Shown here piece after piece: positions 1 to 64,000 of a stretch of DNA of 64,000 nucleotides. Position 1 is the first letter of the stretch, and the number at the start of each line of letters is the position of its first letter. The translations under genes were made by a program, and so were the position numbers. The stretch spans positions 930,001 through 994,000 of the forward strand of contig OZ287086.1 in assembly GCA_965645245.1 (NCBI GenBank), in the 5' to 3' direction. The notes beneath the pieces are model-generated. The model was given only the letters and a program-made list of their open reading frames with translations. It was not told the origin of the DNA and did no database searches. This DNA comes from Massalongia carnosa. Its lineage: Eukaryota.

Positions 1-3000
1 TAACTCCAGTTTATACGAGACTTTCCCTATTTTTTTCTTAACTAGGAATGGTCCGATTTTTATGCGGAAGAGTTTTCTGTTTTTTCTTCATTCTATGTTT
101 CTGGTGTTTAGATATACTCTTTCTCCTTTTTCGATCTGTACATATTTTCTTTTTAGGTCTTCTTTTTCCTTCATTCTTCTAGCGATGAACTTTAGATCTT
201 CAGCCAAAGCTTCTTGGAGTTGGACCATATCCTCGACTCGTCCTACTGCATACGGGTTCTTGGAAGTGGCAGAGGAGAGATTCTCCATCTCCCTTCCGTA
301 GTTTGCGAAGTATGGTGAGTAACCCGTTGCGTCCGATTTGGTGTTGTTGTAGGTCATCATTGCTACTGGAAGTAGTTCTACCCAGTTGTCTTGTTTTTCG
401 TTGATGTACATTCGTTTGTATTGTTCTAGGGTTTGGTTTACCCTTTCTGTTTGTTCCTCTGTTTGTGGGTGGAATACTGTGGACATCCTTCTTTCTATTC
501 CCAGCATATCTGTTATTCCCTTCCACATTTTGGACGTGAATAATCGGTCTCTATCCGATATTATGCCCTTAGGGACTCCGTAATGTGATATTATTATCCG
601 TTGAAAGATTCTGTTGAACTGTTCTGTGGTCATTGCTTTATTGCATGGGACGAACTCTGCAAACTTTGTGAGTTTGTCTACTATTACCCAGATGGAGTCG
701 TAAGTTGTGCCTTCATCGTTCGCGCTTGGCGGGAAGTCTGTGATGAAATCTATTTATATGACTTCCCATGACCTGTTAGGTGTTCCTATGGGTTGCAGCA
801 GGCCATGTTGTTTTTCTCTGGTTTTTTTGTTCATCCTGCACGGTACGCATTCTTCCAGGGATTTCGTTATCATTGTCCTCATTCCTGAGAAGTAATGTTT
901 TCTTGATAGTAGTTCCCATGTCTTGTTTATGCCTGGGTATCCCATGTTTGGTGAGTCGTGGAATTTTTTGATGTATTCCTTTCTCAGACCTTTTGGTATA
1001 AAAATTCTGTTGCTTATCCATAAAATTCCGTCTTCAACCGTGTATCCATGTTCCTCTGGATCAGTCAGTAGGTTTTTCTCTTCTTCGTTGTATCCTTGTT
1101 TGATAATATCCTTCTCGTCGGTTTTTCCTTTCTGGTTCGCTGTATTACGCCAGTTCTAATCCGTTTTCTCTTTGAACAAAGTGTATCTTGGATTGTTTTT
1201 CTGGTAGTTCGTAATCTGACCTGCGGCTAAGTGCGTCCGCTCTTCCGTTGTCTTCTCCTTTGGTATACTTGATTTCGAAGTTATATTCTGATAACATTTC
1301 GGACCATTCTTGCTTGTCGCCTGGTCAATTCCTTGGATGTCGTAAAATGAATGAGGTTGTGATGATCACTGAAAACCGTAAATTTTTTGATCGTTCCTTC
1401 TAGGTATGGTCTCCATTCCTTGAAACAGTAAACAATAGCCAGTAGTTCCTTGTCGTGCACATTGTAGTTGGATTCTGCTGGTTGTAACTTCCTCGAGCAG
1501 TACGCCACAGGGTGACGTTGATCCTCATATACTTAAGTCAAACATCCCCCTATGGCCCCGTCTGATGCGTTTATCTCGACTATGCTTTCTCTTTGGGGAT
1601 CGTATGATCTGAGTATTGGTCCCGTGGTGAAGGCTTTCTTATAGTTCTCAAATGCTCTTTCGCATTCCTTTGTCCAATTCCAATTGACTTTCTTTTTTAG
1701 AAGCTCGAAGAGTGGCAAAATGATCTTAGAGTAGTTCTTTATCATTTTTTGATAAAATCCCGCTAGGCCGAGGAATGCTTGATCCTCTTTTACTTTTGTT
1801 GGCGTGGGCCATTCTTGCACCGCCTTAATTTTTTCTGGATCCATTTCGATACACCCTGGTGTGATAATAAATCCCAGGAATTTCACCTTCTTAACTGAGA
1901 ATGTACATTTCTTTATACTTAGTCTCAGGTTGTTCTCTTGCAGTTTCCCTAGAACTATTTCAACGTGTCGTTGATGTTCTTCAACTGTTTCGGAGTAGAT
2001 GAGAATGTCGTCCAGATATGCCATAATAAAGTCATCTAGGTATTCCTTAAGGATGTTGTTGATAACTGTCTGGAATGTCGCCGGTGCGTTTGCCAATCCG
2101 AATGGCATCACCTGATATTCGTACAGTCCTTCTCTTGTATTGAAGGCCGTTTTCCATTCTTCCCCCTTTTTCATTCTGATGTTGTGAAAGCCGTTCTTAA
2201 GGTCTAGTTTCGTAAAGATTTTTACTCGCACCAGTTTCATTCTCAGTTCCCTTATCAGCGGAAGTGGGTACCTATTCTTTATTGAGATATCGTCTAGCTT
2301 TCTGTAGTCGACGCAGAGTCTCAGCGATCCGTCTGGCTTGTCGGCAATTAAGATAGGATGTCCTGCGGGGGAGCTTGATTGTTTATGAAACCGTTTTCGA
2401 GGTTGTCTTTCAGGTAATCTTTAAGGACTAACTGTTCTCTTTCGGATAATTCGTATATACATCCTTTAGAGGGTTTCTTGCCTTCTTCTAATGGGATTCC
2501 GCAGTCCTATTCTTTAAGTTCAGGCAGCGCTGTGGGCCCGCGTTCGTCCATGAATACCTGGCGAAATCTCTCGTATTCTTGCGGTATAACCTCTATTGCC
2601 ACTAATTCGCATGGGTTCCACTGTACCCATACCGTTTTTCGGATCCACCTACCCTTACTCTGATCCGTGAAACGCATTCTTCCTAGTCTCCAGTCGATCC
2701 GTGGGTTGTGGTCGAACAGCCATGGTTGTCCTAAATAAATAGGTCGTAGTACCTCTGCTACTACGAGTGACCTCCTTTCTTTTCGTCCCGAGATGTCGAG
2801 TACTTGGGGCCGGGTCTCATGTGTTACCCATATGTTATCCGTTCCGTCTATGTTTCGGGCTCTGAAAGGGTTCTCTAGCTTTCCAATAGGGATGTTGTAT
2901 TTCCGGACGATCTTCTCCGAAATGACATCCCTCTATGCTCCGCAATCTACCACTGCTAGGAGGGTTTTGCCTGCGTAGGAAACATCCAAGATAATTCGCT

Positions 3001-3323
3001 TGTCTTGATTTTCTATTGCTGCGTTGGGGTGGTAGTTGAAGTGTCACGTATCCTACGTTAGTAGGTAGTCACGCTGTACAAGTTAAGGGAAGCTTGTAGT
3101 AGGCTAATGAACTAGTGACATGAATTAACTACGACCTTTCTAATTTGTACGTAGGAATTGATCTATTATATAGCCATGTCCCGTAGCGGGCGATCCTACC
3201 CAAGTGACCAAGACCTGGTCACTAAGGATCAAGTGGTTACTGATGACTAAGCAACGGTCTAGTCATCGCCCCAGTCATCCTATTGATGGGTCGCATCGCT
3301 TCCTGCCCATGGTATACGTAACA
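1..3323 (-). mobile_element. Degenerate Ty3/Gypsy LTR retrotransposon (5' LTR plus pol; runs off the window start)
   Basis: Minus-strand order is protease (LAVVDCGA, then a stop), RT (KLDLKNGF, MPFGLANAP, AYLDD), RNase H ([14 protein letters not shown]) and integrase (GYPGINKT, SDRD, HPQT..QTERVNQ). The frame is broken by stops and frameshifts. Confidence 0.93.
3042..3323 (-). repeat. 5' LTR of the left-hand Ty3 element
   Basis: TG...CA ends with imperfect inverted repeat tgtcacgta/tacgtaaca. Minus-strand TATA-like ctatataa near 3166-3173. Abuts the pol remnant. Confidence 0.8.
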
Positions 3324-3517
3324 GATATCCGGAGCCTGTGGTTTCAAGAAAGATAACTGAACAAGATAAAGAAACATATGCAAAAAATTGTTATGTTTTT
3401 AAACAGGCGGTAATGATAGAAAATTGCGAGAATTACGAGTTATACAGATTGAAGATTGAATCAAGCTCTTTTAACGAGAATGCGCGAAGAATGAATCGAA
3501 ACAGGAAAGTTGAAGAC

Positions 3518-3899
3518 TCTCACGGTTCAACCACATCCACCCAATGCCAATCGAAAGAAAGTACGGAATCTGCCGGCGCACTAACCGCTTCCGTTACTCA
3601 ACCCTTTTAGCAATCATAGGGGCAATCAACGGAGGTTCTGAAGGGACTGAAAGGAACGCATCGGAACGACCTTGTAAAGCAAACAGAAATGGATGAAAGG
3701 GACAAAGGAAAGAAAGGCTGTTTGACCAAACTGTTTACTTATTAATGAAGACACAAGCAGCTGGATCAGGCCAAGCGATTATCTATATAGACTCCTAGAG
3801 AGAGCACCCTTTGCTTGTTTCCTTTCTGCATCTTTGATATTTTCTAGTGCATAGCTTCCCAGTAGATAGTCAATTCCACATCCTGGTTGAACCGTCACA
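3518..3899. repeat. Solo LTR, family A, copy 1
   Basis: Ends t(c)tcacggttcaacc...ggttgaaccgtcaca. 5-bp TSD aagac on both sides. Homologous to 52102-52476, 53802-54182 and 54348-54728. Confidence 0.88.
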
Positions 3900-3917
3900 A
3901 AGACAATTAACTTGATC

Positions 3918-4325
3918 TACGCCGCGCAACGGGTTTGGGTCGGGTTTTCGGGTCGGGTTTTCGGGTCGGGTTGGACTCCCTCGAACCCGAACCGACGGGT
4001 TCGGGTTTATTATGCGGGTTTCCGGGTTAAACCGTTCAACCCGGACAGTTTTTTCTGCAAATTAAATATGAAAATTCGACTAAAATATAACGTTTAAAGT
4101 GATAAAATTTTTGCTTACTAATCATCATTTCTCGATTACTAATTTTCCGAAATTTTCAAAATTTTCAAAATTTTCAAATGTGTTTAAAACGTCTAAAAAA
4201 CACGTTAAAAATGACATAAAAAATGGACCGGGTCGAACGGGTCAAACGGGTTAATCCGGGAACGGTTCCCCAGCACACTAGGTTGAACCCTACAGGTTCC
4301 TCAACCCGACCCGTTGCGCGGCGTA
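3918..4325. mobile_element. Non-autonomous hAT-type MITE
   Basis: TIR tacgccgcgcaacggg/cccgttgcgcggcgta, perfect 8-bp TSD acttgatc, and many subterminal cgggt/acccg motifs. Confidence 0.9.
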
Positions 4326-4762
4326 ACTTGATCGAATGATTTATTGATGATCATAAAACGAATTACGTCATTACTAAAGTATTTATTTTATCATTACATA
4401 TTTCTGAAAAATGTGGCGTTCATAGTTAAAGTTAAGTAATTCTACTCGATTTATCCAAATTAAAGCGAAGACGTTTTTCTATGCCCGGTTTACGACGTAA
4501 TAACGTCTTTTGATTTGACACATTTTCGAGCGGTTGGTTGATTTACACCCGTTTGCAAAATGGTATGCCGAACTTTGAACCCCGAAACTGCGCGGTAAAA
4601 AAAAATATTAAGCGACAGAATTGGACCACACATCAGAATTTGGTGCAGTAGCTAATGGCCCTCCTCCCTTTCACACAACCTTTTGTAGTCTGTAGGATAA
4701 ATGATATGTAGTGTTTTCATGTAGATCTTTATTCTTGCTACCTCGTAGTTTCAAAAGCAAAC

Positions 4763-6111
4763 ATGGGACGATCATTCAGCATCATCAAACGCCAGGCTAT
4801 AAAGTTCAGACTGGAATCGGATAAAGATGCTACTAGTGTCAGCATTAGACAACTACGTAAGATGAGACATAATTGGGAACATTTCAGTGAGGTTGCAAAA
4901 CCTCAGCTTGCTACTGGCCGCCGCAAGAAAATGAATCAACAACAAATCGATCAACTCCTCGTGTATCTGGATCAGAGACATACCTCTTACTTGGACGAGA
5001 TGTACTGGTTTTTGTATGATGAATTCGACGTCTTGGTGAGCGAGTCTACAGTTTCTCGAACTCTTAAGCAGATGGCCTGGAATCGAAAGATGGCTATTCG
5101 TATAGCATAACAACGCAACCAATCTTTGCGTGATGAGAAGATGATTAGACTGGGAGGATGGAGGGCTGATCAGTTGATTTTTCTAGACGAAAGCGCTGCA
5201 TGCGAGCATACTGGTCAGTACTATTTGAAGAACTTCAGATTCTTTGCTAATTGTTATTACTTTAGGTGATCGTCGATATGGATGGGCCGCACCAGGAATC
5301 AAACCGACCATGGTTCAAGCGCTCAAACGTTCTAAGAGATAGAGTATATTACTAGCGTTCACCATCGACGGTTTCATAGTTTGGGAGGTGCATCATGGCT
5401 CTATAATATCAGATATTCTGAATGAATTCGTCAGGCTCAAGGTTTTACCATACTGCGCTGGAGGTAATGGTCCTAGTTCGGTTTTGATTATGGATAATGC
5501 CTCTATACATTGGAGTGAGGAATTGATGATCAAGTGTCAGGATGCATATGTTTTGCTAGTTCATTTGCCTCCGTAATCACCCGATTTTAATCCAATAGAG
5601 ACTTTATTCTCTATTTTTAAGGCCTGGATTAAACGTCACAGTAGTTTAATTGATTCATATGTAGAGGAATCTGGTGGATTTGGGAGATTTTTAGAAGATG
5701 CACTTTTTAGATGGTAAGGACTAACATCTAACATCCATCTAGTTATTAGATGGTAAGAACTGTTAGAGGGTAAGTGTTAGATGGTAAGAACTATTAGACT
5801 ACCATCATGGGCATCCGTCTAGTGCCTATCTTTGGTGACCCTACCACGGGGGCCGAAGTGACCTCTGGGGACCGAGAATCAGTGGACCAGCTGACTCCCT
5901 ATGAAAGGGGGTCGCCGGAAAGTCTTCAATGTGACTGCTATATATGTAATGAGTAGATAGCTCACATATAATCCACACCTTCAATGACAATCATGCTATT
6001 ATACCTATAAAGTGAAGCTATATTTTCATAGCACTACAGGCTATAAGTGAAGATGTTTCACATGATGCAGGTGCATTGTTTCGAAAGTCTAGTATTGGAT
6101 ATAACTCATAA
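4763..6111 (+). pseudogene. DD34E Tc1/IS630-like transposase pseudogene
   Basis: Motifs FLDES, IMDNASIH and SPDFNPIE (34 residues between D and E). Probable intron at about 5214-5265. In-frame stops. The C-terminus resumes after the 5705-6030 insertion (LEDAL/QAISED...). Confidence 0.88.
5705..6030. repeat. Old solo-LTR-like insertion in the transposase
   Basis: 5-bp TSD gcact, and removing the insert restores the transposase frame. Decayed ends. Internal ttagatggtaag repeats. Confidence 0.75.
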
Positions 6112-6126
6112 AAATCAATTTCCTCG

Positions 6127-6854
6127 TCAGCTACTGTCTTCCGTATCATCCTCCTCGTCCTCCTCATCCTCCTCATCCTCCTCGTCCTCCTCGTCCTCCT
6201 GATTGTCCTCCTCATCTTCCTCCCCCTCGTCCTCGTCAAGGTCCTCCTCCTTCTCCTCTCCCTCCTCCTCGTCATTCAAAGCCTTTTGTGTAGTCCTAGT
6301 AGCTAGCGGACGTACATTGAAGCTTGGCCGGAAATTCTTTGGCAAAAATGGACTGGAGGAATGTGATTCTGATGGAGGAGGAGGAACAATTATAGGTTCA
6401 GAATCGTGCTCGGATGATTGCTTTTTCAATTGTCTAGCAAATTTGCTGACATCGCGAGCCAAACGTATGCCGATGCCAGGTTCGATTCCCATTTTCTCCC
6501 ATTTTTCCTCATAAACAGTACCTTTCCACTGCTGAATGGTTTGTAAAACAAAACAGGCTCGGGCTCTGGCTCAGGCTCAGGTTCAGGAGCACTAGATAGC
6601 TCAGAAAGACAAGGAGAAGGCGTACTACTGCGAGTAGGACGAACATTCCTTGGCTCGGGGAGGAGGAGACGATGAGGAGGTAAAGGCGAAGCCGAAGGAG
6701 AAGCTGGAGGAGATGGTAAAGGTGGACGTGATGGAAGATCAGGAATACGGGCATTTAAAACTGGTGATGATGATCTAGGAGGATTGATTCTAAGCCTTTG
6801 TTTAAATGAAGGTGCTGAGTTCCTAGGTAATTCAGTAGTAGATGCCCGTTTCAT
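6127..6854 (-). pseudogene. Frameshifted second ORF inside the Tc1-like element (Pro/Ser-rich, short globular core, Asp/Glu tail)
   Basis: ORFs 6854-6426 and 6492-6127 overlap in different frames. Core EKWEKMGIEPGIGIRLARDVSKF is followed by a poly-D/E tract. Confidence 0.55.
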
Positions 6855-7344
6855 GATTGTTTGGAGGGCTGTTTGGGGGGCTGTTTTGAAGGCTGTTTAG
6901 GAGGCTGTTTTCGAGGCATGATGACTGGAATAACTACGTTGAAAGTTCATACAAACGACAATCAAAAGGATATCATTAACCATATTATCCTATAGACTGC
7001 AAAGGGCAGTGTAAAGGGGAGGAGGGCTATTAGCTACTGCACCAAATTCTGGTGTGTAGTCCAATTCTGTCGCTTATTATTATTTTTTTTACCGCGCAGT
7101 TTCGGGGTTCAAAGTTCGGCACACCATTTTGCAAACGGGTGTACTCGATTTCGGAAAAATTCATCGTTAAAATTCGAGCGTCTTGAATAAGCATTTTGTC
7201 TTTCTCGTTGTTTGCAATTTTCAAGTAGTAGTTAAAACTAGACACTTTGAAGAGTTTAAATAATCTAAAGTTTATGTTCTTGTACTTAGACGTCTAGTAA
7301 ACCTCGTTAGTGTTGTCGATAATAAGATATCTATGACTTTTCAC

Positions 7345-8006
7345 TCAACCGCATTTCACTGGATCTAAACTCGGGTCCTGTCGTACCTCTGCGGCGCCTT
7401 CCTCGCTTAGAAGACTGATCTCGTTGTCTTCCTCGTCTTCCTCGGATGAATGCACTACCAGCGTTCCGGTAAGTGGGGCGTCTCTACCGGCAGAGCAGTT
7501 TTCAATGTTTGCTTGCTGGATTTCTGCTCTATTCAAATAACCAACCAGCTGTGCAAACGGGAGCTCGACGAAAGCGTCCGTGACAGCGGAATCGCCAAAA
7601 AACGACCGATAAACGAAGTCTCGTAAGTTAAGAACAAGCGTCCCATCCCCCACGCTGCCGTCCCGAAGACGAAATGGCTGAGGGCATTGTAATCAGCCTG
7701 TCTGACCAAACTCTCCATATCGGGATTAAAGTCAGCTTACTGCATGAAAAGTCCGGTGAACCTTGTGCTTCAGTTCCCCACCCTCGTTGTGATTTAGTAA
7801 CTGCCAGGTGGATACGGAAGCAAGTATCGATGATGACCGATACCCGATATCAAAGCCTACAACCTGCCGGATGTTTCCGTCAGATCCGAACAGATAGTCT
7901 TCTGCGATTGCAGGAAGATCTTTCGACTTCTGGGAGTAGGCCACTTCGATCACGAGGCCTGGGTAAAAAGCCTCCTCATGTTGAAAGGTTTTGTCTGGTA
8001 GACGTG
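7345..8006 (-). pseudogene. 3' half of a restriction-endonuclease-like (Uma2/PD-(D/E)XK-type) gene, truncated by the Copia
   Basis: Motifs RLPDKTF...YPGLVIEVAYSQ...DL...DY..SDGNIRQVVGFDIGY. A GT-AG intron at 7740-7678 joins two ORFs in frame. The 5' side is replaced by the Copia LTR at 8007. Confidence 0.7.
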
Positions 8007-8538
8007 TGTTGCTAATTGACGAGGTTGTTGACATGACCTCATGCAACGTGCTTTTCGCCTCATCCGCCTCATCCGCCACGGCATTAAGTCTATGCCTAAT
8101 TGGGTAATCTTATCCTGAACTGTGCCGTTGCCCCTTGATTATCACAGTTGATTAGTATCAACGCCACATTCAATATCAAGCGCTTAGCTATGAAAGCTTA
8201 AGCAAGTATCATCGAGATACTTCTATGTGGCAATATGAGTCAGAGATTAAGCTGGACATTACCAATCACGGGTAATACGATGAGCTCGGAGGAGTCATTG
8301 CAAATAGGAGGAATTGAGGTAGTCTCAACTTCTATATAATAGCTGTATCTTCTCTCTGTAAATTAGCTAGTCAGTCATTACATAGTTTATCACTTCAAGC
8401 CTATTTCCAGTCTGTCTCTCACCTTGTTACTGCGTGGAGAGTCTTAGTGAAAGCTAGTTGATCATTCCAGAACCCAATCTAACCAACAGGTTATGAGCCC
8501 GGGACTTGCGTAACTGCTACCTGGTTTTTGCTAGCATC

Positions 8539-9549
8539 ATGGCTGATACTCAAGGAATAAACGACTCCGCTGCAGGAGAGCCAGCGACACCCCAAAGCAT
8601 CATCGAAAGGCCTGTTGATGGACAACTCGGGGGAGCTCCCAAACCACCAGATGGGATGTATAGGAAGGCCATTTTGAAAGGTGAGATAAAGATCACCAAG
8701 CTAAATTCGGATAACTATCAGAGCTGGGCGGACGGCATGGAGTTGCTACTGGGAGCAAAAATGCTGTGGCAAATTGTTAGCGGAGATATAACATGCCCCC
8801 ATTTAGCCACGCGACCTACCGATTACATGAACTGGAAGTTCTATGACGCTCAGGCAAAGGCCTGGATATACGTCAACCTCGACGACCCCCAGCACAACCA
8901 CGTTAAAGGACTGGCCACTTCGCACTCAATGTGGGAGGCCATGCGTAAGGTGCATGGTGCTCAAGGCTAGGGACGCCTTAATTTCCTATTGAGGAAGTTT
9001 TTCAACTATAAGGCGGGTGCTTCAGAGACCATTGACGAAGTTTCTAGCGAGCTTACCAGTTTACAATCAATGATTCGGGATATTAAGGCCACGGAGGCCC
9101 CGACAGACCTGAATCTTGCACTTGTACTAATCAACTCAGTCGACAACGAAGCCTATACCATGGCTAAATACCATCTGGAAGATATGCGTGAACTCTCCCT
9201 TGCGGACACTAAAGAATGACTCAAACTCGTTGAACAGTAGATCAAGGACGAAAACTCACAGGGAGGGGAGACCGCCAACAATGCCTCTGGGCGAGGCAGC
9301 AAAAGAAAATGCTATCACTGCGACAAACCTGGGCACATCAAGATAAAATGCTATAAATGGCTAGCCACGGATGAGGGTAAGGAGTACGCGAAGACTCACC
9401 CAAACGATGAGGCCAAGAAGGCTGATCTGGATCCTTCGGCTACACCTCAGCGAGGCCGCAGTAAGAAACCGGCCAGCAAGAAAAAAAGGACTAGCAATGC
9501 CCGTACTACCCAGGAAGATCGCGAGTCGGATGAATCGGAAGATGCATGG
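8539..9549 (+). pseudogene. gag: Copia gag (three in-frame stops, one frameshift)
   Basis: KLNSDNYQSW motif and CYHCDKPGHIKIKC zinc knuckle. Stops at about 8968, 9217 and 9238. Frameshift in the A-run near 9480. Confidence 0.85.
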
Positions 9550-12500
9550 ATGGTAAAGGAAGATGACCAAGATGACCAAGCCTGTATAGCTAGAAAAGGT
9601 CAAGATGAGTCACTTAACGCCTGGATAATAGACTCCGGGGCCAGCCGGCATATGACCCCCAATGGGAATATCTTCACCAGCAAACGGAGCATCAAGGCTG
9701 CCGTCACGGTTGCTAATGGAGAAAAATTACACGCAAAAGGCGTGGGAAACGTGAGTTTTGATATAGAAGGTCAGAACATTAGGATGACGGATGTTTTGCA
9801 TGTGCCTGAGTTGGATGTAAACTTACTGTCAATTTCAGCCCTGAATCGAAAAGGCCTCAGCGTCCTATTTAGGAAGGACGGAGTTGATATTCGGCAGGGA
9901 GATAACTTGGTTGCCAGCGGGATAATGCGAGGCAAGATTTATTTTCTGCGTTCGTCCCAGACGGCATTGCTCAGCAAAGACGCTGGAGTATTAGAAGATA
10001 TTTCGGATTTTTCAGAAATCGAAAACTTAGGTAATGCGGAGACGACAACTCCGAATACCATTGCTAGAAAGGATATTAACGAGATACCTGAGGGAAGCAA
10101 TGAGAAGCAGATCGCTAGGAAATTGGGCCTATACAAGCTTTGGCACGCTCGTATGGGGCACGTCAACCCGAAAAGACTTGGATCACTTTCCCAACATGTT
10201 ACAGGGATTGACCAGATTATTCATCCAAACCTCAAGAGCCTAAATTGCTCTGTTTGCAATTTTTCTAACATGACTAGGGTGGTCAATCGTGATACCCCAA
10301 GGCGTGTAGATCGTCGGCTAGGGAGGGTTCACACGGATGTTTGGGGACCATATCGGGAGGTCAGTATCGGGGGACACCGCTATTTCGTGTCCCTGATAGA
10401 CGACTTAACTAGGAGATCTTGGCTATTATGTATGAGGTCTCGAAGGGAGATCTATGAGAAGATCGGCGAATGGCAGACAGCAATAGGCCTCCAAATGGGG
10501 GAAAAGGTCGCCATCTATCGTTGTGATAATGCTAAAGAATATCAGAAGTTCGAAAGAATAATCCATGCTGACGGAGTTCGGATGGAGTATACAACGGCCT
10601 ACACACCTGAAGAGAATGGAGTGGCCGAGCGGTTTAATCGAAAAATTATTCAAATGACCAGGGCCATGTTGATATGGTCTGGATTGCCTCAAGGATTTTG
10701 GGGTGAGGCGGCTTGCACAGCAAATTACTTACGAAACCTTCTACCGGCGGGTCGGGATGACCTATCACCAATTGAGTTGTGGCATGGCCACAAACCTAAT
10801 ATCAGTCACATTCGAACGTTCGGATGCGTGGTGCACGTCCACATACCTAGTGAAAATAGGGCGAAGTTGGACAGAGTTTCGTTTCAGGGTATATTTGTTG
10901 GCTATCATTCAAGTCAACAGATGCGAATTTATAACCCGAAAACCAAGCGAGTGCAGTGGCACACATCGGTGAAATTTCTAGAAAATGTGCCGGGGGGGAA
11001 ATTGTTGCAAAATTTGGAGTCAACACCTATGGATAAGCTCCTAAGCTATGACGACGGCGACAACAAAATGATTGATCGCGGGGATCAAGACCCCGAACCA
11101 AGCTTCAATAGATCTATATCTAGCGACGGAGCAACTCAGGTCGAGAGAGATATCGACCAAAACCAACCTAGACCCGGAGATATTGCAAAACATAGAGATG
11201 ATGCATCCCCGGGACATGTTAATCAACCAGTGGGAGATGTGGATGATTCTACCTCAACTCCCAACCCTGGTAACAACTCAATCGGAGCAGACGTGCTTCT
11301 ACCTACACCAAATTCCGGTGCCTCCACGAGCACGAACACTTCTAATCCTTCAATGAGCAATCAGTCGATTCCGAAATCAAAAGGGAGGGAAGCGGCAAAT
11401 GAGCCAACTCGCCGTAGTACTCGATCAACTAGGAGCTACGACCGATATCGTTTCGATAACGAATCAGGTCGCAAAACCAATGATAGGCTACCAGACAGAA
11501 GACCGGAGCCATCAACCTACAACGAGGCCATTACATGCGAAGATCATCGACTATGGAAAATTGCCATTGGAAAACAGCTCAATTCGTTGATTGCAAACGG
11601 GACGTGGAAATTAGTCAACAGACCTTCCAGCGATGTGAATGTGATAATCTCCAAATGGGTATTCAAGGTTAAATACACATCCTCCGGCTTAGTCGATCGC
11701 TATAAGGCCTGTCTAGTAGCCAGAGGTTTCACCCAGGTGCATGGCATAGACTACGAAGAAACCTTCGCTCCGACTTTGAGGCTAGATTCACTGCGAATGC
11801 TATTAGCATTTGCTGCATATTTTGGTTTCGAAATCGAACAGATGAATGTGCCTGATGCATACCTAAAGGGAGAGCTTAACGAGGTCATTTATATGGAAGT
11901 TCCGCAGGGCTACGAGCTTCCCACACGACAACAGGATCATATTTTGCACTTGTTGAGGCCCTTATATGGGTTAAAACAGTCAGGTCGGGAGTGGAACGTA
12001 AAAGCTAAAAAACATCTGAAGTCAATTGGTTTCAACCCTATTAGCTCGGATAATTGCGTTTTCGTCAACACCTCTACCCGTGTAATCATTGCATTATACG
12101 TGGATGACATTCTCATCTTCGCAAAATCACTGACCACTATCAACGCCGTAAAGGCTGAACTGCATAAGGAGTATAAAATGAAGGATATTGGTAAGGCAGC
12201 ATTTATATTGGGCATCCGCATCAGACGTGATGTGAAAGGAAAAGTACTGGCCCTTGACCAGTCAACTTACATTAGGAAGTTGCTCCGCGATTTTAACATG
12301 GAGAACTCCCATTCAGTCTCTACCCCCATCGACGGTTATCATGCCCTCACACCCTCAGGACCTTCGGATGAACGAACAAATCAAACCGAATATCAAAAGA
12401 GAATCGGTAGCCTCATGTATGCTATGGTTGGTACGAGGCCAGATATTGCCTTTGCAGTTTGCAAACTTAGCCAATTTTGTCAAGACCCATGTGTCAGGCA

Positions 12501-13065
12501 CCGCACTGCACTGGACCGAGTCCTACGCTATTTGAAAGGGACCATAGACCTAGCTTTGGTGTATGATCATAGCCGGGCTGAGCATCCTATTGGCTACGCT
12601 GATGCAGCGTACGGAGATGATTTGGAAGATAGGAAATCAACTTATGGGCACACCCTACTAATCGGAAATGCGTCAGTAACGTGGGCTAGCAAGAAGCAAA
12701 GAACTATAGCTACCTCCACCACTGAGGCCGAGTACGTGGCTATGTGCCAGGCAAGCAAAAACGTTGTATGGGCTACCCGCTGGATAAATGAGTTGGAATT
12801 CGGCCACATACGCAATTTACCTATCAAACTACTCGGAGACAATCAAGGGACACTGAACCTGATAAAAAATCCTGAACATCACAGTAGGACCAAACACATC
12901 GACGTTCAGTATCACTATATTCGAGAAGCTGTCGCCGATAATTATGTGAAAACCGCATATGTTCGCACCCAGGAGATGGTCGCTGATTTTCTTACCAAGC
13001 CAACCAAATCCGACGTCTTCACCACTTTGCGGGCCATGTTCGGTTTGAAGGAGGTGGATTTCTGA
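9550..13065 (+). CDS. pol: Copia pol (protease-integrase-RT-RNase H), open but the first catalytic Asp of RT appears changed to Asn
   Basis: WIIDSGAS, WHARMGH, HTDVWGP, RCDNAKEY, NGVAER, QMNV (usually MDV), LYGLKQSG, YVDD, YADA, EAEY, KHIDV. Confidence 0.92.
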   Translation: MVKEDDQDDQACIARKGQDESLNAWIIDSGASRHMTPNGNIFTSKRSIKAAVTVANGEKLHAKGVGNVSFDIEGQNIRMTDVLHVPELDVNLLSISALNRKGLSVLFRKDGVDIRQGDNLVASGIMRGKIYFLRSSQTALLSKDAGVLEDISDFSEIENLGNAETTTPNTIARKDINEIPEGSNEKQIARKLGLYKLWHARMGHVNPKRLGSLSQHVTGIDQIIHPNLKSLNCSVCNFSNMTRVVNRDTPRRVDRRLGRVHTDVWGPYREVSIGGHRYFVSLIDDLTRRSWLLCMRSRREIYEKIGEWQTAIGLQMGEKVAIYRCDNAKEYQKFERIIHADGVRMEYTTAYTPEENGVAERFNRKIIQMTRAMLIWSGLPQGFWGEAACTANYLRNLLPAGRDDLSPIELWHGHKPNISHIRTFGCVVHVHIPSENRAKLDRVSFQGIFVGYHSSQQMRIYNPKTKRVQWHTSVKFLENVPGGKLLQNLESTPMDKLLSYDDGDNKMIDRGDQDPEPSFNRSISSDGATQVERDIDQNQPRPGDIAKHRDDASPGHVNQPVGDVDDSTSTPNPGNNSIGADVLLPTPNSGASTSTNTSNPSMSNQSIPKSKGREAANEPTRRSTRSTRSYDRYRFDNESGRKTNDRLPDRRPEPSTYNEAITCEDHRLWKIAIGKQLNSLIANGTWKLVNRPSSDVNVIISKWVFKVKYTSSGLVDRYKACLVARGFTQVHGIDYEETFAPTLRLDSLRMLLAFAAYFGFEIEQMNVPDAYLKGELNEVIYMEVPQGYELPTRQQDHILHLLRPLYGLKQSGREWNVKAKKHLKSIGFNPISSDNCVFVNTSTRVIIALYVDDILIFAKSLTTINAVKAELHKEYKMKDIGKAAFILGIRIRRDVKGKVLALDQSTYIRKLLRDFNMENSHSVSTPIDGYHALTPSGPSDERTNQTEYQKRIGSLMYAMVGTRPDIAFAVCKLSQFCQDPCVRHRTALDRVLRYLKGTIDLALVYDHSRAEHPIGYADAAYGDDLEDRKSTYGHTLLIGNASVTWASKKQRTIATSTTEAEYVAMCQASKNVVWATRWINELEFGHIRNLPIKLLGDNQGTLNLIKNPEHHSRTKHIDVQYHYIREAVADNYVKTAYVRTQEMVADFLTKPTKSDVFTTLRAMFGLKEVDF

Positions 13066-13489
13066 GGGCATACAACGGCCCAGGCTGCATTGGAGTATCG
13101 GACCAATGAGCATGCATCTAGTAGGATTTCATATGTTTTGAGAAGTGTTTATGGAGGCACTCAGCTAACCTCGTAGTGGGAGTGTTGCTAATTGACGAGG
13201 TTGTTGACATGACCTCATGCAACGTGCTTTTCGTGAATATCAAAGCGATAAGATAAGAAGTTCGCGTGCCAATCAGTCAAGAACACATCGTATTTTATCT
13301 TTCATAATGCATGACTCATATCTAGACTAGACTAGACTCTATTATGAAAGGAACTTTCGATCTGCTCGCACACTGCTTGGGTTATAGATGTATGATCAAT
13401 GACTGTATCTTTCTCATTCTGCTAGTCTACCGCTGATCGTGTCCAAGGATCACAATCCCCCTCGACAACGGATCCCTTTATGTCGAAAC

Positions 13490-16400
13490 TCACGCTATTC
13501 CTAGCTGCGCATCCGATACGAAATGCGACCCTCCAGCGCACCTATACCCTTCCGCCTGCTTGATCCAGCGAAACCCAGCACAACAAACCCCCATCTCCCT
13601 CAATTTCTTTTGAGCCTCGCGCTCTTTCCGCCGCTGCTCCTCCTCCGCCTGCCGTCTACGCTGCAAGGCCTCTAGATCCGCCTCGCGGGCCCGTCGTTCC
13701 AGCTCGTGCTGTAGACGTGCTTCCTCGTGGCGGCGTTTTGCTTCGTCGCCTACAGCGTGTCGAGCCGCTTCTTCAAGAGCGGCGGTGATTTTGGCCTCAG
13801 TCTTTCGCACCGCTGCTGCCGCTGCTTCTTGCTCAAGCAATTGCTTGTATTCCTGCTCGCTGGCTTGGGCCGCAGCTTTGTCCTGCTGTAAGCGCTCCCA
13901 CACCTCGTCGCTCACTCCGGCATCCCGCGGCGGATCGATGGATGTTGCTTGTGCGTCATGGTTCGGTGGGGGGGGCCGACGATCCTTGTGAGATGACACA
14001 CTCTGCGTGGATCGCGCTATTGGTGTTACGGGAGGGCTGTTCAATCGCTCAGGGAGCGGTCGATGAGGGGGCGAAGGTGGCGGGCCATGATCTAAAATAG
14101 GTATATGGCATCTGTGCGCTCGTTCGGCAACCATAGCGTCGAGTCCTACCACGATGATTTCTTCATCAATCGTCAACTTTCCAGGCGATGTCGTAGCGGC
14201 CCGTATGGTCTTGCCGAAGACACCCTTTGCAAGAGTCTGGATATCGCGGGCATTTGCCCAGTTGGGTAAGTTTGAGAGCACCTGGAATCGATCCAACAGC
14301 TTCTCGAGAAATTCTTTCCGCGGAGATTCTAGGATCGTCATGTCTAGATCTCGATTTTTCTGAAGAAGCTTTTGCTTTTGTCCCCGAAGCTGTTCGGTAA
14401 AGAGCTTCGTACATTCGCTTGGGTCCAGGCTCCTAAATATAAGCGTTTCTGGAAAGCGACTCGTTAAGCCTGGGTTGATGGACATCAGCCGGTTGATGTC
14501 GGCGTCATATCCTGCAAGAATTAAGATAAGCTTTTGCGCAAATTTTGGTTTCGTAATACTGTCGACAATTTCGTCCATAGCTTCTTTGGCAAAGTGGCCC
14601 TCTGCAAGCCGGTATGCTTCATCAATGAACAGGATTTTCCCAACCGCCTTCTCTAACAGCTTCTGCGTTTTCGGCCCCGTTTGCCCTACATATTGGCCAA
14701 CGAGTTCAGTGGCAGAGCTTTCAACCACTTCTGCTGTAGCCAAAAAGCCCATGTCATAGTAAACCTTTCCCATTTTTCTCGCTGTCGTAGTTTTCCCCGT
14801 GCCTCAACCGGTTTGTTAGTTTGTCACCAATATGATATAATGCATTTGGCTTACCTGGGGGCCCACGGAAAAGAAAATTAAAAGGAATCTGTTCGCGAGG
14901 ATCCATGTCTACACTCTTCATGTTCCTTGCAATCTCTTGGTATCCCTTCAGCTGAGCAACTATATCATCGCAGCCCACGACCCCTTCAAATAGCACACGA
15001 ATGTTCGTCTCTGCACGCTCTCCTCGATCAAAATCCTCATCAAAATCCTGCGCTTCGAGCGTAGCCGTGTTTTTAGGTTTCCTTCCTTTCGAGAAACGCC
15101 CTTGGTGACGGGCTTTGGCGCCATTCAGCAGGATATCCACCTCGCCGGCGTTTCCGAAATGTGGGCGATTGCGGGCTCGGCATAGAACCTCCAGCGCGAC
15201 CTTCTTGCCTTGGTCCGTCGCGCCGAAACCTTGCTGCTTCAACTTGAGGTCAAGGATCCCGCGCAGCTCGTCGTCCGTGAAATCCTCAAACACGAAAGCC
15301 GAGTCCAAAGGAAATCTCCGGCTGAGCCCGGGATTCACCTTCTGAAACATATCTTCCATTTGATCCTTGTAGCCAAGTAGAAGTACGCATCGATCTTCCC
15401 CCGGCGTGCTCTGCACTTCGGCAACAATGGTATCGATGACGGCGGTCTTGTACGGATCGGCCTGTGACCCGCCCTCATCCCCCTTCCCTCCTCCATATAG
15501 GCCGTACGCCTCGTCTATTACAAGAACCTTTCCAATAGTGGAAGCTAATATGCCTTTCGTATTCTTTTCCGATTCTCCAAGCACACTGCCTACGAAATCG
15601 GCCGGATTTTTTTCAACCACTAGTCTCGTTAGCATTCGCTGTGCACGAAGTTATGTCAGAAAACCCAACCTTCGCCGTTAGAGAGCATCCCAATATGAGC
15701 AAGTGCCTGTCCATATAACTTCGCGACTGAGGTTTTCCCAGTGCCTGGGGAGCCAAGAAAGACACGGTTCAGGGAATACTTCACAAGAGGCTCCTCCTCC
15801 AACTCCCGTGAGTAGTTATACTGAACGCTATCGAAAAGTGCAAGCACGGATTGCTTAACAGCTTTGAGACCAATAAGGTTTTGAAGGTCAGTCCAAGCGT
15901 GACAATTTTTCAGCGCCAGCGCCGGCTCCGGGCCAATCATGTCTTCCTTTGCGAGCAGCATATCATCGGTTGCGATTCCGGTCCTCCTCTCCAGTCGAAT
16001 ACGATTGGCTTGCCGCTCAGCAATATGAGCGCATGCGTTTTCCACAGCGCGAGCATTTCCAAACCCTTCATGACCGCGTCCGCGACCGATGCGACGCGCG
16101 ACAATGCGGGCGTAGAGGCCAGCCGTACCGCCCTCCACGTTCATTCTTCCGTTATACTTTTTGTCAATCTTGCGTGCCAAGATCTGTAGAAGCTCGGCAT
16201 CGCCATAGTCTTTGCACTGCAGCTCATGAGGGAATCGGCTATGTATGCCAGGGTTGTGCGAGAAGAATGCCTCCATCTGCTTGTTGTAACCTGCAAGGAT
16301 GAATACGACCTTTCCGGTCAAGTTCTCGACTTCAGCAAGAAGAAAATCAAGGACCTGTTTTCCGGCGTAATTCTGATCTGAAGCGAGCTGGTAGGCCTCA

Positions 16401-19400
16401 TCGATGAAAAGTACACCTCCGCCATTGTTAAGAATATCTTCTATCTGCTTTTTGCACCCTGCGACTCCGCCATTTGTGAGTCGTGATCCGGTAGTCTCCA
16501 CGAAAAAGCTACCAGGGAGGGCACCCACTGAGGTCAAGAACTTAGCGTAGAGCCGAGCAACTGTCGTCTTACCTATAACTTCGTAAGCCCAATCACGCCA
16601 AAGAATCACATCAAAAAATCAACGCGCACCTGTGCCTGGATTACCCAGCAAAGCAGCGCCAAACCGCTCCTCTTTCATGTCAACATTCTGGCGAACAGCG
16701 GTGTCGACCCTTGATTTGATGGACAGGAATTTCTCTTTGACGTTTTCGAGGCCAATCATATCCATCAGAGAATCAAGTGCTTCGTTTTGTGCACCTTCGA
16801 GCTCTTTTTGGTTTGCCCATTCGCCCCCAGCACTGGAACTCGAAGTGTCCAGGCTATCTTTCTCTTGGTCCTTGGTCGCCGATTGCTCCGTATCAGGAGC
16901 GGAACTCGGGGTGACGTCAGGAGGAGCGGTGGTAGCGCTGGCTTGACTCATTGTAGTTGTCGGCGAAGGGTCTTTTTTGCTTATATGCTTCTTCCTTCCC
17001 ATACCGTCTCTCAAACCATCCAGATCTTGCTGGTGCTGATGAAGAACCTTCTCTCTCTCGTCCTGATCTAATTGGTTTCTCAATATGCGTCTCTCATGCG
17101 CAATTTCATCTTGGAGTTCAATCAGTTGTCGCGCGTACTCCTTCTGCTTGGTTTCGCGCTCAACCTCGAGTTTATAGTCTCTTTGGCGCTTCAATTCCTG
17201 CCTGCGATCCTCGGCTTCACATACTCTGCAAGTAGAGGCTTTTTTGAAACACGGTCGGGTTAATATGTGATTTCGAGAACAGAGTGACTCTACAATCTTC
17301 TGACATTCCATCTTGGAGTGATCAAACAGCTGATGACACCGCTGAGGGCAATCGTGAATGCCGCATCTTAGTTTCGTTCCACTGCTCGATTCATTAGCAA
17401 AACGTACAATATTCGTCCATCCAAACCTACCAAGGTTCAGCGCATCCGCCATCAGGGCATTCCGTCTCAAAATCCTCTTTCTTTTGCAGAAGAATCTTCA
17501 TCTGCGGATGTCGTTCGCATTTGACAGGTAGTCCATCGTACAAGTGATGATCTTCGCTGAGCTGATTGAGAAAAGGTACCCAAGCTTCTTTGCCTCTCCG
17601 GCTTTTCATGAAAGTGTCTGCATTTCCAATGATGATAAGTGCGATGCGGGCTCTGGACAATAAGACATTGAGTCTCTGTGGCGCAGCCATGAACCCAATT
17701 TCGGCAGTCTTGTTGCTGCGGGTGAGAGACGCGATTACGATATCGCTCTCTTCGCCTTGATAGTTGTCTGTAATCGTCAGCATCCTTGAGACGATTGGGG
17801 GTGGTATCGAAGGATAATTTAGCCACTACCAAAGAGAGGTGAATTTACCGATAGTAGATATTCGAATAGGACGCTTGGTAAGCTGTGCACTTGCCCGTGA
17901 GAGCAAACCAGCTCGAACCAGATCGAACGAGTCGAGGTCGTTCAGGATCGGGTCATTCTCCTTGCCAAGCTGATTCCGAAGAAGATGTAGCTGCCCAAGA
18001 TACGGTGTGAGGATCACCAACTTGTCCGTCCCATACCCTTGTTGCGCCAAGTATCGCACAATTTTCAGCACCATCTCGACCTCGAAAACATTCCGCTTGC
18101 TGGCTTTGGCGCCTTCGTCTCGACGATCAGCGATTTGTGTAAAATCAACCTCCGGATGATTGTGATTGAAGAATATAACCCGATCCTGTAGGCCGCGAGG
18201 TGGGGGACGATTCAAAGTTTTCTCGTCGTCTAGTAGGTCAGGATAAGTGAGATGCCTCACAAGAGATGAAATCTCCGGGCACATGCGATGTTGGTTGGTG
18301 AGTGTGGTATGTGGATATCCTGCAAGAACGAGCCGCTCAAAAAGAGATCGGTTCAAGTCATACCCGTCTCCTTTTTCGATCGTGAGAGCGTAATTGTTGA
18401 CTTTGGGACGCAATTGCTTGTGGTCGCCGATAAGTACTAGCTGCTTGGTTTCGGAAGATATGGCTGTGAGAACGTGGGATTCCAAGATTTCGCCAGCCTC
18501 TTCGACCAAGATCACGCCTGGGGAAGCGCTCTGAAGGTCTCGCGAATACTTCGCAGCTGCAGTCGTCGTGCAGCCAATGACGCGCTTCTGTTTGAGAATG
18601 GACGTGGTCTGCTCGCTCAGCGCCTCGTCCAAGCGATTCTGACAGTGATCAAAGCGTTGTGTCGATTTACAGGTTTTCATTACTTGCTCCTGAAGTAAGG
18701 CATGAACCCACTTGTCCATACAGGCCTGCCGTGCAGCAAGATCCATGCTCCAGACCTTTCGGTGTTCTTGCGAAACTTCCTTAGCGAAAACTCCCGCATC
18801 AGTGCCCTTGAACCAACGATCAAAGAGATAGCCAGGTCCCACGCTTTTGCCTCGTTTACCCACCATGATCATGCCGTCTTCTTGCTCTGGAATACTCAGT
18901 GCCTCGTAGAAATAAGCATCTTCCTCGGAAAATTCCAAATATTCAAGTATGTCTCTCCATTGGACAGAGAAGTCATTGTATGATTGAAAATCGAAGGTCA
19001 AACAGCTTTGAAGCTCCTCTGCGTCCTTTTTTAGCATATTGACCAAATCCCACACAGGTTGAGACCGCCGGTAGGAGGATTTCTGCTCGGAAAGGTTGAG
19101 ACAGGCTGTTCTTGAGGTGGACTTTGCTCCAAGACGCACAATGTTCTCTGGTGGAATCCCAATGTCAAGAAAATCCTCGAGAAATTGATCGAGGGCGTGG
19201 TTCGTGTAGCAGATGACCAAGATAGTTTGACGGGTATGGTCATGGAATGCTTTGGCAAGCAACGCGCCAATAAAAGACTTGCCGGTGCCTGAACAAATTA
19301 GTCTTGGAAGCGCTAGTGTAGAGTACTTAGATCACACCTGGAGGCCCTTGAATCAAACTCAGTGTTTGGGTTAACCCTGCAATTAGTGACTTCATCTGCG

Positions 19401-20814
19401 ACGGGTCGAGCGTAATGGCCTTCGCTGTTCGTAAAATATGCTGGACATCATTGCTAATTCTTCCTTTTAGCTGTTCCATAAGCAACTGAGGAATCAAGGG
19501 GGGTTGGGATGCCCCATCTTTAGGATTATGGCCTAGCAACTCCTCTGCCAGGGGCAAGTCTACTTTCTCTTGAAGACACTTCAGCACCGGCTCATACGCA
19601 AAGATAGCCGTATCAACAAGCAAAAACTCGAGATTCCCTGACAGCTTTAAGGCAAAAAGGGCTTTCTTGAACGCTTCATCCTCCGAGATTCGCAGCATAA
19701 CAACGGGGGGTTGCCTCATCAAGGCATCTTCATTCCTATCCACGGTGGCAAAAGCCACAATCTCTCCGCCGCGGATCATACATCCAAAGGACTGATGCTT
19801 TAGAAAGCTACGATTCTCGCGAAGGAACACTTTACGCTCAGAAGGCTCCAGGAGGGTCAGCTGCTCAAGCCCAGAACCGCACTGGACGGCCAAAGCGCAA
19901 GGCTTCCATCTTTTCTCGTCGCCGCAGGAAATCCCTACCGCTAACAGGTTCCGCAGGACCAGAGCCGATCGTCTTCCTTTCTTCTGCCCTCTCGCAACCT
20001 GAAGGCCATCGCGGAGCTCTGCAAGCATGTCCTCGCGTAGAAGGCGAAATTGATTGTCTAGATGCATGGCAACCCGATACTCTGGTTGCGCTTCGGTGAT
20101 GGCGTCCGCTGGTCGATAGAAAGGTTTTTCGGTGGAGAGGAACTCATCCGCAGTCGGATAAATGGCAATTTTGCGGAAATCCGTGCAGTCGTTGTCATGA
20201 CGGCCTCCAGGAGCACATTCCAGGTCCACAGACGCGGCGGAAGCCCTGGTAGAAAGGACGTGTTGGATCTTGTAACCGAGCGTACGGATCTCGTGGGTCA
20301 AGGACTCGAGGAGAAAACCCTCGGTGGCTATACCTTGTGCATCCTGCAGAACGTCGACCTCACTGGAGGGCGGCAACGATATGAGTTCCAAGAGCAGCCA
20401 GGCAAAGGCATGTACCGAGTCCTGGGCCAGCAAACGCTCCTTGTACAATGCAATCAGGGCGTTCCACAAAGTCGGTGGCTCGACGATGATGAGGAGGAAC
20501 TGTCGGAGAAACTGACCATTGCACACCTGTTTTACGGCCGGTTCGGATAGGTATTTGATGAATGGTGCAGTATACTGATTGATAAAAGACGCTGAAAGAT
20601 CAAACCGCAAACCAGATTGGAGAGCTCTCAAGGCTTGTGAACTGGCGACCAACTTCTCCACGCAGCTCTGGTGGTCTTTCTGGTCGCAAACGGCCTCGAG
20701 GAATAACTTCGTGTCTGCTGCATTTTTAATAACTCTTTTCCCGTGCAGAACATGTCCAAAATGTAAGGTCAATTTCCTGGATCGCGAGGAGTCTGAGGGA
20801 GTAGAGGAAGACAT
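13490..20814 (-). CDS. ZNFX1-like SF1 (Upf1-like) RNA helicase fused to NFX-like Cys/His region, three CbbX/SpoVK-type AAA+ domains and a C-terminal Cys/His motif (7 exons, about 2,300 aa)
   Basis: Helicase motifs RHDND..DFRKI.IYPT.DE, LDNQFRLLRED, QGPPGTGKS, CYTNHALD, EEAGE, LIGDHKQLRP, SLFERL, QHRM, TPYLGQ, DNYQGEE, RLNVLLSRA. Cys/His region CGIHDCPQRCH. Three GxPGTGKT / IDEAY / SRF / (F/W)xNA sets. Six introns (19337-19289, 17848-17768, and near 17430, 16630, 15670, 14855) join the ORFs, and I found no internal stops. Confidence 0.9.
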
Positions 20815-21209
20815 GATGGCGGTATGTATTGCTCAATGAAACCTCGACCAATCACTCCTTCACACTATGGCGCCTAAAGCGTCAGGTGAGGTGAAAGGCA
20901 GGAGTATCTTGCACTTTAGAACAAAAAGCACTTCAGTATGGTTTCCTTTTCCTTCATAGAAGCCGAGACTACTGTTTTTGACTGCAAAACATCAGCAAAC
21001 ACGCTTCTTGCAGCAAAACAATCAGTTTCGCTCGGTAACGAATCATTTACTTCTATATTCTACCTACCCCGCCTTCAGCCTAGCTGAGCGGCATGTATCC
21101 TTCCGATGTGCTGCACATTTTGTAGTAGCACTCTCCGTACGCTCTGCGACCTCTCGTAGTCGCATCTCACCTAACGACATAGCATCCAGCAGACATTTAT
21201 TTACCTGCC
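20815..21209. promoter_or_regulatory. Probable bidirectional promoter
   Basis: 395 bp between two divergent start codons. No specific cis-element verified. Confidence 0.5.
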
Positions 21210-22753
21210 ATGTCTACTAACCGCGGCAGATGGCCCGTAGGGAGCGCTGGTCGAGGGCACGGCTCGTCTTTGCTATTCCGTGGTCGAGGGCGGGGTTTCA
21301 ATCAACATTCAAGCCAACCGCCAAGGCAGACGGCAGCCCGGCCTCCGTCCCCTCCCCTGGGTCCGGTGCTCAAAACGCTCGGCGAGGACGAGCTTGCCGA
21401 GTCTCCCAGTCTCGGTGCATCGACTCCGGGAATCATCGACTGCGAAGATATCGTATCCTACAACTGGCTGCATGGGTCCGAGCCTACTATCGTAATTCCC
21501 GGTCTGCATGCTCTCCCTTCCCTATCTTGTAACACTCTGAATGATGATGTGTAAAGATAAGGAACGAGAAGCTGATTCTTACAAAAGGAAAGCCGGCGGC
21601 TTGGACACCCCCGATCACACTCACCAAGCTCAAGGAGGACAATGGAGACTACTTTCGCGATCGAAACGCCGCGCGATACCCAGCTCATCCGATGGAGCCA
21701 GCGGTCCAAGCTATCTTCGCCTCCCACCCTGACTTTCCTACGGCCTCCGTGGAGGTTTTTGCATGCAGCAGCACACTTGGGAATCTGCTCCGGTTCGTGC
21801 GCAAAGTGGACAAGCCCTTTCGAATGCTCGTCGAGGTTATTGGAGACACGGTCTTCTTTGTGCGCCGGGAGAACTCACCAACAGAGCTGATCCCTAACGT
21901 TAGAGGATTCGGTCATACGTTTCCGGAGATGTACACCACATGGGAGGCTGACGTAAAAAAGTCCGAGTCTCACCAGCGTGTCGTACGCTACGGGTTTGGG
22001 GGCTTAAATTGCCTCGTACGGTTTGAGGCCGACGGGTATCACAAAGATTTGGTCTCGAAAGGGGCTGAGCCTAGAGGAGCGCCCGAGCCTACTGAAACCG
22101 GTAATCTCGACGATATACTCGCGGCAGCTCTCGGCAACAGCACCATCGCTGCACATCCTTCCGAACATGACAAGCCCTTAGCCGTCATCCGCGGCGGACA
22201 ACGGATTTCGCGATCCGCCATTTTCGACCTGAAAACTCGCTCTTTCCGGAAAAAAGATCAGGACACCCTTGGCGAGGAGCTGCCCCGTTTATGGACGGCT
22301 CAGATAAACAATTTTATCCTCGCATACCATGTGGCAGGCATTTTCAACGACATTCAAATACGGAACGTCCGCCATGAGATTGACGACTGGGAGCGCGATA
22401 ATGCGGATACGCTCCGTCGATTTGCAGGTCTCTTACGGAAAATTGTGGCGTTTGCTCGGAGCAGGACAGACAGGAAGTTCGAGGTGCGGCGTCGAGCGGT
22501 CGACGTTTTGGAGCTGAGAGAGCAGGAGGGAGGGGCGAGTTCCACTCTTTCAGCTGCCGTCGAGGCGCGTTGGGTTGCGGGAAAGTCGGATGGATCCGAG
22601 CGTCCTAGGGATGAACCCCAAGGACCGGATCCGCGCAACATATCCACGATCGATGATGAAAACGACTCTTTTGACTGGGACGAGGGATCCGACAAGGATT
22701 TCACCGCATGTACAGCGGAGGACTGTGGATACTGCGGTCAATGCACCTATTAG
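21210..22753 (+). CDS. DXO/Rai1-like PD-(D/E)XK nuclease-fold protein (2 exons, about 485 aa)
   Basis: Intron 21502-21587 joins SYNWL..PTIVIPG to KPAAWTPP in frame. Ordered motifs GHTFPE, RFEADGY, FDLKT and RLWTAQ resemble DXO motifs II-V. RG-rich N-terminus and C-terminal CTAEDCGYCGQC. Confidence 0.75.
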
Positions 22754-24380
22754 TGTCAGCTCCAATCACTAGCTTCTTATGTTTTGCCAGACATTCGCTT
22801 GAACTTTCATCTATCTGATGTTGTAGAGGTCGGAGCGTGCGAATGTAAAAGGGAAAGACAATGCACGAGCGTTCGGCTCTGACGTCATGATTCCACTTCG
22901 GGATGAGACGTGTCCAACACAACATGACGCTTGAAAGTCGAAATGAAGTTGGAAGCAAACTGATGAAATAGGCGTTCGTAATCAGGCCGTAGCCGCATCG
23001 TTGAGAACGAGTCAACGAACCGCTTCATGAAAAGGTGATTCCTTCAAGGATATCAACCCGATAAAATCTGTACTGTGACATTCGACGAACGCTCTTTGCA
23101 ATCCACTGACGTAAAGCATATGCGAGTCACACGTCTGAAATGACAAGCGCAGACGTGGATCAACTACTTCCTGATCGACGTCGAGTTCAACGGGTAGTCA
23201 CTTGTTGACGAATCCGAAAAGGCCAAGACCAGTGGCAATCCAGCAGGCTTGTCGAGGAAGACACGTCACGGGCGCGAGCGGTCGCACGTACTTTGGTAAT
23301 ATTCAGCGTTGTGAACTAACTACCACAGTAGCAAAAAGGTCAGGGTGCATAAGACATGTCTGGCCGACGTCACAAGCATGGTGTCGATATAATCCTGACC
23401 CGGAACTGATCGGCCATCCACATGGGACTAATGTACTCATCAATCGCTTCGGGCGATGGCTTACTAGTCGTCTTCCCTCATTAGCCGCGCGTTTCTACTT
23501 CCTGCTGTGTTTCTTCTTCATCTCCATCGTGGGATGCTTGGCGAGTACTACGATATTCATATGCCGGATGAGGAAGATCAATTCCCTGCTCGAGCGCCTC
23601 AAAAACGACACTCGTCATCCCATCAAGTGGGCCGACGAGGTGCCGCCCGAATCGCTCGTGCGGTTTCTTCATTTGGGCCTACAACGACTGAGGAAGGGAT
23701 ACGAAAAGTGGCAGGAGCTACGTATTGAGGATGATATATATTTCTTCGGTATGGGGAAGACGCGCGAGGGGAGTTTAATCCGTTGACAAAAAAGATTCAG
23801 GCAAGCCGGATCCTACATACAACCGAGCACAAATGGGAAATGGAAAGGATGATGGTCGATAGACGTAGCAAACAGTGGGCGATTTTTGTTCATGGGTTTG
23901 CGATGCGAATGCAATGCAATCTACGTTGACTATCCTGTTCATCATACACGTTCCTTTCCGCTCCAATCGGCTCACAAATCTCAACCGATTTGTCACATCA
24001 TCGACGTATTCTCGTTTCGTTTTTTTCCCCCACCACTTTCAGTGCGTTGAGGTAGGATGGTCTACGCGTTGCAGGTTTCCATGAACATGTTAAACGAGGA
24101 CGTTGTTTTATCTCTACTGTCCCTACATCCATTCGGATAGGCCCGAAATGAGTCAATGGGACTGTGAAAGGAAGACAAGTTCCCCGGAAGGGATAACGAG
24201 ACATGTGGAGGGAGGGAGTGTGGGTTATCAGCTATGTATGTGTGGCACGGTTTCCGCATGACTGTATTGAGTTGGCCCGGGTACTACCAAGTACCTCTCC
24301 TGCACTTATCTGTAGGATATTCGAGGGATCGCAAGCTATATCGTGATTATCACGCGTGCGTATGAATAGGTGGTAGAGAG

Positions 24381-24500
24381 TGTTAAAATATACAGTTGAC
24401 GGCATAATGTTGAAATTACTACGGAGGTGACTGCTTATATTAGTCATGGCAGCCTGCAGGGCTGAGCTAGAGCTAATGGGGCTAAGCGAGTATTCCAACA
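24381..24500. repeat. Very short solo LTR (120 bp), family B
   Basis: tgtt...aaca ends and TSD gagag. A reverse-orientation homolog lies at about 43943-44237. Confidence 0.85.
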
Positions 24501-24788
24501 GAGAGCGGGTTCTTGGTGCGCCTAAGAAGACTAACCTCGAGAAAATAGCCAATCTTAGAGAGAAAGGCTAGTTACGTGCAATGTCGTTGGAGAATTTGTA
24601 AGTTTGATGGGATGGGATGCAGCCGTAATGATACATAAAGAGGAAGGTCGGAATAATGCTTTGCAAGCGCGCCGCACCAAACAATTTCGACATTTTGTCT
24701 TGCTCCCCACTACTTCCCCTCTGGGAAGGTTCAATCGCTCACATTCACCGCCACTGCATGTTAAATAATAAACCAACTTCATAACCTG

Positions 24789-26577
24789 ATGAACACAATG
24801 GCCATTTTCTCTCCCATCCATTCAGCATCAACTCCAATCCTTTCTTCCGACCTCATCCTTGCATGGCTAGACAGCGTTGAGTCGGTCCACGACCCTAACG
24901 CTCTGCCACCTTCACCATTCCCCAGGTCGCGCAAGCGCAAGGCATCACCGTCAGTCAAGCCACTGCAGCCAATACTCAACCTATGCACCCGTACGATGCC
25001 CTCTCCACTGAAGGATAAGACGCAGCAATCCGGTCAACCTACAACCAAGCCACCTACCTATCACAACATGCCGGATGAGAACGAAACATCGCCCAGGCGG
25101 TCCATGAGAAATCGTTCACCCACCTCCAAAGCAAAAGGGAACCAAGCAGCAATTCCTCCGGTTTCGTCGAGATTACCGAATGCAAACCCAGCTTCTGCTT
25201 CTCATACCCAGAAGGTGCCTACGTTTCACAGCGGCAGCAACACATACGACACTGACCGTACCACCAAATCGCCAGTCAAAGTAGATCGTCCGATCCGGGA
25301 GAAGCCAGACGAAAATCGTGAGCGTGGAAGAGGATCATATATTGAGGATGAGACGGAGAATACCGTTTTGTCGGACCTCGCTACGATATCATTTCATGCA
25401 ACGGAGGAGCGCACCACTGATCGAACACGCTCGAGCAGTCCCAATAAGGAGATTGCAAGAATGGGTTACTACAATCCACCAATTACCATCCTCCATGCGC
25501 AGTCGTCGGATCATCCGGCCTGCGTCACCACTTTTCTGACAAAATTCAAGGCTACGATCAAGGGCAAGGCTGTTATACCAGCATATCTCAAGGTATACCA
25601 ACCCATGAGCCATGAAAGACCTTAGCTGATTCGGTTTCCATTTCAGGACTCTCTTGATGCTGAACGTCTCGGTGTCGCTGAGCCTGATGACTTTAATTAT
25701 GGACAGCAAGTTGCGGCTGATACGGATTCCAGTTTCCTCTGGTCCAGGGTCAAGGAAATAAAAAATGCCGCGGATGAGTGTAGAGAATATGGTGGTTACG
25801 AAGGAAATTGGATTGATTTGGTGGTTAAGCCGCTTGTAGAGCTTACCCTAAGACACGGTAGATTTACGAGGAGAATTCGCGCGTCTAACGTGTAAGCTAA
25901 CACAACCGCCCGTTCTAGCATTAACTGACGGATTACGTAGGGATATGGTTCAAGTTCAGCCTCGGAATCTCCTTCCTCTGGATCCACAACGAAACCAACC
26001 GGTCCCGTCACGCAAAATAGACATTATCCTCGCCCTGGAGCTACCCTCGGACCGAGTGGCGAAGGCGTTTGCTCGCTGGGCTGACGAGGATATCTCCTTT
26101 AATCAAAGCTCTGGGGATTTTCATCGACGAGTGCCCATCTTTACCAACATCGAGGTCAAGCGCACGCATGGGATCGAACCTCTGGTTCAGCTTGGTATCT
26201 GGTCCGCTGCGGGATTCCAAAAGCGAAGCCATGATGGGGATGAGAAAAACGAGGATGAATTGCCGACGCTGCTGGTGCCTGGCTCGACCGTGGTTGGCGA
26301 CCTGTGGACTCTGTATGTGGCATACAAGAAACACAACGGGTCCGTGGTAAGTTGGGCTGCGTTTTCTTCCCATGTTTCAAAGTGTCCGCTGACATGCTTG
26401 ATACGACAGGTCCTCGCTGGCCCGATAACGATTGGTCTTACTAATAGCTACCTCGGCATCTTTCAGATCATTAATTGCATACTAGTGTTATCGGAGTGGG
26501 GCCTGGGTGAGTACAATACGTGGCTGGAAGATGTTGTCTGGAAACGCTTGGAGCATGCACCAACAGGTATACCATAG
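24789..26577 (+). CDS. Fungal PD-(D/E)XK nuclease-like protein with disordered N-terminus (4 exons)
   Basis: Introns 25593-25646, 25892-25940 and 26347-26409 give one frame. Motifs EGNWIDLVVKPL, RKIDIILAL, SFNQS, NIEVKR, VQLGIW, VVGDLW, IGLTNSYLGIFQI. Confidence 0.82.
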
Positions 26578-26908
26578 GCACGTCATAAGGGGTTTATCCG
26601 CGATCAATTCATGTCTCCATTCTTAGCGGATGTGGCTTCGCACAAACAAGGAGTCCGCTCTTGCAACGATATCCTCATGCAATTCGAGCTTGACAAATAT
26701 AGCAGAAAGCCGAAAATGAAGAGCTTGCAAGATGTTTCTATCACTCTTTCGTGTTAAAAAAAACCTATGGACGTATCCAGTACTTCCGCTTAGGCCAGCC
26801 ATATGGGACAGCCAGGAATGCGAAGAAATCCAATAACATCAACGCATTTTGCAGTCACTCCGACGTCCCTATCCAATCTTCTAATCAATCAGCTAGCAAC
26901 TCTCCGGA

Positions 26909-27300
26909 TTATTCCTGCTGGCTAGAGCCACAATCACCCGATGATGAAACGGTCGCCTTACAACTCGTTTGGCTAGCGGACCTCGACTCGCTGTTGGTGT
27001 TGATGTTTTTGCCCTCATCCCTAAAATCTCTTGAGACATTGCGTCGGATCCATTCGCGACGGAGAAATACCCGATGGGAAAGAAGCGAGTGGTGGTTCAA
27101 AAAGCTATCTCGATGACGTTCGAAGCGATTAATTCGCAGAATATTCCCATTCAACTCGTCTGAAGCGATCCTCAGTTTCGCCTCTTGCTCGAGAGTTAAA
27201 CGGTGGACGATGCTTCGGCTGATTCCCGGTGCCGTCTTTTTAGCATGTCGCTGAAGGAAGGCTAGTCCTGACATATGCTCGGTGAATGTCAGATTCCAAA
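26909..27300 (-). pseudogene. Possible gene relic of unknown family
   Basis: 121-aa ORF with protein-like composition but no recognised motif. It lies at the edge of the GC-richer block. Confidence 0.25.
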
Positions 27301-27786
27301 AGATCTGGCAGAGCGCTATTGACTTTTTTTTCCCTCGAGAGGGCGAGGTTCTACGATGCTTTTCTCCGAAGCTTTCGACGAGGAGCTATTGGTATTTAGT
27401 TTTATTTGCACACTAACGGACTAATCTGCGTTTCATTTCAGTCTTCGGAAATCGGGGCCAAACATTGTTCGTGTTTCAGTTTTATCACGAACGGACCTTG
27501 TTATGCCAGAGTTGAAATCCACAATTCGCTACAAGACGCACTGCCTCGAATGGTTAACTTTTTTCTTTACCGCCACATACTCGTTTCAACTCTAGACCCA
27601 ACCGGGGACGTCGCCTTACTCTCTCTCTGGGGTTCCTGTCATGGGATATGAAAATGATACCCCCACAGAAAAATCCACTATTATATACACTAAAAAACAC
27701 ACAAAATATCATCAAGAAATGGCAGTTAACGACTGCTATATAAGCGAATTATATTTTTAAAAAAAAAACAAACAAACAAAAAACAA

Positions 27787-27866
27787 TGGACGGGGCGGTT
27801 TCGAACCGTACACAACCGATATCTCAATCTTATATCCTTGATTTAACCTACCAAGATCACCCATCA
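27787..27866 (-). other. tRNA-like cloverleaf (pseudo-tRNA or SINE head) followed by a T-rich tract
   Basis: Stems gatggg/cccgtc, tgat/atca and gatat/atatc. B-box ggttcgaaacc. Downstream T-runs. T-stem and anticodon loop are non-canonical. Confidence 0.5.
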
Positions 27867-28729
27867 AGGGCCGCAGGTCAAGATGAGAATAGAACCGATT
27901 CAAAGACTGACTTAAAAAGAACCCGAAAATAAAATATCCTATCAAAGCTTGCACTCGATGCCATCTAGCGAAAGACTCGAAGCACAAGCCCTTTAGAAAT
28001 TTACAATAGTTATTAATTCCCAAGGGCCCAGGCGGCATTGAACCATGGATTTTGTCACCGACCTACCGGATTGAGATTCGCTTTTCTAGAGACAGATGAA
28101 TCTTCGTCATATGATTAGCGCGTCCCAATCAGGACGAAGAGAATTCAAGGAATCTGGCTTCACCGCATGTACGAGTACTTGTCAAGGCATGTTAGCAAGT
28201 ACGGAGGGCCACCGCCAGTTTCCGCCGGGGACAAACTATGGCTCGATTTTGATAACGATGGATAGATATACCAAGTACTTCAAATATCTTTCACCACGGG
28301 AGTTATGATAGTGTTTTTCACTAAAGTCGTGTAGTGCGGTGTAACTAGGACTACCGTACCACTCCCGTACCTGTACTATATCCTTAGTTACACCACACTA
28401 CACTAATCCAATGGATGCACTATTGGATATGTTAAGATCCATGACGTCTTCCTCAAATATCGCACTGTCCATCAACGAGAAAGTCAAACTGTATTTCAAT
28501 TGACTGCTTACATCTGCACTACAGAGGACGTTCTCCCCCGCAGAAGCCAAGTATGCGGATGAATACCATTCTCGAAGTTTTGAAACTGACACTTTGAGAA
28601 GAGATACTCAAACACAACTCAACGGTTACCACCCCGAGAGTTGTCAAAGCCTCTTGCCCAAAAGCTGGAAGCTATTAACAATAACTATGATAAGGGAACT
28701 GCCTCTTATTGATGCTCCGCTCTGTCACG

Positions 28730-29300
28730 TCACCGCACCTGCTTAGCGTAGTACTCCCCTAAAAATCCTGGGCCGTTGCTCGATATCTTACCGTCGAGTT
28801 TCTTAGTGCTGCATGATGTAACTCGAATAGTGTGGGCTAGCAAACGGCCTCAACCCGTTGAAGATATTAGTCCCTTTGCTCGCAGCAGAAGAGACAAAGT
28901 TCTACAAGCCTTGCACCGGCTTAACGACAACAATTCATTCTATCAAAACATTGTCATCGACTTTGACTTGTTGGAACGCTGGGAAGACGAATCCGTTCCA
29001 GCGGGTATTGCTTCTCGTGTTTTACGTTGTGGATCGGATTTTGCGGAAAGGGAAGGATACGCTGCAGATCTTAAAAGTGAGAATAACGAAAACGACCTTC
29101 ATCATGCCGTCGAAAACATTGGGTTGGATGATTCGGGTATATTATGTGGATGTTTGTATACAGACGCTCACGATACTTGAGACATCCAACTATGAAATTA
29201 GTGGCTACAACGACGAAGATTTTGAAACCAAAAATCCGAAAATTTGGATCTGTTAATGCTATCAGCATGGCTACTTGTTGAGGCTATCCCATGCTTCTCA
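28730..29300 (+). pseudogene. Helitron-like Rep/helicase N-terminal fragment (DUF6570-like)
   Basis: LLDILP..L..V.RIVW...P...D....R.RRDKVLQAL.RL..NN..Y.NIVID pattern, typical of the region preceding the Rep domain in fungal Helitron-like proteins. No Rep or helicase motifs follow. Confidence 0.55.
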
Positions 29301-32217
29301 AAGACTGGACGTCGGTAAAAGTACCTGCTTCGGGGATATGTCATTTAGCCATCCCTGTACCAGGAGTTCAGCAGTCAGCCCGTCGATGAGCGGGGTCATT
29401 AGAGTTGAACGGAAACTACCATGGCGCTAAAGGTCAAGAACGGCAATGTTCAGCTGGCGCGAGCGAGAATAACTCGATCACCTCGAGAACCTCAAACGTG
29501 GTGGAATAAATGAGAGTTGGAGATATTCATTGGGGATATATTGTTACGCGCACGTTTCGATCAAGATAAAACGACTATTCCACTCGCTTATTTATTCGAT
29601 TTTTACTACGTTATTCACATTGCCTCGAACTTCAGTCATTAGACATAAATATATATCCGAGAAAGAGGACCGCTGCTAAAACTAAGTTAGTTTCAGCTCA
29701 TAGGGGCAATCTGAAGCGACGAGTCAAAATCGCATCTACTCTGTTCGCCGGTGAGTAGTGTACTGCAGTTAAGTCAAGACCGCGGTGCAGATATACAGGA
29801 TTGCCACGATAGACGCAGGACCGGTGATAAGGATAAAAGATTTTTCAGAACGAGCGATGTGACGGGGCTCCACGTGTCATATATGATCAGGTAACATGGC
29901 AGTCCAATGCGGCTGAGGGTGGGGATAAAAGAGAGTTTTTGTTGGCGTTTTCTTCGACATCTCATCTCGACACATGCATCTTACATCAACACATCCTACC
30001 ACACATTCGCTTCATGCGTGCAGTCGGCTAGACGGGTTCTTCACCTGTCTATTCAGTCGTAGGCCTATTCGGTCATCTGTGTGTATGTTCACTACTCGGT
30101 TCACCTTCTACTTATCACGTCGCACCACCTACCGTTAGCACACGCATCATCGCCCCTTCTCAGTGGTCTAATAGAACCTTGTTTCTTCTATCTTCATGAT
30201 CTCTTGCACCCTACGCAGCCGTTCCGGCAGGACCACACCAACGGATTCTGATCTAGAACCGGAAGCACAAACCCCTAGGTTGGGCGTATTTGTTTGACAG
30301 TCAGATACTTACGGATCTCAACAACCGCACCGAGCAAGCCAGAGTTTCCTACATCTCGATAATCTGATACTTTCAGCCCACCAGGCACATACTTCTGAGT
30401 AATTTGGGCTTCCCTCAAGCAGCAAGGCACTCAAATTGAGCATGGGAGAGCTCCTGCAAGGCTCCTGCAGAAATTTTCTGTTGCTCGCTTGCGCTCAACA
30501 CCAAAAATCGCTCCTTAAAAATTAATAAAACAATCACAGATCGCTTATTCTTGCGGTAATTCGCGGGCTCCATCGTGTCAGCTGAACATATACATAATTT
30601 CTATCTATGTTTGGGCAACTCTCCCCTCGCTGCTGCCCTGCTGGCGCTCAGTTTTGCTGAGGGCCCCTCCTATAATGGCTTTGTTTTGGCAGCAGTGAGG
30701 GGAAAAACTCCATCTACCTATGCGGCTGATTCAGGGAGTGGGTGGGTGGGCAAAAGACCTTTTGGTGCTGAACTCCGAATCAATGGTGATGATGAGGAGA
30801 AGAGTGCCAAAAGGCCACCTATTTATGCCCTTTCTCTCCTTTGCTTGTCCAACTGTTTTGGACATCATCCTCCTTTGTCCTTCGGCCTTCGTTGGCTGTT
30901 CGCGGCCTGCCTCCACTCGGTCCCGGCATTACCTTTCGCCTTAGCCGAATTACGTTTATTTTTGTTTTGCTGTCGCAAATTTTTACTGATGAAATCGAAA
31001 TCGACTTCAGCACATAAAGCAATTTGCGACGTACGGAGATGGAAAGGATGTAAACGTATAAAGCGATTGAAATACATATGAAACTTTCAAATTCTTTAAG
31101 TCATGTTAAAGTCTTATCAACAAACGAACGCAAATTACAATTTCGTTTTCTATTATTTCCTTGACATAACGCACAAGATTATCGATCAACTTGCGAGTAT
31201 TTTAAATTATCTTTCTCTTTTATATTGTAAGAGTCAGACCTGGCGATTATCAGACACCAGGCCTAGGGATATGTGACAATGTGAAGACACTAATGATTTG
31301 CTATACTAATATACTAAAAGAAGTATGTAGGTAAAGCGGAAGACTAATCGTTGAAGATTGCATCTCCCTCGAGCAGCCTCCTTATATACCCGGACCGAAG
31401 CCCTTGACCCTCTGGGCCCTTGATACTGTAACTATCTTGACCGCCCATTACTCCTACCGGATAAGCCGGCTAAACACTCTGCTGACTGCATCGTGGACAC
31501 TGTGCTGACTGTATCGTAAACACTGTGCTGACTGTATCGTGGACATTGTGCTGACTGTATCGTACCATCCGCTCACTAGTCGTACGAGCATCCTCGTATA
31601 TCTCGATCGCTCGTACTATACTCTCGGCAGTAGATACCAACCGCGTAACGCAGACCAACTGCTTTCCATATGACTAAGCCTAGCCGTAGAACTAAGCCCC
31701 GCTTAGTTAGCTTAGCCCTTATTCCTTCTATGCCCTGACAATTGCCTCCTCTCCTATAGTGCTGGTCCTCCAGCACGTACAGTACTCGAACGCGGAAGGG
31801 TGTGTGTAGGGACGTGATAGAAGATGTCGCGTAGATAGCAAGTTTGTTGTGTAGAAAGCGCGAATACCTGGCGCTTGACGTAGGTAGATGTAAATATCAC
31901 TAGCTTCTCGGTAATGCTGGGTCGCCGATGCCGCTCCGAGCGCTAGAAGTAGCGGAGAAGGGGACGATGGCGATTATCAGCAGAGATCCGAGCTCGGTAA
32001 CGCTAGCGTTGGTGGTTTGTTGATTTAGGTGAAGACGGTGAGGAGTACGAGATTGTTGTCTCCGAAACCTCCTCCAGCGAGAGTCTCAAGGAAGAAAAGG
32101 GTGATGAGGAGTCGGACGAGGAAGTAGAAGATACTGATGGTGATGATGAGGTGCCGGACGAGAAAGCAGAAGGTTCCGATGGTGATGAGATGGCGAATAA
32201 GAAGGGTTTCGCTGGAT

Positions 32218-35200
32218 TCAGCGAGTAACCTGTAGTTTCTTGATTCGCCTGCGCTTTGCTTTCGGCTTTGCATCGAAATCCTGCTTCAGTTCTAAGGCTC
32301 CATCCAGATCTTTCTCTGGTACCCACTCATCATATTCTTCAGGGTATCCTACCCATTTTACCTTATAGAATATTTCCCCTTTCTCAGACCTTCTACCTAT
32401 AATTTCTTCCACTTCCCATTCCTGTTCATCGTTAATAATTTCAGGTGGGGGTAGAAACGGTATATGCTCTTGACCATCTCTTCGCTTGTAAGGTTCTAGG
32501 TAAGAGACATGAAAGACCGGGTGAATTCTATAAGTCGTAGGAAGAGCAAGACGATACGCCTGCTTGCCGACTGCTTCTAGAATGCGAAAAGGACCTAAAA
32601 ACTTATGTGAAAGTTTCTTACTAGGCCTTTTTTGTTTTAGATTCTTGGCAGATAACATTACCAAGTCCCCTTCATTGAAATCTTTCTCAAGATGTTTCCT
32701 GTTGTAGTACTTGGCCTGCGCTTCGGATACGCTTTTCCAGCGTGCCTCTAAAGAATATCTGAACTCGTGTAATTGCTTTACTCGTTCTTTCGCAGCGGGC
32801 ACCCTCTCCACAGCGATGTCGTCCCCGACTTCGTAGCGAATCTCCGGGTTATAGCCGTACATACAATAAAAGGGGCTGCACCCAAGCGTACTTTGATAAC
32901 TGACTTGGTAGACAAATTGTGCTAGGGGCAATAGTGCCACCCAGTTGGATTGATTGTCAGTGCAGTAAACTCTCAAATAGTGTTCAAGGGTCTGGTTTTG
33001 TCGTTCGGTTTGGCCATCAGTTTGAGGGTGAAAGGCCGTGCTAAGCCGGCGTTTCGTCTTTAAATGAAAACAAATTTCTGACCAGTACTCACTGGTAAAG
33101 ACCGACCCTCTATCCGATACTATGCCCTCAGGAGCGCCGAACTGTAATACTACCGATTCAAACAGAATTTCTGCCAGGTCCAATGCATTGATTTTTTTCG
33201 TAACCGGGATGTATAGCGCCATTTTGGTATATCTATCCACAATTACTAGGCACGAGTCATAAACCCGGCCGAAACGCTTGCTAGGTGGAAACCCAGTTAT
33301 GAAATCCATAGTGATTTCTTTCCAAGGACCGGAAGGACGTGGAAGCGATTGCATAACCCCGTAAGGTCGGTGCCTAGGCGCCTTCGTCCTTTGACAAATG
33401 TCGCAGGATTCCGTGTACTTCTTCACAGTCTTGTTAAGTCCTTTCCAATAGTATTTGCGGGTAAGCAACTCAGCTGTTTTCTCCGCACCAAAATGACCCG
33501 CGAGCTCGTCGTCATGATGACGCCGCAACAGCTCCGCACGAATAGATTCTTCATCGGGCACGTAAATTCTGCCACGATGATTGAGAAGATCATTGCTATC
33601 TATAGTCCAAATTGCTTCGGGGGAGCGACCACCCTTGCGCTTCAAAGACTTAGCAACGGTCTCTCGCCTGCTAGACACGAATGCGTCTTTCCCCTGTAGC
33701 GCCTTGATGAGTTCAAGCACTGACTTGGAAGCACTTTCCAAAGGCTTTTCTTCATCTGATAAGGCAACAGCTACAGCCCGGGGAATACATTGCGTCAAGC
33801 CGACTTCAAAAGTATCACTCTCTTCGTCAAGAGAAGTAATTGATTTAGAGGTTTCACCCTCTAAATTCTCCAGGGGTTCAATCCCGGACGAAGCTATCTT
33901 TGAGCGAAGATCATACCTAAGTGCGGCAAGCACCGTACGAATTCCCGGCGTATAACCTACGCATAAGGAATCTATTTTGCTCAGCTTCTTTTGAAGAGTA
34001 GGCAACAATCTCGTCACCTCGGTGTTGATGCTCTGATAATCAGGGCGCCTAGACGGTGCATCGGCAGGATTGGTCTTTCCCGAGCGATGCATGATTACGA
34101 AATCATAAGCGGCTAATTTCATAGCCCATCGCGCTTGCCGACCACTCAACACCTTAATATTCATAAAACCCCTCAAATTGTTGTGGTCTGGCAGGACCTC
34201 AACGGGGTGCAGGCTACCCTCCAGGTAATGCCTCCAGTGTTTAAAACACATCACAATGGCCAGCAACTCTTGATCATGGGTTTCATAGTTGCGCTCGGCC
34301 GGTATCATCTTCCGCGAGTAGAAAGCGACGGGATGCCATTGCCCATCCTTCTGCAACTGGGAGATAATGCCAGAGATTCCGAAATCCGATGCATCGGTCT
34401 CTAGGCGAATGAGCAGTTCTGGATCGAAGTGAACCAAGATGGGCGCGCCCTGAAAGGCTTCTTTCAGCTTGCTAAACGCTTCCGCTCCTTCGGCCGTAAG
34501 ATAAAAAGTACCCCTTTTTATCCCAGCCTGCATGCCTTTCAGCATGTCAGTCAATGGCCTAGTGATTTGAGAATAATGACGTATGAAACGTCGATAGAAA
34601 TTGGCGAATCCTAGAAAGACCTGAATGTCTCGAAAGGACTGAAGTGCAGGCCAATCCCGCACGGTTTCAACCCGGCGTGGATCCATGGAGATACCATCGC
34701 TGCTAATGATAAACCCTAGATATTCCACGGCCGGAGCAAAGAACTCGCACTTTTTAAGATTTGCATAGAGATCGTGTTTCCTTAGACGACGTAACACCTC
34801 TTTAACATGCTCCACATGGCTGGTTCTATCTTTGGAAAATACCAATATATCGTCCAGATAGACTACGCAGAAAACATCCACGATCCCAGATAAAGCTTTA
34901 TTGATGTAAGCTTGAAAAGTTGCAGGGGCGTTGGCTAATCCAAAAGGCATAACCATATATTCGTAGTGTCCGTAACGGGATCGAAATGCCGTCTTCCACT
35001 CGTCGCCCTTGCGGATTCGGAGACGATGATAAGCATCTCGCAAATCCATTTTGGTAAAATAGGAACACCCGTTTAACTGATCCAGTATCTGCGTGATAAG
35101 AGGGAGCGGATGACGATTCTTTTTGGTCACCTTATTCAATCCTCGATAGTCAACGCAGAGGCGCAGAGTACCGTCCTTCTTAGGCACAAATAGTATTGGT

Positions 35201-36018
35201 GCACCTGCAGAACTGGTGGAGTGCCGGATCCAACCCTTCGCCAGGGCGTCGTCAAGATATTCCCGAAGAGTCTTAAGCTTCGTATTCGATAAGTTGTATA
35301 AAGGACCATAAGGTGGATCACCGCCTTCTAAATCGATAGCGTGGTCACAGTCCTTGTGCGTAGTTAATTGATTGGCTCTGTCCTTAGAAAAAACATCCTG
35401 GAATTCAGCAAATTCCACAGGTATCCCCTGCGTTTCGTTGGTGTTCCGGCTGTTGTTCTCATCAACAGCGCCAACATTAACAGGTTGTCTTTCGGAAGAA
35501 GGTGCATTGGGTTGAGCCACTATAGCATAGAGTGGTGCCCCGGAATCCAGGGTCTTCGCAAACTGTTTAGGCTTGCACAACTCGAACATATCAGACTGAA
35601 AGCCATAACGCCAGCGCTTCGCTCCATAATCGATTACGATACCCAGCTGTTTGAGACCAGGGAGACCCAACACCAAGTCAGGGCCCTGTTTGTCAATTGC
35701 GTAAAACACGCTGGTAAAGGTGCGCTGTCGCTGCCAAGTATCCTCGAGAGCCATTACTACCTCATAAGCTCCATAGCAGTAAACCTCTTTACCATCCATG
35801 AATTGAGGAGCAGGTAGTTCGCTTTCAATAGGTCTAAGATCTGAAGCGACGGCGAATCCCTGATTAATCACATTAATCTCGGCTGCTCCATCAAGCAACA
35901 CTGTCGCCGGGTATTTTTGGACTCCCCTCGTTATAGTCCCCTCAGGAATTAGGCTTGGCTCGCTTTCTACTGATCGTTTCCCTCCATCGGCTGGCGAGCT
36001 TTCCGTGGAGGTTTGGCT
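32218..36018 (-). CDS. pol: Chromovirus Pol (PR-RT-RH-IN-chromodomain) in the -1 frame relative to gag
   Basis: LLDGAA, LCVDYRGLN, YLDD, ETDASD, HHD..AGH..C..C, SDRG, QTERQNQ, GPF, and chromodomain WEVEEI...YKVKWVGY...WVPE. Confidence 0.96.
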   Translation of the reverse strand, partial: SQTSTESSPADGGKRSVESEPSLIPEGTITRGVQKYPATVLLDGAAEINVINQGFAVASDLRPIESELPAPQFMDGKEVYCYGAYEVVMALEDTWQRQRTFTSVFYAIDKQGPDLVLGLPGLKQLGIVIDYGAKRWRYGFQSDMFELCKPKQFAKTLDSGAPLYAIVAQPNAPSSERQPVNVGAVDENNSRNTNETQGIPVEFAEFQDVFSKDRANQLTTHKDCDHAIDLEGGDPPYGPLYNLSNTKLKTLREYLDDALAKGWIRHSTSSAGAPILFVPKKDGTLRLCVDYRGLNKVTKKNRHPLPLITQILDQLNGCSYFTKMDLRDAYHRLRIRKGDEWKTAFRSRYGHYEYMVMPFGLANAPATFQAYINKALSGIVDVFCVVYLDDILVFSKDRTSHVEHVKEVLRRLRKHDLYANLKKCEFFAPAVEYLGFIISSDGISMDPRRVETVRDWPALQSFRDIQVFLGFANFYRRFIRHYSQITRPLTDMLKGMQAGIKRGTFYLTAEGAEAFSKLKEAFQGAPILVHFDPELLIRLETDASDFGISGIISQLQKDGQWHPVAFYSRKMIPAERNYETHDQELLAIVMCFKHWRHYLEGSLHPVEVLPDHNNLRGFMNIKVLSGRQARWAMKLAAYDFVIMHRSGKTNPADAPSRRPDYQSINTEVTRLLPTLQKKLSKIDSLCVGYTPGIRTVLAALRYDLRSKIASSGIEPLENLEGETSKSITSLDEESDTFEVGLTQCIPRAVAVALSDEEKPLESASKSVLELIKALQGKDAFVSSRRETVAKSLKRKGGRSPEAIWTIDSNDLLNHRGRIYVPDEESIRAELLRRHHDDELAGHFGAEKTAELLTRKYYWKGLNKTVKKYTESCDICQRTKAPRHRPYGVMQSLPRPSGPWKEITMDFITGFPPSKRFGRVYDSCLVIVDRYTKMALYIPVTKKINALDLAEILFESVVLQFGAPEGIVSDRGSVFTSEYWSEICFHLKTKRRLSTAFHPQTDGQTERQNQTLEHYLRVYCTDNQSNWVALLPLAQFVYQVSYQSTLGCSPFYCMYGYNPEIRYEVGDDIAVERVPAAKERVKQLHEFRYSLEARWKSVSEAQAKYYNRKHLEKDFNEGDLVMLSAKNLKQKRPSKKLSHKFLGPFRILEAVGKQAYRLALPTTYRIHPVFHVSYLEPYKRRDGQEHIPFLPPPEIINDEQEWEVEEIIGRRSEKGEIFYKVKWVGYPEEYDEWVPEKDLDGALELKQDFDAKPKAKRRRIKKLQVTR

Positions 36019-37208
36019 TTTCCCGACTTTGCGACGGCGTTCACACCGTGCTTCGGCTCCTTGTCGTCTTTAGGAGGGTTGGGACACTTGTTGGCGTAGT
36101 GACCCTGTTCTCCGCAGCGATAACATGTCACCTCGTCGGTACTTTCCTTTGTCTCAGCATGCTTTCTTTTCTGACCCCTTTTACCGTCTTTCGTAGGTTT
36201 TGGTTTGTCAGTGTCCTTTATCTCCTCGTTCCTCTTATCTCTATGTGATTTAGTGCGAGGGGGGTGAGAACCATTTGGACGCTCATGCTTCGACGTCGTT
36301 AAGACATCGTTTTCTCTTTTCTGATTCTTTTCCAGCCTACTGGCCAGAGTCACCAGAGCTTCTCTAGTCCTTGGAATATTCTGATAGTTGCCTATAGCTG
36401 CTCTAATAGACGGCCGCAACTTAGTAAACAGATGAGTCGCTCTTTGTTCTTCGGTATAGGAGGGCAACTGGTCCTCGAGGCTACTCAAGTGCGCCTCGAA
36501 AGCTCTTACCGTTTGCTTCTCTCCTTGCTTGGCTTCGGCAAATAATTGGGCCATATGCAGACCTCGATTAACTGGGTCCTCGACAATATTTAACAAGAAT
36601 TTCAAGTACTCTTCGAAGGTATAATTTTGCATTTCACCGTCTGCCTCATATCGATGCCAAGCTTCCTTAGGCTCCCCTTCCAGCGATTGCATTGCGAAAG
36701 CGATCTTGGATTCATCATCTGGGAAGTCCTCTTTTGCCACGCGAAACGCCACTCTGCAGTTCCGCTCATAATCCAGATGTTCCTTGACCGTTTTTCCATG
36801 ATAGGGACTGACTTTCTCGGGTCTAGCAGCGCGTCTCCTGTAAACAACAACAGGTACTGACTGGCTACTCGTCATCTCTACATTGTCGTCAGAACGAGGG
36901 TTAATGGCTCCTCTCATTACCGGTTCCTTGGATGATCCGGTAGGGTTTGGAGGTTTCGAAGGCTTTTGAGTTTGTTCTTGCAGTTGCTCAATACTGGCTT
37001 TCAAATTCCTCAGACGTACTTCCTTCTTAAGTTCGCTACGCCTGCGCTCAGCTTGCGCTATCTGTTCGTCCAACGTCAGGGGTTGAATGGGTTCGACTAC
37101 TTTTTCCATTGGGGTCAGGGCTCCTCTTCCAGGGCCCTCAGAATCCGAAAGTTCTTCGATCCGCTCCTCCGGCATCATGGTATCAGAGGCAACTTCTTGC
37201 GCGGACAT
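35967..37208 (-). CDS. gag: Chromovirus Gag
   Basis: 413-aa ORF with retrotransposon capsid-like region and CYRCGEQGHYANKC zinc knuckle. Confidence 0.93.
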   Translation of the reverse strand: MSAQEVASDTMMPEERIEELSDSEGPGRGALTPMEKVVEPIQPLTLDEQIAQAERRRSELKKEVRLRNLKASIEQLQEQTQKPSKPPNPTGSSKEPVMRGAINPRSDDNVEMTSSQSVPVVVYRRRAARPEKVSPYHGKTVKEHLDYERNCRVAFRVAKEDFPDDESKIAFAMQSLEGEPKEAWHRYEADGEMQNYTFEEYLKFLLNIVEDPVNRGLHMAQLFAEAKQGEKQTVRAFEAHLSSLEDQLPSYTEEQRATHLFTKLRPSIRAAIGNYQNIPRTREALVTLASRLEKNQKRENDVLTTSKHERPNGSHPPRTKSHRDKRNEEIKDTDKPKPTKDGKRGQKRKHAETKESTDEVTCYRCGEQGHYANKCPNPPKDDKEPKHGVNAVAKSGKAKPPRKARQPMEGNDQ

Positions 37209-38408
37209 GGCGGGACGATAGTGTATAGAAGGTGTATAAATGTGTCAACGGATCGTCACTCCTTGAAGGATAGAACGATTAGAATTGTAAGAGTCAGACC
37301 TGGCGATTATCAGACACCAGGCCTAGGGATATGTGACAATGTGAAGACACTAATGATTTGCTATACTAATATACTAAAAGAAGTATGTAGGTAAAGCGGA
37401 AGACTAATCGTTGAAGATTGCATCTCCCTCGAGCAGCCTCCTTATATACCCGGACCGAAGCCCTTGACCCTCTGGGCCCTTGATACTGTAACTATCTTGA
37501 CCGCCCATTACTCCTACCGGATAAGCCGGCTAAACACTCTGCTGACTGCATCGTGGACACTGTGCTGACTGTATCGTAAACACTGTGCTGACTGTATCGT
37601 GGACATTGTGCTGACTGTATCGTACCATCCGCTCACTAGTCGTACGAGCATCCTCGTATATCTCGATCGCTCGTACTATACTCTCGGCAGTAGATACCAA
37701 CCGCGTAACGCAGACCAACTGCTTTCCATATGACTAAGCCTAGCCGTAGAACTAAGCCCCGCTTAGTTAGCTTAGCCCTTATTCCTTCTATGCCCTGACA
37801 TATATCTAAATAGATTTTCTTACAATCAAGTTACCCTCCCGTACTAGTACCGTGGAGTCATCTGGTAATCACTACATTACTTCATTGTTCAGATCAATCT
37901 CACAAATTGTAATACCAAAATAGGACGAGTGGTTCAGTGAGAATCCTATCTTATAAGATTATCATCAAGCCTCGATAACATTCACAAATATTATTACAAG
38001 TACTTATCCTGTAACAATATCGTACTACACTGCTCTCGGTCTCGGATCACTTTTACAGATTTATATTATCTACAAAGGAAAGATGTCTCGATGAGCACAC
38101 GAATATGTGTCAGGATAGCTTCTCCCGCGACAACGATTGTTTTAATGCGTCGATAGGGGATGCTTCTTGTCACGCACGCACGCTCGTCGTGAGTGACATA
38201 TACGGCGGATAGTAAATACTAAACCGCTAGAACGAAAATTTAAACCATCAATCGCGATCTCGCATCTTACAAGTTAAAAAAGCATTCAAGATTTATTGAT
38301 TTAAAAGCACGAATCGTACATTGCAGATATGATACGACAAAAAAATACTATCTTAACAATAAAATATCCTTTATCTTCAAATCACCCTATATGCATCAAT
38401 AAAAGAAC

Positions 38409-38784
38409 TGTCAGGACCTGCAATAGAGACTACGGAGAAGGATACGGAAAAGGGGCATCAACGTGGACTCGGCCGCCGAACCCGGCCCGACCCTAATGGG
38501 CTGATTCCGCTGTCGGCCACATGCCGTCTCAGGGGGACGGCTGGCGAGGGGGACGGCTGGAAACCAATGTCGGATGGCACTAACCGCCCAAAGGGGCGGG
38601 AGCCATTTGGACCAATCAGATAGCTGGGGGCTATCCGATATAGGAGTCTTAGGGGGAGACACCTCTGTAGGATAAAGAGGTCGATGCCTACCTTATTCTA
38701 AGGGCAAAGATCAATAACATACATTATTGAGACACCCCCTTCACGTGACCAACACGCCCTCTGAGTAGAAGCATACGTCTTACA
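38409..38784. repeat. Solo LTR
   Basis: TG...CA ends and TSD agaac. Absent from the paralogous segment near 48710. Confidence 0.88.
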
Positions 38785-38826
38785 AGAACTCTGAAACGAC
38801 TTTTGAAAATTTGAAATCTTTACACA

Positions 38827-39098
38827 TGTTGAATATCCAATTCCTACCAGCACAATGAACACCTATCAGTTCAATAAACATGGCACCTACGGCTGCCCTA
38901 GATTGACAGATGATCTACGGAAACCGTAGATGCCGCATTAGGCTTAGTCCCAAGATTAGATAAGATCACCTCGCTAAGAAGGGTGACCAGTAATAGGAAA
39001 AGATTGCTGCATAGCAACTCTTCATCCTTAAAATCAAGGTCATACATACCTTTATTACTACATAGGTATATAGCCATAGTCATATACCTATTTCAATA
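38827..39098. repeat. Solo LTR (tgttg-type); second copy at 43065-43344 in reverse
   Basis: TSD acaca. Reverse-complement homolog tgttgaaatagg...ggatattcaaca at 43065-43344. Confidence 0.82.
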
Positions 39099-39564
39099 AC
39101 ACACATGTTATAAATTCAGATATTTGTGGTCTTAGATTACGAATTATTGCTTTTACGTTGGAATTTTGTATTTATGATGCAGATACACTGCATGCTCTTA
39201 TGCAAGAAGATTTTATTATTGCATCACGAGCTTTACAACGAGTTAGAAAATCTATGAATATATTGTGGCGGGGCCACACGTGTCATAGGTGGTCAGGTGA
39301 CAGAGCAGGCCGGTCTGGTCAAGAGTAAGGGTATTTTGCTGGTTTCTTCTTCATCGTCAGTATATTTCTTATCCACCTCCCTTATCGCTACCGCTACCGT
39401 TATCTCTCTACCGACTGCAAGCGTTTCAGACGTAAATTCCTGGAACTGGCTAGTCGTTCTATTTACTGCACTGATGACTATAGCCTCGTGCTGTACCTTC
39501 TGCTTTTGCGACCGTGTCCGAAGGTCGACAGGGCTACAGCGACTTCAACTACTCTATTACCATC

Positions 39565-40892
39565 TACGCGGGTGACGAAATAAATTGCAACGTGTAAGCG
39601 AATTTATCCCCCCTTTTTTATTCAAATTTTCATCTCATCATCAACCATCATCTGCATAGCTGATAAAATTCATCTAAATTACATGAGATCAATAACCAGT
39701 CATCGCCCCCTTTGCATCTTTTACCTCTTTCAATCTTTTGGGCATGGAAAACACCCTTTCATGGATAAATTCCTGACTGACTCCAGCCCATCCCTCTCTA
39801 ATCAGCTGCTCCAAACTAGCATCGCCCCAATGAGGAAATTTACTAACATGCTGCTTTGCGGGCTGCCAGCAATTTTCAATGGAGGCTAGATCAGGAGATG
39901 AAGCACAATTGAAATAGTGCTCTAAATCGTGATCTAACTTCCACTTTTTGACCGCGTTTCGTGTCTTGCCCGTGCCATGACCAGAGTCTCGATCTTCTTC
40001 AAGTACGAAGTCATCTTCACGCTCCAACCAGGGCTTGACAACGGGATCAAGAATAGCGTCAATATACACCTGATGAGTCATTTTTCTATTGCTATTGCTG
40101 GATACATCGTAAAAGTAGATATCCGACTTGAAAATGTAACCAACTGCTGCCCAGCTGTGCTTTCTTTTACGATCTTTCTCAGGTGGTGCATCACGATGCT
40201 GAATACAATCCCAACGATATCTTGTTCCGGGCTTACGAATGATTCGTAACTGTCCTTCAGGCCCGTAGCCAAAATGAATCTCATCGCTGAATCGTACGCG
40301 ATGCCAGTCTTCGGACCGAGGATATTTATTTAACATAACGGTAGCAAATTCTTCTCTGCTTTCTTCTGATGCCATTGCCAGCCACTCTTTGACACAGGCT
40401 AGACATTTGTGATGATTCAAGGCAGCTGTAAGAGTTCTGTTCATTGTACGTCCTATCACGTCGGCCCCAATATCCTGTGCTAAAGCATCCCATGTGTAGC
40501 GTTTTCCTTCCAATTGTAGATCTTGATCCTGCAGAATGTGATTTGCCTCCTTCAGCTGATCATCACTAATCTTTCGCTTTCGACCCCGAGTCTCAACGAG
40601 AGAAGAATTGTGACGTGTGCGAGAAGAAGCTCCGCTTTTGATGATTTTATAGCCCGCGCGCTCGGCCACGCCAAATTCCTGAAAAATGGCCCGTGGATCG
40701 AATTGAATTGCATGTGAGATGAGAAATTGATAAGCTCCTTGAACTTTGTCTTTTGTGGGAGTATCATAATGAGGCTTTTTGGGTCGAGAAATTGATGATG
40801 AGATAAAAAGTTGAAAAAAAAGAAGTGTGTTTTTATGGGGCATTCAGGGGTAAATTCGATTACACGTTGCAATTTATCTTGTCGCCCGCGTG
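39565..40892 (-). mobile_element. Tc1-like DNA transposon with 5-bp TSD (ccatc)
   Basis: About 40-bp TIRs (t/c)acgcggg.... Uninterrupted transposase ORF 40843-39689 with FSDE, LEEDRDSGH and SPDLASIE (38-residue D-E spacing). Confidence 0.92.
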
Positions 40893-41624
40893 CCATCGAA
40901 GCGAGCACGTCAGCAACAGTGACGTAATAATCGAGCGAAGTGAGATAGGCCTACTAAAAGAGCCTTCGTTTCAGCCTCCGAGTCCACCTTCACGTCGTAG
41001 GGGGGGTGGAGCAGTGATGCTCAAAATTCAAATTACTAGCGATTCGGGAGTTTGTTCATTTCGGCTGATTCTCGGCAAAGGTCTACAGAGAAGTCAGGTA
41101 ACAGTCTTTCTTTTAGTTATAGATATATTCTTTTTCATGAGACATAGAGCAAGCATGCCCGTAACATGTAGCTTCAACATATAGCTACAAAATGTACTGT
41201 TCACAGGCACGAGGCACGAGGCATACAGTAATCAGTCTAGCTATTAATATTATTTTACTGTCTTTTTCTTCACTTGTTTGTTCATTCTCTTACACTCCTA
41301 GCAGTAGTGAACCACGCACATCACTCAGCTCATTTTTCCACATTTGGTGATCACGATGCTTTCTCTATTTGACCGAGAGGAGAAATCAAACGACGAGTCT
41401 AAACAGACATGGGAGACAGACAGCGACAGGAAACAGCGACAGAAAACTGCGACAACGTATAGAAATTTAGAAATGGTGGGAAAACGACATACAGTGATCT
41501 ACGTCGCGCAACGGGTTGGGTTTTCGCCACAGAATTGCCTTTTCGCAGCCGGGGTTTTCTTTCAAAACTCGATCCGGATATCAATTATAATAGGGTTCGC
41601 CACAAACGGTTTGAGTTTTCAGTA

Positions 41625-42880
41625 CGGAGGATGACACAAGAAGTTCTGGCTAGCGTATTTTAGCTTGCATTAGCTTCTGCCACTAAACAAAGGGGTGGTA
41701 AAAATTTTAAGAAAAGGAGGTTCTCCGGGCATCAAGAGATAAAATGCTTCAATATTTGTAATTTATAGTAGATTTTAGTTGATATTTTGTAGCTATTATT
41801 ATCATGACTCGTCCTTAAGATAACGCACTCACTCTCGCTTAAAGATTTCAGGCCTTGACTCTCGTAGAGCATGGGGTATCAGCCAAAATAGTAGATGAAA
41901 TCATTGAAGTCTCGAAGAGATCTATCAGTCATATCAGGAAGAAAGCAAGAAGCAGAGGATATGATCCCGAGATCTCACGAGTGATAAAGATAGAATATGT
42001 AGAAGATGCACCTCGTTCAGGCTAACCTTCTAAAGTAACACCTGCATTAGAGGGGGCTATATTGACTGATTTACGCAAAGATCGAAACGGAAGGGAGAAG
42101 TCTTCAGCTATGCTGGCTTTTGATCATGAGCTGAGTTCTTCTACTATTTTGAAGGTTCTAAAAAAGAATGGATTTCGAGCCTGTAAATCAACGAAGAAGC
42201 CTTGCCTTACTTCGATCATGAAGGAAGCACGTCTGAACTTTTGCATTGATCATCAGAATTGGACTCTTGAAGACTGAAATAACGTCATCTGGAGTGACGA
42301 GTCGAGCGTGATGCTGAATGCATTAAGAGGAAGAAGGCTGCAATGGAGAACCTCGAAATAAATTAATGATAAAACATGCATTCGTCGTCGATGGAAAGGA
42401 TACTCAGAGTTCATGTTTTGGGGGTGTTTCTCGTACGATAAAAAAGGTCCTTTTCATGTCTGGAAGACTGAGTCTGCAAAAGAAAAGAAGACAGCTGAGG
42501 AAGAGCTGAAGCTTCTCAATAAGAGGTTGGAATCAAAGGCGAAGCTTAATTAGGAGTAAGAAAAACGAATGAGACGAATGAGATTAAGAAATTCAGGAGG
42601 ACGACAGCCTCGATAGATATGGGATCAAAAACATGGAAAGATCGTGCGATATAATAAAAAGGGAGGAATTGACTAGTAGCACTATCAAAAGAATAATTTG
42701 ATAGACAAACTTCTTCCCTTCGCTACCGAATGCATGAAAGATCGTCCAAACACGGTAGTTCAAGAAGATAAGGCCCCCTGTCATACCTCCAAATATCAGG
42801 ATATAGTGTTTATGAACTTTCGAGTGCTTCGTTTTTTGTGGCCTGGCAACTAACCTGACCTCAACATTATTGAACCATAC
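41625..42880 (+). mobile_element. 3'-truncated Tc1-like element, transposase pseudogene from 41804, inserted in a hAT MITE that starts near 41499
   Basis: DAPRSG.P, KKP.LT...KEARL.FC..H..WT, WSDES, MFWGCF, QEDKAPCH, PDLNIIEP, with many stops. Confidence 0.88.
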
Positions 42881-43942
42881 TCGTGCGGTAGAAGGTGATT
42901 GCGGATGAAATGATGTAGCCTGATTTGTACAAAGACTTTGTTGTTATTAGTTCTTCAGTTTGACGATTTTATCTGTTACAATATGAGTGACAAAATATCC
43001 AGTCGAGGTAGTTCTATACACGCTCTTCGGGCAATTTCCATGTTTGCTACTTTAAATAACATTTTGTTGAAATAGGTATATGACTATAACAATATGGCTA
43101 TATGGCTATGTAATAATAAAAGTATGTATGACCGTGATGTTAAGGATGAAGAGTTGCTATGCAGTAATATTTTCCTATTACTGGTCACCCTTCTAAGCGA
43201 GGTAATCTTATCTTATCTTAGGACTAAGGCTAATGCGACATCTACGATTTCCGTAGATCATCTGTCAATCTAGGGCAGCCGTAGGTGCTATGTTTATTGA
43301 ACTGATAGGTGTTCATTGTGCTGGTATGAATTGGATATTCAACATATTGTAATTAAATCTTGTTGAATCAGCACTAAAGATAAATGCAACTGCTGACATG
43401 TTGTCTCGAGAGAATTTACACAAGATTGCTGACTGATATTCTCATGTTCAGATATAAGCAATACCATAATTCGAGATCCTCCTCCAACCTTCATACCAGA
43501 CCTCATTTCACAAAGAGTCAGTCAATCTGATTCGATTGGATTTATCAATTAAGACTTGAAATTTTAATTCCTCAGCTAGAAGAAGCTACGAGATACATAG
43601 TCAAGTTAACAAGACTTTTTCCAATTTTCCTGTTATCTTGCAAAGAATAGCTTTATTGATCACCAAGCTAGTCAAATAGAGAATTGCTTCTAAAACCCTT
43701 AAGGATTACCTTCCCGGGCTTAGATCTATATTAATTGATTTGTTGTAGAAGATCTGGAATTCTTTTATCATTCTTTACTCCAGAGACTGATCACAGGCAT
43801 CAGAAGAAGACGAGGGGAAGAAGACATTCGCGAGCGTCTTACTATCATAAAGAATTTTCTTTTACAACCAGTGTCACAGCTTTTAACAGTTGAATCACAA
43901 GCAGTGATACGCGCCGCTTACTGTTTGACTTATGCAACTTTT

Positions 43943-44237
43943 TGTTGGATTACTCGCTTAGCCCCATTAGTTCTAGCTTAGCCCTGCAGGCTGTCATGAC
44001 TGCTATAAGCAGTCACCTTTGTGATGAAGCGAGATAGTGAATAGATTTCTACTATTACGCCACCTGTCCTCCCGCCCAAAAGGCACAATACCTAGTCCGC
44101 AGACCAAGCTCTATTCTACTATAACTGGGACTCCTGCTATGTTCGCTGTAGGTCCTGCCGTCCGCACCACGCTTGGTCGAACCGTTACAACCTCCGTAGT
44201 AATTTCAACATTATGCCGTCAACTGTATATTTAATAC
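43943..44237. repeat. Family B solo LTR with a nested family C solo LTR (44020-44189)
   Basis: Outer sequence matches 24381-24500. Inner tgtgatgaag...cgttaca has TSD acctt/acctc and matches 57587-57756. Confidence 0.85.
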
Positions 44238-44611
44238 TTTTCTCCAAGCAGGAAAGTTCTCCTGCTTAAATAAAGATCTTCATAATCCTGAATTGGCGTC
44301 ATGACAATAAACAAGACAATCAGCAAGTATTCAGTTTAATAAGCTCTTGCTTCGAAACTGATCGAGTCAAAAAAGGCGAAACGCTTACGGTGGCAATATC
44401 ATCAAACGATGAAACTTGCGCAATTTCCTCTCTCCAAAACTTGTTCATCCGATTTCCACGTCCTGCATCTAGCCTCTTATTTTCTTCAAAAGGCGGCTCT
44501 CTTATAAAATTATTTCTCATCATCCGGCTCTAATCAGATATTAATTAACTAGGCATAAAATGAAAAATTTCCAGACGTTCAGAGGAAGAAGAGTAGCAAT
44601 CACGGCTGAAT

Positions 44612-47600
44612 TACGCCGCGGAATGGGTTGGGTTGGGTTGGGTTCGGGTTGGGTATCATTGGGTTACACAAATCACATGATTAGTAATAGTAATCAATAA
44701 CCTTGACTTATCAACGTGGCGATCGGCGTTAGTATCTTATGTATTCTCAACTATACTATCTACTAGCCACCAGGCATACTCTTCCTAGTGGTTGGTTTTC
44801 TTATCGTACCAGTTCTGGCACCTGGTCCCGGTATTCTGTCGAGTGTTCGGTTTGGAATTCGCGCAGGTTTGCGCGTACGATTACGCGGAGTCTTCGGTGC
44901 CATATCTAAAAGCAAACAGGCAAGCAGACAGGTTATCAGTGGTCGCGCGTGGCAACTAGGTTAGGTTGGGTATGGTTAGGTTCAGTATGACTAGGTTGGG
45001 TTGGCTAGTTTAGGTGGAATATATATGCATGCGCTGGATTTGACTGAGTGTTTAGAACGTAAACGTAGTTATTAATGCTTTATCGCAGCATAATCTAGTC
45101 AATGAAGTTAAATTCCTACAGCTAGATTCCTATGGCTAAATCCTATATATACATTTCTATATATACAATCCTCGTAATTCGCCACAATGAGCAGCTCGCA
45201 GATGATAGATTCAGAGATATACGATCTTCAAGTTGTGTGCAAACCAACAGATGCTACGCATATGTGGCCGAGAAGAGCGAGGAGTTTATGAAATGGTGGC
45301 GAAGTACGAGATTGCATTTTGCTAATGAAGAGAAGAGTCGAAAGGCGATGAAGAAGATCGATTGGGGATCGACCAAAAGAAAGGCGGCGGAATGGAAAGA
45401 GTTTCAGGAAAGCGCCACTGTAGGCGATGGTAATCCCAAAATAATCTGCTCGCTATGCTCCCTGGTCTTGACTCATCCCTCACTGGGCTCCGGAAATATC
45501 TGCATGACTAATCACTTAAACTCCGAGTCCTGTAAAAAGACGTCGAAATGGAAAGGAATGAAGCAACTTTCCTTAAAGGTTGGATATCGTGCCAAAATAT
45601 TACTACCATAATGACTATTACATTACGTGCTTTGCTAATCAATATTAGATTGAAGCAAAAAGACAAGAGGCCTTGACTCTCAACGGGCGTAGACTAAAAA
45701 AGGAAGATTTCACACCTCAATTGCTTCGTATGATTGTTGCTCTAGGGCTGCCGTTACGAAGTGTCGCCAATGTCGAATTGCAAAGAGCGTTCAACTGTCT
45801 GCTCGATAATGTACAGTTTCCTTCACCATCGACAATCAAGAATCGCTTGATAACCCGAAAACAAGAGATTATTCAGCTTTTGCTCGAGAGTCTACCTAGA
45901 GGTAGTTCAAAGGTCTCTCTGGCTTTGGATTGTTGGTCGTCATTTAATCGACAAGGTTATCTGGCCATCAATGCTTACTTCATTGACGATAAATGGAATT
46001 ATCACGAAGTGCTTCTTGCATTCGAATACGTTGAATGCTCATACACGGGAATAAAACTTGCTGAAGTATTGAACAGCGTTTTAATCAGACATTCTATTGA
46101 AGATCGTATTTTGGCATTTACCACGGACAGTGCATCTAATAACGCACCGATGGTAGATGAGTTGTGACGAATAATACGAAGCAATCGAGCCTTTGCACTT
46201 CTACATACTGATGCTAATGAGATACAGCGAGGGCCTTGCTTATCGCAGGTAATTCAACTTGCCGTAAAACAGCTACTTGGGTGTATTCACATTAATCCCA
46301 AAAATGCCGATTTCAAAACTAGCTGGGATGATAAGTAAGATAGACGGGATTTCGAAAACCCGACACCTGGAGTTCCCCTTACGCTAACTTAGGCAAGATT
46401 TATTTTGTGGTAGTCGTTGTAGTAGTCGTTCTAAATTTAGATTAGGTTCGAGGTTCGAGCATTAGCTGTTCACATTAACAGTAGCAATTTACGTAAGGAG
46501 AACTTCTACGCTGTTCAACGAGTATTGAATGACGAAGAGAGACGCACTGGAAAGTCGGTCAGCGGTACAGTACTTAAGCTTTTTTAAGATATAAATAATC
46601 GATGGGACTCCACATGTCACATGTTAATTCGAGCGCTCAAGTTGCGACAAGCGCTGAATAGATATCATGATAAACATGAAGCCGAGTATTTGAGATTGCT
46701 CGACGTGGAATGGTCACAGATAGAATATCTTATCGATTTAACGAAGCTATTCTGCGTCTTCACAAAGATGATTGGTCAATCAAAGCAACCGACCATTCAT
46801 CAGGTATTCGAGATCTACAATAAGCTGTTTGATCATCTGGATCAAGCTCCCGTAAGATTTTCTCGTAAGCGAGTATCGTAGAAACGTGCGCTATTGAATG
46901 GTATCCAGGCGGCTGCAACGAAATTGCGTAAATACTATTCTAAAACTCTGGGGTCATTAGGTTATCTGTATTGAAAGGCGGCATTGCTATCTCCCAATAA
47001 GAAGGACCTGATTTTCAAGGGTCCCAATTTGGATGCGCCCTATGGGGAAAGTCGATTGGAAGATCAATATTGGCAATCTCTGGAAGCGGAATTCGAAATC
47101 TACGAGAATTCTCAAACCTCACAAGTACGCGGGCGTAATTTCGCGGTCATTCGAGACTTGAATAATCTGGATCTTCTTCTGAGTACGAATAATGCTACTC
47201 CGCTCGCTCTAGATGACTGTCAGGGTAGGAGTCCAATGATCCTATCCATGTGGTGGAACAGTGTTTCGCTATCGACTATACTATATGATAATCTGACGAA
47301 ACGAACTCGAGGAGGAAAACAGTAACTGCTAGCAGAGATTTCCTTTAACTCCTGAAAAGGGACACTAAGCCCAATTCGGTAAGCTCGCAGTCTAACCACA
47401 ATGACCATCCGTAGATTGACCTGTTCAATGAAACTCTACGTCTCATGTTCACACCATGACAATGACGAGTTCAACTGCTGTCGTCAGCGAGGTAGGTTAA
47501 CTGATACAATAAATCTTTTCTCATTGTATTCAACTTATTTACAATACACAGCGATGCATGATCGTTCGGGTTCTATTCTACAACAGTGGAAAGATCTCGA

Positions 47601-48691
47601 GCCGGAATTTCCACAAATTTGTATGGTTGCCAGGGACATCCTTGCTGTACCAGCCGCTGGCGTTGGATGTGAGCGGGTTTTTAGCGTTGCGGGAGCCCTT
47701 TACGATAATCGCAAGAATTTTCATCCGGATACATTCTCCGCGATGATGATGGTTCGTTTCTACGATCAGACGGAGAATGCAGATGCAAGTTTACACGTAG
47801 ATTTGGAAGAAGACGAAAGCATGAGTCTTGAGGATTTGACTAATGAGATGCAAAGGCGACATGAAGACCTAATATAGGTTTTTCAGAAGGTCTACATTAG
47901 TGATAAAGAAGACGATAACAATGACGAGGATCAGTTAACGCAGATCGGGTCATCGCAGGTTGAGCAGGTCTCACCGCGAGATGTAAGCATCGAGTCACTT
48001 ACTTTCGTGTCTTCTTGAGCTAATTATTCTACAGAAAAGTAAGAAACGAACTTACAATAACAGAAACTCCATTTCCGAGCAACGCGATATGAATAAGAGG
48101 ATTGCAACGAGTACAAGAAGGGGTAGGCTTCCATCAAGCGAGGAGGTGAAGGAGGGTATGACAGAGGAGGGTGTCGTGGATAAGGTGGAGGAGGAGGAGG
48201 AGGAGGAAGAGGTTATAGTGGATGAGGTAGAGGAGGAGGAGGAGGAGGGTTTGGTGGAGGATGAGGTAGAGGAGGGGGGTAGAGAGGGTAGGGGTGACAA
48301 GAGGGTGGAGAGTAAAGGAAGAGATGGCGAGAGACTTTCTTTACAAGTTTTGAATAGGAAGCAATAAATAGGCGACATATTTCGATATTCGATAGAAGAT
48401 AGCATATGAATTTGTGATAGTCTTTATGGTAGTTCGACGTCAACGAAATAAATGTTTTATCTATAATCTACATTTTAATTTGTGATAGTTATTAAATTAA
48501 ATCTACAATGATTGAAAATCCTAACTCATGTGATAAATATTGCATTCGCGTTTTGTGGCAGTTGCTAGTAGTCATCATTTACACTCGCAGATTTTTTATG
48601 TTGTGTAACCCAACGATAACCCAACCCAACCCCAAACCCATTGGGTTGGGTTCTCATTTTAATAACCCAACCCAACCTATTCCGCGGCGTA
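44612..48691 (+). mobile_element. hAT transposon with decayed transposase (about 45132-47877)
   Basis: TIRs tacgccgcggaat.ggttgggttggg. BED-like finger, LALDCWSS, TTDSASNN, RWDST, and C-terminal ARDILAVPA.GV.CERVFS. Contains stops. The 8-bp flanks do not match. Confidence 0.92.
47218..47461. repeat. Solo LTR inside the hAT transposase
   Basis: tgtca...tgaca ends and TSD atgac. Confidence 0.85.
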
Positions 48692-49923
48692 CCTATATGT
48701 ATCAATAAAAGAACTCTGAAACGACGTTTGAAATTTTGAAATCTTGACACATGTTATAATTTCAGATATTAGTGTTCTTAGATTACGAATTATTGCGTTT
48801 CCGTATGAATTTTGTTTTTATGTTGCAGACATACTTCATGCTCTTACGCAAGAAGATTATATTATTGCGTCACGATCTTTACAACGAATTCGAAAATCTA
48901 CGAATATATTGTGGCGGGGCCACACGTGTCATAGGTGGTCGGGTGACAGAGCAGGCCTGTCCGGTCTAGAGTGGGGGTATTTTGCTGGTGTTTTCTTCAT
49001 CGCCCGTATATTTCTTTTCCACCTCCCTTATCGCTACCGCTACCGTCATCTTTCCACAGAGAGCATGCGTTTCAGACGTATATTCCTGGAACTTGCTAGT
49101 CGTTTTATTTACTGCACTGATGACTATGGTCTCGTGCTTTACCTTATGCTTTGCGACCGTGTCCGAAGGTCGACAGGGCTACGGCGACTTCAACTACTCA
49201 ATTACCATCGAAGCGAGCACGTCAGCGACAGCGACGTAATAATCGAGCGAAGTATGATAGGCCTACTAAAAGAGCCTTCGTTTCAGCCCACCTTCACGTT
49301 GTAGGGTGGGTCGGAGCAGTGATGCTCAAAATTCAAATTACTAGCTATTCGGGAGTTGGTTCTTTTCGGCTGATTCTCGGCAAAGGTCTGCGGAGAAGTC
49401 AGGTGACAGTCTTTCTTTTAGTTATAGATAAGTTCTTTTTCTTGAGACATAGAGCAAGCATGCTCGTAGCAAATAGCTACATTACATAGCTACAATATAT
49501 AAAGTTCACAGGCACGAGGCACGAGGTATACAGTGATAAATCTGGGTATTGGTCTTATTATATTTTCTTTTTCTTCACTTGTTTATGTATTCTCTTGCAC
49601 TCCTAGCAGTAGTAAACCACGCATATCACCCAGTTTATTCTTCTATAGTTGGTGATCACAATACATTTTCTATTTGACCGATAGAAATCAAACGACGAGT
49701 CTGAACAGATATGCGGGCCAAACAGCGACAAGCAACAACGACAGAAAACTACGACAGCGTACAGAAATCTAGAAATGGTAGGAAAACGATATACAGCGAT
49801 CTACGCCGCGCAACGGGTTGTTTTCTCTCAAAACGCAATCTGGATAACAAAAATAATAGGGTTCGCCACACACGGGTTGAGTTTTCAATACGTGTAGAGA
49901 AACCAGACCAGTTGCGCGGCGTA
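48692..49923 (+). repeat. Diverged direct duplicate of about 38386-41622 without the later insertions; includes an old LTR-like unit (about 48910-49471) and a hAT MITE (49802-49923)
   Basis: Collinear similarity along the whole length once three insertions are removed from the left copy. Confidence 0.85.
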
Positions 49924-50163
49924 ACTGCGAGTTAACTGCATTGAGCTTAAGGTATGATTTAGAATACATATAGGAAATCTCTGCAAGCAAGTTATGCTTT
50001 TCTCGTTGTGTTCGTCTTATCTAGCTATCATGTAACATATTTTATAATAAAACACTGTTCATCACATGAATAAGATATCTTTCTACAGACTGTGAAATTA
50101 ACTACAGAATATCGAAATTAATTTATTTTATTCATTCGTTTTATCAGTTTTATTCGTCGTACT

Positions 50164-51091
50164 GCCGGAGGCCAATTGAAGATCATCTCCTCCGCATGCA
50201 ACAAAATAGCTGGCAAACTTCGAGGCAAGGCAGGTCGCAAACGACTTCAAAAGCCCACCCCGGGAGAGCTGAAACATATCTAGGCCAAAAGCCTACTGAT
50301 CGACTCAGAAATAGTTCAACCACCAAAGGCACACCCACAATGGTTCGAAGTCTACCCGGCGTGGCACCGCGAAGCTACCGTTGCGGCAACGGCCCGACAC
50401 AAGCAGATGCAAACAATCAAAGCACGACAAATGAAGGTCTGGAACGACTCGTGGTGCGCATATCAAAATCGCGTCATCGAACCCTCAATAGCACAATCAG
50501 TCCCACTGAGCAAAAAACGGCTGAAAATACACACGCAGCTAAAAAAGGCAGAAAGCGCTCTAACAACTCAAATCCGCACTGGCAAAATCGGATTAGCTGA
50601 CTTCCTCTACAAGAGACGGGTGCCCTCCGTCACCTCACCGGCCTGCTCATGTGGCTGGCACAGACAAACTCCAGAACATGTAATCATATTCTGCAGACTT
50701 ATTGACAATAGAGAACAGATTTTTCGCGCCGCCGGCACAAGCGACTATCAGCAGCTGACCAAATCATCAAAAACTCTGAAGATACTAACTGCTTGGCTTA
50801 TGAAAACATGCTTATTGAATCAATTCTCACTAGCATCAACATTATTGTAAAATCCACAATAGTTGAACCTTTCTTTCTTTCTTCTCTTTTCACAAGGCAT
50901 TACAGTTCCCACAAGTCTTTTGCACTGCGTCTCCCGCCCGACGTCGACCCGTAGTCACATCGGACGGGTATCAAGGGACATGATTTTTACACCTGTGAAA
51001 GGTTTTCCATATAACATACTTAGATAGCTTTGCCCGCATGGGCCGGCCTACGGCCGGTGTCATATCGGAGTATGAATACATCATCATCATC
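50164..51091 (+). mobile_element. 5'-truncated LINE (ORF2 C-terminus plus 3' UTR)
   Basis: QIRTGKIGL..FL and CSCG...TPEHVIIFC zinc motif. GC-rich 3' hairpin, (cat)n tail and 12-bp TSD attcgtcgtact. Confidence 0.92.
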
Positions 51092-52101
51092 ATTCGTCGT
51101 ACTCCTATTTACACCAATTTGTAACAAAATCCCATTTGCAGCACGCTAGTTAGTAAGCACCATACCAAAATCAGAAAAACCTCAGCTTCACATGCCACCA
51201 AAATTGATAGTAATCGGAAGCCAACAGCTAAAGTCGGTTCCGAATAATCTGAATATTTGTTAACAATAAATAAAAATCAATTACTGCCTCAAAAGAACTA
51301 GAACTGAGCTTTATATATACGTTTAAATATCATCTTTTCCATCCCACTTTTCAGCTGTCTAACAGCAGTAGACTGCACTAATAACTTTCCCTTGATCAAT
51401 AGATATCCTCTAATCAACGAGGTCTTCCGGTTTAAGCTTAGAAAAAGCGATATTGTTGATCAGGAAAGCGTTGCTTATGCTAGATCGGAGGAAGTTTTTT
51501 TAGTATAAGTCCTGAAGTCCTATCAATATGATTTGACAGATAAACTCAGTGTAAATAAACATTTGAAAAGACTGCTTATACGTATAGAGACATTTTATTA
51601 CTTAGGAGGAGAAGGATCATACGTACGAGGCGAGTTTCGAGTTCTAAAATTAAACCTTTATGACGGCTTCATTGTTTTATCACTTCGACTGATGAGTATT
51701 TCTTTTATCCTATTTGCCTTTGGCTCAATCATAAAATTCTTTTCTGACGATAAATTTCCTCTCGATCGACTCTCGATAAGACTGAACGAAAGAGCTAGGA
51801 TTTAATCTGAAGACGATAGAATCAGTCAAGATCTTTGAATAGATTTCTTGTTTAGTCTGCGTTGTTTTGACTTCATGAATAAATTGGGACCCAATTTGAT
51901 AAAAGATTTAATCACAAGATTGAACTATTTGATTAATTTTTTATCAATCTTTTTCTTTTCTTTGATAACTAGTTTCTGATTTCGTTTTTCGAGAATCTTC
52001 GAATTCATAATTCTAGCAGTATAATAATGTTTTTTTGCTCGATTTGCTCTTTCGTGTTTACGACAAGCAGTTACAAGAAGCTTTAACTACAGGAGACTTA
52101 G

Positions 52102-52476
52102 TATCACGATTTAACCACATCCACTAATCAAAGGAAAGTACGGTATCTGCCGGCGCACTAACCGCTTCCGTTACTCAACCCTTTTATCAATCATAAGGGC
52201 AATCAACGGAAGGTCTGAAAGGACTGAAAAGGACGCATCGGAACGACCTTCTAAAGCAAATACAAATAGATGAAAGGGACAAACGGCAGAAAGACTCTTT
52301 GACCAAACTTTTCACTTATTGATAGAGACATAAACAACTGGATCGGGCAAAGCGATTATCTATATAGACTCCTAGAGAGAGCACCTTTTGCTTGTTTCCT
52401 TTCTGCATCTTTGATATTTTCTAGTGCATAGCTACCCAGTAGATAGTCAATTCCATATCCTGGTTGAACCCTTATA
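52102..52476. repeat. Solo LTR, family A
   Basis: Homologous to 3518-3899. TSD cttag. Ends decayed. Confidence 0.85.
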
Positions 52477-52509
52477 CTTAGTAGCAGATTGAAGACTTTA
52501 AAAAGTGAT

Positions 52510-53382
52510 TACGCCGCGAAACACGTTGGGTTGAGTCGGGTTTTGAATAGTCGAACCCGACCCGCTACCGGGTTGGGGAACCTGTAGGGCTAAACACGGT
52601 AGGTTGGGGAACCATTCCTGGGTTAACCCGTTTGACCCGTTCGACCCGGTCGATTTTTTATATCAGTTTTAAACGTATTTTTTAGACGTTTAAAACACAT
52701 TTGAAAATTCTGAAAGTTCTGTGAATTAGTCATCAATAAATGATCATTAGTTAGCAAAATTTTTGACACTTTATATTTCATATTTTCATATTTAATTTGC
52801 GAAAAAAACTGAACGGGTTGAACGGTTTAACCCGGAAACCTGTAAGAGTCAGACCTGGCGATTAGCAGACACCAGGCCTAGGGATATGTGACAATGTGAA
52901 GACACTAATGATTTGCTATACTAATATACTAAAAGAAGTATGTAGGTAAAGCGGAAGACTAATCGTTGAAGCTTGCATCTCCCTCGAGCAGCCTCCTTAT
53001 ATACCCGGACCGAAGCCCTTAACCCTCTGGGCCCTTGATACTGTAACTATCTTGACCGCTCATTACTCCTACCGGATAAGCCGGCTAAACACTCTGCTGA
53101 CTGCATCGTGGACACTGTGCTGACTTTATCGTAGACACTGTGCTGACTGTATCGTACCATCCGCTCACTAATCGTACGAGCATCCTCGTATATCTCGATC
53201 GCTCGTACTATACTCTCGGCAGTAGATACCAGCCGCGTAACGCAGACCAACTGCTTTCCATATGACTAAGCCTAGCCGTAGAACTAAGCCCCGCTTAGTT
53301 AGCTTAGCCCTTATTCCTTCTATGCCCTTACAAAACCAGACCTAAATTTGATTGGTTTAACATAACTCGTTTGCACGGCATA
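52510..53382. mobile_element. hAT MITE (reverse copy of 3918-4325) interrupted by a solo LTR
   Basis: tacgccgcg start and decayed ...gcacggcata end. Internal sequence is the reverse complement of 3918-4325. Confidence 0.8.
52841..53332. repeat. Solo LTR of the 31226-37800 chromovirus family
   Basis: Near-identical to that LTR but has three instead of four 23-bp units. TSD aaacc. Confidence 0.95.
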
Positions 53383-53569
53383 AAGATAATTAATTATATT
53401 TACACTATTTAGAAGAAAGAAAGGTCAAGTGAATTCTTTCGAGGATTTTATTGATCCGATTATTTATTATAACAAACATTTTTTTAATCATCTTATTACA
53501 TTTAAATTAAGAAAATCGGTCTATTGTAAAGTCAACATTCGATAAAATTGACTAAATCTTTAATATCGT

Positions 53570-53721
53570 TACGCCGCGCAAAGGGTCGAGTTTCTCTACT
53601 GAAAACCTAACCCGTTTGTGGCGAACCCTATGATTTTGGGTATCCGGGTTCAGTTTTGAAAGAAAAACCCGGTGGCGAGAAAGCAATTTTGTGGCTAAAA
53701 CCTAACCCGTTGCGCGGCGTA
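53570..53721. mobile_element. Short hAT MITE (a further decayed copy at about 57277-57427)
   Basis: TIR tacgccgcgcaa.ggg/cccgttgcgcggcgta. Flanks do not form a TSD. Confidence 0.8.
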
Positions 53722-53801
53722 GTTAGTGCCAATTTAAACCTTCTTTACAATAGAAAGATTTCAATCTTTAAAAGTTGGAATCAATTTGAGTGATTTGATA
53801 T

Positions 53802-54182
53802 TGTGACGGTTCAACCAGGATGTGGAATTGACTATCTACTGGGAAGCTATGCATTAGAAAATATCAAAGATGAAGAAAGGAAACAAGCAAAAGGTGCCCT
53901 CTCTAGGAGTCTGTATAGATAATCGCTTGGCCCGATTCAGCTGCTTGTGTCTTCATCAATAAGTTAACGGTTTGGTCAAACAGTCTTTCTGCTCTTTATC
54001 CCTTTCATCCATTTGTGTTTGCTTTAGAAGGTCGTTCCGATGCGTCTCTTTCAATCCTTTCAGACCTCCGTTGATTGCCCCTATGATTACTAAAAGGGTT
54101 TAGTAACGGAAGCGGTTAGTGCGCCGGCAGATGCCGTACTTTACTTTGTTTAGCCTTGGGTGTATATGATTGAACCGTGACA
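53802..54182. repeat. Solo LTR, family A (reverse)
   Basis: tgtgacggttcaa...ttgaaccgtgaca ends and TSD gatat. Confidence 0.9.
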
Positions 54183-54347
54183 GATATCTCAAGAATAGTC
54201 ATCATATTTATCTGATCGATAAATCTTCGAAAGAAAATTCACGATAAAGATTTGATTAATTCATGTAATCATATTCTTTATAAGAACATTACATATTTGA
54301 ATAACTTTATTATAGATCAACTTCCTCGTTTTATAATACTTAATATC

Positions 54348-54728
54348 TTTCACGGTTCAACCAAATCCACCTAAGGCCAATCAAAGGAAAGTACGGCTTC
54401 TGCCGGTATACTAAATGTTTCCGTTACTCCACCCTTTTAGCAATCATAGGGGCAATCAACGGAGGTCTAAAAGGACCGAAAAAGACGCATCTGAATTACC
54501 TTCTAAAGCAAACACAAATTGATGAAAGGGATAAAGAGCAGAAAGATTGATTGACTAAACAGTTCACTTATTGATGAAGACATAAGCAGCTGGATCGGGC
54601 CAAGCGATTATCTATATAGACTCCTACAGAGAGCACCTTTTGCTTGTTCCCTTTCTGTATCTTTGATATATTCTAGTACATAGCTTCCGGGTAGATAGTC
54701 AATTCCAATCCTGGTTAAAACTGTCATA
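54348..54728. repeat. Solo LTR, family A
   Basis: Homologous to the other copies. TSD atatc/atatt. Confidence 0.85.
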
Positions 54729-54825
54729 ATATTTATATGTTTAATTCGAGAATAATTGATGAAATTGTCGATTAATTTTATAATCGCTTTATTGTCAGTT
54801 ATCATCAAAACGAAGTCATTGAAAT

Positions 54826-55830
54826 CATGATAAGAATGATAATGTATTCATACTCCGATATTTCACCGTCCGTAGGCCGGCCCATGCGGGCAAAGCTATC
54901 TTAGTTATATTACATGGAAAACCTTTTTCAGGTGTAAAAACCATATCCCTAGATACCTTTCCGATATGACACCGGGTTGACGTCGGACAGGAGACGCTGA
55001 GCGAAAATCATGTGAGAACTGTGACGCCTTGTGAGATAATAAGGAAAAGAGAAGTGAAACTACTGTTAATTCTACAATAGTGTAGATGCCAGTGAGAATT
55101 GGGTCAGTAGACCTGTTTTCATTAGCCAAGTAGTTAATATCTTTAGAGTTTTCGATGTTTCGGTCAGCTGTTGATAGTTGATTGTGCCAGCGGCGCAAAA
55201 CATCTGTTATCTATTGTCAATAAATCTACATGAGCATAATTACGTGTTCTAGAGTTTGTCAGTGCCAGCCACATAGGCAGGCCGGTGAGGTGACAGCGGG
55301 GACCCGTCGCTGGTAGAGGAAGTCAGCTAGACCGATCTTACCGGTGCGGATCTGTGTTGTCAGGGCGCTTTCTGCCTTTTTTAGCAGCGTGTGTATTTTC
55401 AGTCGTTTTTTGCTCAGTAGGACTGATTGCGCTATAGAGGATTCGATGACGCGATTTTGATATGCGCTCCACGAGTCGTTCCAGACTTTCAGCTGTCGTG
55501 CTTTAATTGTCTGCATTTGTTTTTGACGAGCCAACGCTGCTACGGAGATTTCGCGGAGATGCGCTGGGGAAGGGTCGGACCATGGTTGGTGTGCTTTGTG
55601 TAGTTGAACGATTTTCGCGTCGATCAGTAGGTTTTTGGCCCAGGTGTGCTTCAGCTCTCCCGGAGTGGGTTTTTGAAGGCGTTTGCGACCTGCCTTGCCT
55701 TGAAGTTTGTTAACTATTTTGCTGCATACAGAAGAAATGACCTTCGATCAACCTCCGGCTCGGAGTCGATGTCTGGCCTGCGCCTGTAGCGTGTAGAGGT
55801 TTACATCAATGGGTGCTATGTATGTCTCTG
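54826..55830 (-). mobile_element. Second 5'-truncated copy of the 50164-51091 LINE
   Basis: Same peptide (QIRTGKIGLADFLY..RVP.VTSPAC.CGWH) and the same 3' hairpin and tail in reverse. Confidence 0.9.
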
Positions 55831-56557
55831 CTTCAAGAACTGGAATGGGACATTGAAATCATATTTCAAGAATTTTAAGATATTCGTCAAGTATATAGCG
55901 GTTCGACTATGCGTGGTACGGACGGCAGGACCTACAGCGAACATAGCAGGAGTCCTAGTTATAGTAGAATTGTCAGGGTCCTGGCCTGACATAAGGCTGA
56001 GACGGAAGGGGGGATCACGGGAGCACGTGAGGCTAGCGCGACACTCGGTGCAGATATTTCTAGCGAGTCGCGCACTGAGACGGGTAGACCTTTTCCCAGC
56101 AGGCATTCACTACTGGAAGACGGGATCCACAGGGGCTACACAACGTGATAGTCTCAATAGAGGTACAAAAAGGTTGGGTCGGGTCAAAGGGTAGACTAAA
56201 TGCTACCCTTTGGAAGTGCTTGATTATTGATCTATAGAGAATAGGACAATCCACAACCTAAGCTCTTCTTCTATACCTTGCCCATACAACCTGGTATTTT
56301 CGGTCTCCGAAATACTTCGGTTACCGAAAGAGACGGGTAGATGAGACTAGGCAGGTGAGCTAGGGGAGGTGAGGCGAGGCGAGAGGATACTTCGTGTACT
56401 ACGAAAACACCTCTATAATAATTTAATTCCCCACACTATGCCTAACTAGATTAGGCGGGACCTATTGTCCTGGTAGCTGTTTTGGCTGTACGTATCCCAC
56501 ATAGCCACATAGGTCAGTCTTACGTTCAACGAACGCATACTAGGCCTACCCTATTAC

Positions 56558-57030
56558 AAAATTGCTGTGAATTTTTAATCTCTTTTTGTCAAGCGAAGCT
56601 TATTGAGCCTTGGTAGGGAGTAGAATGCGATTTTGATAAGTCGCCCATGTTCACTTCTATATTTTCATATAATGCTCCATGAGCCGCGTATGATGTGCCC
56701 GTTGGGCCGTTCGCGCTTTACTAAGCTCCTTGTAATATTCTGAACTGGCCTCGTACCACGGGGGCGCGGAAGGCGGTAATCTGACGCCGGCCTCTCTATT
56801 TAACGTTGCCTTACCCCATGTGTGTTTCAGTTCTCCGGGTGTTGGCTGCGGAGTTCTTCTCCGACCCGCTCTATCCCGTAGCTTATTAGCTATTATCTTG
56901 CATGCGGAGTTAACGAGTGCTTTTTACCCCGTAATTCGTAGTCGATACCCGGCTTTAGCCTGCAGTTAATCCAAATACATATTTATTGGGTTAGTCTTCA
57001 AAAGACTAAAGTTCGAATATAAGAATTCGA
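56558..57030 (+). repeat. Non-coding dispersed repeat, SINE-like; second copy at about 58225-58576
   Basis: About 350 bp of direct similarity between the two copies. The first copy ends in hairpin ttagtctt-caa-aagactaa (56991-57009) and an A-rich tail. Confidence 0.6.
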
Positions 57031-57586
57031 TAAGAAGTAAACAATTCTTATAGTTGTTATTATAATCTCATTCTACTGATGAATAAAAATCGAATAAATC
57101 TCGATTACTGTTCTATAATTTATAATGATAACATAATCAATAAAAATGAAATATTATTCACGAGATATTTGCTTAAGATTATACAAGATCTTCTTCAAGT
57201 TACAGGCATATTTTTCTGATTTAATAAATTTATGAGATTGTTTTATTCAGATCTTCTCTTTTAGAGAAGTCTCAAGTACCCCACTTAACGGTGGGGTTTC
57301 TATTTTGAAAACCCGACCCGTTTATGACGAACTCTATTATTTTTAATATTCGGGTTAAGGTTTGAAAGAAAAACCCGATGGCGAAAAACCAAATTTGTTA
57401 TAAAAACCCAACCCGTTACGCGGCGTCGCATTAAGAAAAGCGATGATCACGTCGATTTGTTCGATTGTTAAATCATGATAATGATGATAAATTCTTACAC
57501 CGATATGTTACCAGCCGAAGGCCGGCCCATGCGGGCGTGGTTCTATATAACTATTGTACATTGAAAAACCTTTCAATGAATAAAAC

Positions 57587-57756
57587 TGTGACGAAGCGAG
57601 ATAGTGACTAGATTTCTACTATTGCGCCACCTGTCCTTCCCGACCAAAGGCACAATACTTAGTCCGCAGACCAAGCTCTATTCTACTATAACTGGGACTC
57701 CTGCTATGTTCGCTTTAGGTCCTGCCGTTCGCACCACGCATGGTCGAACCGTTACA
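57587..57756. repeat. Solo LTR, family C, inside a LINE-tail-related element (about 57470-58100, minus strand)
   Basis: TG...CA ends and TSD aaaac. The host carries the ggccggcccatgcggg end shared with the LINE. Confidence 0.85.
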
Positions 57757-58757
57757 AAAACCTAGTAACCAAAATTATCGCATGCGGGATCCCTATGACC
57801 CCTCAGTGTACCTAATAACGTGTATCTGGGAGGTCCTTAGAAGAAAAAGGAAAAGAACGAAAGAAAAAATGAAGAAGTCAAACATTTCAAATGCTGTGTT
57901 GACGGGAACTATCCGTACTGCATGGTCGCTGCAATTGAAAACTGTTTTAGTGTATTTGCCCGCATTAACTATGCTGTCAGCTTTTTCAATTTTGCGGAAT
58001 TTTCAATTATCGTGCGATAATTGTTAGTTTTCACTTGATTAAATAATTCATTTCTTCCGTCTATCAGCTGATAGTGCATGATAACGTGTTTAGCCGTCTG
58101 CCTTGGCTATTTATATATTCACGCCGGTAAGTTAATATTTGGTACCCTTCGGTTGAAAAGAAAGTTGGCTAGCCTGATTTTCTCCGTGCGAATTTGCGTT
58201 CCTAGTGAACTCTCCGCATTTGCCAAATTGCTGTGAGTTTTTAATCTCTTTTTGTCAAGCGAAGCTTGTTGAGCCTCGGTGGGGAGTGGAATGCGATTTT
58301 GATAAGTCGCCCATGTTGACTTCTATATTTTCATATGAAGCTCCATGAGCCGCGTATGATGTGCCCGTTAGGCCGTTCGCGCTTCACTCAGCTCCTTGAG
58401 ATATTCTGGACTAGCCTCGTACCACGGGGGCGCGGAAGGCGGTAATCTGACGGCGGCCTCTCTATTTATTATTGCCTTGGCCCATGTGTATTTCAGTTCT
58501 CCGGGTGTTGGCGGCGGAGTTTTTCTTGGACCCGCTCTTTACCGTAGCTTATTAGCTATTATCTTGCATACGGAGTAAGATTTTCAAATCATATCCAATC
58601 GTTATAATCCACAGAGTCTTTATGTCATTACTTTAATTACATTAATATAAGTTTTATTATGATCAATGTTCTTTATCTGATAAAAATCTTTATCTATCTA
58701 TCGAATATTATATCGAAATATTCCCTTATTTGAACCGAGTTTGATGATATAAATTTA

Positions 58758-61247
58758 CTCGAGATGATTGGGATATGCAACAAACCTAGATATGCAATAG
58801 CACTAGTAGGGGTTTACCCGAAGTTTAACCAATAATCTTCTGATTAGCATTGCTAGTCTTCCTTATTGAATTTTGCTGCAGTATCTTTAGAAGCACTAAT
58901 AATTGCAAGCAACGGCTGAATTAATGATTTAAATAATAAAAGCTATAGAAAGCTTTTGTGCTTAGGCTCCGCCCGCTAGGCCGGCTCAGTGCTATATTAT
59001 ACATGATGTAGTATATAAAGCAGTCAATCTCGCCTTCTAGGAGGTCTCACTATCCACCCAGAAGCCGTATATACAGGCAATACCGTCACAGCGTCCTTGA
59101 TTTTATGTATTCCCTCACTTCGGGCCTTGACTGACTTCCTGCCTCTTTTACCTCTCATTCCTTTATCCCTAACATCCTCTACCTCAGTCTGTATAGCGAA
59201 CTCTGGATCCTCATTCTTTAAGCAAGGCTCTGGCGGAGCAAGCGTTGAAGGGTCTAAATCTATGGAACTTTGCTGGATAGCCTGTGCCTTCTTATTTGTC
59301 TTGTTTTTCAGACTTTGAGGTTTGGGCTCTGCAATGAGGCTCTACACAGATCTCTAGGCCTCCCAGAACTCCTTCTCTTGTTTATCTGCACGCTTCTTCT
59401 GCTCCTCTGTGTGCTTTTTCATCTCCCGTTCTTCGAGGACGTCATGATTTATTATACGTCCTTTACCGAGCTGTTGATTTGAACGTTTGGCCTTCTCCTT
59501 TTTACACTGTCGATTCTCCAACAATTCAGTATTTGTAGTCTCTAGTAAAACCTTCTCGACGTACGTTTTTGATCCAGCCTTGCCTAGCTTCATAATCTCT
59601 TGCTGGGTAGCCTTCCCATCAATAGCTTTGTATACGATTTCATCGAATTCAGCTGCATTTCTTGGAGTCTTGATAGGAGCGGATACAGTGACGCCATCCG
59701 ACGATCGGAAGAATACTTCTGGTGGCGTGTACGGCCTTAGAGTAACAGTGTTTATCACATCTTTCGGCTGTGGTGATGTCTTCAAAAGACTCTCTGGATC
59801 CAGAGGAAATAGAAGTGCTTTCTACCAAGTACTGAGAATAGTAGTGAGTTTGGCTGTCTCACTCCGAGCTCGTTGATATAAAGCAATGAAATCGACCTTA
59901 TCCACGTTAGCACTGCTATCCCACTCTATCAGACGCAGTAGCTTGGTCCGATAGGGACTCCCCAGTGGCTGAAAGAAACCCACATCTAACGGCTGGAGGA
60001 CGTGATTTGTATGAGCTGGAAGGCAAGCAAGAATAATCTTCTCATTGATACAGAATTTGATAACTTCCGACGTAATATGAGAAGCATGCCCGTCGAGGAT
60101 AAACAAGCGATATTCGCCTTGTTGTCGCTTCTTCGAATATAGATCAAATACACGTTTAAACCATTCGATAGCGAGTTTATTATTGGTCCAGCCCTTGTCA
60201 CTGATAGCGATGTTATTACCTCGCTCCAATTTATTCATCTAGGCCTTCCTTTAAGTCTTTGCTTTAAAGATGACGAAAGCAGGATGAAGTGCTCCATCTG
60301 CAGAGATACATTCAAGAAGAGACACCTATTCCCGGCTCCCATTCTGACACATGTTTGCAGTGAGGTTTGCCTTTGAAACCACTACTTTCTGCTTGCCTAC
60401 TTGACCTATTGCAAAGCCCTTCTCGTCCATATTATATACGTCTCTTTTTTCAATGTTGTATTGCTTCATTGTGTCTGAAAAGTGCTTAAACTAATGATTG
60501 ATTGTTTCGTAATTGACTGCATTGATGCGCTCTTTATCTAACGGCGTGCAAAAGCGAGATTTTAACGAATGATTTCGATTCAAGAACTTCTCCACCCAGT
60601 GACATCCCAATGGGGTATTATTTCCTCTTTTTTTGAGAATCTCTTCTGCTTGTACCTTGATTCGATAAATCATTGGGAGGAAGCCCCATTTGGCCAATAA
60701 ATCGATCCAGTTTACTAAGCATTCCTTCTTAATGAAAGTAAGGCGTTGTTGGGCTTGATGAGCTTTGTGATGAGGTAATGTTTCTCCTTTGTATCGTCGA
60801 TATAAGGTTCTATGGCAAACATTGTATTTGTTGTCATATTGGCGGAATGAAGGCTTCTCTTGCTTAGGCTTTATTTCAGGCTGGAGTTCATATTCATCCT
60901 ATTGCTTGATAGCTTTGGCAAAGGAGATTATAGCAAGCTCCATGCGCTCGCGCTTTAGGATGACCTCTCTATCTGATTCCTCTTCTAATGGGTCTTCCTC
61001 AATAGCTTGCATGATATTTTGGTAACGGAGGGATAGCTAGGCCAGGCGCTGAGACCAATTATAGCTTCAATGGCCAGGGTTAAGGGTTGGAGAGTAGGTA
61101 TAGGTCAATTGGCTGATTTGTAGAGACGTTACAGTATAAATTTTGGTAGGAATGCTTAAGGATAAACGCATCGGATAAATATCGGATATAAACCCCTACT
61201 AGTGCTGTTGTATATCGAGGTTTGTTGCATATCCCAGTCATCCCGCG
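58758..61247 (-). mobile_element. pogo/Fot1-like DNA transposon, transposase pseudogene (starts about 61012)
   Basis: About 60-bp imperfect TIRs with TA flanks. Motifs YNMDEKGF, KGWTNN, ILDGHASH and LQPLDVGFF. Stops and frameshifts. Confidence 0.92.
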
Positions 61248-61551
61248 TATCTATCAGAAAAAATCTTTATATCAGATAATTAAATTTTTAGTTTTCAGAT
61301 TCCGTTGATGAAATAAGATACAATCTTTTTCTCTGATGCTCGAATTATTTCAATAATTTCTGACGACTGAATAATATTCTTATAGATGTTGAAAGTGATA
61401 AAATCGTTCAAGAAGATTTAAAGAATTTTTAATGCGAATCTTTTGTTATTTCTTTTTTAGATTATGAATTAATTAATTAGTTTAACATAATTAATATCAA
61501 GGTGCGAAGAAAAGAGCTCTTAGAAATATATAGAATCATTTTTAACGGAAA

Positions 61552-64000
61552 ATGAATACGACAACGAGTGTCGAAGCCCAAGGGCAAGAGATAAGTGAAA
61601 CTCACGAGCTAACAAGCAAAGCAAGAGAATTTCTGGAAAGAGCAGATATGATTGTAGCCGGCGCGGAGGCGAGGCGTTGGATACTCGATCTTGTTGAGTT
61701 CATAGAAAAAACTTCATCGGAACGCGACGCGCTCGACGCGTCGACGCAGGAAAATTTTCAAGATACATTGCAGGATATTCAGCAAAGATTGAAGAAGAGA
61801 GAAAAACAGGGCGAGAATAACGGCAAGGCTCTCAGCTACGCGGCGGTCGCAGCAGGAAAGCGTAAAAGCGGACAGGAAACCGAAGTGAAGAATCAAGGCC
61901 TTAACGAGGAAAACACCCTCAGAGAGAAGAGAAAAATGAAGGAAATCATAGTGAGAATAGAAGACCCCACGCGGGGGACAAAAAAAAAACTACACCAAAA
62001 TTTAACCGGGCTCAACTCCCCACCAAAACACAAGCAATTTACATACGATTTTGATGGGATAATTATCATTATTATGAATTCTAAACATATCGAGACTCCT
62101 ACCAAAGCTAAAATTCAGGGAGCCGTTGAATTTTGCGAAAAGCAAGGCATTTCTTATCACAAAGAGGATGTTTTTCGCACATTTGATGTGGAACGTACGA
62201 GGGGCTATGCATACCTGCGTGAAGGAGCCTCATCACGCCGTCATCATAATAATTCCGATGTTTCTGAAGCTCGTGGGCGTCACAAAATTGTTACGCCTAA
62301 ATTGATTAGAGAAATGGAACGGCTATTGGAAGAAGAAGGTATGGAGGCGCGCGCTCTTACATGGGAGCAATTGGGCTTCGAAGTAGGCCTAGACTGCAGT
62401 GGCAAAACCATTCAACGAATCATGGGCACCATGGATTATCACAAATGCATTGCGTGCAGAAAGGGATGGGTGAACGAGAAGACAAGAAAGCTTCGTATGA
62501 AGTGGTCAGATGCTATGCTTTCTAGATATCCAAATGCAGAAGACTGGAAACAAGTTCGATTTAGTGACGAAGTGCACTTTGGATGGGGACCTCAGGGCAA
62601 ATTACGCATCATACGAAGATTAGGTGAACGTTATTGTCATGATTGTATTCAAGAAGCAGATGAACCAGACGAGGCCGTCAAGAAGAGACATCACTGTTGG
62701 GCTGCTGCAGGTCATGACTTCAAGTCAGATATCTACTTTTACAGAGTTCCTGGAAACTCCAATGGAAAGATGAGTCAACGAGTCTATATCGACTCTATAT
62801 TGGAGCCTATTGTGAAGCCCTGGATTGAAGCAAAACACGATTTCGTCTTAGAAGAAGACGGTGATTCTGGACATGGACTAGGCAAATCAAACATTGTACG
62901 CACTTGGAAGCAGAACAACGATCTGAAGCACTATTTCAACTGTCCATGTTCACCTGATTTGGCCCCCATAGAAAATTGCTGGCAGGCCCCGAAGCAATAT
63001 TTAAAAAAATATCCTCATTGGATGATGATACGACCAAGGGGCTAATTTATGAGGGGTGGGCGAACGTTTCCCAGGCATTTATCAATGAACGGGTGTCTAC
63101 TATGCCAGATAGATTGAGAGCTGTTTTGGATTGTGAGGGTAAAATGACTGGTTATTGAATAGATTGAATGAATTGGATGACTGGTTGTTGAAATGGTGAT
63201 TATCCCATCAAAATTGTATGGAAATTGCTTGTGTTTTGGTGGGGGGTTGAACCCGGTTAAATTTTGGTGTAGTTTTTTTTTTGTCCCCCGCGTGGACCCC
63301 AAGGAGCAGGAAGCCCTAGGTAAAAAGACCACAAAGGAAATAGTAGACGCCCTACGAGTCTCTAACGAAGAGGTGACGGGCATCCGACGACTACCAAGTG
63401 GAGATCTAAAAATTCACGTAAAAACACCGGAAGTCAAGGAAACCTTGCAAGCACACTCGGAATGGATAAAGAGAGTTGCTGCATCAGCGACGATACGCAA
63501 AGAAGGCTATGCAATTCTAGCTCACGGAGTAAAAATGAACGAAGTCAGAGGGTCAAAGCAAGCGAAAGCATTGGAATACTTGACAATGGAAAACGCAGGA
63601 TTGCATGAAGGACTGAAAATCAATCGAGTAGCCTGGAGCGCCAGAGCCCGCAAAAAAAACAAGCGCTACGCCTCGTTACACATCGAGGTAGAAACTGCAG
63701 AAATGGCCAATCGTTTGATCCTCGTAGGACTGGCGGACGAAGGGGAAATAAAAACATGCGAGCTCTTCGAAGCCGGCTGCAAGCTCACGCAATGCTTCAA
63801 TTGTCAGCAATACGGACACATCGCGAAGTTTTGCAAAAATCCCACCGTCTGCGGGTACTGCGTCGGAAGGCACGACAGCAGAAACTGCCCATGCAGCAGA
63901 AACGGAAGGTCCCTACGATGCGCAGTGTGCGGGGACAAGGGACACCCAGCGTGGGCAGCGGAATGCCAAGTCAGGAAAGAGAAAAAACACCGCACGGAAA
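61552..64000 (+). mobile_element. LINE (Tad1-like) ORF1, interrupted by a Tc1-like element; runs off the window
   Basis: SYAAVAA, RRLPSGDL, ILAHGV, and three Cys/His knuckles (CFNCQQYGHIAKFC, CGYCVGRHDSRNC, CAVCGDKGHPAWAAEC). Confidence 0.9.
61968..63294 (+). mobile_element. Tc1-like DNA transposon with 5-bp TSD (gaccc); transposase 62074-63158 with a 1-nt frameshift near 63021
   Basis: About 100-bp TIRs cacgcgggggac.... Motifs FSDE, LEEDGDSGH and SPDLAPIE (37-residue spacing). Homologous to the 39689-40843 transposase. Confidence 0.93.

Follow-up and report, generated by a model that had tools for sequence, protein, structure and literature searches.

ZNFX1-type helicases and proteins of the DXO/Rai1 fold are the closest described counterparts of the two genes analyzed here. 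Among the former, S. pombe Hrr1 and Neurospora SAD-3 are helicases of fungal RNAi that work with RdRP, and to our knowledge neither has an AAA+ fusion. The DXO/Rai1/Dxo1 family (mouse DXO/Dom3Z, fungal Rai1, yeast Dxo1, and plant DXO1) includes partners of Rat1/Xrn2, and a DXO-type fold can also function without catalysis, as in eIF3d. The bacterial Mokosh system combines a Upf1-like helicase (MkoA) with a nuclease of the PLD fold; we know of no AAA+ units in it. Passages of bioRxiv 10.1101/2025.09.05.674436 ascribe to ZNFX1 RNA binding through its SF1 helicase domain and antiviral responses, and describe RNF213 as an AAA ATPase core coupled to the E3 module that ZNFX1 also has. Precedents also exist for extra DXO-family copies in small-RNA and defence pathways: C. 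elegans EOL-1 is presented in passages of PMC7735679 and PMC13129544 as a DXO/Rai1 paralog recruited to RNAi or antiviral-like pathways, and Drosophila Cutoff in part of PMC11571810 as a DXO/Rai1 paralog of the piRNA pathway whose fold functions with catalysis lost. The passages on these two proteins describe no genetic linkage to a ZNFX1-type helicase.

The locus considered here is a head-to-head gene pair of a lichen-type fungus in a 64-kb window (the whole stretch of DNA that was analyzed, to which all positions refer). The initial annotation had proposed two intact multi-exon divergent genes 395 bp apart, and both gene models and the spacer were confirmed: gene 1 runs on the minus strand from its start ATG at 20814 to a stop codon at 13490–13492, gene 2 runs on the plus strand from its ATG at 21210 to a stop codon at 22751–22753, and the ATG-to-ATG spacer (20815–21209, 395 bp) is presumably a shared bidirectional promoter. 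Homologous loci likewise keep the spacer short, with 383–1270 bp between the outermost tblastn matches. The surroundings had been read as mostly decayed transposon; transposons do surround the pair, but not all are decayed, as two ORFs are uninterrupted, one of Copia with 1274 aa (9241–13065) and one of Gypsy with 1283 aa (32218–36069). As we argue below, we lean, by a little, toward the view that in filamentous fungi the two proteins make up a single RNA-surveillance unit, conserved and probably under common regulation, that is previously undescribed in the literature searched.

Gene 1, a giant and intact gene, fuses an SF1 helicase of the ZNFX1 type to three AAA+ units of the CbbX type, with a Cys/His region between them. 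Its seven exons, separated by six short GT-AG introns of 49–81 nt each, give a spliced product of 2328 aa whose sole stop is terminal, and the ortholog consensus is reproduced at each exon junction with zero indels. Exon 1 (19338..20814, aa 1–492) encodes N-terminal helical repeats and then a beta domain ahead of the helicase, and contains the motifs GGRHDND and NQFRLLRE, both invariant columns of the ortholog alignment. Foldseek places the AlphaFold model of this region (pLDDT 83.7) closest to the helicase core of ZNFX1 (9q9z, E 6.5e-8), and the pre-helicase region matches ZNFX1 residues 384–621 at the sequence level (phmmer E 1.3e-10). The bulk of the Upf1-like SF1 helicase core lies in exon 2 (17849..19288, aa 493–972), and intron 1 interrupts its Walker A motif (GPPG/TGKS). 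The helicase that had been called ZNFX1-type from the letters alone is supported here by Pfam (AAA_11 1.2e-18, AAA_12 1.1e-20) and by its closest solved sequence, 9q9z_A of ZNFX1 (E 5.5e-50, versus 2.8e-15 for Aquarius and 1.6e-11 for Upf1). Helicase motifs V and VI (TIDNYQGEESD and RLNVLLSRAR in the spliced sequence) follow in exon 3 (17431..17767, aa 973–1084), which matches the C-terminal part of AAA_12 (5.7e-15) and contains the onset of the Cys/His region.

That region spans approximately aa 1055–1140 (C/H density peaks at aa 1051–1150), and its C/H columns are at least 90% conserved among 33 sequences; it matched no Pfam zinc-finger family and no PDB sequence. It continues into exon 4 (16630..17381, aa 1085–1335), ahead of a charged/coiled-coil stretch, a low-complexity linker, and the onset of AAA+ unit 1, whose Walker A motif (GNPGT/GKT) is interrupted by intron 4. 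Exon 5 (15670..16572, aa 1336–1636) holds unit 1 with its lid (Walker B VLFIDEA at 1389, NPGIHSRFP; Pfam AAA 9.1e-14, AAA_lid_6 1.2e-6) and the Walker A of unit 2 at 1609; exon 6 (14855..15619, aa 1637–1891) holds unit 2 with its lid (Walker B VLVIDEA at 1668, NPGLSRRFP; AAA_lid_6 6e-9) and the first half of the unit 3 Walker A. Unit 3 (Walker B ILFIDEA at 1948, NPGLTSRFP; Pfam AAA 6.1e-11) is completed in exon 7 (13490..14802, aa 1892–2328 plus stop); beyond it come a linker rich in Pro, a charged stretch resembling a coiled coil, and a C-terminal Cys motif, GVCxxGxRWIKQxGGYRCAGGSHFV, that is kept in orthologs. The C-terminal tail gave no PDB sequence match and no detectable RZ finger. In total the protein has four Walker A motifs, one in the helicase (490) and three in the AAA+ units (1331, 1609, and 1889), and three hhhhDEA Walker B motifs. 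The earlier assignment of three CbbX/SpoVK-type units thus agrees with Walker A and Walker B motifs in all three and with the solved relatives of unit 1 (CbbX 3zuh_A 7.5e-27, EccA1 4.8e-19), while its claim of an intact SRF motif in each holds for units 1 and 3 and fails for unit 2, which reads SRRF.

In sequence, the nearest solved relative of the helicase exon, and likewise of the pre-helicase region, is human ZNFX1 (NFX1-type zinc finger-containing protein 1). Gene 1 differs from it in its three added CbbX-type AAA+ units, absent from ZNFX1, and in a Cys/His region that is merely short and in which no family of NFX1-type fingers was detected, nor was an RZ finger detected at the C-terminus. 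The AAA+ units share the AAA plus AAA_lid_6 architecture of CbbX (the red-type Rubisco activase) and EccA1, but here three occur in tandem in one chain, fused to a helicase. Given the coupling of the RNF213 AAA core to an E3 module that ZNFX1 shares, the fusion in gene 1 unites themes of both proteins; the likeness to RNF213 is thematic, by description of architecture, and the units of gene 1 are CbbX-type. Mokosh resembles the pair in combining a Upf1-like helicase with a nuclease. The PADLOC MkoA model matches the gene 1 helicase exon (8.5e-34) because both belong to the SF1 helicase superfamily, whereas gene 2 matched no PADLOC model and has a predicted DXO rather than a PLD fold.

Gene 2 consists of two exons separated by a single 86-nt intron (21502–21587) and encodes 485 aa. 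Exon 1 (21210..21501, aa 1–98) contains an RG-rich low-complexity N-terminus, present in 20 of the 44 homologs that have an N-terminal extension, then PPSPPLG and a conserved SYNWL...PTIVIPG segment; the exon junction (PTIVIPG/KPAAWTPP) agrees with the family consensus. The DXO/Rai1-fold domain lies in exon 2 (21588..22753, aa 98–485 plus stop), together with a disordered, acidic tail and, at the C-terminus, a motif of four cysteines (C-x4-C-x2-C-x2-C). By its predicted structure (pLDDT 77, pTM 0.73), gene 2 is a very divergent DXO/Rai1-fold protein. Only DXO/Rai1/Dxo1/eIF3d chains are among the Foldseek matches listed from the 52 with E ≤ 0.001; by VIA, the model aligns with AgRai1 at Z 20.9 over 273 residues (rmsd 3.5), with the next fold at Z 5.2, and scores across the family are Z 19–21 against Rai1 and DXO, 15.8 against K. 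lactis Dxo1, and 12–13 against eIF3d cap-binding domains. Gene 2 thus shares the fold of this family over approximately 260–270 residues at an identity of 9–14%, with no HMM-level match; searches of Pfam (including RAI1) and of PDB by sequence and profile returned no match. The DXO-like character proposed by the initial annotation accordingly stands at the level of fold and finds no support from sequence searches. The protein belongs to a large fungal family that carries the wrong name "geranylgeranyl pyrophosphate synthetase."

Putative active-site residues of gene 2 (21869..22303, plus strand; E192, E244-A-D246, D311-L-K313, and R331...Q336 in full-length numbering) agree in order and spacing with DXO/Rai1 motifs II–V as defined in a passage of PMC4513879. 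Order and spacing, together with predicted secondary structure, are the basis of this mapping, and residue equivalence is inferred from them rather than from a superposition. Among 42 sequences, D246, K313, R331, and Q336 are present in all, E192 in 41, D311 in 38, and E244 in 30, with G or A replacing it in the other 12. Relative to DXO/Rai1, motif IV is DhK, motif V is RX4Q, motif VI is GhF where G-h-R is expected, motif II lacks the G-Phi-X-Phi context, and either R121 or R166 could be the Arg of motif I; the RG-rich N-terminus, an inserted disordered loop, and the four-Cys motif are extra, and the partner is a helicase-AAA+ gene in place of Rat1/Xrn2. Unlike Cutoff as described above, gene 2 retains the acidic and Lys residues.

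Divergent linkage of the two genes is conserved well outside the source genome, across filamentous fungi. In a survey of 80 metagenome loci found with a gene 2 profile, a gene 1 homolog lies upstream of the gene 2 homolog on the opposite strand in 43 of the 48 loci whose upstream DNA extends to 2 kb or more, and in 33 of 37 distinct loci after near-identical ones are collapsed. The gene 1 match reaches approximately aa 2325 wherever flanking DNA is sufficient, so the fusion of helicase and three AAA+ units is conserved too. As a control, we looked for a third conserved gene beside the pair and found none: of the 32 distinct loci that have 3 kb or more downstream, the commonest other flanking ORF family occurs in 4. 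Among named homologs of gene 2, 11 of 41 apparently share a contig, judged by its length, with a listed gene 1 homolog, and in six of these the pair has consecutive locus tags (Psora, Trichoglossum, two Trypethelium, Teloschistes, and Aspergillus melleus), covering four classes: Lecanoromycetes, Geoglossomycetes, Dothideomycetes, and Eurotiomycetes, which we take A. melleus to represent. These loci and the six named fungi speak for the linkage that the initial annotation had proposed to survey in other fungi. The gene 2 family can also occur unlinked, as in the remaining 4 of the 37 distinct loci; one has a reverse-transcriptase ORF upstream, and another is a 36%-identity paralog adjoining SNF2 and SIR2. 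The initial annotation knew of no functional description of the pair, and our literature searches found none either, nor any enzymatic or genetic data on it.

Gene trees of 12 linked pairs served as a test of co-inheritance. Glonium and Teloschistes are joined at 100% support in both trees, with identities of 74% and 65% to each other versus approximately 56% and 47% to the remaining rows, and pairwise identities of the two genes correlate over 66 comparisons (Pearson 0.84, Spearman 0.38). The gene 1 tree is at odds with taxonomy, placing Basidiomycota beside a Chaetothyriales row, Orbiliomycetes inside Dothideomycetes, and Leotiomycetes less than 0.2 substitutions per site from a Dothideomycete; one discordant grouping recurs in the gene 2 tree. 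Between related loci, homology drops sharply no more than approximately 200–350 bp from the outer ends of the pair: L007 and L009 are 95.8% identical over 1555–11469 for a pair span of 1757–11134, L029-34 match L038/39 at 90% identity over 1767–11115, and L054/L058 and L063/L067 have the same sharp edges.

For the surveillance unit that we favor, we infer catalysis, physical interaction, co-expression, and targets as follows. By homology to ZNFX1 and Upf1, the helicase of gene 1 would bind target RNA and translocate on it, and the AAA+ units, possibly as a six-unit ring in a dimer, might act on RNA-protein complexes by remodeling or stripping them, or might gate the helicase. Judging from its fold and its conserved acidic and Lys residues, the DXO-like product of gene 2, in which the putative metal-binding residues are conserved, would hydrolyze 5' ends that carry a triphosphate or a cap that is incomplete or non-canonical, leaving a 5' monophosphate, or would trim 5'-3', and this may earmark the RNA either for decay or as input to a small-RNA pathway. 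Likely targets would be RNAs that are aberrant or that derive from transposons or viruses, and the pair may have an antiviral or anti-transposon role.

Linkage could instead reflect shared mobility, as a 9–10 kb cassette, or a bidirectional promoter, with proteins that act independently and gene 2 a non-catalytic binder of RNA ends or caps like eIF3d or Cutoff. The homology edges beside the pair and the eIF3d scores would fit this account, which we nevertheless consider improbable: the edges of the L007 block have no terminal inverted or direct repeats, the pair block contains no transposase or recombinase, the near-invariant acidic and Lys residues argue, at the sequence level, for catalysis, and adjacency kept across four classes while all other neighbors change is difficult to account for unless selection acts on the pair. 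Least probable in our estimation is a housekeeping role in RNA processing or quality control (rRNA 5'-end maturation or mRNA capping control) with no defence function, for which Rai1-Rat1 and Dxo1 offer models. The DXO/Rai1 fold of gene 2 is compatible with it, as is the history of Dxo1, which according to a passage of PMC11571810 arose by duplication and then took on 25S rRNA processing; against it, the strongly discordant gene 1 tree, the paralogs with different neighbors, and the differing flanks around a common pair are features of accessory rather than core genes, and the pair sits amid transposons in the source window.

A more serious though still unlikely alternative is that the pair is a dedicated RNAi accessory rather than stand-alone surveillance, the helicase working with RdRP and the DXO-like enzyme turning 5'-triphosphate RdRP products or precursors into 5'-monophosphate RNA for Argonaute loading. 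Such a role would suit a ZNFX1-type helicase and the pyrophosphohydrolase activity of DXO/Rai1 enzymes described in part of PMC4513879. It would also suit the flanks of three locus groups among the 39 loci scanned, in which RNAi genes adjoin the pair: RdRP and Argonaute (L039), Argonaute (L038), a Piwi fragment (L034), and a Dicer-like ORF with two RNase III domains that lies 470 bp away from the 3' end of gene 1 (L025). Two of these three groups hold 90%-identical copies of the pair. However, 36 of the 39 loci have no RNAi gene in their flanks, the 64-kb window has no RNAi gene among ORFs of at least 180 aa, and we know of no counterpart of the three-unit AAA+ motor among RNAi helicases. The flank scan covered 81 of 117 ORFs of at least 230 aa in one set and 16 ORFs in another. 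A 10,000-gene genome has approximately 8–10 core RNAi genes, from which we roughly estimate that about 0.1 would be expected per ~100 random flanking genes. For an RNA-surveillance role, too, the RNAi neighbors are circumstantial support, and they speak more specifically for small-RNA pathways than for the sensing of viruses.

The pair occupies positions 13490-22753 of the window as two intact, divergently oriented genes. Gene 1, the helicase-AAA+ gene on the minus strand, starts at 20814, stops at 13490-13492, and contains six short GT-AG introns (19337-19289, 17848-17768, 17430-17382, 16629-16573, 15669-15620, and 14854-14803, all read on the minus strand). Splicing gives a frame of 6987 nt encoding 2328 amino acids with a single terminal stop, and all of the junctions align, free of indels, with the 32-ortholog consensus (as in QGPPG/TGKSF, RISTI/DNYQGEESD, CAEP/CGTKLRCG, GNPGT/GKTTVARLY, and RGPPG/TGKTT, the slash marking the junction). 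Gene 2, the DXO/Rai1-fold gene on the plus strand, starts at 21210, has a single 86-nt intron (21502-21587), stops at 22751-22753, and encodes 485 amino acids; its splice yields ...PTIVIPG/KPAAWTPP..., a stretch that is uninterrupted in the family consensus. The model of gene 2 in the protein collection is 100% identical but shorter, at 353 amino acids, the conserved N-terminal portion being absent from it. A distance of 395 bp separates the start codons. Both spliced models reproduce the coordinates and spacing first proposed for the pair. The window sequence is confirmed by contigs of four sequencing runs and is present in five, which are labeled as lichen or lichen-fungus material and none of which is recorded as RNA. 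In addition to a perfect match to the window, contigs of runs X1 and X3 contain another version of 14459-16103 (AAA+ units 2 and 3 of gene 1) that is approximately 10% diverged, has several 1-nt indels, and is of similar depth. This version probably stems either from a partial duplicate that has decayed at another site of the genome or from a second strain.

The initial annotation had proposed the pair as a candidate fungal RNA-surveillance or antiviral module, and its main refuting test, set beforehand, was whether divergent linkage extends beyond this genome, as it proves to do. The gene 2 profile picked out 80 metagenome loci, in which gene 1 homologs were sought by tblastn with spliced gene 1. 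At 43 of the 48 loci with at least 2 kb upstream of the gene 2 homolog, a gene 1 homolog is found in that upstream DNA, encoded on the opposite strand; once loci of 97% identity or more are merged, the same arrangement holds at 33 of 37 distinct loci. The gene 1 match runs to about amino acid 2325 wherever the locus DNA extends far enough, and the whole architecture of helicase plus three AAA+ units is therefore conserved. Among named fungi, 11 of 41 gene 2 homologs (120 listed) lie on a contig equal in length to one that bears a gene 1 homolog, the remaining 30 being uninformative because the helicase side comprised the best 120 of 4067 matches (Penicillium roqueforti and Paecilomyces variotii among them). 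Six species carry the two genes on consecutive locus tags (Psora testacea, Trichoglossum hirsutum, Trypethelium eluteriae, T. subeluteriae, Teloschistes hypoglaucus, and Aspergillus melleus), spanning Lecanoromycetes, Geoglossomycetes, and Dothideomycetes, as well as Eurotiomycetes in the case of A. melleus.

Four loci carry a gene 2 homolog with no gene 1 upstream. At L064 a reverse-transcriptase ORF takes that place; at L049 a divergent gene 2 paralog (9737-11248, 36-38% identity), unlinked to a helicase, sits between SNF2-related and SIR2-family ORFs; and at L005 and L017 the neighbors are unrelated genes. No third gene conserved beside the pair was found: of the 32 distinct loci that extend 3 kb or more past gene 2 on its downstream side, 4 carry the best cluster of flanking ORFs, and on the other side the search covered the two distinct loci with at least 3 kb beyond the 3' end of gene 1. 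No fusion of helicase and DXO-like protein was found either. The only four longer gene 2 proteins encountered carry extra parts that are P450, fungal rhodopsin, or unrecognizable, and look like merged gene models.

The spacer between the start codons holds a further conserved feature at some of these loci. A non-coding element of about 100 nt built around an octamer, located approximately 320-355 bp from the gene 1 start region, is conserved at eight of them (L015, L020, L022, L024, L026, L044, L072, and L075), with a core ...CGCCAC.TG.GCTCAGCCTTG...CAGGCAGCAT.... We consider it a candidate shared promoter element of those loci; neither the element nor the octamer is found in the spacer of the window itself.

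The helicase of gene 1 matches Pfam AAA_11 (1.2e-18) and AAA_12 (1.1e-20), both falling in exons 2-3, and its Walker A (residue 490) and motifs II-VI are intact in the spliced protein. When the helicase exon is compared with all PDB sequences by phmmer, ZNFX1 (9q9z_A, 5.5e-50) stands far ahead of Aquarius (2.8e-15) and Upf1 (1.6e-11), bearing out the proposal of a ZNFX1-type SF1 helicase, that is, a Upf1-like core nearer to ZNFX1 than to other SF1 helicases. The resemblance extends upstream into a 492-residue region that matches no Pfam family: residues 175-424 align with ZNFX1 384-621 (phmmer, E 1.3e-10), and an AlphaFold model of the region (pLDDT 83.7) has the 9q9z helicase core as its top Foldseek match (E 6.5e-8, 23% identity), followed by Aquarius and SETX, so that a conserved pre-helicase region is also held in common with ZNFX1. 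The helicase is separated from the AAA+ units by a segment rich in Cys and His (amino acids 1055-1140), in which the Cys and His columns are at least 90% conserved; it may resemble the NFX1 finger pattern, and returned no zinc-finger family from Pfam even at E <= 5 and no match among PDB sequences.

Pfam AAA and AAA_lid_6 cover the AAA+ units of gene 1 in exons 5-7, and unit 1, the sole unit used as a query against the PDB, is closest to CbbX (3zuh_A, 7.5e-27) and then EccA1 (4.8e-19). Each unit has an intact Walker A (GxxGTGKT at 1331, 1609, and 1889) and Walker B (hhhhDEA at 1389, 1668, and 1948), motifs that are at least 90% conserved across 33 sequences. Together with AAA_lid_6 and the proximity of unit 1 to CbbX among solved structures, these place the units in the CbbX/SpoVK type. 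The Walker motifs thus stand as initially described in all three units, but the SRF motif does not in unit 2, which reads SRRF. Gene 1 ends in a charged, coiled-coil-like stretch followed by a Cys motif, GVCxxGxRWIKQxGGYRCAGGSHFV (window 13493-13580), that is highly conserved in orthologs. According to passages of 10.1101/2025.09.05.674436, ZNFX1 ends in an RZ finger with a catalytic Cys that confers E3 activity; a phmmer search of the last 50 amino acids of gene 1 against the PDB returned a chance-level match to SNAP-25 (E 0.97) and no RZ finger.

The assignment of gene 2 comes from structure prediction. An alignment-based AlphaFold model (pLDDT 77.2, pTM 0.73) has 52 PDB matches in Foldseek at E <= 0.001 (best 4.1e-9), and all those listed are DXO, Rai1, Dxo1, or eIF3d cap-binding chains. 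In a VIA comparison with 48,161 chains, which is independent of Foldseek, the model scores Z 20.9 against A. gossypii Rai1 (273 aligned residues, rmsd 3.5) and likewise 20.9 against Arabidopsis DXO1, with mouse Dom3Z at 19.1, K. lactis Dxo1 at 15.8, and eIF3d at 12-13, before dropping to 5.2 for RecE and other PD-(D/E)XK nucleases. The DXO-like partner originally suggested is thus unambiguously supported at the level of the fold, with sequence identities of 9-14% to the matched DXO/Rai1-fold structures. Sequence searches give a different picture: no Pfam family is found at E <= 0.01, including RAI1 (PF08652); phmmer finds no PDB sequence at E <= 10; and a 42-sequence profile finds no DXO/Rai1 chain in the PDB, only two unrelated chance-level matches. 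We therefore file gene 2 outside Pfam RAI1, and on the strength of its predicted model regard it as a fold-level DXO/Rai1 relative that forms a separate family. A language-model search offers a lead, no higher than rank 11 (score 0.88), in a cluster of which 49% of the members are RAI1.

The gene 2 family is large: a length-restricted search gives 1182 homologs, and among the representatives of a library clustered at 50% identity, 2777 reach E <= 0.001 and 851 reach E <= 1e-30. Most of the homologs that bear a name are labeled "geranylgeranyl pyrophosphate synthetase"; nothing in our analysis backs that name, and the model has the DXO/Rai1 fold. Assigning the family to this fold corrects a widespread mis-annotation, and contradicts the view, expressed in PMC11571810, that a single member of the DXO family is typical of a eukaryotic genome.

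Conserved residues of gene 2 can be placed on the active-site motifs defined for Rai1/DXO, which Wang et al. 2015 (PMC4513879) give as an Arg (I), G-Phi-X-Phi-E (II), EhD (III), EhK (IV), KX4-Phi-hQ (V), and GhR (VI). E192 (41/42 sequences) corresponds to the Glu of motif II, E244-A-D246 (30/42 and 42/42) to EhD of motif III, D311-L-K313 (38/42 and 42/42) to motif IV in the form DhK, R331-x4-Q336 (both 42/42) to motif V as RX4Q, and G348-x-F350 (both 42/42) to motif VI as GhF. Counted from K313, R331, Q336, and F350 lie at +18, +23, and +37, compared with +17, +24, and +38 in CaRai1, and E192 to E244 spans +52 compared with +49, the CaRai1 values following from residue numbers in PMC4513879; the predicted strands and helices also coincide with the motif placement described there. 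We infer the equivalences for motifs II-VI from this order, spacing, and predicted secondary structure rather than from a superposition. The conserved residues placed on motifs II-V are in line with the initial claim of DXO-like motifs in order, but the Arg of motif I could be either R121 or R166, the Gly context is missing from motif II, and there is no Arg in motif VI. Judged by these residues, the metal site of gene 2 is probably intact. To the DXO/Rai1 fold, gene 2 adds an RG-rich N-terminus (present in 20 of 44 homologs having an N-terminal extension), a disordered insert, and a highly conserved C-terminal Cys motif, C-x4-C-x2-C-x2-C, which reads C-x4-C-G-Y-C-G-x-C-x-Y (window 22694-22750). 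The C-terminal Cys motifs of genes 1 and 2 are both short and both follow charged or disordered tails, and neither matches a known family.

Comparison of related loci shows that the pair behaves like a discrete block of 9-10 kb. In four such comparisons, nucleotide homology spans the pair and ends a few hundred bases beyond its outer ends, with further DNA on both sides. L007:1555-11469 and L009:1547-11467 are 95.8% identical around a pair that spans 1757-11134, with edges that are abrupt in the alignments; L029-34 and L038/39 share approximately 90% identity over 1767-11115, L054 and L058 85%, and L063 and L067-70 91.6%. A search of the edges of the L007 block turned up no convincing terminal repeats.

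The phylogeny of gene 1 (FastTree, 33 full-length proteins) is discordant with taxonomy in several places. Two Basidiomycota lie beside Rhinocladiella in the Chaetothyriales row, Orbiliomycetes fall within a Dothideomycete clade, and Leotiomycetes are next to Tothia/Venturia, within approximately 0.2 substitutions per site of Tothia, whereas the Aspergillus and Penicillium rows are about 1.1 apart. Trees of both genes from 12 linked pairs unite Glonium (Dothideomycetes) with a Teloschistes MAG at 100% support, the proteins of these two being 74% and 65% identical; this part of their history is therefore common to the two genes. Paralogy with differential loss, horizontal transfer, and mis-binned MAG contigs could each explain parts of the discordance.

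Within the window, the pair is surrounded by transposons. The initial annotation described most other coding sequence of the region as decayed transposon, which does not hold for two elements with long uninterrupted ORFs: a Copia element at 9241-13065, whose 1274-residue ORF carries RVT_2, rve, and gag_pre-integrs and which ends 425 bp from the gene 1 stop, and a Gypsy element at 32218-37244, which has a gag ORF and an uninterrupted pol ORF of 1283 residues. Neither looks decayed, and both may be intact. Further reverse-transcriptase and integrase fragments lie at 88-2420. Tc1-like DDE_3 ORFs lie at 39689-40843 and 61546-63045. An ORF of the PD-(D/E)XK nuclease family PDDEXK_12 (25852-26577, 5.4e-24) lies 3 kb downstream of gene 2, with two ORFs lacking an assigned family in between (23175-23786 and 24765-25625), and none of these three is conserved beside the pair at other loci. 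A segment of about 110 bp at 24392-24500 is a very high-copy short repeat: contig depth there exceeds 30,000, compared with approximately 170 on either side, and it is a point at which contigs are interrupted and numerous distinct loose ends begin.

Genes of the RNAi pathway occur beside the pair in three locus groups among the flanks scanned, which comprised 81 of 117 ORFs of at least 230 amino acids from 35 loci (those omitted being mostly overlapping alternative frames or from loci already scanned), plus 16 further ORFs from the four loci lacking gene 1. An RdRP and an Argonaute lie downstream of gene 2 at L039:12286-18216, and the same Argonaute recurs at L038:11753-13836; a Piwi fragment from a different Argonaute is found at L034:14648-14899 (E 8.4e-7); and at L025:1-1686 an ORF resembling Dicer, in which two RNase III domains are present, lies tail-to-tail with gene 1, 470 bp from its 3' end. 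The pair copies of L034 and L038/39 are 90% identical, in contrast to their flanks, which differ. Core RNAi genes number about ten per genome, and as a rough estimate approximately 0.1 would be expected among some 100 random neighbors. Other flanks contain HET domains (L024 and L055), an NLR-like NPHP3_N-ankyrin protein (L051), CHAT (L047), and SIR2 (L049), and ankyrin proteins are numerous in them. Because families of this kind abound in the fungi concerned, the neighborhood is taken as a hint alone.

On balance we lean toward reading the pair as a two-protein RNA-surveillance unit that has been selected to stay together, probably with a common promoter. The ZNFX1-like helicase with its built-in AAA+ motor would handle RNA or ribonucleoprotein, and the DXO-like enzyme would process the RNA 5' end. 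A narrower version, in which the pair is tied to RNAi, has the Argonaute, RdRP, and Dicer-like neighbors to draw on, found at three locus groups among those scanned; we regard it as doubtful. The discrete edges bear on a reading in which mobility or promoter sharing links the genes without joint function, the partner possibly being non-catalytic; set beside the adjacency kept across four classes and the near-invariant acidic and Lys residues, this appears distinctly improbable. A housekeeping role for the pair seems to us the least probable of the readings entertained here.

A bolder possibility, which we hold to be unlikely, is that the pair is a self-contained 9-10 kb RNA-defense cassette, exchanged across fungal lineages and classes and into Basidiomycota, and plugged into RNAi. 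Two gene 1 chains might then form a six-unit AAA+ ring that drives or gates the ZNFX1-like helicase, the helicase would extract foreign or RdRP-made RNA, and the DXO-like enzyme would convert a 5' triphosphate or non-canonical cap to a 5' monophosphate, which in turn could license Argonaute loading or Xrn1 decay. If true, this would be a eukaryotic counterpart of bacterial helicase-nuclease defense cassettes. Among these, the gene 1 helicase exon matches MkoA of Mokosh (8.5e-34 with PADLOC models, which gave no match to gene 2 or to other gene 1 exons); Mokosh, however, requires MkoA with a PLD-type nuclease, whereas the partner here has a DXO fold, and the pair thus falls outside that system.

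In animals, ZNFX1 helicases and DXO/Rai1 enzymes both hold a central place in RNA surveillance, in the inheritance of small RNAs, and in the sensing of viruses. The components of the pair belong to known families; what is new is that they are coupled, that the helicase is fused to AAA+ units, and that a large family with a mistaken annotation can be re-assigned. Within the openly accessible literature (subscription journals and supplements lying outside its scope), our search brought up no account of the pair, of the fusion, or of the gene 2 family or its fold, in agreement with the initial remark that no functional description of the pair was known; within that same scope, no described system couples a ZNFX1 helicase genetically to DXO/Rai1 or gives a ZNFX1-type helicase its own AAA+ motor. 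Should viral or transposon RNA prove to be its target, the pair would constitute a new and experimentally tractable arm of fungal innate immunity, possibly with links to RNAi, and a natural model for an AAA+ motor regulating a ZNFX1-like helicase. Precedents for extra DXO-family copies in defense-like small-RNA pathways are EOL-1 of C. elegans and Cutoff of Drosophila, as described in PMC7735679 and PMC13129544 for EOL-1 and in PMC11571810 for Cutoff, and ZNFX1 itself is characterized as an antiviral RNA-binding helicase in 10.1101/2025.09.05.674436. Separately, the Neurospora genes induced by dsRNA and virus that are named in PMC7648066 include NCU07036, a "3'-5' exonuclease," and NCU04472, an "RNA helicase."
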